Assembly (NCBI GenBank): GCA_050952545.1
Contig: JBMNLD010000002.1
Coordinates: forward strand, 106,889-170,888
DNA length: 64,000 nt
Direction: 5' to 3'
From: Christensenellales bacterium
GTDB taxonomy: Bacteria > Bacillota > Clostridia > Christensenellales > CAZKXV01
In this document: one piece after another, positions 1 through 64,000 of the stretch
How positions within the stretch are numbered: the first letter of the stretch is position 1
Layout of the letters: every line of letters begins with the position of its first letter
Position numbers and translations under genes: made by a program
Notes under the pieces: generated by a model
The model's input: only the letters and a program-made list of their open reading frames with translations
What the model was told of the DNA's origin: nothing
Database searches by the model: none

Positions 1-1
1 G

Positions 2-1912
2 CCCGGTACATATTCGTTAATGGCGAATTCCGCGGAGGAAGAAGTAACCAGAGATTATTTGTGTTTTATGCGACCTCACGCGACAATCATCGTCGCGGAC
101 GCGACCTGCCTTGAAAGAAACTTAAACCTCGTGCTTCAGACGCTTGAAATAACCGATAAGGCGGTGGTGTGCGTAAATCTCATCGACGAGGCTAAGAGAA
201 AGGATATTGTAATTGATACGGCGAAATTAAGCGAAATTCTGAAAGCGCCCGTCGTCGCAACGGCGGCAAGGCAGAAAAAGGGGCTTAAAGAATTAATGGA
301 CTGCGTGTCCGAAGTGTCTGATAAAAGCGTCGGGGCGGATACGATTAAGATTATTTACGAGGATCGCATAGAGACCGCGGTGTCTATGATCCTTGATGAA
401 GTCCATAGTCTTACGGGCGGTCTTGTCAGCGCAAAATGGCTGGCGTTAAGACTCCTCGACAGAGACGATACCGTAATCAGGGCAATAAAGAGCAATTTCG
501 GGATCGATATGCTGTCGGACGTGGCACTGACCGAAAAGCTCAACCTGGCGCATATTTATCTTAAATCCCAAGGCATAGGCGAAGAGGAGTTCAGGGATTT
601 GATTGTTTCAAGGCTGGTTAAGCTGTCCGAGAGTATAAACGGAGAAGTTGTAACATATAAAAACCGCAATTACAACAGCCGGGACAGAAAAATCGACAGG
701 ATTTTAACATCCAAGAGTTTCGGGATACCTATAATGCTACTGATGCTGGGCTTAATCTTCTGGCTGACAATTTCGGGCGCGAACTATCCCTCCAAACTCT
801 TATCGGATCTATTCTTTTTTATTGAAGAAAAACTGTCCGGAATGCTTATGCGCCTTAATCCGCCCTTGTGGCTTCACGGCGTGCTGATAGAGGGAATGTA
901 CAGAACTCTAGCGTGGGTCGTGTCCGTAATGCTGCCGCCTATGGCGATATTTTTCCCGTTGTTTACCTTGCTTGAAGACCTCGGATATCTGCCGAGAGTC
1001 GCATTTAATCTCGATAATTTCTTCAAGAAAGCGCGCTGTCACGGCAAGCAGGCGCTGACTATGTGCATGGGCTTCGGATGCAACGCGGCGGGTATCGTGG
1101 GTTGCAGGATTATCGATTCGCCTAGAGAGCGGCTGATTGCGATGATTACCAATAGTTTCGTTCCGTGTAACGGCAGATTCCCGACGCTTATCGCGATAAT
1201 TTCAATGTTTTTCGCGGGCTATGTGTTCGGCCCGCTACAGAGCGTAGTCTCCGCGCTGATGCTGACGGGGGTGATACTGCTCGGGATAATTATGACGCTT
1301 GTTATGTCAAGGCTTCTTTCTATGACCGTCTTAAAGGGCGTGCCGTCCTCATTCGCGCTGGAACTGCCGCCGTACAGAAGACCGCAGATAGGTAAAGTTA
1401 TTGTCAGGTCGATATTTAACAGAACGCTTTTCATACTCGGCAGAGCTGTCGTCATAGCGCTCCCTGCCGGAATATTAATCTGGGTATTTGCGAATGTCGC
1501 TCCAGGGGGCGTCAGCATTCTTACGCGCGCCGCAGATTTCTTAGACCCTATCGGTAGATTTCTCGGCATGGACGGCTATATCTTAATGGCTTTTATCTTA
1601 GGCTTTCCAGCCAATGAAATCGTAGTGCCGATAATTATTATGAGCTATATGGCGGAGGGGAGTCTTATGGAGCTTAACAGCCTGACCGAACTTAAAGACC
1701 TGTTTATATTAAACGGCTGGACCTGGGTAACTGCCGTGTCCTTAATGCTCTTTTCGCTGATGCACTGGCCCTGCGGCACAACCTGCATGACGATAAAAAG
1801 AGAATCCAAAAGCTTCAAATGGACCTTTATTGCTTTCCTCCTCCCGACTATTACCGGCTTTATCATCTGCTCGGTGTTCGCCAATTTAATGCGACTGCTA
1901 GGGGTAGGGTGA
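2..1912 (+). CDS. feoB: Ferrous iron transport protein B (5'-partial, runs off window start)
   Basis: Frame is open from base 2 (PGTYSLMANSAEEEV, the FeoB G-domain PGxYSL motif); DAT-CLERNL and VVCVNLIDEA G-protein motifs; gate/TM region with GFGCNA and PCNGRFP. Confidence 0.95.
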   Translation, partial: PGTYSLMANSAEEEVTRDYLCFMRPHATIIVADATCLERNLNLVLQTLEITDKAVVCVNLIDEAKRKDIVIDTAKLSEILKAPVVATAARQKKGLKELMDCVSEVSDKSVGADTIKIIYEDRIETAVSMILDEVHSLTGGLVSAKWLALRLLDRDDTVIRAIKSNFGIDMLSDVALTEKLNLAHIYLKSQGIGEEEFRDLIVSRLVKLSESINGEVVTYKNRNYNSRDRKIDRILTSKSFGIPIMLLMLGLIFWLTISGANYPSKLLSDLFFFIEEKLSGMLMRLNPPLWLHGVLIEGMYRTLAWVVSVMLPPMAIFFPLFTLLEDLGYLPRVAFNLDNFFKKARCHGKQALTMCMGFGCNAAGIVGCRIIDSPRERLIAMITNSFVPCNGRFPTLIAIISMFFAGYVFGPLQSVVSALMLTGVILLGIIMTLVMSRLLSMTVLKGVPSSFALELPPYRRPQIGKVIVRSIFNRTLFILGRAVVIALPAGILIWVFANVAPGGVSILTRAADFLDPIGRFLGMDGYILMAFILGFPANEIVVPIIIMSYMAEGSLMELNSLTELKDLFILNGWTWVTAVSLMLFSLMHWPCGTTCMTIKRESKSFKWTFIAFLLPTITGFIICSVFANLMRLLGVG

Positions 1913-1949
1913 AAACTTTATTTATTAATATCCATATTGACATTTTTAA

Positions 1950-2416
1950 TCGGAGCGTTTATGGGCAATAAGCGTTAGTCCGTCAGTGTTGGAAACATCA
2001 GAGCTTGTTTCCCTTTCGCACTCGCAAATACACCCTTTCGGGGTATTTTTGCCTTTTTATTATACAAGCCTTCATGATTGAAGTCATTATATTGCTTTTA
2101 CCATATGATAATTAAGGCGTCGGAGCGTTTATGGGCAATAAGCGTTAGTCCGTCAGTGTTGGAAATGTCAGAGCTTGTTTCCCTTTCGCACTCGCAAATA
2201 CACCCTTACGGGGTATATTTGCCTTTTTATTATCCAAGCCTTCATGATTGAAGTCATTATATTGCTTTTACCATATGATAATTAAGGCGTCGGAGCGTTT
2301 ATGGGCAATAAGCGTTAGTCCGTCAGTGTTGGAAATGTCAGAGCTTGTTTCCCTTTCGCACTCGCAAATACACCCTTACGGGGTATATTTGCCTTTTTAT
2401 TATCCAAGCCTTCATG
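1950..2416. repeat. 170-bp tandem repeat, ~2.75 copies (1950-2119, 2120-2289, 2290-2416)
   Basis: cggagcgtttatgggcaataag starts at 1951, 2121 and 2291; copy 1 differs from copy 2 at 5 positions; copies 2 and 3 are identical over their shared length; each holds a GCAAATACACCC-N4-GGGTA(T/T)TTTGC-type hairpin. Confidence 0.95.
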
Positions 2417-2480
2417 TCTGCAAGCATACATTCAGTCTTGTCTAATAAAAAGCACACCCTATGGGTGTGCTTGGCTCGTT

Positions 2481-2504
2481 TGGTGGGCAATAAGGGACTC
2501 GAAC
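2481..2504 (-). repeat. att-like duplication of the 3' 24 bp of tRNA-Val(CAC)
   Basis: tggtgggcaataagggactcgaac is identical to 24185-24208 (T-loop through CCA of the tRNA). Confidence 0.9.
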
Positions 2505-2653
2505 TGTTGCAAGGCAACAGCTAGCGGCGAAGCCGCGTAACATAATTCGGTGTCCATGATATAAGCTAGACAGCGACAAGCAAAAGGGAGACATAGCAAA
2601 AATACGGACAAAAAGTCCGTATTTGCTATGCGACTATAAGCGCAGTCGTTGTC
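2505..2653 (-). repeat. tRNA-linked ~149-bp multi-hairpin element, full copy
   Basis: Its reverse complement aligns end to end with 37637-37785; 2559-2655 is identical to 24090-24186. Confidence 0.85.
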
Positions 2654-2654
2654 T

Positions 2655-3201
2655 GTGGGAACGGGTCAAATGGTGGACTTCGCCGAAACCGAGCGCATAG
2701 ACTATCACAAAGCGTTGGAACTCGCCCAAGCGGCAAACGACCAAAAGACCGTCGACAAACTGCTCAAAAACGGCGAGCCGCCGTACTACGGCGCAAACGT
2801 CGCGTTGAGAAGCGCCGTCTATTTGAACTATTTGAGCGCGCATATGCAGTCAGATCCCAACATAACAAACCCCGGCTATAACACGCTGCGCGACGTTTTT
2901 TCGTCGGAATACGGCGTCATCGACAAAATCAATTATTTCTTGGGCATAATTAACACTTTCGGGCATGTCTATCAGCAGCTTTACGGCATCAACCTCGCCG
3001 TCGACTGCAAAAAAAATCGATATTCCCGTCTATTTTTTCGAGGGCAGGTACGATATCAACGCGCCCGTTTCGCTCGTCGAGGATTATTTCGCGGTTTTGG
3101 AAGCGCCGCACAAGGAATTGATTTGGTTTGAGCATTCGGGGCACAGCCCGTGGATAAACGAACGGCAAAAATTCGTCGACGAGCTTCTGAAACTGCTTTA
3201 A
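2655..3201 (+). pseudogene. Alpha/beta hydrolase (proline iminopeptidase-like), C-terminal half; 5'-truncated with a +1 frameshift in an A8 run (3009-3016)
   Basis: Starts mid-domain (VGTGQMVD) right at the repeat junction; removing one A joins ORF 2649 to ORF 2965 (DCKKIDIPVYFFEGRYD...FEHSGHSPW, catalytic His motif). Confidence 0.75.
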
Positions 3202-3267
3202 TTGGATTTGATAACGACAAAGAAGAATAGGCAAGATAACGACCAAGCGAAAAACTAAAACGGAATT

Positions 3268-3660
3268 ATGGAAAACAAAAGAAAAAATTTAAGAAAAATT
3301 TTAACGGTTGCGGCGCTTGTTATTTTTGCGTTGCTTCTTTGCGCGTGTGCCGAAAGCGGAACAGTCAACGAAAACAAAACCGAACAAGCGTACACGGCGG
3401 TTTTTGAGGCGGCGACCGCGACAAAAACTCACGGGCTTAATTTGCGGGCGGGCGACAGCCTCTCCGTTGCCGTTTCCTTGGACGGCGGCGACATAAGGTT
3501 GAGCATAGCCGACCCGAGCGGCGTCGAAATTTACGCGGGAAACGCGCTCGTTACGACGTCTTTTACAATCGACGTCCATTCGGACGGCGTTTACACGGTG
3601 ACTTTAACGCTGAAAAAGGCGAGCGGTCAAGTCGGCGTAATCAAATTCCAAAATCAATAA
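3268..3660 (+). CDS. Hypothetical lipoprotein
   Basis: Basic N-terminus, hydrophobic stretch and lipobox-like LLLCAC; beta-rich Ig-like remainder. Confidence 0.65.
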   Translation: MENKRKNLRKILTVAALVIFALLLCACAESGTVNENKTEQAYTAVFEAATATKTHGLNLRAGDSLSVAVSLDGGDIRLSIADPSGVEIYAGNALVTTSFTIDVHSDGVYTVTLTLKKASGQVGVIKFQNQ

Positions 3661-4538
3661 AATTCGTCGATATACGCTTGAATTGTTTGCCTCGTGCCCC
3701 TGTAAGGACCGGGGTTTTCCATTTTATGGCTGACTGTCGCAGTCGCCCACAAAAGCGAATCTTCCAAAGACCGCGTCAGCCTTTCGCCTATGTAGCTTGC
3801 GAACGTCGTGTCGCCGCGCCCGCTTCTGCCGCTTAGGTTGCGCGCTTTTATGGGGCAGGTCGCAAGCGTTTCGCTGTCGTACGCCAAAACCTCGGTGTTG
3901 TGGGTTATGACAACTTCTTTCGCGCCCCAGCAGTTGAAGACGCGCGCCGCCCTCTCGCGGTCGGTGAACCCCGTCAAAATTTCTGCTTCGGCGGCGTCGG
4001 TTTTGAAATAGGTTATGTAAGGCAGCAGCTCTTTCTTCTGCTCCCAGTCGAAAAATTTCATTTCGGTGTTGTCGCCGCCCGCGTGTCTGAGCATGGCTTG
4101 GACGTCCAACGCTACCGCGCCGCGCTTGGACAGTTCGACGATTAACTCGGCGGAAAAGTCGCCGTAAATCAACCCCGCGAGGTGATAGATTTTGCAGTCG
4201 ACGTCGGGAATGTCGTCGATTGTGAAAGGCTCCGCTTGCGAAATGCAGACGCATCTGCGCTTTTCTTTGTCGGCGGTGAAGTACTTGTTTTGAATGGAAG
4301 TGGATTTAGCCGAAGGAATAAAATAAATATCCTCTTTTGGGATAACAAGTTCTGAAAGGCGCTCTTTGTCGCGCTCGGCGAGTTTTGTCACCGCTCCGAC
4401 GCGGTGCCCGCCCGCGAACGCCGCCGCGCTCGAATATATAACGGCGCCGCCCACTTCGATGATTTGGTGGTCCAAGTAGTCGATATTGTAGTCAAGCGAG
4501 ATATGACCGATTGTCAAAATGTCGTATTGTTTTTTCAT
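3654..4538 (-). CDS. PfkB family carbohydrate kinase
   Basis: GHISLD, VGGAVIY, KTDAAEA and SGRGDTTFA (ribokinase-family anion-hole motif). Confidence 0.9.
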   Translation of the reverse strand: MKKQYDILTIGHISLDYNIDYLDHQIIEVGGAVIYSSAAAFAGGHRVGAVTKLAERDKERLSELVIPKEDIYFIPSAKSTSIQNKYFTADKEKRRCVCISQAEPFTIDDIPDVDCKIYHLAGLIYGDFSAELIVELSKRGAVALDVQAMLRHAGGDNTEMKFFDWEQKKELLPYITYFKTDAAEAEILTGFTDRERAARVFNCWGAKEVVITHNTEVLAYDSETLATCPIKARNLSGRSGRGDTTFASYIGERLTRSLEDSLLWATATVSHKMENPGPYRGTRQTIQAYIDEFY

Positions 4539-4540
4539 AA

Positions 4541-5194
4541 TCAATCCTTATATATTTTTCTGCCTAAAAGCGTCAGCAGTTCGTCGGGGCGGTTGGTCGT
4601 GATATTGGCAAGTTCGGGGTGCTTGGAAAGCCTTTCCATTTCCGCCTTTTGGTCGACGACAAAGACGGAAACGGGCAGTTCCTGCTTCTTACATTCAGCC
4701 AAAAATTCCTCGGTGCAAATGGTGAAACGGAGGTTTAGTCCTTTCAAGCGCTCGCATTTAAAACTGTCTATGCGTGCCTTCATTGCCGATACATCGGCGA
4801 GCGTCGGAGTTCCGCGCAGTTTGAAAAAGGATTTGTTGAGATAGACTTCGCCCGCGTATAGGTCCTTGACGTCGTTTTCGCAGACGCTTCCCGTGAATAT
4901 TATGTTAGGCAGAACGCCTATTTTTTGCGCCAAATCGAGCACGGGCTTGACAAGTCCGCGCTGTTTTACGTCGCAGTTGATTTTGAAGCCCCGCTCTTTT
5001 ATGTATTCAAACGCGTGGGATAAGGGAAGGCGCAGCGAGGGAATGAGCGAGGGCAGGTGCGAAAGATAGAGCAGTCCGCCCGCTTTCCATATATCGACCT
5101 CGACGACATCGACGGCATAGCCCGATATATTCTCGAAAAAGCTCTTGCTGTTGCGGTGCGTGCCGAGCGCGCCGCCGTGCGCGGTTACAAGCAT
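4541..5194 (-). CDS. Glycerophosphodiester phosphodiesterase family protein
   Basis: N-terminal VTAHGGA, VVEVDI and C-terminal ITTNRPD; GAGGTG RBS before the ATG at 5194. Confidence 0.8.
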   Translation of the reverse strand: MLVTAHGGALGTHRNSKSFFENISGYAVDVVEVDIWKAGGLLYLSHLPSLIPSLRLPLSHAFEYIKERGFKINCDVKQRGLVKPVLDLAQKIGVLPNIIFTGSVCENDVKDLYAGEVYLNKSFFKLRGTPTLADVSAMKARIDSFKCERLKGLNLRFTICTEEFLAECKKQELPVSVFVVDQKAEMERLSKHPELANITTNRPDELLTLLGRKIYKD

Positions 5195-5478
5195 TTGTTT
5201 CACCTCGGTGTAAGATAACCAAATTATAGCATAAAAATTCCCCGTTTCAAGCACATTATTTTCCGCGTTCCCAAAGATTGGGCTTTCGTTTTGCGCCTTG
5301 CGGCGCGCGCCCGCGCGCGAGATTGGCTGTGTCGACTTTTTTTGAAAAGATAGTCTTTATCGACTTGGGACGCGCGCCCGCGCGCGAAATTTGCTATTGC
5401 AACGGTTATGTTTATGTGTTACCATAAATTAAATATAAATCGTTAAATTTATGTTTAATTCCAATTTTGAGGTTCTCA

Positions 5479-6924
5479 ATGCAAGAAAACGCAACGCCCC
5501 AAATCTCGCTTGATTCTCCGCAAACAAAGAAGTATATTCCAAAAAAAGAACTATGGATGTATTCCGTCGCCGCGCTCGGTCAAGGTATGGTTTACGCGAT
5601 TATGAGCGGATTTATCTCCGATTTTTACATAAACGTAATGAACCTGCCCCTTCTTTTCGTGCTGCTTTTGATGCTCCTTGCGCGAATTTGGGACGCCGTC
5701 AACGACCCGATGATGGGCATGATTGTCGACCGCGTGACGACCAAATGGGGCAAAATGAAGCCCTACGTCATTTTCACCGCCGTTCCCATTCTGCTTTTGA
5801 CGTTTTTTATGTTTTATTCGCCCGACGGATTGACCGTCACCCAAAAAATGATTTACGCGGGCTTTATATACATCGGCTGGGGAATGATTTACACGGCGAG
5901 CGACGTTCCTTTTTGGACGATGCCCAATGTTATGACGGCAAATCCCGCCGAACGAGCGACGACGATAAGCTTGGTCAGAACGCTCAACGGCATAGATTCC
6001 GCCCTTCCCATGCTGATGTTTTTCGTACTCGGGTTTGTCATGCCTATGGTTACCGACGCGACGGGCGTCGAAATAGACAAAAAAATCTATATGACGATGG
6101 CAATCGTCTGCTCGGTGCTTGGCATGGCGCTGTTTGTCAATTCCTATTTCCACGTCAAGGAACGCGTGCTTATCCCCAACAAGCCGCGCAGCAAGGACAA
6201 GAGCGAGCCGTCCACGCTCAAACGCATTTTCACATGCAAGCCGCTGATGATTGTCATAATCATGGGCATTTTGTCCAGCGGAAGGTACATGATGCAGGCT
6301 GCAGCTGTGCACGTCGCAAGATACGCGTTCTATATAGGACCGTCGCTTGAAGGGCTGACCGATGCGGCGCGCACGGCGGCGATAAAGGGCAGTGTTTCCA
6401 CCGTCTCATTGATTTTCACCGTCTGTTCGGCTATCGGCATGTTCGGCTCGATGATTTTTATGCCGCTATTGTACAAAAAGTTCGACTACAAAAAGATAGT
6501 CATCGTGACTTGCTTTGCGGGCTTTGCCGCAAGCATTTTGACGACCGTTATCGGTGCGCTTTCCATTTACACGACGGCAAGCTATCTTGTCTATGTCTGC
6601 ATTCCGTTTATCGTCATACAATGCATTCCGCTGGGCGCGCTCAACATAACCGCCTATGCCATGACGGGCGACAGTTTGGACTATTTGGAATGGAAAACGG
6701 GCTACCGCGACAACGCGCTCGGCTCCGCATGCCAGTCGTTTGTCAACAAGTTCGGAAACGCGATTGCGACTGCCCTCATCGTTTTGATGTATATTTTGAT
6801 TAATTTGAATCCCGAACAAATGCTCAATTCCCAAGTCGTTCAAGCGGCGACCGACCTTGCGACAAACAAGCGGTTTGCTATGTTCAGCTTGGTTTCCGTC
6901 ATACCGGGTTTAAGCCTCGTTTAA
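5479..6924 (+). CDS. MFS/GPH (MelB-like) sugar:cation symporter, probably 3'-truncated by the AT-rich segment
   Basis: RIWDAVNDPMMGMIVDR and KWGKMKPY GPH motifs; multiple TM helices; ends abruptly at VIPGLSLV where composition switches. Confidence 0.85.
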   Translation: MQENATPQISLDSPQTKKYIPKKELWMYSVAALGQGMVYAIMSGFISDFYINVMNLPLLFVLLLMLLARIWDAVNDPMMGMIVDRVTTKWGKMKPYVIFTAVPILLLTFFMFYSPDGLTVTQKMIYAGFIYIGWGMIYTASDVPFWTMPNVMTANPAERATTISLVRTLNGIDSALPMLMFFVLGFVMPMVTDATGVEIDKKIYMTMAIVCSVLGMALFVNSYFHVKERVLIPNKPRSKDKSEPSTLKRIFTCKPLMIVIIMGILSSGRYMMQAAAVHVARYAFYIGPSLEGLTDAARTAAIKGSVSTVSLIFTVCSAIGMFGSMIFMPLLYKKFDYKKIVIVTCFAGFAASILTTVIGALSIYTTASYLVYVCIPFIVIQCIPLGALNITAYAMTGDSLDYLEWKTGYRDNALGSACQSFVNKFGNAIATALIVLMYILINLNPEQMLNSQVVQAATDLATNKRFAMFSLVSVIPGLSLV

Positions 6925-6941
6925 ATCAATATGCAGAAAAG

Positions 6942-7283
6942 ATGCATCTTAAAAAGTTAGATAATTATTTGCAATTTTTTGATGATATTAAAGATGATTA
7001 TGTTCAGGTCGAAGAAGCTAAGCTAATACGAAAAGATATGTTAGATATCGATACTGTTAAACTTTCTAACATAAAAAACGATTTGTTATTTTATTTAGAT
7101 AGTTTTGGAGATATTGATAGTGAGTCATACAATGGATATGGTTCATTGCCTTTAATAGGGATTACTTGGAATAAATACTTATTAGTTGGATTGTGTAGAA
7201 GTTATTTTACCAATGAAATATTAATAAAATATGATGGAAAACAGTATAAAAAAATTACTTATAAGCTGTCTTTAAACCATTGA
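6942..7283 (+). pseudogene. C-terminal fragment of a larger hypothetical protein
   Basis: No RBS; the frame stays open upstream into the MFS junction; AT-rich codon usage. Confidence 0.45.
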
Positions 7284-7298
7284 TTTAAACCTTAAAAT

Positions 7299-7368
7299 AC
7301 ACAATAGTTGAAAAATATTACGAAAATATTGTAAAACTATTGTGTTTTTTCTTTTTGTTGTTTATAAT
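7299..7368 (+). promoter_or_regulatory. Sigma70-type promoter overlapped by an 11-bp inverted repeat (putative operator)
   Basis: TTGTGT(7340-45)-N17-TATAAT(7363-68); arms ACACAATAGTT (7299-7309) and AACTATTGTGT (7335-7345). Confidence 0.6.
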
Positions 7369-7397
7369 ATAAGTGAAATCAATGAGAGGTGTAGGAT

Positions 7398-7625
7398 ATG
7401 GAAAACAAAAAAGATAATTTTAAGCGTATATCTGAAAATAGAGTATCAAAGATTTTGACTTTACTTTCTCAATTAACTAATTTAAGTAATTCATCTTTTT
7501 ACGAATATACTGATGAGGACATAGAGAAGATATTTAATGCTATTGATGAAGAAGCTAAGAAATCAAAAGAAATATTGCTGAAGTCAAATGATAAAAAAAG
7601 AAAGAATAAAAGGTTTGAGTTATAG
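7398..7625 (+). CDS. Small conserved helical protein (putative regulator/adaptor)
   Basis: GAGAGG RBS; FKRISENRV..L..L.NLSN...YEY..EDI.KIF pattern that I recall from small genes heading RM/defence-associated operons. Confidence 0.7.
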   Translation: MENKKDNFKRISENRVSKILTLLSQLTNLSNSSFYEYTDEDIEKIFNAIDEEAKKSKEILLKSNDKKRKNKRFEL

Positions 7626-7637
7626 GAGGTAACAAAT

Positions 7638-9593
7638 ATGTCAAATAATAAGTGGAGATTCCCTGCAAGTAATCATGGTGAGAAAAAAGGTATTAGTAGT
7701 GGTGATACAGAAACATTTAAAAAAGCACCTTTCCAAGCATTTGCAAGAGAAATCTTGCAAAACTCTATTGATGCAAGATCAAGTGATGAAGAGCCAACAA
7801 GAGTAGAGTTTTCTCTTTTCAAAATAAAAACTGATGATATTCCAGGCAAGCAAGAGCTATATGATGCTATAAGACGTTGTAAAGAGTTCTGGTCATATAA
7901 AAAAGATTATGTTGCTGAATATGATTCAATGTTGACAGCACTTAGTGCCAAAGAGATTGTCTGTCTTAGAGTTAGTGATTTCAATACAACTGGATTGATA
8001 GGTGTAGAAACTACTAGACAAGAAAATAATAAATTTTTAGCATTAGCTAAAGGTACTGGTGTTTCTGAAAAAAGTGGAGTCATGGCTGGAGGTTCAAAAG
8101 GTGTTGGTAAAAACGCTGCATTCCTAATGTCATCTTTGCGTACAGTTATTTATTCTACAAAAAGTAATCAAGATATAGATGGTAATTCAGGTAGTTTTGA
8201 AGGATCTATTGGTGTCGCTGAACTAGTCTCTGGTTATGTTGATGATACCATTATTGAAAATAGAGATTATACTCAAGGAACAGGATATTACAGTATGGAC
8301 GACCTAAATGGTGCAATGAACTCCATAATGAATCTTGATCCAAATTTTACTGAGAGAAATAATGAATTTGGAACTGATATTTACATTCTTGGTTTTAACG
8401 ATGAACTTGATTGGGAAAAAGAAGTAATTAATAGTTTGTTAGATTCGTTTATGGTAACCATAGTTCGAGGTGAACTTGAAGTTAATATTAATGGTAATGA
8501 AATCAGTAAAGATACAATTGAAGATCTTGTTTATGACAATTCCATTATTAATAAAGGTAATAGAAGCAATGTTATTTCTCAATATAGACTTATTACTAAT
8601 AAAGATAATAAAGTAGTTCCGTATGATATTGAAACTGAATATGGTATTTGTCAATTATATATCCTTCCTTATGATAAATCTGAAGAAGAATTAGCAACTC
8701 ATAAATGTGCCATGATAAGACACCCATTAATGAAAATCAAAGATGAGTCTCTTGGCTCTAGTTTTAGAGTATCTGCTATGTGTATCATAAATGAAGGTAC
8801 ATTAGGTATTAAACTTAGAGATATTGAAAATGCGCAACATAAAGATTGGGAAGTCAACAGAATAAAAGATGTATATGAGAGAAAAGAAATACAAGGAATT
8901 ATTAATAGTATTAAACAACAAATAAAAGACAATGTTATTGATTGCCTTAAACTTGGTGATAATGAACCATTAGATCCTAATGGTGCTGGAGACTTCTTGC
9001 CAGATGTTGATAATGGTGGTGATTCAAGTTCTGGTGCTAATGGTCAACAAAAACCAATTGAAAATGTATCAATTTCTAAGCCAAAACCTAATAAAGTTAT
9101 TGAAAGAAATACTAATCAAGAAAATGATAATGGTAACGGTCTAGAACCAGATATTGGAGAAGTTGATGATAGTATTGATGGTGATGTTCAACATCCTACT
9201 GGTACAAACGATAAATCTGGTGAAGGAAGACACCCAGGAAGTGAATCTAGTGGCGAGCAAGAAGGTGAAAATATTGTCTTTAAGCGTGCAAAATTATCGG
9301 GTGTTAAGTATAAAGTGATTTCTACTAATAAAAATGAAGGAAGAATCAGAATAATTTTTACTGCACCAATTGATTTTGAAACATGCTATTTGAATATTGC
9401 TTTATTAGATGATGCCAATAATTCTGTTGCTGTAGATATTGAAGAATTGAATTGTAACGGAATTGATATCTATAGTGAAGATAAAAAAGAATATGGTCCA
9501 TTTAAAATTACTCGAAATGAGAAGATTGTTTTGAATGTAAAGACTAATTCAAGTGGTTATTTTGCTAGTGAGGTGAAAGTAATATGCAAGTAA
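7638..9593 (+). CDS. GHKL (HATPase_c/MORC-like) ATPase domain protein with an acidic low-complexity linker
   Basis: Bergerat motifs REILQNSIDA, DFNTTGL and GGSKGVGK; GGAGG RBS; G/D/E/N-rich region near aa 450-545. Confidence 0.8.
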   Translation: MSNNKWRFPASNHGEKKGISSGDTETFKKAPFQAFAREILQNSIDARSSDEEPTRVEFSLFKIKTDDIPGKQELYDAIRRCKEFWSYKKDYVAEYDSMLTALSAKEIVCLRVSDFNTTGLIGVETTRQENNKFLALAKGTGVSEKSGVMAGGSKGVGKNAAFLMSSLRTVIYSTKSNQDIDGNSGSFEGSIGVAELVSGYVDDTIIENRDYTQGTGYYSMDDLNGAMNSIMNLDPNFTERNNEFGTDIYILGFNDELDWEKEVINSLLDSFMVTIVRGELEVNINGNEISKDTIEDLVYDNSIINKGNRSNVISQYRLITNKDNKVVPYDIETEYGICQLYILPYDKSEEELATHKCAMIRHPLMKIKDESLGSSFRVSAMCIINEGTLGIKLRDIENAQHKDWEVNRIKDVYERKEIQGIINSIKQQIKDNVIDCLKLGDNEPLDPNGAGDFLPDVDNGGDSSSGANGQQKPIENVSISKPKPNKVIERNTNQENDNGNGLEPDIGEVDDSIDGDVQHPTGTNDKSGEGRHPGSESSGEQEGENIVFKRAKLSGVKYKVISTNKNEGRIRIIFTAPIDFETCYLNIALLDDANNSVAVDIEELNCNGIDIYSEDKKEYGPFKITRNEKIVLNVKTNSSGYFASEVKVICK

Positions 9594-10498
9594 AGAATAA
9601 AATATTTCCATACCCAGTTTTAAATAATAATAAGTTATATTCAAATTTTCCGGATGCTTCATTTGAAATAGTTTATGAAGCTGAAGAAGATGAATTTGCA
9701 TATATCCTAAAAAACATAAAATTCTCAACAGATAGTAAATTAATTAATGACTTGTTTGATAATCAAAAGATAGATATTAAACTAGTGGTTGAATGCTCTG
9801 ATACAGTCTTTAGAAAAGCTTTTAATATCAGTAAAGAGCCAAAGAGTATCCGACTTTTGAAAAATGACTTTACTGAAAAAGTTGATGTTTCTATGTTTGC
9901 AGTTGCAAAGGAAAACTTTAGAATTTCATCAAACGAATTTGATGAAGACTATCGCGACATAGAATTCGAAATTGAAAAGTATGATATTTTATGTGCAAAT
10001 GATGGCTTCAATGTTAGATTCAGACATGATGAAGCAGAGAATAATTTAGTTAAATCAATTTTTTCAATAATTCCAAGCGATAATATTAACGATGGTACAT
10101 TTGAAGTTAATTGTGAGTTAGGAAAAAAGATTACTATTTCTATATCTGACGCTGATTTTAAAAATATGAATATAGTTAATACTGTTCCAACATATAAAGA
10201 AGTAGTATTTAATATGCTATTAGTTCCTGCATTGATTGAAGGTTTGACTTTATGTTTGAAAACTGTCCAAGAAGGAACTGATGATTTAGATGATATTGGA
10301 AATAAATACGTTTGGTTTAGAAGTATATTAATGTCATATAAACGTTTATACGGAAAAGATATTACAATTGATGAATTTAAGAGTTCATCACCTGTTCTTT
10401 TAGCACAACAATTGTTAGGAAAGCCACTAGGCGCAGCTTTACATAAGCTTGTTGTTGAAACAAATAAAATAGACGAAGGAGGAAATGATAATGAGTAA
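9584..10498 (+). CDS. Hypothetical protein (N-terminal FPYPVL motif)
   Basis: 304-aa ORF overlapping its upstream and downstream genes. Confidence 0.75.
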   Translation: MQVKNKIFPYPVLNNNKLYSNFPDASFEIVYEAEEDEFAYILKNIKFSTDSKLINDLFDNQKIDIKLVVECSDTVFRKAFNISKEPKSIRLLKNDFTEKVDVSMFAVAKENFRISSNEFDEDYRDIEFEIEKYDILCANDGFNVRFRHDEAENNLVKSIFSIIPSDNINDGTFEVNCELGKKITISISDADFKNMNIVNTVPTYKEVVFNMLLVPALIEGLTLCLKTVQEGTDDLDDIGNKYVWFRSILMSYKRLYGKDITIDEFKSSSPVLLAQQLLGKPLGAALHKLVVETNKIDEGGNDNE

Positions 10499-10850
10499 AA
10501 TCAACATTAAAATGCTTTCAGAAGATGCATTAGTATATTTGAAAGAAAACGCTGAGAGTATTGCAAAGAAAATTGCAGAAAATGAAGATAATTCTTGGAT
10601 TAAAAATACCATTCCTCAATCTATACCTCTATTTGTTGAAAAGAAATTACAAATTGAAGATTTTGATTTGTTAGATAATCCGGAATCAGCCGACAAGAAT
10701 ATAGATTTTCAAAACTCTGTAAAAATTTATGAGTCGTTAAAAGAACTTCCTAGATATATTTTATGCGACCAAAGATTCTGGCTTTGGCTTCACTTGGATA
10801 AGTTCTACAAAACAGTTAGAAATATGATGAAGATTAGAGGGAAATATTAA
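10491..10850 (+). pseudogene. DUF6339-like protein, C-terminally truncated
   Basis: KMLSEDALVYLKEN...NSVKIYESLK.LP.....DQRFWLWLH resembles the DUF6339 N-terminal half; stops at ~120 aa, shorter than I recall for the family. Confidence 0.55.
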
Positions 10851-11352
10851 GATCTATTAATTGTAATGGTTCAGAAAGAAGAACTGGAAGAGAAGCTATA
10901 TTCTGGGGAATGGATAATAATATTCCTTTTCCGCAGGCAAATGATATGACAAAGATTATAAAACTTGTTATGGCTGATGAATCTGTGATTAATGATAAGG
11001 CAAAAGCCATGGAATTAATCCATGTAAGTACGACTAGACAAGTAGCATATTATTTCTCTGCACTTCAATTTTTAAAGTATCTAAAGCATGATAAGACATT
11101 TACTGATAGAGCAAATAATTTGATGAAAAATGAAGGTAAGATTATCCTAGATATTTATAATCAGTTATTAAATAATGAGATGTTTGGTAATGCTTATAAG
11201 CAATTTAAAGATTCAAAAAAAGTAAATGTTGAAGTCATTAAAATGAAATAAGAAAAAACAAGCCTAATTTAGCGGACTCAACTGTAAATAGAAGAGTATC
11301 AACAATTAAGGCATGGGTTGAATGGATGTATGGCATTGATGGTCTAATGTAG
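10838..11352 (+). pseudogene. C-terminal remnant of a restriction-endonuclease-associated winged-helix protein (DUF7226-like), frameshifted near 11240
   Basis: IPFPQAND...TRQVAYYFSALQFL, then in another frame STVNRRVSTIKAWVEW*; one added A at attaaaatg joins the two frames. Confidence 0.55.
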
Positions 11353-11373
11353 ACTTTATACATCTTATTTTAC

Positions 11374-11508
11374 AGTAAATAATTGTAGTGATTTTATTCT
11401 TAAAATTACATTTAGTGGAAACTAATGGTATAGGTATGCTAAAACCTGTTGTTTAGGTGAAAAAAATAACATTTACAAATTTAAGGTCAAATAACTATAG
11501 AGTTATTG
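11374..11508. repeat. ~135-bp diverged direct repeat, copy A
   Basis: About 111/135 identical to 23742-23875 by manual alignment; identical blocks gtatgctaaaacctgt and aaggtcaaataactatagagt. Confidence 0.85.
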
Positions 11509-11608
11509 TAGGTTCAGTAAATTGATAAAATAACTCTTTTGTTATATAATTATTCCGATAATCTGAAGTACCAGAAAGTTGAGGAAGGGCTCAAAGGAGG
11601 TACTTGCT

Positions 11609-11839
11609 ATGGATTATCGAAAAGCCATATTAGATAAAGAAGCAACAAGTATTAGACTTAGGTCCCTTAGAATCAAAGCTAATCTAACACATGATAGACT
11701 AGCTGCATTACTTCAACTAAACACACCTCGTGTGATTTATGATTGGGAATGTGCAAAGAAGATGCCTAATGTTGAAAACTTGTATAATCTGGCTCTAATA
11801 TTTAATATGAAAATGGAGGATTTACTTGTAACCAAGTAG
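11609..11839 (+). CDS. XRE-family helix-turn-helix regulator
   Basis: LRSLRIKANLTHDRLAALL...VIYDWE..K.MP...NL..LA..F; AGGAGG RBS. Confidence 0.85.
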   Translation: MDYRKAILDKEATSIRLRSLRIKANLTHDRLAALLQLNTPRVIYDWECAKKMPNVENLYNLALIFNMKMEDLLVTK

Positions 11840-11929
11840 ATCCTTCTTTTTATTTTTGAACTATAGTACATTTTGAAATTTGACACTTCTGTTATAATAA
11901 TGACGAAAACTGTAAATATGTTCTATATA

Positions 11930-11959
11930 TTGAAATAAATTTCAATAATATGATATAAT
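11930..11959 (+). promoter_or_regulatory. Sigma70-type promoter with extended -10
   Basis: TTGAAA(11930-35)-N18-TATAAT(11954-59), with TG at 11951-52. Confidence 0.55.
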
Positions 11960-12144
11960 TATAGTTGGATACAAATGCATGTTCTGAAACTGTGGAGTAA
12001 GAACTTTACCTATATGGAATGTTGGAGCGAATCTTATGGTTGGGATATACCATATGAGGAGTAAACCAATAGTTAAAAGCTAAATTTCAAGAGTGGTATT
12101 GCGTGTCTAAACAAAATAACATGTGAAGAGGATGAATGTTATTG

Positions 12145-12180
12145 AAGTGGCGATAGGCTAATACCTACCGTCACTTTTTT
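12145..12180 (+). terminator. Intrinsic terminator immediately upstream of the helicase operon
   Basis: AAGTGGCGATAGG-CTAATA-CCTACCGTCACTT stem followed by a T-run. Confidence 0.7.
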
Positions 12181-12203
12181 GGTTTTAAGGAGGTGTCAAT
12201 AAC

Positions 12204-13106
12204 ATGAAGAAAAAGAGCAAGGTTATAGGCAAGGACTACGAAAAATTAGAGAAAGAAAATCGATGCGACAGGATCGATTATTATGGCTTGATTGCCAAAG
12301 ATGGCAGAATAAAAATTGACACAAAACGTTATAAAAAATTCTTTACTATTCCAGATAGTAAAATTGAAAATAGACACTCCGTTTATTACCTTCCGACTAA
12401 ACAACATAGATCTGAATATCAATGTAATTGGTTTAGAGATCTATTAACAGGTTATAAACAATTATGGTTTAAAGAATATAAAAGCTTCATTGATAGTATT
12501 AAAACTCCAAAGCAAGTAGAAGATGATGCAAGAGTCGCACATTTAGCTGATGGAGTGCTTGATTATGAAGAAGCTAATGAAAAAGCATTTATAGCAGGCA
12601 TTAAAAGAGCAAAAGATTATAAAGTAATTATTAAATCTTTATACGCTCAATTTTTCCATCAACTAATGTCTAGCATAGATGCATTATGCTTAAAGATGCT
12701 AACTGCCTGTGGCTATAAAGAAGAAGATTATACAAAGAAGCAATTTGATATTTATATGCAGGGTTTGCAGGGTAACAATGCAATATCGTTCAGACAATAT
12801 GATAATTACAAACTTTATGATAGAGCATTCACTGTTTGGAACTTTCTAAAGCATAACTCTCTTAGATCATATAAGATCTTGAAACAATGGTATCCTAATA
12901 TGGTTTGGGACCCAGAAGATAGATATCAAAATGGTGAATCTGCACTTTCTGTTGTTAAGCTAGATGAGAAATTCATCTTAGATTGTTTGGATAACTTACA
13001 TTTATTCTTTGATGAATTATGTGCGAGAGCTTTTAATGAGAATGCTGAAGACGCACAATGGGATTATGATGATTACTTCTTGAAGACGTCGTACAAGATC
13101 AAATAG
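12204..13106 (+). CDS. Hypothetical protein, possible divergent HEPN domain
   Basis: AAGGAGGT RBS; helical; WNFLKHNS resembles the NxxKH HEPN variant. Confidence 0.6.
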   Translation: MKKKSKVIGKDYEKLEKENRCDRIDYYGLIAKDGRIKIDTKRYKKFFTIPDSKIENRHSVYYLPTKQHRSEYQCNWFRDLLTGYKQLWFKEYKSFIDSIKTPKQVEDDARVAHLADGVLDYEEANEKAFIAGIKRAKDYKVIIKSLYAQFFHQLMSSIDALCLKMLTACGYKEEDYTKKQFDIYMQGLQGNNAISFRQYDNYKLYDRAFTVWNFLKHNSLRSYKILKQWYPNMVWDPEDRYQNGESALSVVKLDEKFILDCLDNLHLFFDELCARAFNENAEDAQWDYDDYFLKTSYKIK

Positions 13107-13147
13107 ATGTTATTGTCAATCCACTAGATATATAGGAGGACAAAAGA

Positions 13148-16100
13148 ATGGCATATATATTTTTATCTTTTAGTGAACATTTAAATAGAGGAGCAAACTC
13201 AAAAAATGATTTTTATAATTTATCATTAAATGAACAATTTGAATTGCTTCAAAGAAGAATCCCATTGGAAAGACAAGTATCTAATTTTAATACTTTTATT
13301 GAAACATGTTTCCCTACTAACTTTAATAAGAAATATTATATTTCTTGCCCTAATTTCTTAAGAGAGAAACATCAAGTAGCAGAAGACAAACCATCTTTTT
13401 TAAATAATGTAGTTATTCGACCAGAATTAACTTTATCAATGAAAAGAGTTCTACCTGACAATCAAAACATCATCTTAATTGGTGATATTTATGAAGGTGG
13501 AAAATTAAAAATGTTACAGATTAAGGGATTACAATTAATTGATGATTCAATGGAATCTCCATATGATGTAAGAGTGGATGATTATTCGGTTTGTAATTCA
13601 TTTGAACGAGGATATTGGAGTATAAATCATGTTGATTACAATGATACATTTTTTACGCCTAACAACATTAAAACGATTATAGATAATTGCTGGACTGTTG
13701 AACATCCTGAGGAAATTAGAAAAACATATGAAGTTTGGAACAAGTATATTGGATTTAGAAAATACTATCTTCAAGAACAATCAAAACGTAATTTCAAATT
13801 AGATAGAGCTATGTTTGTTGAAGCATATGCTGTAAATAGAAAAGATTATAAAAAGAATGCCTCAATTTATGATGAATATCTTCTTGATGGAAGAGATGAA
13901 TTCAAATGGGGAGATATGATTGTTTTATCTGAAAAGATAGAAGATGCTGAAGAATTTCCACTTATTAGATTGGATATTGAAAGAAATAGAAAAGCATTTA
14001 ATGAAGCAAAAATTACTAAACGTGGAAAATTGGTTAATGAAGAAGAACGTAAAATTCGTTCATTATCTAGTGATAATGTATTTATTACTTCTATTGATCC
14101 TGAAAGCAAATCTCAGCATAAGGATAGAAATGGTAATCAACAACAAGTTACATTCGGTGAATTATTAAATGCTGGATATGCATTAGGCGATAGATTTAAA
14201 ATTGTTTCTTATGATATCGAACCCACTGATCATTTAGAAGAGTTAGATTTAGCATATACAAGAGATATAGATAAATCATATAAAAATATAGATGCTAAGT
14301 ATGAGAAGATTATTAAAGAAGAAGTAAAGCAAGCAGTTAATTTATATGAAAAAGAATTAAATAAACAAGCTAAAGAAAGAATTGATTTTTATAAAAATGA
14401 ATTAGATAGTTCTTTAGAACAAGATGTTTTAGAAAATAAAGATAAAAATATTATTAGTTTAATTGATAAAAAGAAAAAAGAAATTGAAACTAATGTTACA
14501 AAGAATATTAAACAAGATAAAAAAGAAAAAGATAATGAATATGCTTTAAGAATAAAAGCATTAATTGAAGATGAAATATCTAAAATTGATGTTAAGTCAT
14601 ATTATGTTGAAAGAAATTCTAAGTTATTACAAGACAATGCTAAAAGTATTGAAATGGAATTAAAGAGATTATTAACACAATATGAAGCAAAAAAGAATTC
14701 TGAAATCACTAACAAATATAAAGATGATGTTAGAAATGAAAAGATTAAATCAAAAGAAGAACTTGATGCTAAGTTAAAGTTTGATAAAGAAAAAGCTATT
14801 GATGAGGAAACAATTATTAGATTCTCATTATATTTTAGATTAGGAGATCCTAATAATGTTATTTCAGACAAACAAAAGAAGGTCGTAGATTCATGCGAAT
14901 ACATTGTTTATGATAATCGTGCTGAAAAAGCTAAGATTTCAAGACAAGAGGCAGCCTTAGATAATTTCTATTCTGGATATGTTAAGAATCCATATCTTTC
15001 AACATATCTTTTTAACCCAGAAGAATTAGATACAGTTAAAGCAGAACCTAGTGATTGGATATGGTATTTAGAATCTCTTAATGAAAAGCAAAAAGAAGCA
15101 GTTAGAAAGGCAGTTTCAAGTAATGGTATATTCTTACTTCAAGGTCCTCCAGGAACTGGTAAAACACAAGTAATTGCTGAAACAGTAGCTCAGTTAATTA
15201 AAAAAGGTAAAAAGGTATTAATTTCATCTGAAACACATAAAGCAATTGATAATGTATTTGAAAGATTACCTAAAATTGCGGAAATCGTACCTATTAGATT
15301 AATTCCTTCTAATAATGATAAAAAGAAAGAAAACGAATATGATCCAAAATTCCTAGTAGATAATTTCTATTTAAATATTTCTTCTAATATGAAGAAAGCT
15401 GTTAATAGATATAAGAATTTTGAAAAGAACAAAATAGAATTTGCTGAAAACTTTGATAAATTAAAGTTGGCAAAAGCCAAAATAGAAAAATCTCAAAAGG
15501 TTTTAGATAAGGCTAACGAAGAAATCAAAAAGTTTGAAGACAATGCTAAAGACATTAATTCTAAGATATCAGTATTAAATGATAAAAAGGACTTGGTCAG
15601 AATTGATATTGATATCTTAAGAAGAACTAAACGTCATATTGAAAATGATAATTTGAGACCTGATGAAGATGTAAAGGTTGACTTGATTGTTGATGTAAGA
15701 AAGAAACTAGAACCTTTATTTGAAAAAGATGTTTATATCGATGATGATTTAGGTCAATTATTAAAGAATATCAATTCAATTAAAAATGATGAAATAGAAC
15801 GTGAATTAGCAGTTATTAATCCTGAATCCAATAAAACTATTCTTGAAGTTAAGAAAAATGATTTAAAGGCTGAATTAAATAAATATGTTGATGAATTAGG
15901 AGACATTATTGATACTAATAATGAGGAAAAAGTTGAAAGAAATTAAAAATGAATTAAGAAAGGTTTTGAAAGAACTTAAGGCTGAATCAGTTGGCGTATC
16001 TTTAAACGATTTAAAACTTAATAAGATTTTTAATTATTCATACTTAGTTGCAAATATTTCTTTAATTCCAGAAGTTATTAGAACTGTAAAAGATAGAATT

Positions 16101-17657
16101 ATTGAGATTAAATCTTCAACGATAGAAGTTCTAAATAAAGAATTACGTACTATTGAAGATAAACAAGCAGAACTAGATAAAGAAATAGATTCATTAAAGC
16201 AACAAATAAAAGTAATTAATGAAAATATTATTGATATTCAAGAAAGAAATGATGTTAAAGATATTCAAGAAGCCAAATATAAGCTTGAGAATGATTTAAT
16301 AAAATTCTTTAAAGATTTTGAAATTGCTGAACCTTATAAGGATGTAGATGAAGGACTAAAGATTATTAAACGTAAATGGTCTGAGCTTGAAGATGATTTC
16401 CAAGCGAAGGAACAAGAAAATAAAGAAAAAATACCTATGTATGAAAAGATCGCAAATTACATCACTAGTGAAGATGTAATTGAAGAAGATAGAAAGGTAT
16501 TTACTAAAGACTTGTTTGAAAATGCTAATGTATTTGGTATTACATGTACATCTAACGATAGATTCAGCGGAAGAAATGTTGATGCATTATCTGAATATAA
16601 TATCGATGAGATTGATATTAAATCCGTTGGTATTGATGTAGTTATTATCGATGAGGTTTCTAAATCAAGTTTTATAGATTTATTGATACCTATTCTTTAT
16701 GGTAAAACAGTTATCCTAGTTGGAGACCATAGACAATTGCCTCCAATGTATGAATTCTCCAAATTAAGAGATGATGATTTTGAAGGATTAGATGAGACAA
16801 TTATTAATAAAGAAATTAATAAAGAGTTTACTAAATTGTATGAAGAGTGTTTCTTCAAAACTCTATTTGAAAGAATACCAGATAGTTATAAAACTATGTT
16901 AGTTCAACAATATAGATGTCATGAACATATTATGAATGTATTTAACCACTTCTATAAAGGCGAATTAAAACTAGGTTTTGCAGGTCAAAACAATAATAAA
17001 CGTCATAATGTTAAATTACTATCAAATGGTAGAAATATTATCGAACCAGATAAACATATTTATTTTGTTGATTGTAAGCAAAATGAAACGCATGAAGCTG
17101 ATTCAACATCTATGTACAATACTGGTGAAGCTAGAGTTGTAGTTGAATTAATCAGAAAAATGAATACATATTTCAAGTCGCATCCAGAACTTGAAAAGCT
17201 AAGCATTGGTGTTATTTGTACATATGGAGACCAAGCTAGAAGAGTAAAAGAATTACTTAAGAGTGAAAAGGTTAAAACAGATGCATTTAAAACAGATGTT
17301 GAAAAAATGATTGTTTCAACTGTCGATGATTTCCAAGGTGATGAAAGAGATATTATCATTTTATCTACAGTTAGAAATCCTGAAAATCCAAAAAGAAGTG
17401 ATCCTGGATTTATCCTAGCTTATCAAAGAATTAATGTTGCTTTATCTAGAGCAAGAAGAATGCTTATTATGGTAGGTAACAGAAAATATCTTGAAGAAAA
17501 AGGTGTGATTGATTTACCAGATGTCTATGGTCGTGTTGGTAAAGAACAAAGAAACTTCAGAGTTTATGAAGAAATCTTAGCTACTATAGAACGCTATGGT
17601 AAAGTAATCGAAGATATTGATGTATTAGATGATAAGGAGGCGAGAATAAATGGATAA
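13148..17657 (+). CDS. Upf1/DNA2-like SF1 helicase (~1500 aa, long coiled coils), split into ORFs 13148-15946 and 15909-17657 by a +1 frameshift at an A5 run (15927-15931)
   Basis: Motifs QGPPGTGKT and SSETHKAIDN in part 1; IIDEVSK, LVGDHRQLPP, QYRCH, TVDDFQGDERD and RINVALSRAR in part 2; removing one A reads EEKLKEIK. Confidence 0.9.
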
Positions 17658-19782
17658 GTTTAAACTAGAAACTTCTATACAATTTCCATTCTTTAAAATG
17701 AATGAACTTGTTACATATTCTGAAGTTAAAAAGCCTAGTGGTGTTGCTTATATTTTACTAGTTCTAATTAGTGAATCTAAGAATAAAAACGATAGATTAT
17801 CCAAAGTATTAGAAAACTTCGGAATACCTAAATCTCTACATTATATTTTCGCTGATAATGTCCAATACTTAATGGAACAAGGAATATTAGAAGAATTTAA
17901 TTTTTATAAAACTGAATTTGATAATTACCTAATTGGTTCATTTCAATTTACTTCAAAAGGTAAAAAGATATTTGCTGAAGAATCTATACCTACAGGTATT
18001 AATAAAGAATTAAAAGTCCCAGTATTTTATAATATTGCAATGAATGAACTATCATTGAAGATGGATAATGATTTAGATCCAAAACCATTAATGGACTGTG
18101 CTATTACTCCTGAATTTATGGATAGATTTAAGAACGAAAAGAATGTTGAAAATTTCTTAAATCTTCAAAAAGGAAAAGGAATAAGTGTTAAAAAAGAAGA
18201 AATCATAACTAATGTAGAACAATTAGATCAAGAAAATTGGATCGGAAAATATGATTGCGATATGAACATTAATGGCGATGATATTGAAATTAAATTTGAT
18301 GAATTGCTATTACAAAAATTCTTTGATGCTAATTACAATCAAAACATGGTTAATTTAGCTATTTCTTATAAAAACAGATTTAAGTTTAAATCATCTTTTA
18401 AAGATAATCTTAAACTAAGTAATTATGGTTTTGATAGAATTGCAGGAATAATTATTCCAAAAGAGATAGATGATGTTTTAAAACAAAAGAATCAATTATT
18501 ACTTACAAAGGGTAATTATAAAACTTCAAATGGTTATATGATTACTAGTTCGGAGTCTATTTCAAAATATGATGATACGATTGAATTTATTCAAGTAGAT
18601 ATGCACGATTCTGTTTATGCATATATTCCAGGCAATTTTAATTTTAACAATAATCTATTTGGAATTATTACAATTCCTCTTGCTTTAAAGATTAAATTGA
18701 CTGAAGAAGAATTGAAAAATGTCATTAAACCTTATGTAGTATCATTATCTACATATAGTGAAGATAATTTTAAAGAATTAGTTAAGGTCACAAATATCAC
18801 TGATGACTTGAAGCTAGCAAAAGAGATTATTGAAGGTTATGTAAATGAAGATGCTGAAAGTAATATTGTTTTATTAAATGAAATGAAGCCATATGCTATA
18901 TCTAATTCAGGTATATCAAATATTTATAGAGAATTGTTAGAAAAGAATTATAGCAATTATATGGATACCATCACTGAAGATAATCTTGATACAGCACTTA
19001 AGATAACTGCTTCAATTCCTAAGTTCTTAAATATTCCAAATAAGGATGTTTTATCAAGAATATTTAAGAATATAAAAGTTAAAAACGAGTTAGAAACTTA
19101 TGAAACATTAGTAAGTAAAGGCTTTGATAAATCACTAGTTGTTTTATATGTTAATCCAGTAATTGAAGCATTAAAGATAAGAAATTCTGAAGAAAAAAGC
19201 ATAATTGATTTAATTAACTATGATGATGCTTTATCAGAAATGAAGAGAATAACTTCTATTAACGATTACAAGAGTTATTTATATGATGAAGAAAAGATTA
19301 ATCATAATGATTTCAAAACAAACTATAATAAAGCATTTAATCTTCAAAAGAATATTGCTGTATTTAGAAGTGGTAATGAAGGATTATTTGCTAATTATGA
19401 TGGGTTCATGAATTTATTCTCAACTATTAATGATGATATTAATTTAGTTGAAGCTGCACTTAAGAATCCTAATAATTTAAAGCCAGAATTAATTGAAAAG
19501 AAAATAGCTAGTGGTGAATATCAATTTGTATTTGTTAATCTTTCTGCAAAATTAGAAACAATTTTAAAAAACAAATATAAATTAGATGGCAAATTATCTG
19601 ATATGTTAAATGACGCAAGATCTAATGGTATAATTGATAAGAAGGTTATTAGTGATTTGCATGATTTTAGAGATAATAGAAATGCATATGTTCATCCTGA
19701 AGATAGAACATCAAATTATAATGCTGATGATTTAAGAAGATGGTCTAAAGAAATCTTTGATTTGGAGGTGGAAGGAAAATGA
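17650..19782 (+). CDS. 710-aa hypothetical protein with a C-terminal HEPN-like motif
   Basis: Overlaps the helicase stop; C-terminal DLHDFRDNRNAYVHP fits the Rx4H HEPN motif. Confidence 0.7.
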   Translation: MDKFKLETSIQFPFFKMNELVTYSEVKKPSGVAYILLVLISESKNKNDRLSKVLENFGIPKSLHYIFADNVQYLMEQGILEEFNFYKTEFDNYLIGSFQFTSKGKKIFAEESIPTGINKELKVPVFYNIAMNELSLKMDNDLDPKPLMDCAITPEFMDRFKNEKNVENFLNLQKGKGISVKKEEIITNVEQLDQENWIGKYDCDMNINGDDIEIKFDELLLQKFFDANYNQNMVNLAISYKNRFKFKSSFKDNLKLSNYGFDRIAGIIIPKEIDDVLKQKNQLLLTKGNYKTSNGYMITSSESISKYDDTIEFIQVDMHDSVYAYIPGNFNFNNNLFGIITIPLALKIKLTEEELKNVIKPYVVSLSTYSEDNFKELVKVTNITDDLKLAKEIIEGYVNEDAESNIVLLNEMKPYAISNSGISNIYRELLEKNYSNYMDTITEDNLDTALKITASIPKFLNIPNKDVLSRIFKNIKVKNELETYETLVSKGFDKSLVVLYVNPVIEALKIRNSEEKSIIDLINYDDALSEMKRITSINDYKSYLYDEEKINHNDFKTNYNKAFNLQKNIAVFRSGNEGLFANYDGFMNLFSTINDDINLVEAALKNPNNLKPELIEKKIASGEYQFVFVNLSAKLETILKNKYKLDGKLSDMLNDARSNGIIDKKVISDLHDFRDNRNAYVHPEDRTSNYNADDLRRWSKEIFDLEVEGK

Positions 19783-20867
19783 GTCAACAAGTAACCGTTG
19801 ATTATCAAGGTGTATCTATTCAAGTACAAGCTAAATGTGACACAGCTGTTCATTCATTGTGTCAAATAGATAAAGTGCTTGATAGAATACATAATACAGC
19901 AGATAAACTTGAAACTGCTAAAGTAAAAGAGTATGAAGCTTATTTGCAAAAATCCAAGGAAACAATCAAAGAAAAGATTGAAGCGTTTAAGAAGACTCTA
20001 GAAAAATACAAAGAAGCTAGGGCTTATTCAGTTAATAATCATCAACCAGATTATCAACAATTCATTAACTTTACTAATAAGGTTCAAGCTGAATCAGAAG
20101 AATTAATTAGAACAGTTAATGAATTAACTGGTTCTAAACTTGCAGTAATAGATCAGATGATTGATGAAGGCTTATTAAATGCTGGTCAGGAAACAACTCA
20201 AGCTATGTTAGATAAATTGCATGGTGTAGTTTCAATCTCAAGTGACATTTTATCCAAGATAAATAACATTGAAGATGTTTCATTAAGAGAACTAGCATAT
20301 AAAGAAATCCTTAAGAACGATAAACTTAGCTTTGATGAAGTAATCACTAAAGCACAAGATGAATATGATATTCTTTTAGGAAAACAAACAAAAAAGGTTA
20401 TTCAAGAATATAAAGAAGAGCTTACTTCTAAAGGTATTACTACAGAAGAATTAGATAAAGCTAAATCTATTGATGAAGCTAATGCTATTGCTAATGAAGC
20501 AATTACTGATGAAACGGTAAGAAAAGAAACTTTAAAAGTTATTATTAAAGCAATCAAAGATAGAGGATTCATTGTTGATACAAAGAAGAATCTTAAGATT
20601 GATAAAGAAAGAAATATTGTTAAATTAGTTGCATTAAAAGCATCTGGACAAATGGCTGAGTTTGAAATTCAACTTAATGGTAAGTTTATGTACCACTTTG
20701 ATGAATATGAAGGCCATGCATGTAAGAAAGATATAGAACCATTCTTAGAAGATTTAAAGAATATCTACGATATCAATATTCTTCATGAAGAAGTAACGTG
20801 GGAAAATCCAGATAAGATTCAAACTCAAAAATATCAATACATAAACAAAAACAAGGGTACTAATTAG
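19779..20867 (+). CDS. Coiled-coil protein with a C-terminal DUF2997-like domain
   Basis: ATGA overlap with the upstream stop; helical N-terminus; C-terminal FDEYEGHACKKDIEPFLEDL. Confidence 0.6.
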   Translation: MSQQVTVDYQGVSIQVQAKCDTAVHSLCQIDKVLDRIHNTADKLETAKVKEYEAYLQKSKETIKEKIEAFKKTLEKYKEARAYSVNNHQPDYQQFINFTNKVQAESEELIRTVNELTGSKLAVIDQMIDEGLLNAGQETTQAMLDKLHGVVSISSDILSKINNIEDVSLRELAYKEILKNDKLSFDEVITKAQDEYDILLGKQTKKVIQEYKEELTSKGITTEELDKAKSIDEANAIANEAITDETVRKETLKVIIKAIKDRGFIVDTKKNLKIDKERNIVKLVALKASGQMAEFEIQLNGKFMYHFDEYEGHACKKDIEPFLEDLKNIYDINILHEEVTWENPDKIQTQKYQYINKNKGTN

Positions 20868-20878
20868 GAGGTAAACAC

Positions 20879-22696
20879 ATGTCTTTACAAAATAGTTTTA
20901 ATAAAATCAGAAGAAATGCTGGAATTAAAAAATGTGTCATGATTGATGGCAATGTTGGTGACGTTTATCTAAATGAAAAGAATAATATCGTTACATTAAG
21001 AGAATATCTTGAAGCAATGTTCAAGGATATGGATTATCAAGACATTGTTTACTGGGATAGAGTTGAAGGTGCAACTGGTGCAATTGATAAGCTAACTTTA
21101 ACTGATGAAGTTGAAGTAGAAGGTGATGCATACGATTTAGGTGATGATGAAGAAGAAACACCAAAAGCACAACAAGGTTTATTTAAATCACCTGCTGAAA
21201 TTTTAAATGTTGTTTATAAGAATGTAATTGATAAAAAGAAGAAAGTTGCTTTTATTATTAACTGGTCAGAATATCTATTTAGTGTTAATGGGTTAAGTGA
21301 TGATGAAAGACAAAATATTACATTATTAGGGAAAGCATTAAAGGATAGAAAAGTTGATTATTTAAATACTGACTGCAATGAAAGTGTTGTTGTCATTATT
21401 TTAAATAAAGCATCTGGATTACCATTATCTTTCTATCAAGGGAATCCTGAAGTTGAAATTGTAACATTACAAAAACCAGATAGAGAAGAAAGAAAACAAA
21501 TGATTCAAAAAATAGAAGATTCATTTGAAGTAAGATTAAAATCTGGTACTAGTTCATTGCTAGATGCTGAAAATATAGATTGTATTGATATGCTTGAAGA
21601 TTTTACTAATCGTGAGATTATTCAATTATCAAGAATGTCTAGAAAAGAAGATAAGATGACTTTTGATAAGTTGTTCTATTTATTTAAATATGGTGAAAAA
21701 GAAAATCCATGGGAAAAATTAGAACAATCTAGAGTTAAAAACATTAAAAAAGAATTATCTGATAGAGTTATAGGTCAAGAAGAAGCGATTGACAAAATAG
21801 AAAAGACTGTTGTTAAAGCATATATGGGTTTAACAGGCCTTCATAAAACTTCATCAAGATCAATGCCAAAAGGTGTATTCTTCTTTGTTGGTCCTACTGG
21901 TGTAGGTAAAACTGAGCTTTCAAAGGCTTTAGCTAAATTCTTATTTGGTGATGAACAAGCTTGTATTAGATTTGATATGTCTGAATATGCTCAAGAGAAT
22001 AGTGATCAAAAATTAATAGGTGCTGCACCTGGATATGTTGGATATGAAGAAGGTGGCCAATTAACAAATGCTATTAAAGAACACCCATTCTCAGTTGTTC
22101 TGTTTGATGAAATTGAAAAGGCTGCAAAACCTAATCCACGTATTCTAGATATATTCTTACAAATTTTGGAAGATGGTCGCTTAACTGATTCTAAAGGTGA
22201 AACTGTATACTTCAGCGACACAATTATAGTATTCACATCTAACTTAGGTGCTAACCAAGTTCAAGCATCATCTGATAAAGAAGGTGTAGCAAAAGAATTT
22301 ATTAAGATTGTAAAAGATTACTTTGATAATGAATTAAAGAGACCAGAATTATTAGGACGTATCGGATACAATAATATCGTTCCATTTAATTTCATTCAAG
22401 ATAGAGATTTCCAAGTTAAGATTTGTAAGAACAAACTAAAACCAGTTATCAGGGGAATAGAAGAAAAATATAAACTTGAATTGGAATTTGAAAAAGAATT
22501 GGAAGCTATCGAATATATCCTAAAAGCTGTAGATTCATCAAAAGGTGGTCGTGATATTTTAAATGCTATCAATGATAGATTATTAGATCCTCTTGCAATG
22601 TTCTTATTTGAAAATAAAGATGAGTTACGTTCTTTAAAAGGAAGTAGAATTATTACAAAGGTAACTAAAGATGGATTCAGCTTTGACTTCGATTAA
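20879..22696 (+). CDS. ClpB/ClpA-like AAA+ ATPase (single intact NBD2-type module, degenerate N-terminal half)
   Basis: GPTGVGKT, RFDMSEY, LIGAAPGYVGYEEGGQLT and VVLFDEIEKA; no second Walker A. Confidence 0.9.
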   Translation: MSLQNSFNKIRRNAGIKKCVMIDGNVGDVYLNEKNNIVTLREYLEAMFKDMDYQDIVYWDRVEGATGAIDKLTLTDEVEVEGDAYDLGDDEEETPKAQQGLFKSPAEILNVVYKNVIDKKKKVAFIINWSEYLFSVNGLSDDERQNITLLGKALKDRKVDYLNTDCNESVVVIILNKASGLPLSFYQGNPEVEIVTLQKPDREERKQMIQKIEDSFEVRLKSGTSSLLDAENIDCIDMLEDFTNREIIQLSRMSRKEDKMTFDKLFYLFKYGEKENPWEKLEQSRVKNIKKELSDRVIGQEEAIDKIEKTVVKAYMGLTGLHKTSSRSMPKGVFFFVGPTGVGKTELSKALAKFLFGDEQACIRFDMSEYAQENSDQKLIGAAPGYVGYEEGGQLTNAIKEHPFSVVLFDEIEKAAKPNPRILDIFLQILEDGRLTDSKGETVYFSDTIIVFTSNLGANQVQASSDKEGVAKEFIKIVKDYFDNELKRPELLGRIGYNNIVPFNFIQDRDFQVKICKNKLKPVIRGIEEKYKLELEFEKELEAIEYILKAVDSSKGGRDILNAINDRLLDPLAMFLFENKDELRSLKGSRIITKVTKDGFSFDFD

Positions 22697-23225
22697 GTTT
22701 AATGTAGCATATATAAAATTATGCACTAAAACTGAAGGTCCGTATAAGAGATGCTGCATTTGGTTTCAAGGATGTAACATCAATTGCAGAGGATGTTGTA
22801 ATAAGAATTTGCAACCATTAGTTCCAAATCATATAGTTACATTAAAAGAACTTATCGATATTGTTAAAGAAGCTAAAGATAAGTTTGATATAGAAGGTAT
22901 AACTCTCAGTGGTGGAGAGCCTTCTTTACAAACTGGTTTAAAATACTTTAATAATGAGATTCGTAAATTAGGATTAGGAATCATAATGTTTTCAGGAAAA
23001 AGCAAAACTTATCTAGATAAAAGTCTAGTTGAATCTGTTGATTTATTAATTGATGGTCCGTTTATTGAAGAACAACTTGATGACAAGAGAGTATTATTAG
23101 GTTCTAAGAATAAGGAACTATCTTTTATTACTGATAGATATAAAAAAGAAGAAGGATACTTCGACAATCCTATATCTATTGAAGAAGTAACAGCAGAAGA
23201 TTATATCTTCATAAATGGGGACTGA
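22671..23225 (+). CDS. NrdG/PFL-activase-like radical SAM (4Fe-4S) protein
   Basis: WFQGCNINCRGC (CxxxCxxC), GITLSGGEP and DLLIDGPF. Confidence 0.9.
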   Translation: MDSALTSIKFNVAYIKLCTKTEGPYKRCCIWFQGCNINCRGCCNKNLQPLVPNHIVTLKELIDIVKEAKDKFDIEGITLSGGEPSLQTGLKYFNNEIRKLGLGIIMFSGKSKTYLDKSLVESVDLLIDGPFIEEQLDDKRVLLGSKNKELSFITDRYKKEEGYFDNPISIEEVTAEDYIFINGD

Positions 23226-23227
23226 TT

Positions 23228-23728
23228 ATGGATAAAAAAAGAATAGAAAGTGAAATGAGAGAATTAGAAATTAAAATTCATTATCATTTTAATGACATAT
23301 CATGGCTTGCTAAAGCTATGGGTTCTATAAAAATACCTGTTCCAGGTCAAGGAAAGAATGGTTCTGAATATTCTAATGAAGGCTTGGCTACTGTTGGTGA
23401 TACTATATTAAAATCAGTTATTGCTGATAAGTTTTATAGAGAAGGAATAAGAACCAAAGGTGAGATTACAATTAAAAAGAGCGGTATAGAAGACAATGCA
23501 ACAATGCATGATGTAATGATCTACGAAGGTTTAATTGATTATTCTTATAACGATTTACATTTCTTCAAAGATCCAAATATTCCTGACCATGAGCAAGTTG
23601 TGCATAAGGCACATGATCCATATATTGAAGCTATGGTTGGAGCTGTGTATTATGATTCAGGAAATTATGACACAACTAAACGCTGGATTCTAAAGTGGTT
23701 ATTACCTCTTTTAGAGAAGTATAAATAG
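23228..23728 (+). CDS. Ribonuclease III-domain protein lacking a dsRBD (Mini-III-like)
   Basis: NEGLATVGDTIL and YIEAMVGAVYYD; only 166 aa. Confidence 0.8.
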   Translation: MDKKRIESEMRELEIKIHYHFNDISWLAKAMGSIKIPVPGQGKNGSEYSNEGLATVGDTILKSVIADKFYREGIRTKGEITIKKSGIEDNATMHDVMIYEGLIDYSYNDLHFFKDPNIPDHEQVVHKAHDPYIEAMVGAVYYDSGNYDTTKRWILKWLLPLLEKYK

Positions 23729-23741
23729 CACCAATTCTAAT

Positions 23742-23875
23742 AGTAAATAATGTTAGTTATTTGTATCTCAAAATGACATTTAATTGAAAGTAATGGAAAA
23801 TGTATGCTAAAACCTGTCGTTTAAGTGAAAATTTTAATTTAACAAATTGAAGGTCAAATAACTATAGAGTGATTG
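23742..23875. repeat. ~135-bp diverged direct repeat, copy B
   Basis: See copy A; begins 14 bp after the RNase III-like stop codon. Confidence 0.85.
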
Positions 23876-23891
23876 ACACTTAAATAGATAG

Positions 23892-23920
23892 AAAGGTAGG
23901 AGTGATTCTTACCTTTTTTC
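23892..23920 (+). terminator. Intrinsic terminator at the end of the AT-rich operon
   Basis: AAAGGTAGGA-GTGAT-TCTTACCTTT followed by T-runs. Confidence 0.65.
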
Positions 23921-24035
23921 TTTTTACAACATAGCTACTATATAGGTCGTTAATTGAAAAGTATTATCTTAAGCAAATTATATTTACTAGATAAATCTAG
24001 TAAAATGGAAGCAATAATAAAGGCGTGGTGGTAAT

Positions 24036-24095
24036 TTGGATAAGAAAGAATACTTAAGTCGATATCATAATTTAATAGAACGAATTGAAATATAA
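24036..24095 (+). pseudogene. 5' stub of a phage-type gene (DUF1492/ArpU-like), cut at the repeat junction
   Basis: TTG start after GGTGGT; reads MDKKEYLSRYHNLIERIE and then enters the repeat at 24090. Confidence 0.3.
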
Positions 24096-24184
24096 GCTAG
24101 ACAGCGACAAGCAAAAGGGAGACATAGCAAAAATACGGACAAAAAGTCCGTATTTGCTATGCGACTATAAGCGCAGTCGTTGTC
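24090..24184 (-). repeat. tRNA-linked multi-hairpin element, tRNA-proximal partial copy
   Basis: 24090-24186 is identical to 2559-2655; abuts the CCA of tRNA-Val. Confidence 0.9.
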
Positions 24185-24260
24185 TGGTGGGCAATAAGGG
24201 ACTCGAACCCCTGACTTCCTCCATGTGACGGAGGCACTCTACCAACTGAGTCAATTGCCC
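24185..24260 (-). tRNA. tRNA-Val(CAC)
   Basis: 76-nt cloverleaf GGGCAATT...CCACCA; anticodon arm CCTCC-GT CAC AT-GGAGG; GTTCGA T-loop. Confidence 0.95.
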
Positions 24261-24264
24261 TCTC

Positions 24265-24340
24265 TGGTGGAGATGAGGGGGATCGAACCCCTTACCTCTT
24301 GAATGCCATTCAAGCGCTCTACCAACTGAGCTACACCCCC
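24265..24340 (-). tRNA. tRNA-Ala(GGC)
   Basis: 76-nt cloverleaf GGGGGTGT...CCACCA; anticodon arm CTTGA-AT GGC AT-TCAAG; G3:U70. Confidence 0.97.
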
Positions 24341-24460
24341 GTATGAGCCTAATAATTATAACATATTTTACAGACATTTCAAGTAAATTATATAAATTAT
24401 TTGTCATAATAGTTTTCTCTTTCTGATAAATATAAGAATAATTAAAAGGGAGGTAAAGTT

Positions 24461-24736
24461 ATGGAGACTATTTATGTGCCGAGTATTACGGCATTGGTTT
24501 ATTTAATGATTATGATGTATAAAGAGCTAGTCGGCAAATCCGAAAAGTTTCGCAAAATAATCCCGATGCTTGCGGGAATAATGGGTATGGGGCTGTCGGT
24601 GCTCGCTTTTTATACCGCGCCTAACCTGTTGCCCGCAAAGGATATTATTAACGCGCTGTTGATAGGCTGCGTAAGCGGTCTTGCCGCAACGGGCGCGAAT
24701 CAGATATTCAAGCAGTTAAATAACGGCAAGAAATAA
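24461..24736 (+). CDS. Phage holin family-like small membrane protein
   Basis: Three TM helices; C-terminal GCVSGLAATGANQIFKQ. Confidence 0.7.
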   Translation: METIYVPSITALVYLMIMMYKELVGKSEKFRKIIPMLAGIMGMGLSVLAFYTAPNLLPAKDIINALLIGCVSGLAATGANQIFKQLNNGKK

Positions 24737-24917
24737 TTAATCCAGCCCAAAAGGGCCGCTTAATTATAAACGATAAAGAAAGAGCTAAAAAGAGCCATAA
24801 AAATATACTGTCAATTAGTATACTATGGCAGCTATAACGGATATTTATTCCGCCGTCTTCGACAGGCGGCGGAATTATTATTTGACATTTTAATTAAGAT
24901 CGTGATTAAATTAATTT

Positions 24918-25427
24918 ATGAGAGTTTTTGTCGCGATAAATTTCAGCGCCGACGTAAAAGACGAGATATACGCCGTACTTAAAAGGCTTAGGGAGCAATG
25001 CGTAAAAGGCAGGTTCACAAGCTATGACAATCTGCATTTAACGCTTGCGTTTATCGGCGAAGCGGACGGCAATGAAATTCAAGATATTATCGCCGGACTC
25101 AATATGATACGCGCAAGGCCTTTTACTTTTACGATAAGCGGCTCGGGTAAATTTCACCGCGCGAGCGGCGACATTTACTGGCTCGGCATAAACAGCGCGG
25201 AACTTATTGCATTAAGACGGCAGGTGTACGCTCTGCTGAAAGATTACAATATCGATTCAAAGTTCACCGCCCACATCACTCTGGGAAGAGATGTAAGGGT
25301 AACAGACGATATCACCGTTTATTACGACGATATAACGGTCGAGGTTACAAGCGTTGAATTAATGAAATCCGAGCGAATAAGCGATAAGCTCGTATATACG
25401 ACGCTTTACACTAAGACCTTGCAATAA
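24918..25427 (+). CDS. thpR: RNA 2',3'-cyclic phosphodiesterase (2H family)
   Basis: MRVFVAI, two HxT motifs (HLTL, HITL) and LMKSE. Confidence 0.9.
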   Translation: MRVFVAINFSADVKDEIYAVLKRLREQCVKGRFTSYDNLHLTLAFIGEADGNEIQDIIAGLNMIRARPFTFTISGSGKFHRASGDIYWLGINSAELIALRRQVYALLKDYNIDSKFTAHITLGRDVRVTDDITVYYDDITVEVTSVELMKSERISDKLVYTTLYTKTLQ

Positions 25428-25462
25428 TCGGCGCGCGGTTGTATAATATTTCAGAGGTTGTT

Positions 25463-26239
25463 ATGTTTAAGTTTATTATGAAGAAAGTAGTGCCCATCCC
25501 CAAGCTGCTCGAGCATGATTCATACGCGTTTATAGGCGCGCACCCGGACGATATCGAGGTCGGTTGCGGCCCCACCGTCGCAAGGCTTGTCGAAATGGGC
25601 AAGAGAATCTGCTTTATTGTCGCCACAGACGGCAGATACGGAATGTATGACCCGGAAATGACCGTCGAAAAGACTGTCGAGCTGAGAAAAAAAGAAGCGG
25701 TTAAAGCGGCGGAAGTACTCGGCGTAAAGGATGTCAGATTCTTGGGTTTTCCCGATGGCGGCGGTTATGATGTAAATGAGTTAAAAGACAAAATCGCGAT
25801 CGAGCTAGCGGACTTTGAGCCCGATTTAATCTTTACAATCGACAACCATGTCAAATCCGAGACGCACCCAGACCACATCAATTGCGGCAGAGCGTCCGAG
25901 ATTGCGATGCTTACCTGTACATTACCGCTGATGATGAGAGAGCTCGGCGTAAATAAGACCGCCAAGCCCAAAGGCATAGTTTATTATTATACCGATAAGC
26001 CCAATTCGTATATCAAGATTAAGAAGCGGCATTTATTAAAGAGAATCGAGGCGCTCGAGGCGCATCACAGTCAATTCATAGCGGGCGGCGAGATGAGCGA
26101 GAATTTTCATCTGCTGAAATTGCTCTTCAAAGTAATGGCGATAAGATACGGCCTAAAGAGTTTCAGAGTTTACGCGGACGCTTATAGGGCATTAAGCGTA
26201 ATGCATTTGCATTGCGCTCCCGACGCGAGTGACTTTTAA
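25463..26239 (+). CDS. PIG-L family deacetylase
   Basis: GAHPDDIE, ATDG, LGFPDG and HPDH motifs. Confidence 0.9.
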   Translation: MFKFIMKKVVPIPKLLEHDSYAFIGAHPDDIEVGCGPTVARLVEMGKRICFIVATDGRYGMYDPEMTVEKTVELRKKEAVKAAEVLGVKDVRFLGFPDGGGYDVNELKDKIAIELADFEPDLIFTIDNHVKSETHPDHINCGRASEIAMLTCTLPLMMRELGVNKTAKPKGIVYYYTDKPNSYIKIKKRHLLKRIEALEAHHSQFIAGGEMSENFHLLKLLFKVMAIRYGLKSFRVYADAYRALSVMHLHCAPDASDF

Positions 26240-26480
26240 TTCCGCCGTTCTTGACCGAACGGCGCAATGTCGCGCCGCTTTATCGGCGCCTTTTCGGTTT
26301 ATTGAAATCATCATAATTTCACTGTCCTTAATAACGGACGAGTGACAATGTTATTCTTTCTTGATATTTGTGTATTTATTAAGTAAATAGGTTAAGCCGA
26401 ATATTATTCCCATTACTACGAATATCGCCGCCATTCCCTTAAATAATAAAAACAATGTTTGTAAAAACATACCGACCTCC

Positions 26481-27617
26481 TTACAGCATGCCCGGTATCA
26501 GCGACAATATGATGCCGCCTGCTACGACCGAGGCAATTTGACCCGATACATTCGCGCCTACCGCATGCATTAGCAGATGATTCTCGGGATCGGCTTCAAG
26601 CCCCATTTTCTGCACTACTCGCGCGGACATAGGAAACGCCGATATGCCCGCTGCTCCAACCATCGGATTGATTTTGTTCTTCGCAAAGGCATTATAGAGC
26701 TTGGCGAACATTACGCCGCCGATTGTGTCGAATATAAACGCGAAAAGACCTAATAGCATAATCGCGATTGTCTGCCATTGCACGAAATATTCCGCGCGCA
26801 TTGAAAAGGATATCGTAATTCCGAGCAGCAGGGTGACGAGATTTGCAAGCACTTTCTGCGCGGTCTCGGATAATGAATTGAGCACGCCGCATTCGCGTAA
26901 AAGATTGCCGAACATAAGAAATCCGACGAGCGCGACGGATGCGGGCGCGATAAAGCCCGCTACGACAGTAACGAAAATCGGGAAGAGTATTCTTGTCGTC
27001 TTGCTGATATTGGCGGGGTTATAATTCATCTTAATAGAGCGTTCTTTCTTAGTCGTGACCGCTTTAATCGCGACCGGCTGAATTATCGGCACCAGTGCCA
27101 TATACGAGTACGCGGCGACGGCGATAGCCCCTAAATACTTGCTTCTTAACACCTGCGATACGAGAATGGAGGTAGGGCCGTCCGCGGCGCCGATAATGCC
27201 GATAGACGCGGCGTCTTTTAATTCAAAGCCTATCAAAGACGCTACTATTATTGTAAGGAAAATACCAAGCTGAGCCGCGGCGCCGAAGAATAACAGCTTG
27301 GGGTTGGAAAGCAGCGGTCCGAAATCAATCATTGCGCCGATACCTATAAACAGCAGCAACGGCAACGCCTCAGACGCCTCGATTCCCGTCTCGAACAGCC
27401 ATTCAATTATGCCGTTCACTTCGCCGATATTCTCGATAGAGTAATTAATTACGCCGCTTAAAGGCAGATTGACTAAAATAGCGCCAAAGCCCATAGGAAG
27501 CAAAAGCGCGGGCTCCATTTCTTTCTTTATCGCAAGAAAAATCAAAAGACCGCCTATTGCGAACATTATAAGCTGCTGCCAGGTGATAGCTTTAACTGCA
27601 TCTAACAAAAAGTCCAT
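26481..27617 (-). CDS. oadB: Na+-translocating decarboxylase beta subunit
   Basis: EPALLLPMGFG, IGIIGAADGPT, GAAGISAFPMSAR and GANVSGQIAS. Confidence 0.93.
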   Translation of the reverse strand: MDFLLDAVKAITWQQLIMFAIGGLLIFLAIKKEMEPALLLPMGFGAILVNLPLSGVINYSIENIGEVNGIIEWLFETGIEASEALPLLLFIGIGAMIDFGPLLSNPKLLFFGAAAQLGIFLTIIVASLIGFELKDAASIGIIGAADGPTSILVSQVLRSKYLGAIAVAAYSYMALVPIIQPVAIKAVTTKKERSIKMNYNPANISKTTRILFPIFVTVVAGFIAPASVALVGFLMFGNLLRECGVLNSLSETAQKVLANLVTLLLGITISFSMRAEYFVQWQTIAIMLLGLFAFIFDTIGGVMFAKLYNAFAKNKINPMVGAAGISAFPMSARVVQKMGLEADPENHLLMHAVGANVSGQIASVVAGGIILSLIPGML

Positions 27618-27632
27618 ATGTACTCCTTCATT

Positions 27633-27749
27633 GGTCTCACTCTATAACACGAATCAGCATAAAGCTGTATAGACGACCCGGTGCGTAAATCGCGATGCCA
27701 GATTTTGATATTTTTATACTAGTATATAGGTTATGACCTTATATGTAAA
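27633..27749 (-). promoter_or_regulatory. oadB promoter plus structured 5' leader
   Basis: TTTACA-N17-TATACT on the minus strand (27749-27721); nested stems GGTC/GACC, TCTATA/TATAGA and CAGC/GCTG just before the AAGGAG RBS. Confidence 0.5.
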
Positions 27750-27757
27750 TAGTTTTG

Positions 27758-28660
27758 CTAACTTTTTTGTTTATTGTCCACGATAGGAGTAAATCCTTCT
27801 CCGAACGCCTCGTGCGCGTTGACCGCGAAGATGAACGCATTCTTGTCAATATTTTTTACGAGTTTCTTTAATGAATTCGTCTGTGTCCTGTTGATAAGGC
27901 ACACTATCATATTCCTCTCTTTACGCGTGTACATCCCCGTGCCCTTAAACGCCGTAACGCCTCTTTTTAAGTCCGCCAGAATCGCCGCGCTGATCTCTTC
28001 GATTTTCTCCGAGAAAATATAGTATACCTTAGTGCGTTTGCCGCCCTCGATTAAATAATCTATTACTTTGGAAGTCAGGAATGTCGTTAAAAACGCGTAT
28101 AAAGGCAATATATACGACTTGAACACCAAGCCGGACATTAAAATCACAATGAAGTCTATGATAAAAATTATATAGCCGATATTGTGCGTGTGAAACTTCC
28201 TGCCGATGACATTGGCGAGCATATCGCTGCCGCCCGTCGAGCCGCCCGCGCGGATGATAAGCCCGAGCCCTATCCCGTGAATGGTCGCTCCGTATACCGC
28301 AGACAGCGCCATATCCGTCATCTGGGCGGAGAAATTCTGAAACGCTTTGATATTGGAAAACACATCCATTGATATCGTGAACACGAGCGTGGATATAATT
28401 GAAAGCACGCCGAACCTCGAGCCTAAGTGGCGGTATGAAAATAAGAACAGCGGAATGTTCATTATAAGCGTCAGCGCGCCTATGGACAACTTAATAATCC
28501 CCGAAGTCGACAGCACCGTCGCGATTCCGGTAAAACCTCCGACGGGAATTTTCATCGGCGCGAGAAAAAGTATAATGCTGAAAGACATTATCGCCGCGCC
28601 CGCGATACAGGTCAGCGCGGAGGCTATGAACTGTTTCTTGGTCTCAAAAATTTTATTCAT
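27758..28660 (-). CDS. YitT family membrane protein
   Basis: GGFTGIA, LIMNIPLF, GGSTGGSD and DKNAFI (DUF2179 C-terminus). Confidence 0.9.
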   Translation of the reverse strand: MNKIFETKKQFIASALTCIAGAAIMSFSIILFLAPMKIPVGGFTGIATVLSTSGIIKLSIGALTLIMNIPLFLFSYRHLGSRFGVLSIISTLVFTISMDVFSNIKAFQNFSAQMTDMALSAVYGATIHGIGLGLIIRAGGSTGGSDMLANVIGRKFHTHNIGYIIFIIDFIVILMSGLVFKSYILPLYAFLTTFLTSKVIDYLIEGGKRTKVYYIFSEKIEEISAAILADLKRGVTAFKGTGMYTRKERNMIVCLINRTQTNSLKKLVKNIDKNAFIFAVNAHEAFGEGFTPIVDNKQKS

Positions 28661-28929
28661 TGTATCCTCACATATACTCTGTTATATTTCTTATAATATT
28701 CGGTCAGATTGATTATATAATATAAATCTTAGAATAACAAACTAATTAAAGAAAAAGCCGAAAAATAGTAGCGTTTATTAGGATACTAACGGATGAATTT
28801 TCGAGCTATATAGACACAATCGGGTTCTCCATAGAAAAGGCAGAGACGGGCAGAAAAAAACCGAAGCGCTTTAAGGAGCGAATGCTTGGCAACGGACACA
28901 GAATAACGGGCAAGCAGAGCGGTAAGGAT

Positions 28930-28955
28930 TTCCGTCGTCCGTCGAGGACGACGAA
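28930..28955. repeat. REP-like palindrome (family A)
   Basis: ttccgtcgtcc-gtcga-ggacgacgaa. Confidence 0.7.
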
Positions 28956-29017
28956 ATTATTTATAAGGCATTGACACGGGCATACGGATAATGAGATAAT
29001 TGACAAGGAGGAAAAAT

Positions 29018-30031
29018 ATGGATAAGACAATTTTGAAAGATATTTCATCAAGAAAATTTCTTGTGACCGGCGCGTCGGGATTTCTCGGCAAAGCGATTGT
29101 GAAGCGTTTGCTTAATGACGGAGCGAAGATTATTGCCGCCGATTACAGAATACATCCCAAGCTGAAAGAGCTTGAGGGCGACAGCGTCGCGATATGGAAT
29201 GTGGATTTAACGGGCGCGTATGAATTTCCGGATGGCGTAACCGATGTCATTCATGCGGCGGGCAAGGTCTCTGACTGGGGCAGCTACGAGTCCTTTTACA
29301 GTATTAATGTGGACGCTACGCTTAACCTGATGAAAAAAGCGAAGTCTTATGGTGCTGCTAAATTCCTTTTCGTAAGCTCTATCGATGTGCACGGCTTTAA
29401 CGGACACAATGAGGAGACCGAAGACGGAACATATTATCCGACACCGCAGTATCATTATCCTACAACCAAGCTGATTGCCGAAAAGCAAGTCAGGGAGTAT
29501 AACTCTCCCGAAATGAAAACGGTGTGCATTAGACCCTGCACGGTTTACGGCCCCGGCGACACCACGGTGCATAAACTTATTATGGAGGCTATCGAGCAGG
29601 GCAAAATGGGCTTTATAGGCAAGGGCGAGTATTTGATTTCGAGAATATACATAGACGACTTAGTGGACGGTCTTGTCAGGGCGCTGGAATTCGGCAAGGG
29701 AGGAGACGCTTACAATATAGTGTCGGGAGAAAAGATTAACTGGCTTGAATGGGTGGACGCGATATCCGAAGAATTAGATGTCAAAACGCCTAAACTCAAG
29801 ACGCCGTATTGCATCGCGTACGCCTTAGCGTCCGCGATGGAAGGCATTTGGAAGCTGTTTAAGGCCAAAAGCGCGCCTGTGCTGACAAGAATGAGAATAG
29901 ACCACGCGGGACACGACTTCTATTTTGTCCCGAAAAAAGCCGTGGAAGAACTCGGGTTTCATTCTAAAACAAACTGGAGGGACGGAGTCAAAAAAATGGT
30001 CGAGGATTATCTTATAAATAAAGGCAATTAA
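29018..30031 (+). CDS. NAD-dependent epimerase/dehydratase (extended SDR, 3-beta-HSD-like)
   Basis: VTGASGFLG, HAAG, YPTTK (YxxxK) and IRPCTVYGPGD. Confidence 0.9.
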   Translation: MDKTILKDISSRKFLVTGASGFLGKAIVKRLLNDGAKIIAADYRIHPKLKELEGDSVAIWNVDLTGAYEFPDGVTDVIHAAGKVSDWGSYESFYSINVDATLNLMKKAKSYGAAKFLFVSSIDVHGFNGHNEETEDGTYYPTPQYHYPTTKLIAEKQVREYNSPEMKTVCIRPCTVYGPGDTTVHKLIMEAIEQGKMGFIGKGEYLISRIYIDDLVDGLVRALEFGKGGDAYNIVSGEKINWLEWVDAISEELDVKTPKLKTPYCIAYALASAMEGIWKLFKAKSAPVLTRMRIDHAGHDFYFVPKKAVEELGFHSKTNWRDGVKKMVEDYLINKGN

Positions 30032-30087
30032 TTTCAGAGAATATTTTTGCATTTATTACAAATAATTACATTAAAAGGAGGACAAAA

Positions 30088-30243
30088 ATGCAAAAACTTA
30101 AATCTGGTCAGAATGCACCTAAATCCGGAACCTATAAGGTTGTTGACAGCGATGGCAAGACCCTTTACACAGTTAATGTAGAAAAAGGCGAAAGAATGCC
30201 CCCCACACAGGGAAAGAACAATCACTTTGAGCTTCAGAGCTAA
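30088..30243 (+). CDS. YjzC family small protein (51 aa, below the ORF-track cutoff)
   Basis: AAGGAGG RBS; MQKLKSGQNAPKSGTYKVV...GERMPPTQ; followed by a terminator hairpin. Confidence 0.8.
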   Translation: MQKLKSGQNAPKSGTYKVVDSDGKTLYTVNVEKGERMPPTQGKNNHFELQS

Positions 30244-30350
30244 ATGTCAGACCGCGAATAGCGGTCTGAATTTTTTTGCCGCCCTTTCGGAGCAATGAGG
30301 GTTCTGAGTGGGGCGCCAGCGTGGAAAAGACGCCGTTAGAGCGGTATAAC

Positions 30351-30381
30351 AATTCCGTTGTCCGTCGAGGACAACGGAATT
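30351..30381. repeat. REP-like palindrome (family A)
   Basis: aattccgttgtcc-gtcga-ggacaacggaatt. Confidence 0.75.
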
Positions 30382-30424
30382 TATTTGCTAATCCTAATCA
30401 TATGAGATAGAATATTAAAGTCAT

Positions 30425-31315
30425 ATGAAAATTACCAGGATATCCGCCAATTTATTGCTGATGATTATTACCGTCTTTTGGGGACTGGGTTTTGTGCTGT
30501 CGAGAATGGCACTTGATAACGGTATGACCGCGTCGTTAATTAATTTTCTCAGGGGGCTCTTGTTTCTTGTTATGACGCTTGCGTTCTTTCATAAGAAAAT
30601 TTTCAATATGACCGCTTACGATTTCAAGGTGGGGCTGCTTGTGGGAATTTTTAATTTCCTCGGCTTTATTACGCAGACTATCGGCGCAAAATTTACGACG
30701 CCTTCAAATAACGCTTTTCTTACGGTGACAAATGTGCTCATGGTGCCTTTTATCGTGTGGGCTGTCTATAAGAAGCGCCCGAAAATAAGAATTTTCGTCT
30801 CGGTTATCATATGCCTTTACGGCATGGCGATACTGACGGGATTTATAAGGGAGAGTTATTCGGTAAACATCGGCGACTTATATACGATTGTGTGCGCTTT
30901 TTTCTTTGCGTTGTCTATTGCGGTAATCGGAAACAGCGCACTAAAATCCGAATTTTCCGTTATAGCTTTTATGATGGCTGCGGTGCAAATGGCGGGAAGC
31001 CTCGTTTTGTTTATTTTTCAGGACATCAAAACTCTGTCTACGGTAAATTGGGCCAGCTCTGTTATTCAAGTAATAATATTAGGCGTGGTATGCTCGTTTT
31101 TCGCGCAGACCGTGCAGGTCATAGCGCAAAAGCATACGAGCGCGTCGGCGGCGGCGCTTATTATGACACTGGAGGGCGTATTCGGCGCCGTATTTTCAAT
31201 ACTGTTTAAGTATGAGGTATTAAGTTATTCTCTTATTATCGGCGGATTGCTCATTATGCTCAGCCTGTTTATTTCGGAATACGATTTTAATTCCCTAAAA
31301 AAGCCAAAAGATTAA
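30425..31315 (+). CDS. DMT/EamA family transporter
   Basis: Ten TM helices in two EamA repeats; TTPSNNAFLT and EGVFG. Confidence 0.9.
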   Translation: MKITRISANLLLMIITVFWGLGFVLSRMALDNGMTASLINFLRGLLFLVMTLAFFHKKIFNMTAYDFKVGLLVGIFNFLGFITQTIGAKFTTPSNNAFLTVTNVLMVPFIVWAVYKKRPKIRIFVSVIICLYGMAILTGFIRESYSVNIGDLYTIVCAFFFALSIAVIGNSALKSEFSVIAFMMAAVQMAGSLVLFIFQDIKTLSTVNWASSVIQVIILGVVCSFFAQTVQVIAQKHTSASAAALIMTLEGVFGAVFSILFKYEVLSYSLIIGGLLIMLSLFISEYDFNSLKKPKD

Positions 31316-31402
31316 AAAATATATATGATATAATTAAAAAAACACTCTGATTGGAACAAAAAGACCTTTTTGTTACACTTATTAAGAGAAAGGAGTATCG
31401 TG

Positions 31403-31927
31403 ATGGCAAGCCGATCAGATATCTTTTTCAACGAGGTATATGAAGAGCATTACAAGAGCGTATTGAAATTCATTATATTGAAGGTGAGAACGCTGGACGA
31501 TGCGGGCGATATCGTTCAGGATGTATTCGCGGAATTTTATTCGATGATATTAAAAAAAGGAGCGGATTATGTAAAAAATCCCAAGGCGTTGCTGCTGAAG
31601 ATATGTAAATTCAGATTATACAGGTACTACGGCTTGCTGTATAAATTAAGAAACAAAATCAGCGTAACAGACGGGCATAATGCGGATATCGAACTAATCG
31701 ATTACGAGATAGACGACAAATATGCGAATATGTTGGATATGGACGCGGTCTATAAGATAGTCAGGAGAAAACCCGGAGATATCCAGAAAGTAATTTATAT
31801 GTATTACTATCTCGATATGACGATAAGGGAAATAGCCTCAGAGACACACTTAAGCGAATCCGATATTAAGCACAAGATTTACAGGACACTTGAAGAAATC
31901 CGAAAATTATTAAAGGAAGGTGACTGA
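31403..31927 (+). CDS. ECF RNA polymerase sigma factor
   Basis: DAGDIVQDVF (region 2) and MTIREIASETHLSESDIKHKIYR (region 4). Confidence 0.85.
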   Translation: MASRSDIFFNEVYEEHYKSVLKFIILKVRTLDDAGDIVQDVFAEFYSMILKKGADYVKNPKALLLKICKFRLYRYYGLLYKLRNKISVTDGHNADIELIDYEIDDKYANMLDMDAVYKIVRRKPGDIQKVIYMYYYLDMTIREIASETHLSESDIKHKIYRTLEEIRKLLKEGD

Positions 31928-31929
31928 AA

Positions 31930-33954
31930 ATGAAAGAGAAAGAATACCTAAAAACAGTACTTAGCGAAAAGGTTACAAATAAAGAAGCAATCAGAGCCGA
32001 GGCAAAGGAACGTGCTAAATCCATAAAGAGCAGAGGTCGTTATATGTATAAAAAAATTATATTCTCCGGAGCGCTGGTACTAATTATCGCGCTTATTGCG
32101 AGTATCGTGGTCTTCACGCCGCAGAGCTTAAGATACTCCGAACCCGAAAAGATCAACGGCTATGAGGAAATATATAAGGTAATAGAGAAATTTAATAAAG
32201 AGAATAGCAACTTTGAACTCTCAGATATATTCAGCATTCAGAAAAAAGAAACCGACATAGCAGTCGCTCCGCCGGGAGCGGCTCAGCCCGAAACGGCAGT
32301 AAACGGAGAGGCTTCGGGCAGGGATTATTCAGAGACGAATATCCAGACCGAAGGAATGGACGAGGGCGATATCGTAAAGGTCGACGGAAATTATATTTAC
32401 AAGATTAATTCCGCGGGCTGCGTCATAATCGCCGCAAACGACGGCAATTTGGAAAAGGTTTCGACGATAAGCGTCGAGAACTATATTCCTAAGGAGTTAT
32501 TTGTTATAGGGGACACGCTTGTTATGATAGGAGGCATATATGAGCCCGTATATTATCATAACTCAATCAATTCCATTACCCCCGAGCCCATGCGCGACTG
32601 TTATTGCTATGTCAGCTATGATAAGACGGACATCAGGATTTATGATATCTCTTCAAGAGCGAATCCGGAATTATTAAGAAAAATTACCGTTGACGGCAAC
32701 TATTTTACATCTAGAATAATAGAAAAGAGCAATGAATTGCTGTATATGGTAAATTATAGTTTCAGTTATTCGGCGGAAGACACATATATTCCGGGTATTT
32801 CGGATTCCATGGTAAACGGCGGCGAGGAAAAGCCGATACCCGCTGAAGACATCTACTATTACGACGATATAGCGGGTATATCGTATTTGATCGTCGGTAA
32901 AATCTCCCTCGACAATCCGGAGATTTCTCAAAAGTCGGCGTTTCTTGGGCTCGGCGGCGAAATCTATGTATCAAGTAAGAATATTTATGTCGCGACTTAT
33001 GACCGGTCTTCGACTTATAAGACCAATGTCTGGGGGTGGAAATGGAGTACGGGTACTGATATGGAGCGACTGACCAGAATCGTAAAATTAAGCATTGACG
33101 ACCTAAAGCAAAAAGCGTCAGTGAGGATTCCCGGGATGATAAAAGACAGATATTCATTTGATGAGTATCAGGGATATTTAAGGGTTGCGACAACGGATAA
33201 CGCCAATAATATATTTGTATTGGATTCGGGATTGAATATAGCGGGCAGTATCAGAAACATCGCGCCAGGCGAGACGATTTATTCGGTAAGATTTAACGGC
33301 GCTATCGGCTCGCTTATTACTTTCGAGCGAATTGACCCGTATTACGACCTAGACTTGTCAGACCCCGAAAACCCTAAAATCTCCAAAGGATTAAAAGAAG
33401 CGGGAGTAAGCCATTATATACATTATCTGAATGATTATTATACGATAGGAGTAGGCAAAAACAGCGGAATTAATGGCGGATGGGTGGAATGGAAAGAATT
33501 AAAAGTATCGTTGTATGAGCACTCAAGCGGCAATCCCGTCAATATCAAAACGGTGCTGCTACCCGAGCAAAGCGATAACATCATCTGTCATTCCGAACTT
33601 TTCTATAACCCTAAAGCGCTGCTTTACAATAAAGAGAGAGGGCTGTTCGCGTTTACCTACGAGGCATGGACTTATAGCTATTACAGTTATTCCTCGTATT
33701 ATCAGGGGCTTGCCGTATTCAGCTTTGACCTTGAAGCGGAAGACGCCCAAGATATGCTCGTATACCGCGGCACGCTGACGAATATGCAAGATGCGGCGGA
33801 TGTTCATCAGGACGATTATTATAACAGTTATATGTCGTTTGTATCAAGGGGCAAGCAAATAGGCGATTATATCTATACGATAAGCGAAAGAGTGATAACC
33901 TCTTACGATATCGAAACACTCGAAAAGGTCGATGAACTGATAATACTGGATTGA
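31930..33954 (+). CDS. Membrane-anchored beta-propeller domain protein (putative anti-sigma/sensor)
   Basis: N-terminal TM; YSETNIQTEGMDEGDIVKVDG and FDEYQGYLRVATT, typical of the Beta_propel family. Confidence 0.85.
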   Translation: MKEKEYLKTVLSEKVTNKEAIRAEAKERAKSIKSRGRYMYKKIIFSGALVLIIALIASIVVFTPQSLRYSEPEKINGYEEIYKVIEKFNKENSNFELSDIFSIQKKETDIAVAPPGAAQPETAVNGEASGRDYSETNIQTEGMDEGDIVKVDGNYIYKINSAGCVIIAANDGNLEKVSTISVENYIPKELFVIGDTLVMIGGIYEPVYYHNSINSITPEPMRDCYCYVSYDKTDIRIYDISSRANPELLRKITVDGNYFTSRIIEKSNELLYMVNYSFSYSAEDTYIPGISDSMVNGGEEKPIPAEDIYYYDDIAGISYLIVGKISLDNPEISQKSAFLGLGGEIYVSSKNIYVATYDRSSTYKTNVWGWKWSTGTDMERLTRIVKLSIDDLKQKASVRIPGMIKDRYSFDEYQGYLRVATTDNANNIFVLDSGLNIAGSIRNIAPGETIYSVRFNGAIGSLITFERIDPYYDLDLSDPENPKISKGLKEAGVSHYIHYLNDYYTIGVGKNSGINGGWVEWKELKVSLYEHSSGNPVNIKTVLLPEQSDNIICHSELFYNPKALLYNKERGLFAFTYEAWTYSYYSYSSYYQGLAVFSFDLEAEDAQDMLVYRGTLTNMQDAADVHQDDYYNSYMSFVSRGKQIGDYIYTISERVITSYDIETLEKVDELIILD

Positions 33955-33982
33955 TTCCGTCGTCCTCGACGGACGACGGAAT
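33954..33982. repeat. REP-like palindrome (family A, reverse orientation)
   Basis: attccgtcgtcc-tcgac-ggacgacggaat. Confidence 0.75.
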
Positions 33983-34036
33983 AATTTACCAAAATATATA
34001 AACGGTCTGCCGTTAAAAATATTAATGAGGTTTACT

Positions 34037-34681
34037 ATGAAAAAGACTTTATTGATATTTTTAACGGTATTTATAATGATGTTCACTGTAATGTCGTTCA
34101 TTAATACCGCAACTATGCCCGAAGCGCACGCGCAATCCACAGTATATACGGTAAAATGGGGCGACAGCATGTGGAAGATAGCCGTAAAATTCGAAGTAGG
34201 GCTGGCGGAACTCATTAAGGCGAATCCGTCCATTAAAAATCCCGCGCTAATATATGTGGGTCAGAAGATATATATCCCGGAAGCTGCGCCGTTAAAGACC
34301 ATTGAGGACGAAGTATTGAGACTGACTAATTTGCAGAGGTCGTATAACGGTCTGCCGCCGCTGACCTATAATTGGCAGGTGGCGAGAGTCGCGAGAATTA
34401 AATCCGAGGATATGATTAAGAATAATTATTTCAATCATATCTCGCCGATTTACGGGTCGCCTTTCAAGATGCTCGAGTCTTACAGAATTTATTTCTCCTC
34501 GGCAGCGGAAAATATCGCTTACGGACAGAGATCCGCCCAGGAAGTAATAAATTCCTGGATGAATTCTCCGGGACACAGGGCGAATATCCTTTCCAGAACG
34601 GTAACGCAAATAGGCATAGGCGTAGCGAAAAAATCTAACGGCACGATGTACTTTACGCAGATATTCATCAAGCCCGTATAA
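34037..34681 (+). CDS. SafA/ExsA-type LysM plus CAP (YkwD-like) domain protein
   Basis: YTVKWGDSMWKIA...NPALIYVGQKI; HISPIYGSPF and WMNSPGHRANIL. Confidence 0.9.
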   Translation: MKKTLLIFLTVFIMMFTVMSFINTATMPEAHAQSTVYTVKWGDSMWKIAVKFEVGLAELIKANPSIKNPALIYVGQKIYIPEAAPLKTIEDEVLRLTNLQRSYNGLPPLTYNWQVARVARIKSEDMIKNNYFNHISPIYGSPFKMLESYRIYFSSAAENIAYGQRSAQEVINSWMNSPGHRANILSRTVTQIGIGVAKKSNGTMYFTQIFIKPV

Positions 34682-34810
34682 ATCCCGGGGCAAGTAAAGG
34701 TCAAGAGATAATACCGCCATATGGCGGTATTATCTTATAGGTTGTCGAAAACAAGCATTCTTAAATTATCTATGGTCTGATAGATAACACAGCCGTTCAG
34801 GCTGTAATAA

Positions 34811-35002
34811 TCAATCGAGATAGAATATTTCTTCCACGCTTAACTTAAATAGTCTTGCGATTTTTATGGCTAATTCTAAAGTCGGATTATACTTACCGTT
34901 CTCTATCGCAATGACAGTCTGTCGCGTTACTCCCAGTTTTTTCGCAATATCTTCTTGTCTTAATCCCGCTTGTTTACGGAGATTTCTGATATTATTTCTC
35001 AC
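34811..35002 (-). CDS. XRE-family HTH regulator
   Basis: VTRQTVIAIENGKYNPTLELA. Confidence 0.9.
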   Translation of the reverse strand: MRNNIRNLRKQAGLRQEDIAKKLGVTRQTVIAIENGKYNPTLELAIKIARLFKLSVEEIFYLD

Positions 35003-35210
35003 CTTTAATCATCGTCCGTTTTAAGTATTGTTCAATGCTTATCCTGATAATATTCTGAGAGATAAGCAAAATAAACGCAATTAGATTAAAACTTTCGTCC
35101 TTTATATAGTCTGTTATTATCCAGATAAACAAGAAGAGGATTGTATAAAACCAGGAAATTTTAATGGCTTTTAATGATAGAGCGGTTTCCATTTCATCCA
35201 TTTTTTTCAT
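34992..35210 (-). CDS. Small membrane protein coupled to the XRE gene
   Basis: MDEME start, two TM helices, overlaps the XRE start. Confidence 0.7.
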   Translation of the reverse strand: MKKMDEMETALSLKAIKISWFYTILFLFIWIITDYIKDESFNLIAFILLISQNIIRISIEQYLKRTMIKGEK

Positions 35211-35390
35211 TACACACCTCCAATGTAAAGTGCTCTTTACATTTTATAATAACATATATTATCAAAATGTCAAGAACTTTTTACATTTTTTATGACAGAC
35301 GGATATAAACATAATTTGACAAAGAATATAAATCCATAGATAATGTAAGAGGAATATGTTAAAGAATAAATATATTGTCGGAATGAATGC

Positions 35391-36398
35391 ATGAAAAGTA
35401 TTACGAAATATCAAATAACGGACGCGCAAATTCGGGCGGCTTTTATCGCGGCGGGAATAGGCGGAGTAAGCGAAACAGAGGAAATTTCTGACGGTTGGTA
35501 CAACAGCGTTTATTATGCGGTTGACAATAATAGCAATAAGTATGTGATGAAAATCGCGCCCGAAAAGAGCGTAAAGGTATTGACGCACGAACGGGGTATT
35601 ATGGCGGCGGAGGTTGAATTCTACCGCTTGCTGCGTGAAAAGACGGGGATAAAGACGCCTAAAATCATATATTCGGATTCTAGCGGAGGTATTATTCCGA
35701 CCTCATACTTTATTATGGAGTTTTTAGACGGCGAACGGCTTGACAAGGCAAAGCTGACACGGGAGGAAAGGCGTAAAGTTAAAGAGAAATTGGCTTGGAT
35801 TCTCGCGGAATTTCATAGATTGAAAGGCTCGGGATACGGGTACGCGCAAACGGGGCTTCATAATAACTGGAAAGACGCCTTAACGCATATGACAGGAATG
35901 CTTATAAGCGACGCCGCCTCGTTTAACAAAAAATGCAGGGTCGGCGAAAGGTTAATGTCATACATAGACAAATTCGCGGACGCGCTGAATAACGCCCCGT
36001 GCACGCTTGTGAATTTCGATCTCCACGCAATGAATATTTTCTGTAAAAATGTTAACGGCGAAATACAATTAAGTATTTTAGACCTCGAACGCGGTTTCTG
36101 GGGCGACCCGATAGGAGATTTTGTTTCCGTCGAAATGTTTAAGCCGTTTAATAAAAAAGAAATCATTGCCCTCTACAACCGTTACGCCGATGTGAAAATC
36201 GGCAAGAGCAGAGAGGAGCAGATCCGCTATTACCTGTTAAGCGCCTATCTTGCCGCGGTAATGTATACCGAACGCTTTTCAAGATTTAAGGGTATAAGTA
36301 AATTTATTAGCCCCGTCTATCTCGCCGGCACCGTCGCATGCAAACTCCTCGCCCTGCAAGCCTTCTCGGCACTGAAGAGACTAGAAAAAGAGGGGTAA
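35391..36398 (+). CDS. Aminoglycoside/choline phosphotransferase (APH-like kinase) family
   Basis: VMKIAP, YFIMEFLDG, VNFDLHAMNI and ILDLER. Confidence 0.85.
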   Translation: MKSITKYQITDAQIRAAFIAAGIGGVSETEEISDGWYNSVYYAVDNNSNKYVMKIAPEKSVKVLTHERGIMAAEVEFYRLLREKTGIKTPKIIYSDSSGGIIPTSYFIMEFLDGERLDKAKLTREERRKVKEKLAWILAEFHRLKGSGYGYAQTGLHNNWKDALTHMTGMLISDAASFNKKCRVGERLMSYIDKFADALNNAPCTLVNFDLHAMNIFCKNVNGEIQLSILDLERGFWGDPIGDFVSVEMFKPFNKKEIIALYNRYADVKIGKSREEQIRYYLLSAYLAAVMYTERFSRFKGISKFISPVYLAGTVACKLLALQAFSALKRLEKEG

Positions 36399-36514
36399 GG
36401 TGCTTTTCCAAATATGCCGATATCGGCAAGATATCTAATTTATGTTACGAATAATACTTTGATTGTTTGCCGATAATATGTTATAATAATCAAGAAGGCC
36501 ATAGGAGGATCGCG

Positions 36515-37405
36515 ATGAATTATTTATCGGTAGCGGATACTGCTAAAAAGTGGAATATGTCCGAGCGTACCGTCCGGAATTACTGTGCTCAAAAAAAGAT
36601 ACCCGGTGCGTTCCTTACGGGAAAGACATGGAATATACCCGAGAACGCCGCAAAGCCGAACAGGATAAATGCGAGAACAACTGCGCCGAAAACTTTGCTT
36701 GAAATTCTGAAAGCGGAGCAAGCAGCGAAAATCTCCGGTGGCATATATAATAAGGTTCAGATCGAACTGACCTACAATTCCAACCATATCGAGGGTAGCC
36801 GTCTCACCCATGACCAAACGCGCTATATCTTTGAGACGAACACCATCGACGCTGTCGGAGAAACAATGAATGTAGACGACATCGTGGAAACGGTGAATCA
36901 CTTCAAATGCATCGATATGATTATAGCGCAAGCGAAGTATATGCTATCGGAGAAGTTTATTAAGGAGTTGCATCTTACGCTCAAGAGCGGCACCAGCGAT
37001 GCGCGGTCCGGCTGGCTTGCCGTGGGCGATTATAAGCGTATGCCTAACGAGGTGGGCGGCAGAGAAACCACGCCGCCGGAGAAAGTCTCCGCTACAATGG
37101 GCACATTGCTTGCTGAGTATAACGCGACTAAAGAAAAAACGCTTGATGAGATTATAGATTTTCATGTTCGCTTTGAGTCCATTCATCCTTTTCAGGACGG
37201 CAACGGTCGCGTCGGGCGGCTTATCATGTTTAAAGAGTGTCTCCATAACAACATCGTACCGTTCATTATCGACGACGATATGAAGATGTTCTACTATCGG
37301 GGGTTGCATGAGTGGAACAGCGAGAAAGGTTATCTGACCGACACTTGTCTCGCGGCGCAGGATAAGTTCAAGAAGTATCTTGAGTATTTTAAAATAAGGT
37401 ATTAA
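36515..37405 (+). CDS. Fic family protein with an N-terminal HTH
   Basis: HPFQDGNGRVGR Fic motif; N-terminal YLSVADTAKKWNMSERTVR. Confidence 0.92.
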   Translation: MNYLSVADTAKKWNMSERTVRNYCAQKKIPGAFLTGKTWNIPENAAKPNRINARTTAPKTLLEILKAEQAAKISGGIYNKVQIELTYNSNHIEGSRLTHDQTRYIFETNTIDAVGETMNVDDIVETVNHFKCIDMIIAQAKYMLSEKFIKELHLTLKSGTSDARSGWLAVGDYKRMPNEVGGRETTPPEKVSATMGTLLAEYNATKEKTLDEIIDFHVRFESIHPFQDGNGRVGRLIMFKECLHNNIVPFIIDDDMKMFYYRGLHEWNSEKGYLTDTCLAAQDKFKKYLEYFKIRY

Positions 37406-37560
37406 TCTGAGGATCTGAGTTAGATGAAAGGGCGTTATGTCGTTAAGCGTTCTAGGAAATCTTACCTTAATGAATATTGAAACTTGAGAGGGGACAGCGT
37501 AATTAATTAACCCCAATCAATTGACAATTTCTGAAAAAAGCAATAATATAATTCTGCAAC

Positions 37561-37636
37561 GGGGATATGGCTCAGTTGGTAGAGCGATGCGTTCGCAATG
37601 CATAGGCCAGGGGTTCGAGTCCCCTTATCTCCACCA
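37561..37636 (+). tRNA. tRNA-Ala(CGC)
   Basis: 76-nt cloverleaf GGGGATAT...CCACCA; anticodon loop TT CGC AA; TTGACA promoter upstream. Confidence 0.95.
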
Positions 37637-37808
37637 GACAGCGACTGCGCTAATAGTCGCATAGCAAATACGGGCTTTTTGCCCGTATTTTGCTATGCCT
37701 CATTTTGCTTGTACGCTATCCGGTTGCAATTCGGTGCACCGAATTGCGTTACGCGGCTTTGCCGCTAGCTGTTGTTTTGCAACAGCGCAATTCCCCTCAT
37801 CCCCACCA
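37637..37808 (+). repeat. tRNA-linked ~149-bp multi-hairpin element plus degenerate tRNA-Ala 3' duplication (cccctcatccccacca)
   Basis: Aligns with the reverse complement of 2505-2653; contains a perfect 22-bp palindrome gcaattcggtgcaccgaattgc. Confidence 0.85.
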
Positions 37809-38093
37809 AGAGGAACGGCGTTTGAACACCGGCAATACGAAGTACATCTTCGAACGGAATTTCAGCGTGGTTTTTTCTTTTGTAAGACCAAAACAATAAC
37901 CGCGGTCTTTATTATCAGCTCTACCATTCGTAATACGATTAAAGAGATTTAATGATAGGAAGTGGAGAGCTACAAAAATACATATACCGCAAGCGCTTAT
38001 TGATTATAAATACAACAAATTACGATAATTTTAGATAACTCCGATTTGATTAATAAAAGCGCCTATTTTTGTCACCGATATTATATAGTCGGA

Positions 38094-38453
38094 TTAGGCG
38101 ATTTGGACGAAAACTTCGGTTATGTATTGGTTTTTATCATTTTTCGTCAAATAGGATTGGATGTATTTTTCGCAAAAATTGCCCATTATGGTGTAGTTGT
38201 GTTCTTTGCAATAGTTTTTTATTTTCTCATAGGTTTCCCCTAAAGTTTCATAGAAGCCAAAATGGTATGCGTGGATGCGTCTGCCCATTTTTACTTTTTG
38301 CGCTTCCGCGCAGTTTCCCGACAAAAGACGAATGTATATCTTAAATCGGACATGTTCGAATTTCGGTGTCTCGTCGCTAAATTCAATCCAACACATAGTG
38401 GGCTGCCATAATACATCAGGATATGTCGCAAAAACATAACGGAAAAATGGCAA
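38094..38453 (-). pseudogene. GyrI-like effector-binding domain fragment
   Basis: C-terminal YHFGFYETLGETYEKIKNYC...YITEVFVQI; no convincing start or RBS. Confidence 0.5.
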
Positions 38454-41124
38454 TCTTGAAGGTACAAAAGTCAGCCTGATATTCAGGGGCGGTGTGACCG
38501 CTTATGTGCTTTGGTTCAAATACAACCATACCTGGTACGATGTTAAATTCGAGTACGATCATACCTATACTCCTACGGTAATAGAACAACTCGACGAAAC
38601 TCTGAACGAGATAACGCAGAGTATGGGGGACGGCTATACCGTGCCTATCAGCGACAGCGGAGTCATACAGGGCGATACCGCTTCGATTCCTGCGCTTGAG
38701 GAAGCCACTCTCGTTGAAAACACCATAATAAGCGCCTCGCCTGTTATAATAAGTTTCGGAAATTCCCAAATGTTGATATACAAGCAGGGCGTGTCCCATA
38801 GGGGCTTAAGCTACGAGGGACTGTTTTACAAAATTAGGAGCGGTAACGGAAGCTGGAGCGGGGCAAGACAGGTCACCACGATGGTGAGGAATATAAGTGA
38901 ATTCAGCGTGGCGGTTTATAAGGGTAATCCTATGATTGCGTTCACGCATACGACCGCGGACGGCAATCTTGCCTCGCAAATGCAGTATGTGGATGTTTCG
39001 GTAGCAGTCTATGATCGGGCGAGAGATCGGTTTGATGTTAGCGAAATAACGAGCGACAACCTGCCCGACAGCAATCCCCTTTTGGTTGCGGACAATAATT
39101 ATGCCATACTCATTTTCGATAAAGCCTACCGCAACGATTATAATATGAATATGACGCTTGCTTCGGCTCTTTTCAACGAAAGGGATCTCAATTATAAAAT
39201 GTACTGCACCTATGGTGCAAATGGCTTTTCAAATCCCAAAATATTTGAGCGGGGCGCTTACAATTCGACCGGCGAAAGCGGCGTTATTGTAAACGGCATC
39301 CTAAGTTACGCGATCATTGCGGATATGGACGGGAATATCGCTACCGATTCAGACACGGAAGTGCTGGCTTGGACGTATAATTTCGCAACAGATACTTGGA
39401 GCAGCTACAGTAACATTACCAACAATGCCGTTGCCGAAACCAAACTGATAGTAGTCCTGCAAAACGGAGCACCGGTATATCTCTGGCTCAACAAGTACGG
39501 CATTAATTATTGCGTTGCGGGCGGAGCGTCACGCGTTATCAACACCTATGAGCAAGGTGATATAACATACTTTAAGGCAAGCGTTTTCGACAACAAGCTG
39601 TTCATCGCCTGGACAGAAAACACTGTTAACATCGAGGAAGAAAGCAGCAATTATGTGTATTTCCTTGTTATTGACGGGGATGGCAACATCGGGCGTCGCA
39701 AGGCGCTTATCGGTACGGACGGGATAATAATAGACTATTCGCTGTCTGCAAACGCGCAGGAAATTTACGCGGTATACTGTATGTCCTCATACGATATAGA
39801 GCTTGAGCGCCCCAATGTTTATTCGATTGAGAGCGTAAGAGTGCCCTTTGTAATCAATGCCTCCGCGGAGAATATATACACCGCGACGGGAAGATGGCGC
39901 GCCGGAGAAACCGAAACCGTTTACTTCGATGTCACCAATTATGGAGATTATCTGCTTAACAATATAGTTGTTACGGTACGCGCCAACAACCAAAGCGGAG
40001 CGGTGCTCTATACCGCTACAATAAACAATCTCAAAATCGGAGAAACAAAGACGCTCAGCTTTTCAACAACGATATCCGAGGGCTTGTACGGTCTGTTTAT
40101 TACGCTGGAACACGGAAGCTCGATATCGCCCAGCCTAATGAGCCTGGGCTCGGTGACATTGCTTGCTAACGAAAGCAGCGGTATTTCGAATATCAATTTC
40201 TCCATGCAAACCCAAGAGATTTCCTTCGAGTCATTCAAAGCCATTTGCCAGAATAACACCGTTAAGGTCATCGCGGGCATCGACAATCTAGGGGATACCG
40301 CCACATCCGGAGTCATAAAACTCTATGTTATAAAGGACTTCGTTTCCACGCTTATACTAACCAAGAACTTTACGCTGGCATACGGTGAGAACGCGGACAT
40401 CTTGTTGGAGATAGCCACAAGCGCCTTAAAAGCCTACCGGTCGGACAGCGGAATGTTAAGTTTTGCCGCATACATAGACTCCGAAACGGCGGATATAGCC
40501 ACCTTTGCGCAAAACTGCTCCGTAATGTTTAAGGAGATTTTCATAATCACGGTTAAGAGCGGCAAGAGCGTTGACATTATTTACAACGATACCGGCGTTA
40601 TCGACGCGCCGCCTATGCCGACAAAACCCGGCTTTAATTTCGGCGGCTGGTATCTCGACGAAGAATTGACCATAAAAGCGGAATTCCCGCTGCAATTGAC
40701 GGGCGATATTACTTTATATGCCAAATGGACGGTAAAACCCATGTTCGTGGCGGGCTTGTCGGCAGGCGGATTGCTGTTTATTGCGGGAGCGGTTGTATTG
40801 TTCTTATTCTTGAGAAAGAATAAAAGATATAAAGCCGTAATCCTTTGGCTGAAAGAATTCTTCGGCGGAATAAAGGAAAAGCTTGCTGGCATTTTTAAGA
40901 AAAAAGACAGAGAGACGGTTGCAACGGAAAACGACGCTCCGTCTGAAACATTGTATGACAATGCCGTGGAGTCCGAAACATCAGAAAACCAAGCCGCCGA
41001 GCTTGAAACGACGGAAAATACTACCGCCGAGCCTGACAGGACGGACGACAATGCCGTCGAGCGAGAAACAACGGACAAACAAGCGGAATCCGAGGAAAAA
41101 GAGGAGGGAAACAACAATGACTGA
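38440..41124 (+). CDS. Large cell-surface protein (Ig/CARDB-like domains, InlB B-repeat, C-terminal TM, acidic tail), probably 5'-truncated
   Basis: Frame is open from 38440 with no signal peptide or RBS; PTKPGFNFGGWY..TLYAKW B-repeat; TM AGLSAGGLLFIAGAVVLFLFL then RKNKR. Confidence 0.7.
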   Translation, partial: RKNGNLEGTKVSLIFRGGVTAYVLWFKYNHTWYDVKFEYDHTYTPTVIEQLDETLNEITQSMGDGYTVPISDSGVIQGDTASIPALEEATLVENTIISASPVIISFGNSQMLIYKQGVSHRGLSYEGLFYKIRSGNGSWSGARQVTTMVRNISEFSVAVYKGNPMIAFTHTTADGNLASQMQYVDVSVAVYDRARDRFDVSEITSDNLPDSNPLLVADNNYAILIFDKAYRNDYNMNMTLASALFNERDLNYKMYCTYGANGFSNPKIFERGAYNSTGESGVIVNGILSYAIIADMDGNIATDSDTEVLAWTYNFATDTWSSYSNITNNAVAETKLIVVLQNGAPVYLWLNKYGINYCVAGGASRVINTYEQGDITYFKASVFDNKLFIAWTENTVNIEEESSNYVYFLVIDGDGNIGRRKALIGTDGIIIDYSLSANAQEIYAVYCMSSYDIELERPNVYSIESVRVPFVINASAENIYTATGRWRAGETETVYFDVTNYGDYLLNNIVVTVRANNQSGAVLYTATINNLKIGETKTLSFSTTISEGLYGLFITLEHGSSISPSLMSLGSVTLLANESSGISNINFSMQTQEISFESFKAICQNNTVKVIAGIDNLGDTATSGVIKLYVIKDFVSTLILTKNFTLAYGENADILLEIATSALKAYRSDSGMLSFAAYIDSETADIATFAQNCSVMFKEIFIITVKSGKSVDIIYNDTGVIDAPPMPTKPGFNFGGWYLDEELTIKAEFPLQLTGDITLYAKWTVKPMFVAGLSAGGLLFIAGAVVLFLFLRKNKRYKAVILWLKEFFGGIKEKLAGIFKKKDRETVATENDAPSETLYDNAVESETSENQAAELETTENTTAEPDRTDDNAVERETTDKQAESEEKEEGNNND

Positions 41125-42058
41125 TAATAGAAAAAAAGTATCGATATTGTTTTCGGTACTGTTATGTATGTGTTTGTTATCGGGATTAACCGTCGCTCAT
41201 TTAGTATTGTTTGCTTCCGCAGACGCTCCCGATACGACGAGCGTGTTTGAAATATCCTCCGACGGTAAAACATTGTTGTCCTATACCGGAAATGCAACGA
41301 CGCTGAATATTCCTGTCGGCATAGAAAAAATTGCGGCGGGCGCGTTCAAGAACAAGACCAATCTGGTATATGTACTGATAAATTCGCAGACCAAAATCAT
41401 AGAACAAAAAGCTTTTTACGGTTGTACCAATCTGAAAAACTGCGTAATACCCGAGGACAGCAATCTTACGAGCATTGGATTTATGACATTCGCTAGATGC
41501 GGAACATTGCGTGAAATCAATCTTCCGTCAAAGCTTACCGAAATAGGAGATTTCGCGTTTTTGGCGTGTAGCCAAATAACCTCTTTTGATCTACCCGAAT
41601 CGCTGCAAAAAATCGGCGAATACGCTTTTATGTCCTGCATCAACATCACAAAATTCCAAATATCCAAAAACATAACGAGTATAGGAAAGGGCGCATTCAA
41701 TTATTGTATCAAGCTGGAAAACTTCAGCGTGGTTGAAGGCTGCAAAAATTATTCGACTGCTAACGGCGTGCTTTTCGACAAAAACAAAACGACTCTTATA
41801 AGATATCCTATCGCAAAAACGGCTATGGCGTACACCATGCCCGATACCGTCAAGACCGTAAAAACCTGCGCGTTTTGGGATAACAGATCCTTAAAATCAA
41901 TAACCTTGGGGCGCAATGTGACCCATATGGAGAAACACAGTATCAATTATTTGTCCGAAAATACCGTTCTTACCGACCTATATTACCCCGCGAGCAAAGA
42001 ACCTCTTTTATGGCGTGCTATTGCTTATTGCCCCAATCTTTCTCTCCACCCGCAATAA
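41117..42058 (+). CDS. BspA-type leucine-rich repeat surface protein
   Basis: GAGGAGG RBS; signal/TM segment; repeats of L..I..P..L..IG..AF..C. Confidence 0.9.
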   Translation: MTDNRKKVSILFSVLLCMCLLSGLTVAHLVLFASADAPDTTSVFEISSDGKTLLSYTGNATTLNIPVGIEKIAAGAFKNKTNLVYVLINSQTKIIEQKAFYGCTNLKNCVIPEDSNLTSIGFMTFARCGTLREINLPSKLTEIGDFAFLACSQITSFDLPESLQKIGEYAFMSCINITKFQISKNITSIGKGAFNYCIKLENFSVVEGCKNYSTANGVLFDKNKTTLIRYPIAKTAMAYTMPDTVKTVKTCAFWDNRSLKSITLGRNVTHMEKHSINYLSENTVLTDLYYPASKEPLLWRAIAYCPNLSLHPQ

Positions 42059-42340
42059 GAATGTATCCCAATAATTAGTAATTCAAGTATTAATAAAGCT
42101 ATTTGTTTAATTCATTATTGGAAATATGAAATAAAAAAAGGTGCAGAGGTTTGATTTACTATTATCTTAGATAATGTGTATCAAACATGCACCATACCTA
42201 TTTACACTGATAGTTAATATATTTATTATGTTATTATCAATTGTTTATGTTAAAAACAATATGTTTATTGATATTTGTTTAAGATTGTTTTTGTAGTTCT
42301 CTGTATAAGCCGTTTCGCTTGCCGTTATAGGCAAGCGAAA

Positions 42341-42802
42341 CTAAAAGGGCGTTATGACGCCGCAGGCGATTTTTTCGCCGCTGTTGCCCGCTGGCTCGGT
42401 GCGGTAGTCGTCTGGAGATTCGTGTATTAATACAGTCAGCCCCATGATATCCGATACCAGAAATTTATCCGATGTGAATTTCATCATCGCCGTGCCGTCC
42501 GACATAGGCATTAAGACGGGGAAGTCGCCCGCATGGTCTCCGTGAGGACGGTCGCCGGGATTGTAATGCGTGCCGCTTAACGGGAATTGGTCGTCTATTG
42601 TGCCTATTTCGCAGCTTTTGCCGTTATGTATATGAAAGCCGAAAGGCCCTACCGCCTTGCCGTCCGCTCTTGAAAACGCGGGCAGGTTATGTATCTTGAC
42701 ATTTATCTCCACGCCGTCTCGAAATTGCGTAAACAGCACCGTTCCGTTGATGTCCGGATATAACAGTCCGCCTTTTACTACGGCTTTGGCTTTATTTATC
42801 AT
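42341..42802 (-). CDS. Cu/Zn superoxide dismutase family protein
   Basis: GFHIH, HYNP, HAGDFP and LIHESPDD...GNSGEKIACG. Confidence 0.92.
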   Translation of the reverse strand: MINKAKAVVKGGLLYPDINGTVLFTQFRDGVEINVKIHNLPAFSRADGKAVGPFGFHIHNGKSCEIGTIDDQFPLSGTHYNPGDRPHGDHAGDFPVLMPMSDGTAMMKFTSDKFLVSDIMGLTVLIHESPDDYRTEPAGNSGEKIACGVITPF

Positions 42803-42891
42803 AATTCACCTCCAAATTCATCTTATGATTTGAGCAATAATTTATTACCTTGCAATGATTATTGTGTTATAATTAGCGGCGAGGAAGTTAT

Positions 42892-44943
42892 ATGAAAAAG
42901 ATTCATGTTATATGCAAGACGCATCTTGACTTAGGTTACACGGATTACGCGGAAAATATCGAGAAACTTTACAGAGAGAAATTCATTCCCGAAGCGATTG
43001 AACTCGCCAAAGAATTAAATACGGATAAGAAGCGGTTTATCTGGACGCTCGGCTCCTGGGTGATTGAAAACGCGCTGAAATATTCGGATGAAAGCGTAAG
43101 AGCGGAGCTTGACGGCGCTATAAGACGAGGGGATATAGTGCCGCACGGAATACCTTTCACGACGCATACGGAATTGTTGGACGAAGACACCGTAAGATAC
43201 GGTCTTGAGATAGCCGTAAAACTTAAATCCGAGTATAAGCTGAATATCATATCCGCTAAGATGACGGATGTGCCCGGGCATACGGGCGCGATTGTGCCGC
43301 TGCTTGAGGAATACGGCATTAAGCTGCTGCATATCGGCGTCAACGAGGGCTCGGCGATTCCCGATGTGCCCAAGGCTTTTTTATGGAAATACGGCAGCGG
43401 CGAAATCGTAGTCGTATACGAGGGAAGTTACGGCAGCCTGTATAAAAACGAATACATAGACGATATTTTATGCTTTGCTCATTCCTCGGACAATAAAGGC
43501 CCGAACAGCAAGAAAAATATTCTTAAACTTTATGAAAAGCTTGAAAGGGAATACCCCGATTACGAAGTCTCGGCGTCAACGCTTGATAATTATGCCGCTG
43601 AGCTTATTAAGGTCAAGGATAAGCTGCCCGTTGTTACTTCCGAAATAGGCGACAGCTGGATTCACGGCGCAGCCAGCGACCCGTATAAGTCCGCCGCTTT
43701 AAGGGAGCTTATACATCTCAAGAATAAATGGCTCTCGGATAGATCCTTAAAGCGCGGCGACGCGGAATATGACAATCTTGCAAATTACATTCTCACGCTC
43801 GCGGAGCACACCTGCGGAATGGATGTAAAAAAGCACCTTTCCGATGTCGGCGTGTATCTCAAAAAGGATTTCAATAAGGCAAGGGCGGCGGACGACGCGA
43901 GACTTAAATTCGGCATTAATGGCTTATTTTACAAAAGCCATGTCTCGTTAATGAGATTAAAAGGCGAGTACAATAAGGGAAGCTATCGCGTAATCGAGAA
44001 GAGCTGGCAGGAGCAGAGGGATTATATAGACAGCGCGGTTCGAAAGTTAAGCGCGCCGCACAGGGAGGAAGCCGTAACAAGACTTCAATCGCTCATACCG
44101 CAAAAAGGCTTTGATAGAAGCAATATGAAAGAAATATCTTATGGGCAAACGGTATCCGCTGGCGGATATACGGTAGCGTTTAACGCAAGAGGCGCTATCA
44201 AGGATTTAACATATAATGACAGCGCCTTAATTTCTGACAACGAAAATACGCTTATTGACTATCAATCCTTTAATTCGCGCGATTATGAATTCTGGCGCCA
44301 TAACTACACAAGGGCCGAAAACAGAAATACGCCGTGGGTGCTCGGCGATTTCCTGAGACCTGCTCTGAAATACTATGACAATAAATTCCCGTCCGGCGTC
44401 TACGGCTATTCTTTGAAAAGGTTATTGATGACCGAAGACGAATCCGCGCTATATATAATTTCGGAGCTTACTATTGACGTAGGGCTTACAATTGAACTCG
44501 GCGCGCCCCGGACAATCGAGGTTAAATATACATTCTTCAAGCAAGAATTTAAGATAGCAATCGAGCTAATATGGCTTGACAAGGACGCTTCAAGGCTTAC
44601 TGAAGCGCTGTTTATGCATATGAATTTCGATTTCTCCAAGGATTTATGCTATTATAAGCTCGGCAGAAAGATTAATCCTTACGATATTGTAATAAACGGC
44701 AACAGACATCTTGCCGCTGTTTGGAAAGTTGAATTTGATATCGATAAATCAAAGTATAAGATATTAAATTGCCACGCGCCGCTGGTGTCGTTAGGCAAAG
44801 GCAAGATTTTAAGATTCGATAATAAGTACGAGGATATCGGGGACGGTATAACTTATATTCTTTACAATAATGTATGGGGCACGAATTTCCCGCTATGGTA
44901 TTCGGATAACGCGTATTTTAAGTTCGAGATAACCAAAGGCTAG
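42892..44943 (+). CDS. DUF5054 / GH38-like glycoside hydrolase
   Basis: KTHLDLGYTD, TDVPGHT, EIGDSWIHG and LYNNVWGTNFPLW. Confidence 0.8.
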   Translation: MKKIHVICKTHLDLGYTDYAENIEKLYREKFIPEAIELAKELNTDKKRFIWTLGSWVIENALKYSDESVRAELDGAIRRGDIVPHGIPFTTHTELLDEDTVRYGLEIAVKLKSEYKLNIISAKMTDVPGHTGAIVPLLEEYGIKLLHIGVNEGSAIPDVPKAFLWKYGSGEIVVVYEGSYGSLYKNEYIDDILCFAHSSDNKGPNSKKNILKLYEKLEREYPDYEVSASTLDNYAAELIKVKDKLPVVTSEIGDSWIHGAASDPYKSAALRELIHLKNKWLSDRSLKRGDAEYDNLANYILTLAEHTCGMDVKKHLSDVGVYLKKDFNKARAADDARLKFGINGLFYKSHVSLMRLKGEYNKGSYRVIEKSWQEQRDYIDSAVRKLSAPHREEAVTRLQSLIPQKGFDRSNMKEISYGQTVSAGGYTVAFNARGAIKDLTYNDSALISDNENTLIDYQSFNSRDYEFWRHNYTRAENRNTPWVLGDFLRPALKYYDNKFPSGVYGYSLKRLLMTEDESALYIISELTIDVGLTIELGAPRTIEVKYTFFKQEFKIAIELIWLDKDASRLTEALFMHMNFDFSKDLCYYKLGRKINPYDIVINGNRHLAAVWKVEFDIDKSKYKILNCHAPLVSLGKGKILRFDNKYEDIGDGITYILYNNVWGTNFPLWYSDNAYFKFEITKG

Positions 44944-45128
44944 TCTAAGAGCTCTTCATAAGTTACGCCGAAATATTCCTTGAGCTTTTTCAGCGTGCTG
45001 AAATCAGCTTCGGTCTTGTTGTTCTCCCAAGCGGAAACAGTAGAGCGGCTGATATCAAGAATTCTCGCAAGCTCTTCCTGCGTAAGATTATTCTCTATTC
45101 TTAAATTCTTTATATTATCGCAAAACAT
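44940..45128 (-). CDS. XRE-family HTH regulator
   Basis: LTQEELARILDISRSTVSAWE. Confidence 0.9.
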   Translation of the reverse strand: MFCDNIKNLRIENNLTQEELARILDISRSTVSAWENNKTEADFSTLKKLKEYFGVTYEELLD

Positions 45129-45279
45129 ACTCTCTACCCGTTCTATTATGCCAGATTTGTAAACTTAATATATCCTTTGACAGAAAAATATTCATTATAT
45201 CAAATTGTATAACTCCTCACTAATATTAATATCTCAATATAGGATTGTAATACATAATCCCGGTGTTTTTCTTAACAAT

Positions 45280-46008
45280 ATGAGTATGAGCAAATTTTGG
45301 TTAGAGTTATCCGATGTGAGTTTAAGAAGCATAATCTCCGTGGTAGTGCTCTTTATTCTCGCAAAATTAATGGGTAAAAGGCAGATATCACACCTGACAT
45401 TCTTCGATTATGCCATCGGCATATCCATAGGCTCTATTGCCGCCGCGCTCGCCGTGGACAGGAGCGTTGACTACGAGCACGGATTGGCGGGAATGATTAT
45501 ATATGCGCTGTTCGGAATATTACTTTCTTATATCACATTAAAAAGCGTCAAAATGCGCGAGATTATAAGCGGTACGCCTACGATAATAATTCAAAACGGC
45601 AAGATTATCGAGCAAAACCTCAGAAAAACCAAATTGCATGTAAACGATATTCTGGAGGAGTGCAGAATTATGGGCGCGTACAACATAGCCGATGTCGAAT
45701 ACGCGATACTTGAGACCAACGGAAAGGTAAGCGTATTATTGAAATCCCAGAAAGCGCCCGTAACCTGCGAAGACCTGAAAATTCCGACCGAATATAAAGG
45801 TCTCAGCGCAGACCTTATCATAGACGGCAAGATAATGCCCAAGCACCTTGCAAAGGTCAATCTGACCGAAGAATGGTTAAAGGACGAATTAAAGAAAAGG
45901 AATATTATGTCCCATAAGGATGTGCTGCTCGCATCGCTCGATACCTCGGGTAATCTGCTGATTGACCTGAAGAATAAGAGCATTAAGCCTATGGATATCA
46001 TCGAATAA
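45280..46008 (+). CDS. DUF421 (YetF) domain membrane protein
   Basis: GKRQISHLTFFDY, GTPTIIIQNGKI and AILETNGKVS. Confidence 0.9.
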   Translation: MSMSKFWLELSDVSLRSIISVVVLFILAKLMGKRQISHLTFFDYAIGISIGSIAAALAVDRSVDYEHGLAGMIIYALFGILLSYITLKSVKMREIISGTPTIIIQNGKIIEQNLRKTKLHVNDILEECRIMGAYNIADVEYAILETNGKVSVLLKSQKAPVTCEDLKIPTEYKGLSADLIIDGKIMPKHLAKVNLTEEWLKDELKKRNIMSHKDVLLASLDTSGNLLIDLKNKSIKPMDIIE

Positions 46009-46209
46009 CGAATACTCGCATCCTATAAAAATATTGATAAATCGAATAACCAATTTCGGGCGTATTAATAAACCGGTTGAAAATGAACAAGTTGGACAGA
46101 AAATGCGCCCTTTAGACGCTCTAAAAATAATAAAATATTAATAAAATTTCACAAAAATATATTGACAAGGAATACTATGCAATGTATAATATATCGCATA
46201 GGAGAGTAT

Positions 46210-46530
46210 ATGGAGGTACAATTAAAGAAGGGCATACTTGACATAGTAGTATTATCCACCCTTATTAATAAGGATTCATACGGCTATAAGATTATTCAGG
46301 ACATCTCGGGTATAGTCGAAATATCCGAATCCACGCTGTATCCGATACTGAGAAGACTTGAGACTAGCAACTGCCTGACGACTTACAATGTGGAGCATAA
46401 CGGAAGACTTAGAAAGTATTATAAAATCACCCGGGAGGGTATAGGTAAAATCAAAACATTTATCGACGAGTGGCAGGAAATAAAAAATATATATGAATTT
46501 ATCGTCAATAAATCAAGGAGCAATTTATGA
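46210..46530 (+). CDS. PadR family regulator
   Basis: QLKKGILD, ESTLYPILRRLE and RKYYKIT. Confidence 0.93.
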   Translation: MEVQLKKGILDIVVLSTLINKDSYGYKIIQDISGIVEISESTLYPILRRLETSNCLTTYNVEHNGRLRKYYKITREGIGKIKTFIDEWQEIKNIYEFIVNKSRSNL

Positions 46531-47123
46531 AAAAGAATGATTTTGTAAAAGAGCTGAAAAAGTCCTTAAACCAGTTTTCCGAAGAGGAGATTAAGGACAT
46601 TGTAAGCTATTACGAGGAGATGATAACCGAAAGAACGGATGAGGGCGTAAGCGAAGATGAAGCGGTAAAATCTCTCGGAGACATCAAGGTTATTGCGGCA
46701 AGAATTAAATCCGAGCTGATAGGCGAGCGGCTTAATCAGCCTAAGAACATCGTCAAGACCTCGAATAACTTCTTTATTTTGCTGATGCTGTTCGCCTCGC
46801 CCGCGCTGATACCGCTCGGGATAGTCTTCTTCACGCTCTTTATAACCGTATTCATCCTATTTGCCTCTCTGACGGTGTCTTTTGCCGCGGGCGCGGTATC
46901 TATGATAATCTCATTAATTCCCGTGGCGATTATGGCAGCCTCTTATTCGGGCGCGGGGCTTGCGTTAGTGTCGGGCGGAGTGCTGCTGATGCTTATAGGA
47001 GTGTTCTCGCTGCTTGCGATACTCACATTTAACGCGGGCATGATGCTAATGAATAAAGTCATAAAATTTATGAATAAGACGATTAAGAAATTTAATAAGG
47101 CAGGTGATAAAAAATGTTATTAA
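46527..47123 (+). CDS. DUF1700 (HAAS-domain) membrane protein
   Basis: F..EL...L......E..DI..YYEEMI....DEG.SE.EAV..LG. Confidence 0.88.
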   Translation: MKKNDFVKELKKSLNQFSEEEIKDIVSYYEEMITERTDEGVSEDEAVKSLGDIKVIAARIKSELIGERLNQPKNIVKTSNNFFILLMLFASPALIPLGIVFFTLFITVFILFASLTVSFAAGAVSMIISLIPVAIMAASYSGAGLALVSGGVLLMLIGVFSLLAILTFNAGMMLMNKVIKFMNKTIKKFNKAGDKKCY

Positions 47124-48016
47124 TTAAAGGAATGATAAAGGTAGCGGTATCAGTAATAATCATAGGCGCTATTGTATGCGGAATCGGCTTTTTTGTGGGC
47201 GACTTCTCATTCGCGGACATAAGAAAGAGTTTCTTTAGAGACGATGATTTCACTCTCGTCGAAAAAGACTTTGAATCCGACGCTGATAAAATCAATATAA
47301 ACGCCGATAATAACATAATCGAGTTCAGGGTCTCGGATGACGCTGGATTCCATACATCTTATTATGTGGCGAATTACTATAAGGTCACTCTGGATTATTC
47401 CGGCGATACGGTGTCGATAAACGCCAAAAACACACAGAAGTGGAATTTCTTGAGATACGGCTATGTGTCCGCTAAAGTAAGAACAATGATTATCGAAGTG
47501 CCCGCGGCATTTGAGGGCGAAATTACGGTCGATACGGCTAACGGTAATGTGAGTTCGAATGAAATCGGCAGGCTTACTAAATTAAATATCAATACCACCA
47601 ACGGCGATATCGGCGTTTCGGGATTGATTTCAGACGGAGGCATCCTCCTTGACACGACAAACGGCGAAATCGAATTAAGAAATATTAGCGCCGCGTCTGT
47701 TTCCGCCGAAACGACAAACGGCGAAATCGTTATGAATAATGTCTTAGCGCCTGAAATCTCGGCTGATACGAATAACGGCAGAATAGAGTTAATCGGCATA
47801 ACATCGGACAGTGTCGAAGCGGAGACGACTAACGGTCTGATTAAGATAAGCATTTACGGGGATAAAGACGATTATAAAATCGATGTCGGTACGACTAACG
47901 GCGATATAACGGTGGACGGGCTTAAAATCCTGAATCAGGTAATAAATCCCGGCAAGGCCGAAAAAATCAGCGCCGAAACCACTAACGGAAAGATAGAAAT
48001 CAATTTCCTTGATTAA
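47114..48016 (+). CDS. DUF4097 beta-strand-repeat protein
   Basis: Repeated xTTNGxI units. Confidence 0.88.
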   Translation: MLLIKGMIKVAVSVIIIGAIVCGIGFFVGDFSFADIRKSFFRDDDFTLVEKDFESDADKININADNNIIEFRVSDDAGFHTSYYVANYYKVTLDYSGDTVSINAKNTQKWNFLRYGYVSAKVRTMIIEVPAAFEGEITVDTANGNVSSNEIGRLTKLNINTTNGDIGVSGLISDGGILLDTTNGEIELRNISAASVSAETTNGEIVMNNVLAPEISADTNNGRIELIGITSDSVEAETTNGLIKISIYGDKDDYKIDVGTTNGDITVDGLKILNQVINPGKAEKISAETTNGKIEINFLD

Positions 48017-48064
48017 AAAACAATAAAGGGTTATCTTAATAGTAGGAGTACCGCGGAGGGTCTT

Positions 48065-48283
48065 ATGAAGAAAAACAAATATATGTACACGGGAATAGGC
48101 ATAGCGCTCGGCACGGCGATAGCGGCGTCATTGTGTCTGACGCTATACGCTCTGACCTTAAATCCGCTGTTCATACCCTTTATCGGCATAGGGACTGTGG
48201 TAGGACTGATTTTCGGCTCCAATCTCGACCGCTCCGCGCAAAAGAAAGAAAAAGAGTCTGATAAGGGCGATAAACGGCTTTAA
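48065..48283 (+). CDS. Small two-TM hypothetical protein
   Basis: GGAGG RBS; glycine-rich hydrophobic helices. Confidence 0.6.
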   Translation: MKKNKYMYTGIGIALGTAIAASLCLTLYALTLNPLFIPFIGIGTVVGLIFGSNLDRSAQKKEKESDKGDKRL

Positions 48284-48401
48284 CCGTAAGTTATAAGGCG
48301 GCGCTTGCCTAATAACTTTTTCGTAAATAAATTTATTATTATTGACCCCGAATTAATTAAGTGGTATAAATATATTATTAAATATAAACGGAGAAAATTT
48401 T

Positions 48402-48815
48402 ATGGCAAGCAAATACGGTAAAGATACGATTATTATCTGGAAAGACAGAAAAAGATTTATGGGTATGCCGCTCTCTTTTACGAGATACATACTTGCCGAG
48501 AAGGAAAACAACTGGGTAAAGCTGTTTCAGTCAATAGGCTTCTTCTCGACCAAAGAGGAGGAAGTCAACGCGTACAGGGTAATAGATATTTCCTTAAAGA
48601 GAAATCTTGCGGATAAAATATTCAGGGTAGGCAGCCTGCAACTCACATGCAAGGACGCTACCACGCCGTCATTGATTCTCAGAAAAATCAAGAAACCCTA
48701 TGAGGTCAGAGACATTATCACCGAAATAGTCGAAAGAGAACGCAATAAGAAGCGTATCAGAGTCAATGAATTTCACACGACCGACGGCGATATGATGGAC
48801 GACGATTTCACCTAA
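48402..48815 (+). CDS. Bacterial PH domain-containing protein
   Basis: IIWKDRKR..GMPLSFTRY and YRVIDISLKR. Confidence 0.85.
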   Translation: MASKYGKDTIIIWKDRKRFMGMPLSFTRYILAEKENNWVKLFQSIGFFSTKEEEVNAYRVIDISLKRNLADKIFRVGSLQLTCKDATTPSLILRKIKKPYEVRDIITEIVERERNKKRIRVNEFHTTDGDMMDDDFT

Positions 48816-49618
48816 AAATTAAATTTATTAATATCGGGCGGATACACCTTATTCATATAAATTTTATGTTCGGGCAAAGATCCGCCCATTTTATTTATTT
48901 GATTTACCAAATACGCGGCAATGTCATTTCTTTGCGACTTTATATCTATTTCGGGATTGTATATAACGCCCTCGCCGACCATTATAGTCTTTAGATCCCT
49001 GGAGCAGTACACGGGATAGAAAGTCACGCATTTTCCCGTGCTCTCGTAATAGTGCTTTGCAAGGTGAACGAAACCTTTCTCTAATTCGTTGACATATTTA
49101 TACGGCGGAGGGATATTCTTTTCGGGATAAATTACCACGCTCATTCCCGATTCGAGAGTCTCCGTTGTCTTTTTGAACGCGTGGCGTATTCTCATATCGT
49201 GAAATACGGGTATTGAATTAAGCCCTCTGAAATAGAGGTTTATTAACGGCGCAAAAATTATCAGCAATATTTTTCTCAAGAATCCGGGTCTTAAATCGTA
49301 AGCGATTTTATGGTAAAAGAGCTTGATTGTATTTCTGTATGTCAGCATATAACCGTTGACCCACGGGCGTACCTTGATATTGAAATTGAATTCCATACTA
49401 AGCGGCGCCCACAGTCTCGTATGGTTGCAGATAAACACCGCTGGCTCCTTGGAGATTTGTGTCAGCCATATGACTTTGGACTTGCCTATAATAATTTTTA
49501 GAAATAAGTTCGCAAATTTATAGAAAATCCTCGGTCGCTTTATTCTATGGTAGCTCTTTAAGGGGCTGTAATATTTGCGCATAGTTATATTATGACTTTT
49601 TGGTTTTTTTATAAACAA
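48812..49618 (-). CDS. PlsC-like acyltransferase family protein
   Basis: FICNH, IPVFHD, VVIYPE and FYPVY; block I lacks the canonical Asp. Confidence 0.7.
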   Translation of the reverse strand: MFIKKPKSHNITMRKYYSPLKSYHRIKRPRIFYKFANLFLKIIIGKSKVIWLTQISKEPAVFICNHTRLWAPLSMEFNFNIKVRPWVNGYMLTYRNTIKLFYHKIAYDLRPGFLRKILLIIFAPLINLYFRGLNSIPVFHDMRIRHAFKKTTETLESGMSVVIYPEKNIPPPYKYVNELEKGFVHLAKHYYESTGKCVTFYPVYCSRDLKTIMVGEGVIYNPEIDIKSQRNDIAAYLVNQINKMGGSLPEHKIYMNKVYPPDINKFNF

Positions 49619-49684
49619 ATTGCGCGCATATTGACGAATATATATTTTTATGTTAAATTTTATTCATAACATTTAGGAGAGCGT

Positions 49685-50035
49685 GTGGCAAAAATTACGG
49701 ACAAAAAGGGAGAGTTAAAGCTCACCGTCAGAAAAATCATCGTAATGACATTTCTGGTGATGTTTTTTACCGTCGTTGCGAAGAGATGGGAATTTAAGAG
49801 AAGACGCGAATTTAAAAAATCCGTCAAATATAAGAGTTACGATACCGATTATCTGAAAAAAGTACTTGAAGACTTCAAAATTCTTTCCTCATGCAAAGAC
49901 CCTTATATCGAGAACTTTTATAAAAAACACCCGGATTTCAGCACGCTTCATAAGCTCTGGGTACTAAATTCCTTTACATATTGGACCGAAAAATTCAATA
50001 AGGAATTGAGGAGGAGAAATGAGAAAGCTGCTTGA
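49685..50035 (+). CDS. Hypothetical protein (N-terminal TM)
   Basis: AGGAG RBS with GTG start; overlaps the next gene. Confidence 0.55.
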   Translation: MAKITDKKGELKLTVRKIIVMTFLVMFFTVVAKRWEFKRRREFKKSVKYKSYDTDYLKKVLEDFKILSSCKDPYIENFYKKHPDFSTLHKLWVLNSFTYWTEKFNKELRRRNEKAA

Positions 50036-50879
50036 TAAAATCGACGATAAACTTGTCAATTATTTCGGAAATTATTGCGAAGTCAGGTCTTTGGACTTTT
50101 TTATCAAATGGGCGGAAGCGACAAAGCACAAGAGATACGGTAAAATCGCGAAAAGACTTTTTAACTGGTTTACCAAATATTACGCGGGCTTTGTAATTCC
50201 TACGGACGGCTCGCTCGGAAGAGGCGTAACTATTATGCCTTACGAGAATATACTGGAGCTCGTCAAGCGCGCCAAAGTAGGTCAGATCTGGCCGTGCTCC
50301 TGCAAGTCTTTCAGACCGACCAAGGACGACACGATACCGCGCGCGACCTGCATGCTGATTGCCGAAGTCGCGTCCCTTGACGACTCGATTACCAAATACT
50401 CAGACAGCGGACACCTACCGGCGGAGGAGGTTATAAACCGCATTAAAGAATGCGAAGAAATAGGGCTGATACATCAGATAATGTGTGTATCCAGCCCCAA
50501 CGGCCGCAAAATGTACGTGCTATGCAACTGCGACAACAGAGCGTGCGTGCCTATGTATATCAAGTGCAATTACGATATACCTATGGTCAGAAGCTCGGGC
50601 TATATCGTCGCTGTAGAGAATATTGACAAATGCACGGGCTGCGGCACCTGCAAAGAGAGATGTCTTTTCGATGCGATTAATATGGTCAATTCCCGCCCCG
50701 TTCTTGATAAGAGCAAATGCATGGGCTGCGGCTTGTGCGTTACGACCTGCAAGAGCAAAATCAGGAAAATGCAGCGCCATCCCGTCGAAGAGATACATAA
50801 ATACACTATTGAACAGCTCAACAGAAATCCCGAAAGGACAATAACAACAGACGCGGGCGCCGCCCCGGACAAGGAGTGA
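50019..50879 (+). CDS. 4Fe-4S dicluster-binding protein
   Basis: CTGCGTCKERC and CMGCGLCVTTC, plus additional conserved Cys. Confidence 0.88.
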   Translation: MRKLLDKIDDKLVNYFGNYCEVRSLDFFIKWAEATKHKRYGKIAKRLFNWFTKYYAGFVIPTDGSLGRGVTIMPYENILELVKRAKVGQIWPCSCKSFRPTKDDTIPRATCMLIAEVASLDDSITKYSDSGHLPAEEVINRIKECEEIGLIHQIMCVSSPNGRKMYVLCNCDNRACVPMYIKCNYDIPMVRSSGYIVAVENIDKCTGCGTCKERCLFDAINMVNSRPVLDKSKCMGCGLCVTTCKSKIRKMQRHPVEEIHKYTIEQLNRNPERTITTDAGAAPDKE

Positions 50880-53542
50880 ATATGGCATTCGGCTCTGGCT
50901 ATTTCGGCAAATGGATAAAAGGAGAGGGGGGGCTTCCCGCTTATAACTACACCTGCGACCAGTCGACCGACGATAAGGCGGTTACGCAGACGAACACCGC
51001 ATGGAAAGACAAGCGCGACCATACATTTATGTTCGGCAACGACCGCGTGGTCGCGACTTGCTCTAATTACGGATATGTGCAAATCAGGCAGGACGAGGGC
51101 ACGCCGAAATATCTTACGGATTATTATGCAAAAAACCGCCAGTACGGCGGCGGTTTCGGCTATCTGGTCTCGGACGATAAGGTCGTTAGCACATATTATA
51201 CGCAAGGTATGCACAGAGAATACGGCGCGTGCTATTTCAAGAAGGGAATAAAGAGCGATATCGCCGAAATAGAGCAGACGCTGTTCAGCCCGTACGGCGA
51301 CGACCCCGTAGTGCTTGACAGGATAAAAGTCACGAATACATCCGATAGCGAAAAAAAATATAAGTGGTACGAATACTGGGCGGGAGATACATATCAGTTC
51401 ACATTTACACAGTTTATAGCCGCGCAAATTACTTTTAACACCAAGAATGTCGGCAGAATGAGGCGAAGCTTCAATAAATCTTTTCTTAAAGAGTTCACCC
51501 TTTATCCGAACGGCGTAAAAAAATCCCTTAAGTATAAGAAAAAAGGCTTGTTTCTAAGAGCGGTAAACGCTATCGTACAGGGCTTTTTCAGAAAAACGGG
51601 CAGAAGATTTTACGATATGAAAAGGGCGTACGCTATGGATTTTGATCCCCCCGATACACTGCTGATTTCATTAAAGGGCAAGGCGAAAAGCCTCATTGAC
51701 GCAGATAAGTTTTTCGGCAAGGGCGGATTAACAAGTCCCGATTACCTGACGGGAGCAGAGGGACTTAAAGGCGATAATCCGATGATGGCGCTCGAAGAGG
51801 AATTTGCATTAAAGCCCGGCCAAAGCGTAACGCTTTATTACGCGTATATGTATATCCCCGACGGTTTTAACGCGGAAGCGCTGACCGATAAATATATCAA
51901 TACCGATATTGATAAGCTGTTTAAGGATACGCTTAATAAATGGCTTGCAGAGGGCGTTAGAGTCGATATTGCCGGCGAAGACTGGATTAATAGAGAGCTT
52001 ACCTGGCATAACGCGTATTTAAGGCAGGAGATGACATATTCGAGTTTTTATAAGGCGCATATACTGTCCCAGGGCGGTCATTACCAGTATTTAATGGGCT
52101 TGCAGGGCGCTCCTAGAGACCAGTTGCAGCATTCGCTGTCATATATATATTCCGACCCCGTAATCGCTAAAGAGCATATATTATTCACATTAAGGGAGAT
52201 GTCCCCAAAAGGCGAATTGCCGTACGCGACCACGGGAGAGGGATTGCTCTTTTCATTCGTAATGGTGCCGTCTGATTTGCAGTTTATGCTGCTTATGTAT
52301 ATCGGAGAATATGTGCTCGTTACGGGCGATAAGGATTTTCTGAACGAGAAATATACCGTATATCTTGAGGACGGCCCCGTCGAGCGCACCGTAAAGCAAG
52401 GCGTAATGCTCGCGTTTAAGTACGCTACTGAATTCGTCGGCAAAGGTCCACACGGCTTAATCAGGATGAAGACGGGCGACTGGAACGATCAGGCGGTTTA
52501 CGGCAGAGTGCCGCTTAACCAAATAAAGACCGTCCACAAAGTGGGCGAATCAATGCTCAATTCAGCAATTGCCGCGTATGCTTTTGATGTGTTCGCTAAA
52601 ATGTTAGAATACGCGGAAGACAAAGATGCGGCGGAAGTATCGTATATGTGGGCGAGCGATATCAGAAAAGCCGTAGAAAAGCAGTGGAACGGCAAGTGGT
52701 TCAAGAGAGCGTGGATGGGCAAAAAAGTCGGTTGGCTCGGAGACGAACTGTTATGGCTTGAAGTCCAGCCGTGGGCGGTGATATCAGGCGCAACAGACCA
52801 AGAAAAAAACAGAATACTCGCGGACAATATAGATAAATTATTAAGAACAAATCCCAACGGCGCGCAGCTAATAAGCCATAACCCCGATAAAGAGGAAAGG
52901 AGCGCGGGTCTTGACCGCGGCGTGCTTGAAAACGGCGGTATCTGGCCCGCAGTTAACGGCTATCTCGTATGGGCGCTTTCTAAAATCGACGAGGAAATGG
53001 CGTGGGACGAATGGCTGAAGAATTCAAGGGCGTATCAGGCGGAGGCTTATCCCGATATCTGGTACGGCATATGGAGCGGTCCGGATTCGGTAAATTCCGT
53101 ATACGCCAAATACCCCGGCAGAACGCAGAACAGTAAAAATCCCGTTACCGGCAAGAGAGAGAAGGTTTTCAAGCTCACCGTAGGCGTGGACTGGGAAGAT
53201 TTCCCGGTGTTAAATCTTCACGCCCACACCTGGCAGCAGTACACGATATTTAAGCTGTTAGGGCTTGAGTTCAGTAATTTAAGGATGATAATCAATCCGC
53301 ATATTCCTAAGGATAAATACTCGGTAAAATCTAGAATTTTCTCGATCGAAAAAGACAAGGGTAAATACTCGGTAAAATATTGCCCTTTACAAGCGCGTAA
53401 GATGGTGGTAGAATTTGTATTAAAGAATAAGGTCAGCCGCGTAACGGTAAATAACAAAGAAGTAGAATATACGACGAATGACAAGGGAAATATTGAATTT
53501 ACAATAGAAGGCAAAATTATTGATTTCACAGTAGAACAGTAA
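50876..53542 (+). CDS. GH94-like glycoside phosphorylase/hydrolase
   Basis: N-terminal beta-sandwich (GYVQIRQDE); GGHYQY..G.QGAPRD; TGDWND catalytic-like motif; ENGGIW. Confidence 0.75.
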   Translation: MNMAFGSGYFGKWIKGEGGLPAYNYTCDQSTDDKAVTQTNTAWKDKRDHTFMFGNDRVVATCSNYGYVQIRQDEGTPKYLTDYYAKNRQYGGGFGYLVSDDKVVSTYYTQGMHREYGACYFKKGIKSDIAEIEQTLFSPYGDDPVVLDRIKVTNTSDSEKKYKWYEYWAGDTYQFTFTQFIAAQITFNTKNVGRMRRSFNKSFLKEFTLYPNGVKKSLKYKKKGLFLRAVNAIVQGFFRKTGRRFYDMKRAYAMDFDPPDTLLISLKGKAKSLIDADKFFGKGGLTSPDYLTGAEGLKGDNPMMALEEEFALKPGQSVTLYYAYMYIPDGFNAEALTDKYINTDIDKLFKDTLNKWLAEGVRVDIAGEDWINRELTWHNAYLRQEMTYSSFYKAHILSQGGHYQYLMGLQGAPRDQLQHSLSYIYSDPVIAKEHILFTLREMSPKGELPYATTGEGLLFSFVMVPSDLQFMLLMYIGEYVLVTGDKDFLNEKYTVYLEDGPVERTVKQGVMLAFKYATEFVGKGPHGLIRMKTGDWNDQAVYGRVPLNQIKTVHKVGESMLNSAIAAYAFDVFAKMLEYAEDKDAAEVSYMWASDIRKAVEKQWNGKWFKRAWMGKKVGWLGDELLWLEVQPWAVISGATDQEKNRILADNIDKLLRTNPNGAQLISHNPDKEERSAGLDRGVLENGGIWPAVNGYLVWALSKIDEEMAWDEWLKNSRAYQAEAYPDIWYGIWSGPDSVNSVYAKYPGRTQNSKNPVTGKREKVFKLTVGVDWEDFPVLNLHAHTWQQYTIFKLLGLEFSNLRMIINPHIPKDKYSVKSRIFSIEKDKGKYSVKYCPLQARKMVVEFVLKNKVSRVTVNNKEVEYTTNDKGNIEFTIEGKIIDFTVEQ

Positions 53543-53553
53543 CGGAGAAAATC

Positions 53554-54309
53554 ATGTCTGAAATTGAAAAAAGGCTGGCGGAATCCCTGACAGCCGACGA
53601 TTTGGAAATAATCCCCCATTTACCTTATCTGTTACAGGATTTATGGGAGCTCGGCGCGTCTTATAAAGATATAATCGAATTAATCAGAAAGAATATCATC
53701 AAATACAAGAATTTCAGCGTACTCGATCTTGCGTGCGGCAAAGGCGCCGTTGCGGTCATGCTCGCGAAAAACCTCGGCGTAACCGTCAAGGGCATAGACC
53801 TCATCCCCGAATTTATAGATTACGCTAAGAGTAAGGCTGAAGAATATGGCGTAGACGGATTCTGCTCTTTCGAGGTTAAGGATATAAATATATCCGTGCT
53901 TAACGAAAGGGATTACGATATCGTCATTTTCGCCGCGGCTTTCGGCGTATTAGGCGATTATTCCAAGACCTTAAAGCTGCTCGCCCGGACGGTCAAAGAA
54001 AAAGGATTTGTTATAATAGACGATGTTATAAGCTATGACGGCACTCTTGCGCCGACCAAGAAACAATGGCTTAAATTCTTTGACGAGAACGGCTTAAAAC
54101 TCATTGCCGAAAAAAGCGTAAACGAGAATGAATTGATTTCTATAAACAGAAGCAATCAGGATTATATCATCCAAAGGGCAGAGGAATTAAGTATCAAATA
54201 TCCCGAAAAGCGCGAGCTCTTTAATGATTATGTGGAAAGGCAACAGGAAGAATGCCAGATGCTCGAAAGCGATATTGTCGGAGTAACTTTTTTATTACAG
54301 AGGAAATGA
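53554..54309 (+). CDS. Class I SAM-dependent methyltransferase
   Basis: VLDLACGKGA and GIDLIPEFI. Confidence 0.9.
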   Translation: MSEIEKRLAESLTADDLEIIPHLPYLLQDLWELGASYKDIIELIRKNIIKYKNFSVLDLACGKGAVAVMLAKNLGVTVKGIDLIPEFIDYAKSKAEEYGVDGFCSFEVKDINISVLNERDYDIVIFAAAFGVLGDYSKTLKLLARTVKEKGFVIIDDVISYDGTLAPTKKQWLKFFDENGLKLIAEKSVNENELISINRSNQDYIIQRAEELSIKYPEKRELFNDYVERQQEECQMLESDIVGVTFLLQRK

Positions 54310-54311
54310 TT

Positions 54312-54779
54312 ATGAAAATTGCGGTAATTGTCTATTCGTATACCGGGAATACTTTTTCGGTCGCTGAAAAACTCGTGGAGAAATTAAAGGCTAGGCGTAA
54401 AGACGCAAAACTATTCAGGTTGATAATGTCCGGAGACCCGCATATGGACTCCAAGAACTTTTCAATCAAGAATATTCCCGACTTAAACGAATACGACGCG
54501 TATGTCTTCGCTTCGCCCGTTCAGGCGTTTACGCTGTCCGCTTATATGAAGATGTATATGAAAAACATTCAACCGTTAAACGGCAAGAATGTCGCGGTAT
54601 TCGTGACGCAGAACCTAAAGCCCGTTTTCGGAGGAAACCGCGCAATAAAGAAGCTCAGCGAATTTGTCCACATGAAAGACGGAGCGGTCAGGGGCTCTAA
54701 GATTATCAAATGGACCGACTCCGAAAGAGATAAGCTAATCGACGAAAGCACGGCGTATTTGGCGGGCCTTTTTGATTAA
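54312..54779 (+). CDS. Flavodoxin family protein
   Basis: VYSYTGNT and ASPVQAF. Confidence 0.88.
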   Translation: MKIAVIVYSYTGNTFSVAEKLVEKLKARRKDAKLFRLIMSGDPHMDSKNFSIKNIPDLNEYDAYVFASPVQAFTLSAYMKMYMKNIQPLNGKNVAVFVTQNLKPVFGGNRAIKKLSEFVHMKDGAVRGSKIIKWTDSERDKLIDESTAYLAGLFD

Positions 54780-55879
54780 ACGAATATATTCTCCGGATAT
54801 TCGCCCGATAGATATATCTTGTGATTATTAATTAATCTCTCCGAACTGGGATTAACCCGAAGCGCCATATTCGAATATTTTATCGCGCTTTTTTTCATTC
54901 CGAGCCGGTAAGAGCTTATCGCCATAAGGTCGTACGGCGTATCATCGTACGAGAACGCCTCGCTCGCGTAACCAATGGGTCTGTCCTTTATTCTCAACGC
55001 GTATTCCGTAAAATAATACACGCTGAGCCAATCCTGCATTGAATGCATCAGCAGAGCCATTTCGATGTAAGCGTCGCGTATGTCGGGCTTTTCGGCAATC
55101 GCTCTCATTAACCAGCTTTTAGCGCTTTGATAGTCGTTTTTACCTATATAAGCCCTTGAAATAAAGCGCATAGACGCCGCTCGCTCCTCTTTCCATTTCG
55201 CCGAGGGCATATCGAGATATTTTAACAAAGTGTAAATGCAGTTATCCCATTGCCGCGCCATAAGATACTCCCTGCCCAGATAGTGCATATTCCGCTCCGA
55301 ATCGGGAAATTCTTTTACGGCAAGCTCAAGCAAATGCAAATTGAAGCTCCTGCTTTTTGCGGTATCAGGATAATGGTTGTATACCATTCCGTCTATGAAA
55401 ACGCTTTTTTCGCAGCCTTTGCCTGTAAAGGCCACAATTTCGTGAGTGGGGTAGTACCATTTATATCCGTGTCGCGCATGTATTCTCTGATACAGGTGTA
55501 CGACTCCGGGGCTTCCGTCCGGATTATGGCTCCACACATATTTGCACGAGGCTCTTGTTGTGTCATTCGTCCATGCGTCTTCAAGCGCTTTTCGCCAGCC
55601 TTTGGAGATTACCTCGTCCATATCCGACGATACGCAGATATCTACATCTTCGGGTATTAAATCAAGCAGCATATTTCTCGAGGTATCAAATCTGAAAGGG
55701 TTAACATTTAATTCGTGCACGGTCGCGCCTTTTTCCCTGAGTTTAGCTACGGTATTATCCGTCGAGCCGGTATCGCCGACTATAACAAGGTCGGCTTCTT
55801 TAACGCTGTCAAACCATCTGTCGACGAATTTTTCTTCATTCTTACATATCGCGTAAGCGCAAATTTTATATTTACCCAT
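54776..55879 (-). CDS. GT2 glycosyltransferase with TPR repeats
   Basis: YAICKNEE, VGDTGSTD, FRFDTSRN, SSDMDE; TPR-like C-terminus. Confidence 0.9.
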   Translation of the reverse strand: MGKYKICAYAICKNEEKFVDRWFDSVKEADLVIVGDTGSTDNTVAKLREKGATVHELNVNPFRFDTSRNMLLDLIPEDVDICVSSDMDEVISKGWRKALEDAWTNDTTRASCKYVWSHNPDGSPGVVHLYQRIHARHGYKWYYPTHEIVAFTGKGCEKSVFIDGMVYNHYPDTAKSRSFNLHLLELAVKEFPDSERNMHYLGREYLMARQWDNCIYTLLKYLDMPSAKWKEERAASMRFISRAYIGKNDYQSAKSWLMRAIAEKPDIRDAYIEMALLMHSMQDWLSVYYFTEYALRIKDRPIGYASEAFSYDDTPYDLMAISSYRLGMKKSAIKYSNMALRVNPSSERLINNHKIYLSGEYPENIFV

Positions 55880-55995
55880 AAGTCACCTATATTAAAATAT
55901 GCTCATTAATACTTTGTTGCATATCGTTTCTATCATAATGGCGAAATACGCATATAATGAATAGATATTTATTTATCTCAAAGGAGGAAAGTTTT

Positions 55996-56668
<673 letters not shown>

Positions 56669-56742
56669 TACCAAATATTATATTTAGGGCATATAATGAT
56701 TAGCCGATATTATCGGCTAATCATTTATGGAGGAAAGTAAAA

Positions 56743-57360
56743 ATGCACGATAGTAACGGAGATTTTAGAGACCGCGACCTTGAAAACCTGGATGTAGAAG
56801 GCAGAGAATGTAGAAGTTTTGTAAGAGATCCTCATAAAGGATGTTGCTTTTCTTGTTGCAATCCGTGTTGCAATACCATAAATTCCTGCTGCAGTCCGTG
56901 CTTCCCGTTCCTTTTTGACAGAGACCGCGACAGAGACCGCGACAGAGACCGAGACGACGAAGACGAGAGAGGAATTCAGGTAAATTTAGTAAATGCTGAG
57001 GGCGAAGACATCCCTAACGGCGGAAATGTATTGTTCAACGATATAATTTTAGACAGAAGCAGGGCGATACGGTATAACAGAAATTCGGGCGAGTTCACTA
57101 TCAAAAAAAGCGGCAGATTTCTTATCAATTGGTGGGTAGCCGTAGATGAGGAAACCGAAGGACCTGTGTCATTTGCGATAAGACACAGCTCGGGCGAAGA
57201 TATTATCTCTTCAACGCCATTAAATAAAGACCAGTTGAGCGGTGACGCGCTGATAAGAGTGAGGGATATAGCGATTGTCAGACTTGTAAATGTCAGCGAC
57301 AGAGCGATAAGACTTGCAGATACGCCCGTTCAGGCGAGCATTGTAATAACCGAATTATAA
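56743..57360 (+). CDS. Cys-rich spore-surface protein with an (RD)n tract and a BclA-C-like domain
   Basis: CCFSCCNPCC, RDRDRDRDRDRD, GRFLINWWVA and ASIVITEL. Confidence 0.7.
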   Translation: MHDSNGDFRDRDLENLDVEGRECRSFVRDPHKGCCFSCCNPCCNTINSCCSPCFPFLFDRDRDRDRDRDRDDEDERGIQVNLVNAEGEDIPNGGNVLFNDIILDRSRAIRYNRNSGEFTIKKSGRFLINWWVAVDEETEGPVSFAIRHSSGEDIISSTPLNKDQLSGDALIRVRDIAIVRLVNVSDRAIRLADTPVQASIVITEL

Positions 57361-57365
57361 CATAT

Positions 57366-57401
57366 ATTATTCCGCCGTTCGGTCATGAACGGCGGAATAA
57401 T
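57366..57401. repeat. REP-like palindrome (family B) / terminator
   Basis: attattccgccgttc-ggtcat-gaacggcggaataat; related copies at 24847-24875, 26239-26268 and 63055-63080. Confidence 0.7.
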
Positions 57402-57502
57402 AAAGTGATAATAATCAAGGACGCTGTTTATAATTATATAATTAGACATTATTATTAACAAAACAATGTTGACAATTGATGATTGTTATGTGATAATCTG
57501 AA

Positions 57503-58198
57503 TTGATTATGAATATAGGTAAAACGGCTAAAGAAGTATTGCTTGCGGTTATCCCTATGGCCGTCATGATTACAATACTAAACTTCATATTAGTGAAACT
57601 TCCGGCGGAGGTTTTTCTCGACTTCATAGGCGGCACGGTGTTACTTATTACAGGCTTTACGCTTTTTCTTCTGGGCATAAACACGGGTTTTTTACAGCTC
57701 GGGGAAATGATAGGCTCCAGCCTTATCTCCAAGGGCAAGTTGCCGCTGATGATAATTATGGGCTTTATATTAGGCTTTGTCGTGACTTTCGCCGAGCCTG
57801 ATGTTCAGGTGCTCGCGATGCAGATTGACAGGGTGTCGGGCGGCGCGATTAATAAATATTTTGTCATAAGCGCCATATCGCTGGGCGTAGGCGTATTCTT
57901 AATGCTCGCTATTATAAAAATCCTTTTCAAGCTTAAATTTGTCCATATATTGCTTATTAGTTATATGATTATTGCGGTATTGGCTTTCTTTACTCCCCAA
58001 GCGTATCTTTCGGTGGCGCTGGACGCGGGCGGGGTTACGACCGGTCCAATGACCGTGCCGTTTATACTCGCGCTGGGTATAGGTATATCCTCGGTGATTA
58101 AGGAAAATAAAGACCATGACAGTTCGTTCGGACTGGTGGCGTTATCGTCCGTCGGACCTATTATCGCTGTGATGCTGATGGGGGTAATTATCGGATGA
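57503..58198 (+). CDS. DUF1538 membrane protein
   Basis: TFAEPDVQVL and DAGGVTTGPMTVPF. Confidence 0.9.
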   Translation: MIMNIGKTAKEVLLAVIPMAVMITILNFILVKLPAEVFLDFIGGTVLLITGFTLFLLGINTGFLQLGEMIGSSLISKGKLPLMIIMGFILGFVVTFAEPDVQVLAMQIDRVSGGAINKYFVISAISLGVGVFLMLAIIKILFKLKFVHILLISYMIIAVLAFFTPQAYLSVALDAGGVTTGPMTVPFILALGIGISSVIKENKDHDSSFGLVALSSVGPIIAVMLMGVIIG

Positions 58199-58917
58199 GG
58201 CTGTTTCATAATTTTCACGAAGTGTTAATCGAAGTCGCTTTCGCGCTGCTCCCGCTTTTTGTCGCGCTGATATTTTTTCAGATTTTTTTGCTCCGGCTGC
58301 CCGCTAAAAGGCTGTTCAAAATAATAAAAGGTCTAGTGTTGACTTATATCGGACTAGCGCTCTTTCTGCAAGGCGTAAAAGCGGGTTTTCTCCCCGTCGG
58401 TCAGTTATTCGGCGAGAAACTCGCTTTAATCCGCAATAACTGGATACTTATTCCTCTCGGCTTTCTGCTCGGCTTTTTAACAATACTTGCCGAGCCCGCG
58501 GTCAGAGTGCATATAATCGAAGTCGAAAAGGTTACGGGCGGCCATATCAATAAGACTCTGCTATTGTATTTTATGTGCATAGGAGTGGCGGTAGCGGTAG
58601 CTCTGGCTATGGTAAGGGTGCTCTACGGAATTCATATTCTGTATTTTATAGCGCCATTGTATTTGGTCGCATTCATACTTGTCGCTATTGTCCCTAAAGA
58701 CTTTGCAGCTGTCGCTTTTGACGCGGGCGGTGTCGCGACGGGGCCTATGACGGTAACATTTATTATGTCTATGACTATGGGCGCGGCGGAGAGCTTAAAT
58801 GCCGGCAGAGCGCTGTTCGAGGGCTTCGGAATGGTCGCGCTCGTCGCGGTAATGCCGATAATATCTATATTAATTCTCGGATTCCTCTATAAGGTAAAAG
58901 GAGGCAGAAATGGATAA
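58195..58917 (+). CDS. DUF1538 membrane protein (paralog)
   Basis: ILAEPAV and DAGGVATGPMTVTF. Confidence 0.9.
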   Translation: MRLFHNFHEVLIEVAFALLPLFVALIFFQIFLLRLPAKRLFKIIKGLVLTYIGLALFLQGVKAGFLPVGQLFGEKLALIRNNWILIPLGFLLGFLTILAEPAVRVHIIEVEKVTGGHINKTLLLYFMCIGVAVAVALAMVRVLYGIHILYFIAPLYLVAFILVAIVPKDFAAVAFDAGGVATGPMTVTFIMSMTMGAAESLNAGRALFEGFGMVALVAVMPIISILILGFLYKVKGGRNG

Positions 58918-59236
58918 TAAGCTGATTGTCGCCATAGTAAAAGAAGGCTTGGCCAGAAAAGTAATCGATGCCGCAAAAGAATCCGGCGCAGAGGGCTCGA
59001 CGGTGATATACGGCGCGGGAATGGCGGATGAGAGCGTATACAGAAGCATATTAGGTCTTGATTATAATCCCGAAAAGGAAATAATTTTAATAGGCGTTTG
59101 CGCGGAAAATGCCGATAAGGTGTTCGAAGCGGCCGAAAAAGTTATAAATGCTAAAAAATCCGATACGGGAATTGTATTTATGTTAAAATTAAATATGTGG
59201 GCGGGTATCTGTCACAAAGGAGGTATTAATGCCTGA
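58910..59236 (+). CDS. P-II family nitrogen-regulator-like protein
   Basis: GAEGSTVIYGAG, PEKEII and TGIVF. Confidence 0.85.
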   Translation: MDNKLIVAIVKEGLARKVIDAAKESGAEGSTVIYGAGMADESVYRSILGLDYNPEKEIILIGVCAENADKVFEAAEKVINAKKSDTGIVFMLKLNMWAGICHKGGINA

Positions 59237-59546
59237 ATATAATCTCATTGTTACGATTGTGAACAAAGGCAAAGCGGACGAGGTAATGGAAGCCTGCAGG
59301 CGCGAGGGCGTAAAAGGCGGCACTCTGTTAAAAGGCAGAGGGCAGGGCATACACGAACAGATTAAACTTTTCGGTATCCATATCGAGCCTGAGAAAGATA
59401 TTCTCTTAAACATTGTCGAAAGGGATAAGACCGAAAGTGTCTTAAAGGCTATTAACGCCGCGGTAGACCTCGATAAACCCTCAAACGGGATAGCCTTTGT
59501 TCTTGAAGTCCAAAGAGCCGCGGGGTTGAGCCGAGATGAAAATTAA
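59229..59546 (+). CDS. P-II family nitrogen-regulator-like protein
   Basis: GVKGGTLLKGRG, PEKDIL and NGIAFV. Confidence 0.88.
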   Translation: MPEYNLIVTIVNKGKADEVMEACRREGVKGGTLLKGRGQGIHEQIKLFGIHIEPEKDILLNIVERDKTESVLKAINAAVDLDKPSNGIAFVLEVQRAAGLSRDEN

Positions 59547-60696
59547 GCTTAAACGCGGCAGATTAATTGCTCTTATAATAGTTGCCGCGCTTATTACCGC
59601 GCTGTTTATCCTTAGAAATAGCGTGTGGGTATGCGAATATGTCTTCGCAAGAGGAGTTTTTCGCGGATACCAGTTCGTAGTGGGGCGTATTACATCGATA
59701 TTGCCCTTTTCTTTTTATGAATTATTTGTCTTAATTGCAATAATAGCGGGACTTATTCTGTTTACGCTTCTGATTATTAAGATTGTAAAAAAAGACTGGA
59801 ATAAAGTCTTAAACGGTCTTATTGCCGCAATATTAACGGTCGCCTCAGTGATACTCCTTTACACTATGACGGCGGTAATGAACTACAACCGTTTGCCCGT
59901 GCCGCTTGAAACCTATGAGGGCGAGGCGAAAAGAGAGGATATCGTAGCTATAGCGGAATACTTTGCAAACGATTACAGCGCTATTGCCGAAAGCCTCGAC
60001 AGAGACGAAAACGGCGATGTCATCTGTCCGTATTCGGACAGGGCGCTTGCGAAAAAAATGCAGCAAGAGTTTCAGCGGCTCAAGTCGCCGTATTTTAATA
60101 CCTTTACGCCTGTTGCAAAAACTATGGTTACAAGCGAATTTATGTCCCACAACAGGCTGCTCGGCGTGTATTTCTCGCCGACGGGCGAAGCGAATATCAA
60201 TAAGAATATGCCTAATGCCGATAAACCGTATACAATGGCGCACGAACTCGCGCATTCGATAGGAATAATGCGCGAAGGCGACGCTAATCTAATAGCAGCT
60301 TATATTACGCTGACATCTAAGGATGATTATATCAGGTATTCGGGGTATTTTAATACTTTTTACAGTATCAGGACAATGGTTCTTTTCATGTACGGGGAAA
60401 CAAGCGAAGAGTATCTGGGCATTAATGATATGATGAGCGCTAAGATTTGGGAAGACCATGATTATAACAGCGATTACTGGAGCAAATACCAATCCGTTAT
60501 CGACCGCGTGTCCGAATTTTTTAACGATACCTATCTGAAAATTATGGGACAATCCGAAGGAACGGGCTCGTATGACGACTCATACGATTACGGCATTATC
60601 GAGACGGGCGAAATTAACGAACAGGGCGAGCGGATTTATGAAATCGATTTGTCCGATGTAATGAGAATTTATCTTGATATTTATTATAATGGGTAA
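59536..60696 (+). CDS. DUF3810 family membrane metalloprotease-like protein
   Basis: GVYFSPTGEANIN and AHELAHSIGIMREGDAN (HExxH), RYSG. Confidence 0.85.
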   Translation: MKIKLKRGRLIALIIVAALITALFILRNSVWVCEYVFARGVFRGYQFVVGRITSILPFSFYELFVLIAIIAGLILFTLLIIKIVKKDWNKVLNGLIAAILTVASVILLYTMTAVMNYNRLPVPLETYEGEAKREDIVAIAEYFANDYSAIAESLDRDENGDVICPYSDRALAKKMQQEFQRLKSPYFNTFTPVAKTMVTSEFMSHNRLLGVYFSPTGEANINKNMPNADKPYTMAHELAHSIGIMREGDANLIAAYITLTSKDDYIRYSGYFNTFYSIRTMVLFMYGETSEEYLGINDMMSAKIWEDHDYNSDYWSKYQSVIDRVSEFFNDTYLKIMGQSEGTGSYDDSYDYGIIETGEINEQGERIYEIDLSDVMRIYLDIYYNG

Positions 60697-60775
60697 GATT
60701 TTTATATCTGAATTCTTGTTATTTAAGATGTATTTGTGCTATTATTAGACAAATAATTTTTATACGGAGCATAAA

Positions 60776-61966
60776 ATGGAAATTTCATCAAGACTTAAAT
60801 CAATGCAGGAATCGCCTATCAGGAAATTAGTGCCCATTGCAGAGGCGGCGAAGAAACAGGGAAAGAAAGTATATCACTTAAATATCGGTCAGCCTGACAT
60901 TGAAACGCCTAAGGAGTTTTTCAGCGCAATAAGAAGCTACAGTTCCAAGGTGCTTTCTTATTGCTTTTCACAGGGTATGCCCGAGCTTATCGACGCGATG
61001 ATAGGCTATTATAAAAAGTACGGTATAAACTTCGAGCCTAATCAGATACTCATCACCAACGGCGGCAGTGAAGCGCTCCTGTTCGCGCTTATCGCGACAT
61101 GCGACTACGGCGACGAAGTGCTGGTGCCGGAGCCGTTTTATACGAACTACAACGGCTTTTCTCTGCCCGTAGGGGTGAAAATCGTGCCGATAACGACTTA
61201 TGCCGAAGACGGTTTCAGGTTGCCCTCGCTTGAAGAAATGGAGAAACTCGTTACTCCGAGAACCAAGGCGATATTGCTCTCCAATCCCGGAAATCCCACC
61301 GGCGCAGTATACGATAAGGAGCAGGTCAGATCGGTATGCGCGCTCGCGCTGATTCATAACCTATTTATCATCGCCGACGAGGTGTACAGGGAATTTACAT
61401 ACGACGGACTTGAATATACTAGTTTCGGCAGCGTTAAAGAAGTCGAGGACAGGGTATTGATTATAGATTCTATATCCAAGAGGTATTCCGCCTGCGGAGC
61501 GAGAATAGGATCAATTGCGTCCAAGAACGACTACCTTATGAGCAACATATTGAAGCTATGCCAGAGCAGATTATGCGTTCCCACTCTCGAAATGCAGGGC
61601 GCAATCGAGCTCTATAAGACGGATATAGCGTATTTTGACTCCGTTAACAAAGAGTATACTTTAAGGAGAAATATCGTCTATAACGCCTTAAAGGAAATGG
61701 ACGGCGTAATATGCAAAGAGCCTAAAGGCGCTTTTTATGTCATAGCGAAGTTGCCGGTAGACAACGCGGAGGACTTTGTAATATGGCTGCTTAAAGAGTT
61801 CGATGTGGACGGCGAGACGGTGATGTTCGCTCCCGCCGAGGGCTTTTACGCGACGCCGAGACTGGGTAAAGACGAAGTGAGAATGGCGTATGTATTAAAC
61901 GAGAACGACCTGAAAAAAGCTATGAATATCTTGAAGCTGGGTCTTATCGCTTATAATAACAGGTAA
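60776..61966 (+). CDS. Class I/II PLP-dependent aminotransferase (AspAT-like)
   Basis: LNIGQPD, NPGNPTG, ADEVYREF and DSISKRYSACGARIG. Confidence 0.95.
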   Translation: MEISSRLKSMQESPIRKLVPIAEAAKKQGKKVYHLNIGQPDIETPKEFFSAIRSYSSKVLSYCFSQGMPELIDAMIGYYKKYGINFEPNQILITNGGSEALLFALIATCDYGDEVLVPEPFYTNYNGFSLPVGVKIVPITTYAEDGFRLPSLEEMEKLVTPRTKAILLSNPGNPTGAVYDKEQVRSVCALALIHNLFIIADEVYREFTYDGLEYTSFGSVKEVEDRVLIIDSISKRYSACGARIGSIASKNDYLMSNILKLCQSRLCVPTLEMQGAIELYKTDIAYFDSVNKEYTLRRNIVYNALKEMDGVICKEPKGAFYVIAKLPVDNAEDFVIWLLKEFDVDGETVMFAPAEGFYATPRLGKDEVRMAYVLNENDLKKAMNILKLGLIAYNNR

Positions 61967-61967
61967 T

Positions 61968-61996
61968 TTGACAATTTAGGGCTATTTACATATAAT
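61968..61996 (+). promoter_or_regulatory. Consensus sigma70 promoter
   Basis: TTGACA(61968-73)-N17-TATAAT(61991-96). Confidence 0.85.
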
Positions 61997-62001
61997 AATT
62001 A

Positions 62002-62078
62002 AGAACAGACTATACTTAATTGTATGAAGTCGGGCGAAAGCAACAGTAAATCTGCGGGACACATTGTTCCGCTTTTTT
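62002..62078 (+). ncRNA. NiCo (czcD-motif)-like riboswitch with overlapping terminator
   Basis: GAACAGAC..GTCGGGC-GAAA-GCAACAG-TAAAT-CTGCGGGACA parallels the recalled NiCo pattern; terminator GCGGGAC/GTTCCGC-T6; upstream of a CDF exporter. Confidence 0.7.
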
Positions 62079-62091
62079 ATAAGGGTAAATA

Positions 62092-62997
62092 ATGGAAAAT
62101 AAAAAGATTAAGAATATGACTATAATAGGCTTTATAACAAACGCGGTTTTATCCGTATTTAAGATTATAGCCGGAATAATAGGCAGAAGCGGCGCTATGA
62201 TAGCGGACGGCATACATTCGATATCGGATTTTCTCACGGATATAATCGTATTGTTCGGATTAAAATACACCGAGATGCCCGCGGATAAAGACCATAATTA
62301 CGGCCATAACAAATTCGCGACGGTCTCAATCGCTTTTATCAGTTTCTTTCTGATAGTCGCCGGCTATGAAATCATAAAGAACGCTATACAGAATATAATA
62401 TTATTCTCCAAAGGCAATTTAAGCGCCGCCCCCAAGCCGATTGCCCTTTACGCGGCGGGCATTTCTATTATCGTAAAAGAATTTCTTTATCGCTATACGA
62501 TGTATTACGCCAAGAAATACGATAATCCAATGGTTAAAGCCAATGCCTGGCATCATCGTTCCGACGCGCTTTCATCCGTCGCCGCACTTCTCGGTATCGG
62601 CGCAGCTGTAATATTCGGAGGCAAATGGACAATACTCGACCCCGTCGCCTCTATCGTTGTCAGCATTTTTATCTTTATTGTCGCAATACAGATATTAAAG
62701 CCCGCTATCGACGAGCTTACGGAGCGCTCCGTGCCCGACGAAATTAAGCAAAAAATCATTAATTTAATAGATGCCGACGAAAATGTCTTAGGTCATCATA
62801 ATTTAAGAACAAGGAATCTCGGCAAGAGAATAGTTGTCGAAGCGCATATTTTCGTCGATAAAGACCTGTCCGTCACGGAGTCTCACGACATCACCAAACG
62901 AATTGAAGACACCCTGAAAGCGGAAATCAACGAGAATATGGTGATAACAATTCATATAGAGCCGTTCTGTGAAAATAAAGCGAACCGGTTCAATTAA
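62092..62997 (+). CDS. Cation diffusion facilitator (FieF/CzcD-like)
   Basis: ADGIHSISD, HNYGH, AWHHRSDA and ITIHIEP. Confidence 0.95.
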   Translation: MENKKIKNMTIIGFITNAVLSVFKIIAGIIGRSGAMIADGIHSISDFLTDIIVLFGLKYTEMPADKDHNYGHNKFATVSIAFISFFLIVAGYEIIKNAIQNIILFSKGNLSAAPKPIALYAAGISIIVKEFLYRYTMYYAKKYDNPMVKANAWHHRSDALSSVAALLGIGAAVIFGGKWTILDPVASIVVSIFIFIVAIQILKPAIDELTERSVPDEIKQKIINLIDADENVLGHHNLRTRNLGKRIVVEAHIFVDKDLSVTESHDITKRIEDTLKAEINENMVITIHIEPFCENKANRFN

Positions 62998-63019
62998 TAA
63001 ACAATGATTAATCATCTAT

Positions 63020-63050
63020 CTTTCCGTTGTCCGTCGAGGACAACGGAAAG
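63020..63050. repeat. REP-like palindrome (family A)
   Basis: ctttccgttgtcc-gtcga-ggacaacggaaag. Confidence 0.75.
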
Positions 63051-63083
63051 AAAAGACGCCGTCTCTTGAAGACGGCGGAAAAA

Positions 63084-63332
63084 TTATTGACTATAGGTGG
63101 TTTTAGTCTGGTTAATTTCGTTGGCGTCTGCCATTTTTATTTTGTAGTAGCCTTTATTTTTCATCGCTTCAAAGACCTGAAACTGCTGATTGGCGATGAC
63201 ATCCATATTGTTGCTTAAGACCGTCCTGATTTCCGCGGACGAGCCTTCGGGAAGAAAAGTCCCGTATACCTTGATTATTTCCTTTTCCTGCATCAGGATA
63301 TCCGACATTGTGTCTTTCTCGTTCAATCCCAT
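63084..63332 (-). CDS. Spore coat protein (Coat F domain)
   Basis: LNEKD.M.D.L..EK...; QFQVFEAMKNKGYY. Confidence 0.8.
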   Translation of the reverse strand: MGLNEKDTMSDILMQEKEIIKVYGTFLPEGSSAEIRTVLSNNMDVIANQQFQVFEAMKNKGYYKIKMADANEINQTKTTYSQ

Positions 63333-63343
63333 AATAATTCTCC

Positions 63344-63535
63344 TTATAATAATTTCAGAAGCGCCTGAAAGTTCTTGTTATGGTTATCTTCCAGGGTCTT
63401 GCATAGCTTTTTCAGCGCGGGATCCGTCAGGGTCTCGCCATACATTTTGCTTTTTTTTGCCGCCATTTGTTCGTATGAGAGCAAATCGTTGAGTATACCT
63501 AATTCTTTCTGTGTCAATGCTGTTTTAGGCATCAT
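63344..63535 (-). CDS. Small spore-coat-associated protein
   Basis: LTQKEL..L.D.L..EQ...KK...Y.....DP.LK pattern; adjacent to the Coat F gene. Confidence 0.7.
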   Translation of the reverse strand: MMPKTALTQKELGILNDLLSYEQMAAKKSKMYGETLTDPALKKLCKTLEDNHNKNFQALLKLL

Positions 63536-63709
63536 TATCCTCCTTAATGTTTGATAATTTTAGTTTTGCCATTCAGCCGTTAATAATACATCTTTCAAGG
63601 ATAAATAAAGCGCCTGTCCGCCTTAATGACTTGACAATGACCGTATAAAAGGATAATATATTAAAAATTATATAATGGGATAATATATAGTTTTATGTAA
63701 GGAGTAATA

Positions 63710-64000
63710 ATGGTCATAGTATTAAAACCCGGCGCATCCGTTACGGAAAAGAACGAAATAATATCGCTGCTCACCGTAAGCGGTCTCAAAGTACACATTT
63801 CCGAAGGCGCGGAACGCACTATTATCGGAATCATAGGAGACAAGAGCAGATTAACGGGAGTCGCCCTCGAATTATTGCCCGGCGTCGAAAAGCTCGTGCC
63901 TATTATGGAGTCATATAAATTAGCGAGTAGGACATTCAACCCCGAAGGCACGGTAATAGATGTAAAAGGCAGGAAAATAGGCGGCGCTGAGCTTGCGCTA
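63710..64000 (+). CDS. aroF: DAHP synthase type I-beta (3'-partial)
   Basis: AAGGAG RBS; MVIVLKPGA...G.ERTIIGIIGD...YKLASRTFNPEGTVIDV. Confidence 0.9.
   Translation, partial: MVIVLKPGASVTEKNEIISLLTVSGLKVHISEGAERTIIGIIGDKSRLTGVALELLPGVEKLVPIMESYKLASRTFNPEGTVIDVKGRKIGGAELAL

What the first reader, a model, noticed from the sequence alone, without database searches (positions are those of the whole stretch)
19779..23225. Orphan glycyl-radical-activase-like enzyme coupled to a one-ring ClpB-like ATPase
NrdG/PflA-type activases normally sit with a glycyl radical enzyme, and none is in this window. Here the activase overlaps a ClpB-like gene that has only NBD2 motifs and follows a coiled-coil/DUF2997-like protein. 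The radical SAM enzyme may modify a protein partner presented by the AAA+ ATPase, or a nucleotide, which would be new chemistry in a conflict system (inference).
Basis: partly seen in the sequence, partly recalled or inferred. Interest (0 to 1): 0.62.

Follow-up and report, generated by a model that had tools for sequence, protein, structure and literature searches.

The report
Unfoldase plus radical-SAM module of defence cassette
A small iron-sulfur "radical" enzyme of the kind that normally switches on anaerobic ribonucleotide reductase is instead permanently tied to a Clp-type protein-unfolding motor and a new-domain protein, as the back half of a widespread, apparently undescribed, probably anti-phage helicase/RNase operon, which hints at radical chemistry on a protein in bacterial immunity.

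Summary
Window 19779-23225 carries three intact, tightly coupled genes. C is a 362-aa helical protein. D is a 605-aa ClpB/ClpC-like AAA+ protein. E is a 184-aa NrdG-like radical-SAM protein that overlaps D by 26 nt. No glycyl-radical enzyme (GRE) is nearby, and the host's four GREs each have their own activase elsewhere.

Two details need correcting. C gives no Pfam DUF2997/DUF1257 match. D is not simply one-ring, because its N-terminal half looks like a degenerate first AAA+ ring.

The trio is the conserved 3' half of a five-gene cassette: a Upf1/MkoA-like helicase, a HEPN (or PIN) nuclease protein, then C, D and E. It lies in a 27% G+C island next to tRNA-Val. The same cassette recurs in 28 species-level genomes of gut Bacilli/Mollicutes and on proteobacterial plasmids. 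The D-E pair also occurs with other helicase/nuclease or kinase partners. E forms its own clade beside true NrdG.

No paper or defence database I searched describes the module. The most likely reading is a mobile anti-phage system in which E acts on a protein held or threaded by D. The chemistry is untested. In this window the helicase gene is frameshifted.

The parts
12204..13106 (+). Optional leading gene (300 aa, no family) of the operon
   Evidence: No Pfam or NCBIfam hit. Homologues sit upstream of the helicase in about half of the related loci.
13148..17657 (+). Gene A: Upf1/MkoA/CnuH-like SF1 helicase with a long coiled-coil insert. In this window it is split into two ORFs (13148-15946 and 15909-17657) by one extra A near 15935-15938.
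   Evidence: AAA_11 5e-20, AAA_12 3.3e-44; PADLOC MkoA 2.4e-33 and 2e-65. It is a single ORF of about 1507 aa in relatives. The indel is seen against L012 and L019.
17650..19782 (+). Gene B: 710-aa protein with a C-terminal HEPN-type domain (DUF4145; RNAYVH = Rx4H). Predicted RNase effector.
   Evidence: DUF4145 4.1e-05, 24 bits against a cut-off of 23.1, residues 629-695. Replaced by a PIN-domain protein in the proteobacterial cassettes.
19779..20867 (+). Gene C: helical N-terminal 240 aa that evolve fast, plus a new, highly conserved C-terminal alpha/beta domain carrying G-x3-Y-x-F-x2-Y-x-G-x2-C-x2-D.
   Evidence: No Pfam, PADLOC, NCBIfam or PHROG family. AF2 pTM 0.72. 386 clusters at 50% identity share the domain. 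The motif is >=97% conserved in 149 of them and is kept in Gammaproteobacteria.
20879..22696 (+). Gene D: ClpB/ClpC-type AAA+ protein with a degenerate D1-like N-half (1-280) and an intact D2 threading ring (282-599). No ClpP-docking loop.
   Evidence: It is 65-100% identical across Firmicute loci and 34-46% identical to the full-length homologues from the six plasmid loci in alignment A6 (four proteobacterial, one Clostridia, one cyanobacterial).
22671..23225 (+). Gene E: NrdG-clade radical-SAM protein. Motifs: EGPxxR, CX3CX2C(C), GGEP and GSxN, plus a family-specific C-terminal extension of about 35 aa.
23228..23728 (+). Optional accessory: RNase III-domain protein (166 aa, Mini-III-like).
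   Evidence: Ribonuclease_3 5.1e-06; RNaseIII TIGR02191 3.7e-08, far below its cut-off. Present behind E in only 6 of the related loci (L012, L014, L019, L020, L021, L023).

Best explanation
Genes C, D and E are the conserved 3' module of a horizontally mobile five-gene operon, A to E, that is most likely an undescribed anti-phage or anti-mobile-element system.

A is an RNA/ssDNA-type SF1 helicase. B is a HEPN protein (PIN in other lineages). Together they form a helicase-plus-nuclease arm of the Mokosh/CnuH-CnuE type.

D is a hexameric Clp-type threading motor. Its first ring is catalytically dead and its second ring is fully intact, and it has no protease-docking loop. E is a minimal radical-SAM enzyme that branched off from the NrdG activases.

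D and E are made together (overlapping genes) and probably work as one unit. E reductively cleaves SAM, and the 5'-deoxyadenosyl radical abstracts a hydrogen from a protein rather than a small molecule. The likeliest substrate is the invariant Y-x-G-x-x-C loop of C's C-terminal domain, or a polypeptide that D unfolds and presents. This radical step would arm, switch or reset the nuclease arm, or directly damage an invader protein.

Shown: gene content, order, coupling, motif integrity, phylogenetic position, distribution and mobile context.

Inferred: the defence role, a C-D-E complex, a protein substrate, and the link to the nuclease.

In this particular genome the helicase gene carries a +1 frameshift, so the full cassette may be inactive unless that is an assembly error.
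For: Conserved cassette:
- A, B, C, D and E occur in the same order in L001-L007 and in most of L012-L037.
- The trio stands alone in L008-L011, L038 and L039.
- Plasmids of Photobacterium, Acinetobacter, Polaromonas and Leisingera carry the same five genes with PIN in place of HEPN.

D-E pair in other settings:
- Aristaeella: with a DUF4011 helicase, kinases, an FHA protein and a phosphatase.
- Caballeronia: followed by a 2101-aa ORF.
- Rhizobium: with a HEPN-motif protein upstream.

Mobile or defence context:
- A 26-30% G+C island in a 45% genome, ending at tRNA-Val.
- PADLOC PDC-M33A/B lies just upstream.
- Neighbours elsewhere include recombinases, GIY-YIG, SLFN/AlbA_2, Macro, Bro-N, HigB and transposases.

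E:
- It aligns end to end with the host's own NrdG (29% identity).
- It keeps CX3CX2C, GGEP and an EGPxxR motif (EGPGLR in proteobacteria).
- In the tree it forms one clade inside the NrdG side, separated from PflA types with 100/99 support.

D:
- All D2 motifs are invariant.
- Two-ring Clp structures are the best fold matches.

C:
- Its C-terminal motif is >=97% conserved across 149 clusters at 50% identity.

Not described elsewhere:
- Full-text searches returned no paper describing this module; the three checked for the key terms (Ophion preprint, CoCoNuT paper, eLife 2020) do not couple a ClpB-like ATPase to a radical-SAM enzyme.
- C matches no PADLOC model, and E gives only a weak pVip hit over the cluster-binding region.
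Against: - There is no experimental evidence of defence for any member, and no direct evidence of a C-D-E complex or of E's substrate.
- C's G312 loop is longer and less regular in distant relatives (Geminocystis, Aristaeella), where only the Cys is clearly kept.
- In Caballeronia and Rhizobium D-E has no detectable C, so C may not be the universal substrate.
- Small radical-SAM enzymes such as QueE act on small molecules, so E's size alone does not prove a protein substrate.
- One locus (L031) has lost E while keeping A-D.
- The window's copy has a broken helicase.
Confidence: 0.55

Rival explanations
1. E is a small-molecule radical-SAM enzyme, as viperin and QueE are. It would make a modified nucleotide (a chain terminator or a signal), and D and C would act independently as chaperone or scaffold.
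For: Weak pVip and QueE hits over the cluster-binding region: PADLOC pVip 1.6e-06, QueE TIGR03963 9e-06. The operon has RNA-directed parts (helicase, HEPN/PIN, RNase III).
Against: Those hits cover only residues 28-112 and lie far below the family cut-offs (viperin 22.9 bits against 180). Full-length similarity and the tree place E with the NrdG protein activases. E keeps the EGP(G)xR motif, which in PFL-AE contacts the substrate peptide (from knowledge of PDB 3CB8). No nucleotide kinase or other nucleotide-handling gene is linked.
Confidence: 0.15
2. E is an ordinary or spare NrdG/GRE activase carried by a mobile element, serving a host glycyl-radical enzyme in trans. Its linkage to D would be incidental.
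For: The best family hits are NrdG, NrdG2 and PflA. The host is an anaerobe with four GREs.
Against: E scores half the NrdG cut-off and forms a separate clade. It is never next to NrdD or a GRE in more than 40 loci, but is next to D in all except two of them (L031 has lost E; in L042 E lies about 8.7 kb away), often with overlapping reading frames. Every host GRE already has its own adjacent or fused activase.
Confidence: 0.03
3. The cassette is not immunity. It would be an addiction, stress or RNA-surveillance module of mobile elements, in which D-E matures or recycles a cassette protein (for example by resetting a damaged or trapped component) without any role against phages.
For: It occurs on plasmids and islands, sometimes beside toxin-antitoxin genes. 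No phage-sensing domain was identified.
Against: The architecture (SF1 helicase plus swappable HEPN/PIN nuclease, a fast-evolving partner protein, defence-island neighbours, patchy distribution across phyla) is the pattern of known defence systems such as Mokosh and CoCoNuT.
Confidence: 0.12
4. In this genome the locus is a decaying remnant. With the helicase frameshifted, the trio is no longer functional here.
For: An extra A near 15935-15938 splits gene A relative to L012, L019 and L001. The neighbouring PDC-M33 unit was noted as possibly decayed by another reader (untested).
Against: C, D and E are intact. Of the three, only D is nearly unchanged against the nearest relative L012 (about 100% identical); C and E are 96% and 93% identical. 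Trio-only loci exist and keep intact ORFs. A single-base change in an A/T-rich run is a common assembly error.
Confidence: 0.3

Closest known systems
NrdG, activase of class III ribonucleotide reductase (TIGR02491), and PFL-activating enzyme (PDB 3C8F/3CB8, 8FO0)
   Same: Same minimal radical-SAM fold family (Fer4_12). Shares CX3CX2C, GGEP, an (D/E)GPxxR motif and a C-terminal GSxN motif. E is 29% identical end to end to the host's own NrdG.
   Different: Scores half the NrdG cut-off. Forms a separate clade with a long stem. Has a conserved C-terminal extension of about 35 aa and an extra Cys after the cluster motif. Is never linked to a glycyl-radical enzyme and is almost always adjacent to a Clp-like ATPase.
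Mokosh type I (MkoA helicase + MkoB PLD nuclease) and the CnuH-CnuE helicase/nuclease pairs of type II/III CoCoNuT systems (Bell et al. 2024, PMC11090510)
   Same: Gene A hits MkoA models and has the coiled-coil insert after Walker A. Gene B is a long protein ending in a swappable nuclease (HEPN here, PIN elsewhere), as described for CnuE.
   Different: There is no PLD nuclease and no McrBC-like CnuB/CnuC. In their place stands the C-D-E trio. The CoCoNuT paper contains no occurrence of 'radical SAM', 'ClpB' or 'Clp'.
Dodola (DolA DUF6414 + DolB ClpB-like ATPase) and PADLOC candidate PDC-M37
   Same: D hits DolB (4.4e-21) and PDC-M37B (1.1e-33) through its NBD2-type ATPase core.
   Different: The hits cover only residues 223-463. 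No DolA/DUF6414 or M37A partner is present. D has its own conserved degenerate D1. Neither system includes a radical-SAM gene.
Radical-SAM enzymes already tied to defence: prokaryotic viperins, Ophion OpnA, the HXS maturase
   Same: A radical-SAM enzyme in a defence-type operon. HXS and Aravind's FtsH ternary systems already propose or show radical-SAM modification of a protein or peptide effector.
   Different: E belongs to a different branch of the superfamily, the GRE-activase/NrdG branch. It lacks SPASM or viperin-specific parts. Its partner set is different: an AAA+ unfoldase and protein C.
Skd3/human CLPB and other NBD2-only Hsp100 disaggregases
   Same: A single active NBD2-type ring with a GYVG pore loop and no ClpP-docking loop.
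   Different: The N-terminal part is a dead AAA+ domain with a long acidic insert at the pore-loop position, not ankyrin repeats. The gene is coupled to a radical-SAM gene.

Membership tests
NrdG (TIGR02491 equivalog) | Radical-SAM core: CX3CX2C cluster motif and GGE SAM-binding motif | tested here: met
   C35-x3-C39-x2-C42 and G81-G82-E83-P84 are invariant in 7 diverse members. Fer4_12 8.4e-23.
NrdG (TIGR02491 equivalog) | Score at or above the curated cut-off of the equivalog model | tested here: not met
   63.4 bits against 126.1. NrdG2 59.5 against 131; PRK11121 47.8 against 199.
NrdG (TIGR02491 equivalog) | Cognate class III reductase NrdD encoded with it | tested here: not met
   There is no NRDD or Gly_radical match in the window. 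The host's two NrdD genes lie at C3:680479 and C1:6710, each with its own activase. None of more than 40 related loci has NrdD next to E.
NrdG (TIGR02491 equivalog) | Branches within bona fide NrdG in a tree | tested here: not met
   The 16 cassette proteins form their own clade (91/90; 98/93 without the long-branch L045). That clade lies beside, not inside, the NrdG groups. NrdG plus cassette are separated from PflA types with 100/99 support.
Glycyl-radical-enzyme activases in general | A partner protein with a glycyl-radical domain (RVxG[FY] loop, PF01228/PF13597) | tested here: not met
   No such domain was found in C or D. D has an invariant G64 in (R)V-x-G-hydrophobic, but it sits at the pore-loop-1 position after beta2 and may be a pore-loop remnant. 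C has an invariant Y-x-G-x-x-C, which is not the GRE fingerprint.
ClpB/Hsp104 | Two active nucleotide-binding domains, a coiled-coil middle domain and a Clp_N domain | tested here: not met
   Only NBD2 is matched (residues 282-599; 254.9 bits against a cut-off of 1232). The N-half has GNVGD in place of Walker A. There are no Clp_N or M-domain hits. The fold search still aligns both halves to two-ring Clp proteins.
Dodola | DolA (DUF6414) together with DolB | tested here: not met
   The DolB hit is partial (4.4e-21, residues 272-458). No DolA model hits any operon protein.
Mokosh type I | MkoA helicase together with the MkoB PLD nuclease | tested here: not met
   MkoA hits on both halves of gene A (2.4e-33, 2e-65). 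There is no MkoB or PLD hit; the effector is HEPN/DUF4145 instead.
CoCoNuT type II/III | CnuB/CnuC (McrBC-type GTPase and partner) with CnuH and CnuE | tested here: not met
   A CnuH/CnuE-like pair is present by architecture. No McrB or McrC homologue is in the operon.
Prokaryotic viperin (pVip) | Full-length match to viperin models | tested here: not met
   PADLOC pVip 1.6e-06 over residues 33-110 only. NF038283 scores 22.9 bits against a cut-off of 180.
DUF2997 / DUF1257 | Match to the Pfam models | tested here: not met
   No hit at E<=5 in any of 30 members of the C family. The resemblance of the G-x-x-C motif is by eye only.

The most novel reading that the evidence does not exclude
E is a true protein-radical activase whose substrate belongs to the immune complex itself. 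The substrate would be the invariant Y-x-G-x-x-C loop of C, or a segment of D or of a polypeptide threaded by D. The cassette would then use a glycyl/thiyl-type protein radical, or a radical-derived cleavage or crosslink, as its switch or weapon, with a dedicated Clp-type unfoldase to present or reset the radical-bearing chain. This would be the first protein-radical mechanism in prokaryotic immunity and a new job for the GRE-activase lineage.
Probability: 0.25. Interest if true: 0.9.

Novelty: new variant of a known kind. Interest (0 to 1): 0.7.

Why it matters
GRE activases are thought to exist only to switch on glycyl-radical metabolic enzymes. Here a whole clade of them has been recruited, together with a dedicated Clp-type unfoldase and a protein with a new and very highly conserved domain, into a mobile helicase/RNase cassette. 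That cassette occurs from gut Mollicutes-like Bacilli to proteobacterial and cyanobacterial plasmids.

If the cassette is defensive, it adds a new accessory logic (ATP-driven unfolding plus radical chemistry) to the helicase-nuclease systems. It also offers a tractable case in cultured hosts, for example the Acinetobacter, Photobacterium or Polaromonas plasmids, for asking what a GRE-activase-like enzyme does without a GRE.

It would also explain many 'anaerobic ribonucleotide reductase activating protein' and '4Fe-4S single cluster domain' annotations that are probably wrong.

Tried and rejected
1. Pfam scan of 30 C-family members at E<=5 for DUF2997/DUF1257 gave nothing.

2. Fold search of the C model against the PDB gave only a weak match of the C-terminal domain to the N-domain of spermine synthase, an AdoMetDC-like fold (E 2e-3, TM 0.2 over about 99 columns). 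This is too weak to name a fold.

3. A profile of C's C-terminal domain was searched against 1.84 billion representatives. The family is large (386 clusters), but only the best 150 are listed and all have the same architecture. A distant link to DUF2997 could not be tested. The longer members have no Pfam domain.

4. I looked for a glycyl-radical fingerprint. D's 'RVEGA' around the invariant G64 looked suggestive. However, the residues before the Gly vary (PVTG, GIRG, MIDG, PLSG), and the site is the pore-loop-1 position of a degenerate AAA+ domain. I do not count it as a GRE motif.

5. A ClpP-coupled protease role for D was rejected. In the alignment with ClpE, the VGF docking tripeptide region has no counterpart.

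6. Literature searches found no description. Term searches covered radical SAM with ClpB, Clp-like, NrdG, HEPN and Upf1-like. I also searched the RefSeq protein accessions of the plasmid copies. Ophion, HXS and Aravind's FtsH ternary systems involve other radical-SAM branches.

8. I considered Dodola, Mokosh, CoCoNuT, pVip and PDC-M37 as homes for the locus. Each lacks a defining partner (see the membership test).


Full report
**What is in the window**

Window 6.9-23.8 kb is a 26-30% G+C island in a genome of about 45% G+C. It ends at tRNA-Val(CAC) and tRNA-Ala (24185-24340).

On the + strand the island carries a run of tightly packed genes:
- a PADLOC PDC-M33A/B pair (7638-10498)
- an HTH gene
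- a 300-aa ORF
- a split SF1 helicase (13148-15946 and 15909-17657)
- a 710-aa protein (17650-19782)
- the three genes of the finding: C (19779-20867, 362 aa), D (20879-22696, 605 aa) and E (22671-23225, 184 aa)
- an RNase III-domain gene (23228-23728)

The junctions point to one operon. B and C share an ATGA overlap. C and D are 11 nt apart with a GGAGG site. D and E overlap by 26 nt. E and the RNase III gene are 2 nt apart.

**The observation**

E is a Fer4_12/Radical_SAM protein (8.4e-23 and 3.2e-10). Its best NCBIfam hits are NrdG (63.4 bits, cut-off 126.1), NrdG2 and PflA. PFL-activating enzyme is the only solved relative found by sequence.

D matches AAA_2 and ClpB/ClpC/ClpE NBD2 over residues 280-600. 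The following D2 motifs are all invariant in relatives:
- Walker A, GPTGVGKT
- Walker B, LFDEIEKA
- the GYVG pore loop
- sensor 1, TSN
- GGR

In the alignment with ClpE, the region of the VGF ClpP-docking tripeptide has no counterpart. D therefore resembles a ClpB-type motor, not one coupled to a protease.

C has no family in Pfam, NCBIfam, PADLOC or PHROGs.

No glycyl-radical enzyme is in the window. The 1.83-Mb genome has four, and each has its own adjacent or fused activase:
- two NrdD genes (C3:680479 and C1:6710)
- a PFL-like enzyme (C3:229043-231535)
- an unusual activase-GRE fusion of 1106 aa (C2:72748-76068)

E is therefore a supernumerary orphan.

First, 'DUF2997-like' is not supported by any Pfam hit in 30 family members.

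Second, D's first 280 residues are a degenerate AAA+ domain rather than something foreign. The AF2 model shows a five-stranded beta-alpha-beta core plus a helical lid, with a disordered acidic insert (61-107) at the pore-loop position. Foldseek aligns 536-704 columns to two-ring ClpC/ClpB/ClpA, against 329 columns for an isolated NBD2. The sequence has GNVGD where Walker A should be, plus the usual strand/P-x4-R landmarks.

**Conservation**

E has more than 355 close homologues, and C has 243.

Context look-ups showed two arrangements:
- a 300-aa gene, an intact 1507-aa helicase, the 710-aa protein, then C, D and E (L001-L007; this includes a Malacoplasma contig read with TGA=Trp)
- C, D and E alone, beside glyS (L008-L011)

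A scan of one genome per species with the C alignment returned 28 loci. All are from MAGs labelled mostly as gut Bacilli, Mollicutes-like bacteria, Erysipelotrichaceae or Acholeplasmataceae, with a few labelled Clostridia and three with other labels. In 24 of the 25 loci with enough DNA, C is followed by D and E, and D and E nearly always overlap. L031 has lost E. The RNase III gene follows E in only six loci. D is the most conserved gene (65-100% identity), then E (58-93%). C (32-96%) and B (28-88%) evolve fast, and in C the change lies mostly in the helical N-terminal part.

Full-length D homologues on plasmids showed the same five-gene order in Photobacterium toruni, Acinetobacter sp. WCHA55, Polaromonas naphthalenivorans and Leisingera thetidis. 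There gene B is annotated as a PIN-domain protein instead of HEPN.

The D-E pair also occurs in other settings:
- on an Aristaeella plasmid, in the order E then D, among a DUF4011 helicase, two kinases, an FHA protein and a phosphatase
- in Caballeronia, followed by a 2101-aa ORF
- in Rhizobium, behind a protein with a HEPN-type RNxxxH motif

A Geminocystis plasmid has D next to a C-like coiled-coil protein, with a 4Fe-4S gene about 8.7 kb away.

So D-E is the mobile core, C is its usual companion, and the helicase/nuclease arm is exchangeable. This is the modular pattern typical of defence systems.

**Where E belongs**

E aligns end to end with the host's own NrdG (29% identity). Both share the (D/E)GPxxR, CX3CX2C, GGEP and C-terminal GSxN motifs. 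E adds a conserved extension of about 35 residues.

I built a maximum-likelihood tree with 16 cassette proteins, 16 NrdG-type proteins and 8 PflA-type proteins from related genomes. The cassette proteins form one clade, with 91/90 support, or 98/93 without one long branch. That clade sits on the NrdG side of a 100/99 split from the PflA types, but it is not nested in any NrdG group.

**Protein C**

AF2 gives a helical N-terminal part and a small alpha/beta C-terminal domain (pTM 0.72). There is no convincing structural neighbour.

A profile of that domain finds 386 clusters at 50% identity. Almost all are proteins of 340-400 aa with the domain at the C-terminal end.

In 149 of these clusters, G290, G301, Y305, F307, Y310, G312, C315, D318, Y330, N343 and P344 are at least 97% conserved. 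The motif F-x2-Y-x-G-x2-C-x2-D is also kept in gammaproteobacterial copies that are only about 20% identical overall. In the most distant C-like proteins the loop before the Cys is longer.

Conservation this strong marks an active or modified site. The loop 311-313 is the only low-confidence stretch inside the domain.

**Most likely function**

The A-B pair matches what Bell et al. (PMC11090510) describe for CnuH-CnuE. CnuH is a Upf1-like helicase with a coiled-coil insert. CnuE is a long protein ending in a swappable nuclease. Gene A also hits Mokosh MkoA models. That paper does not mention radical SAM or Clp.

In the cassette, the C-D-E trio stands where CoCoNuTs have McrBC-like parts.

I therefore read the locus as an undescribed helicase/RNase defence-type cassette whose accessory module couples an ATP-driven threading motor to a GRE-activase-like radical enzyme. 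E's nearest relatives all act on proteins, and E is translationally coupled to an unfoldase. The likeliest chemistry is therefore hydrogen abstraction from a protein, either C's invariant loop or a chain presented by D. This step would serve to arm, switch or reset the nuclease arm, or to damage an invader protein.

This step is inference, and I rate the protein-radical reading at about 25-30%. I rate the statement that this is a conserved, mobile, probably defensive cassette, and not GRE metabolism, at about 80%.

**Rival readings**

The rivals are set out in the report sections. They are a viperin- or QueE-like small-molecule product, a spare NrdG, a non-immune mobile-element function, and local decay.

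**Caveat for this genome**

Gene A is split by one extra A near 15935-15938, relative to L012 (a near-identical relative), L019 and L001.

**Novelty**

Full-text searches found no description of this module, whether by terms or by the RefSeq accessions of the plasmid copies. PADLOC has no model for C or E and only partial ATPase-core hits for D (DolB, PDC-M37B).

Radical-SAM enzymes are known in defence (viperins, Ophion, HXS), and radical-SAM modification of peptide effectors has been proposed before. The kind is therefore not wholly new, but this branch of the superfamily and its partnership with a Clp-type motor are.

Other agents of this scan reached similar views in other genomes. I treated those notes as leads. 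I reproduced the cassette, the plasmid distribution, the dead D1 and the C motif from my own calls.

Noticed in passing
window 15927-15945: The helicase gene (A) is split into two overlapping ORFs by one extra A in GTTGAAAG, where relatives L012 and L019 have GTTGAAG. It is either a real frameshift or an assembly error.
   Followed up: partly
window 7638-10498: Two genes give very strong hits to the PADLOC candidate system PDC-M33 (M33A 2.6e-132, M33B 1.4e-52). This looks like a second defence-type unit in the same low-GC island.
   Followed up: no
window 6900-24340: The whole 17-kb stretch has 26-30% G+C against about 45% in the flanks, and it ends at tRNA-Val(CAC)/tRNA-Ala(GGC). This looks like an island acquired from a low-GC (Mollicutes-like) donor and integrated at the tRNA.
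   Followed up: partly
own genome C2:72748-76068 (about 31 kb upstream of the window): One 1106-aa ORF combines an N-terminal GRE-activase domain (Fer4_12) with a C-terminal glycyl-radical domain. This is an activase-GRE fusion. A homologue exists in a relative (L067).
   Followed up: no
L031 and L039 (same MAG, CAUUJG01): One genome carries both a five-gene-type copy that has lost E (A-B-C-D only) and a separate trio-only copy that has E.
   Followed up: partly
L045 (Aristaeella lactis plasmid NZ_CP069422.1, 15062-32924): Here the D-E pair is in reversed order (E then D). It lies among a DUF4011 helicase, two Ser/Thr kinases, an FHA protein, a PP2C-type phosphatase and a DUF6273 protein. This is a quite different, phosphorylation-based setting for the same pair.
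   Followed up: partly
window 23228-23728: The RNase III-domain gene is Mini-III-like (LATVGD and IEAMVGA motifs). It is present behind E in only 6 related loci, so it is an optional add-on.
   Followed up: partly
L005-L007, L029 (Malacoplasma sp.): The cassette is also found in a genome that reads TGA as Trp, with all five genes open only under code 4. This shows transfer across a genetic-code boundary followed by adaptation.
   Followed up: no
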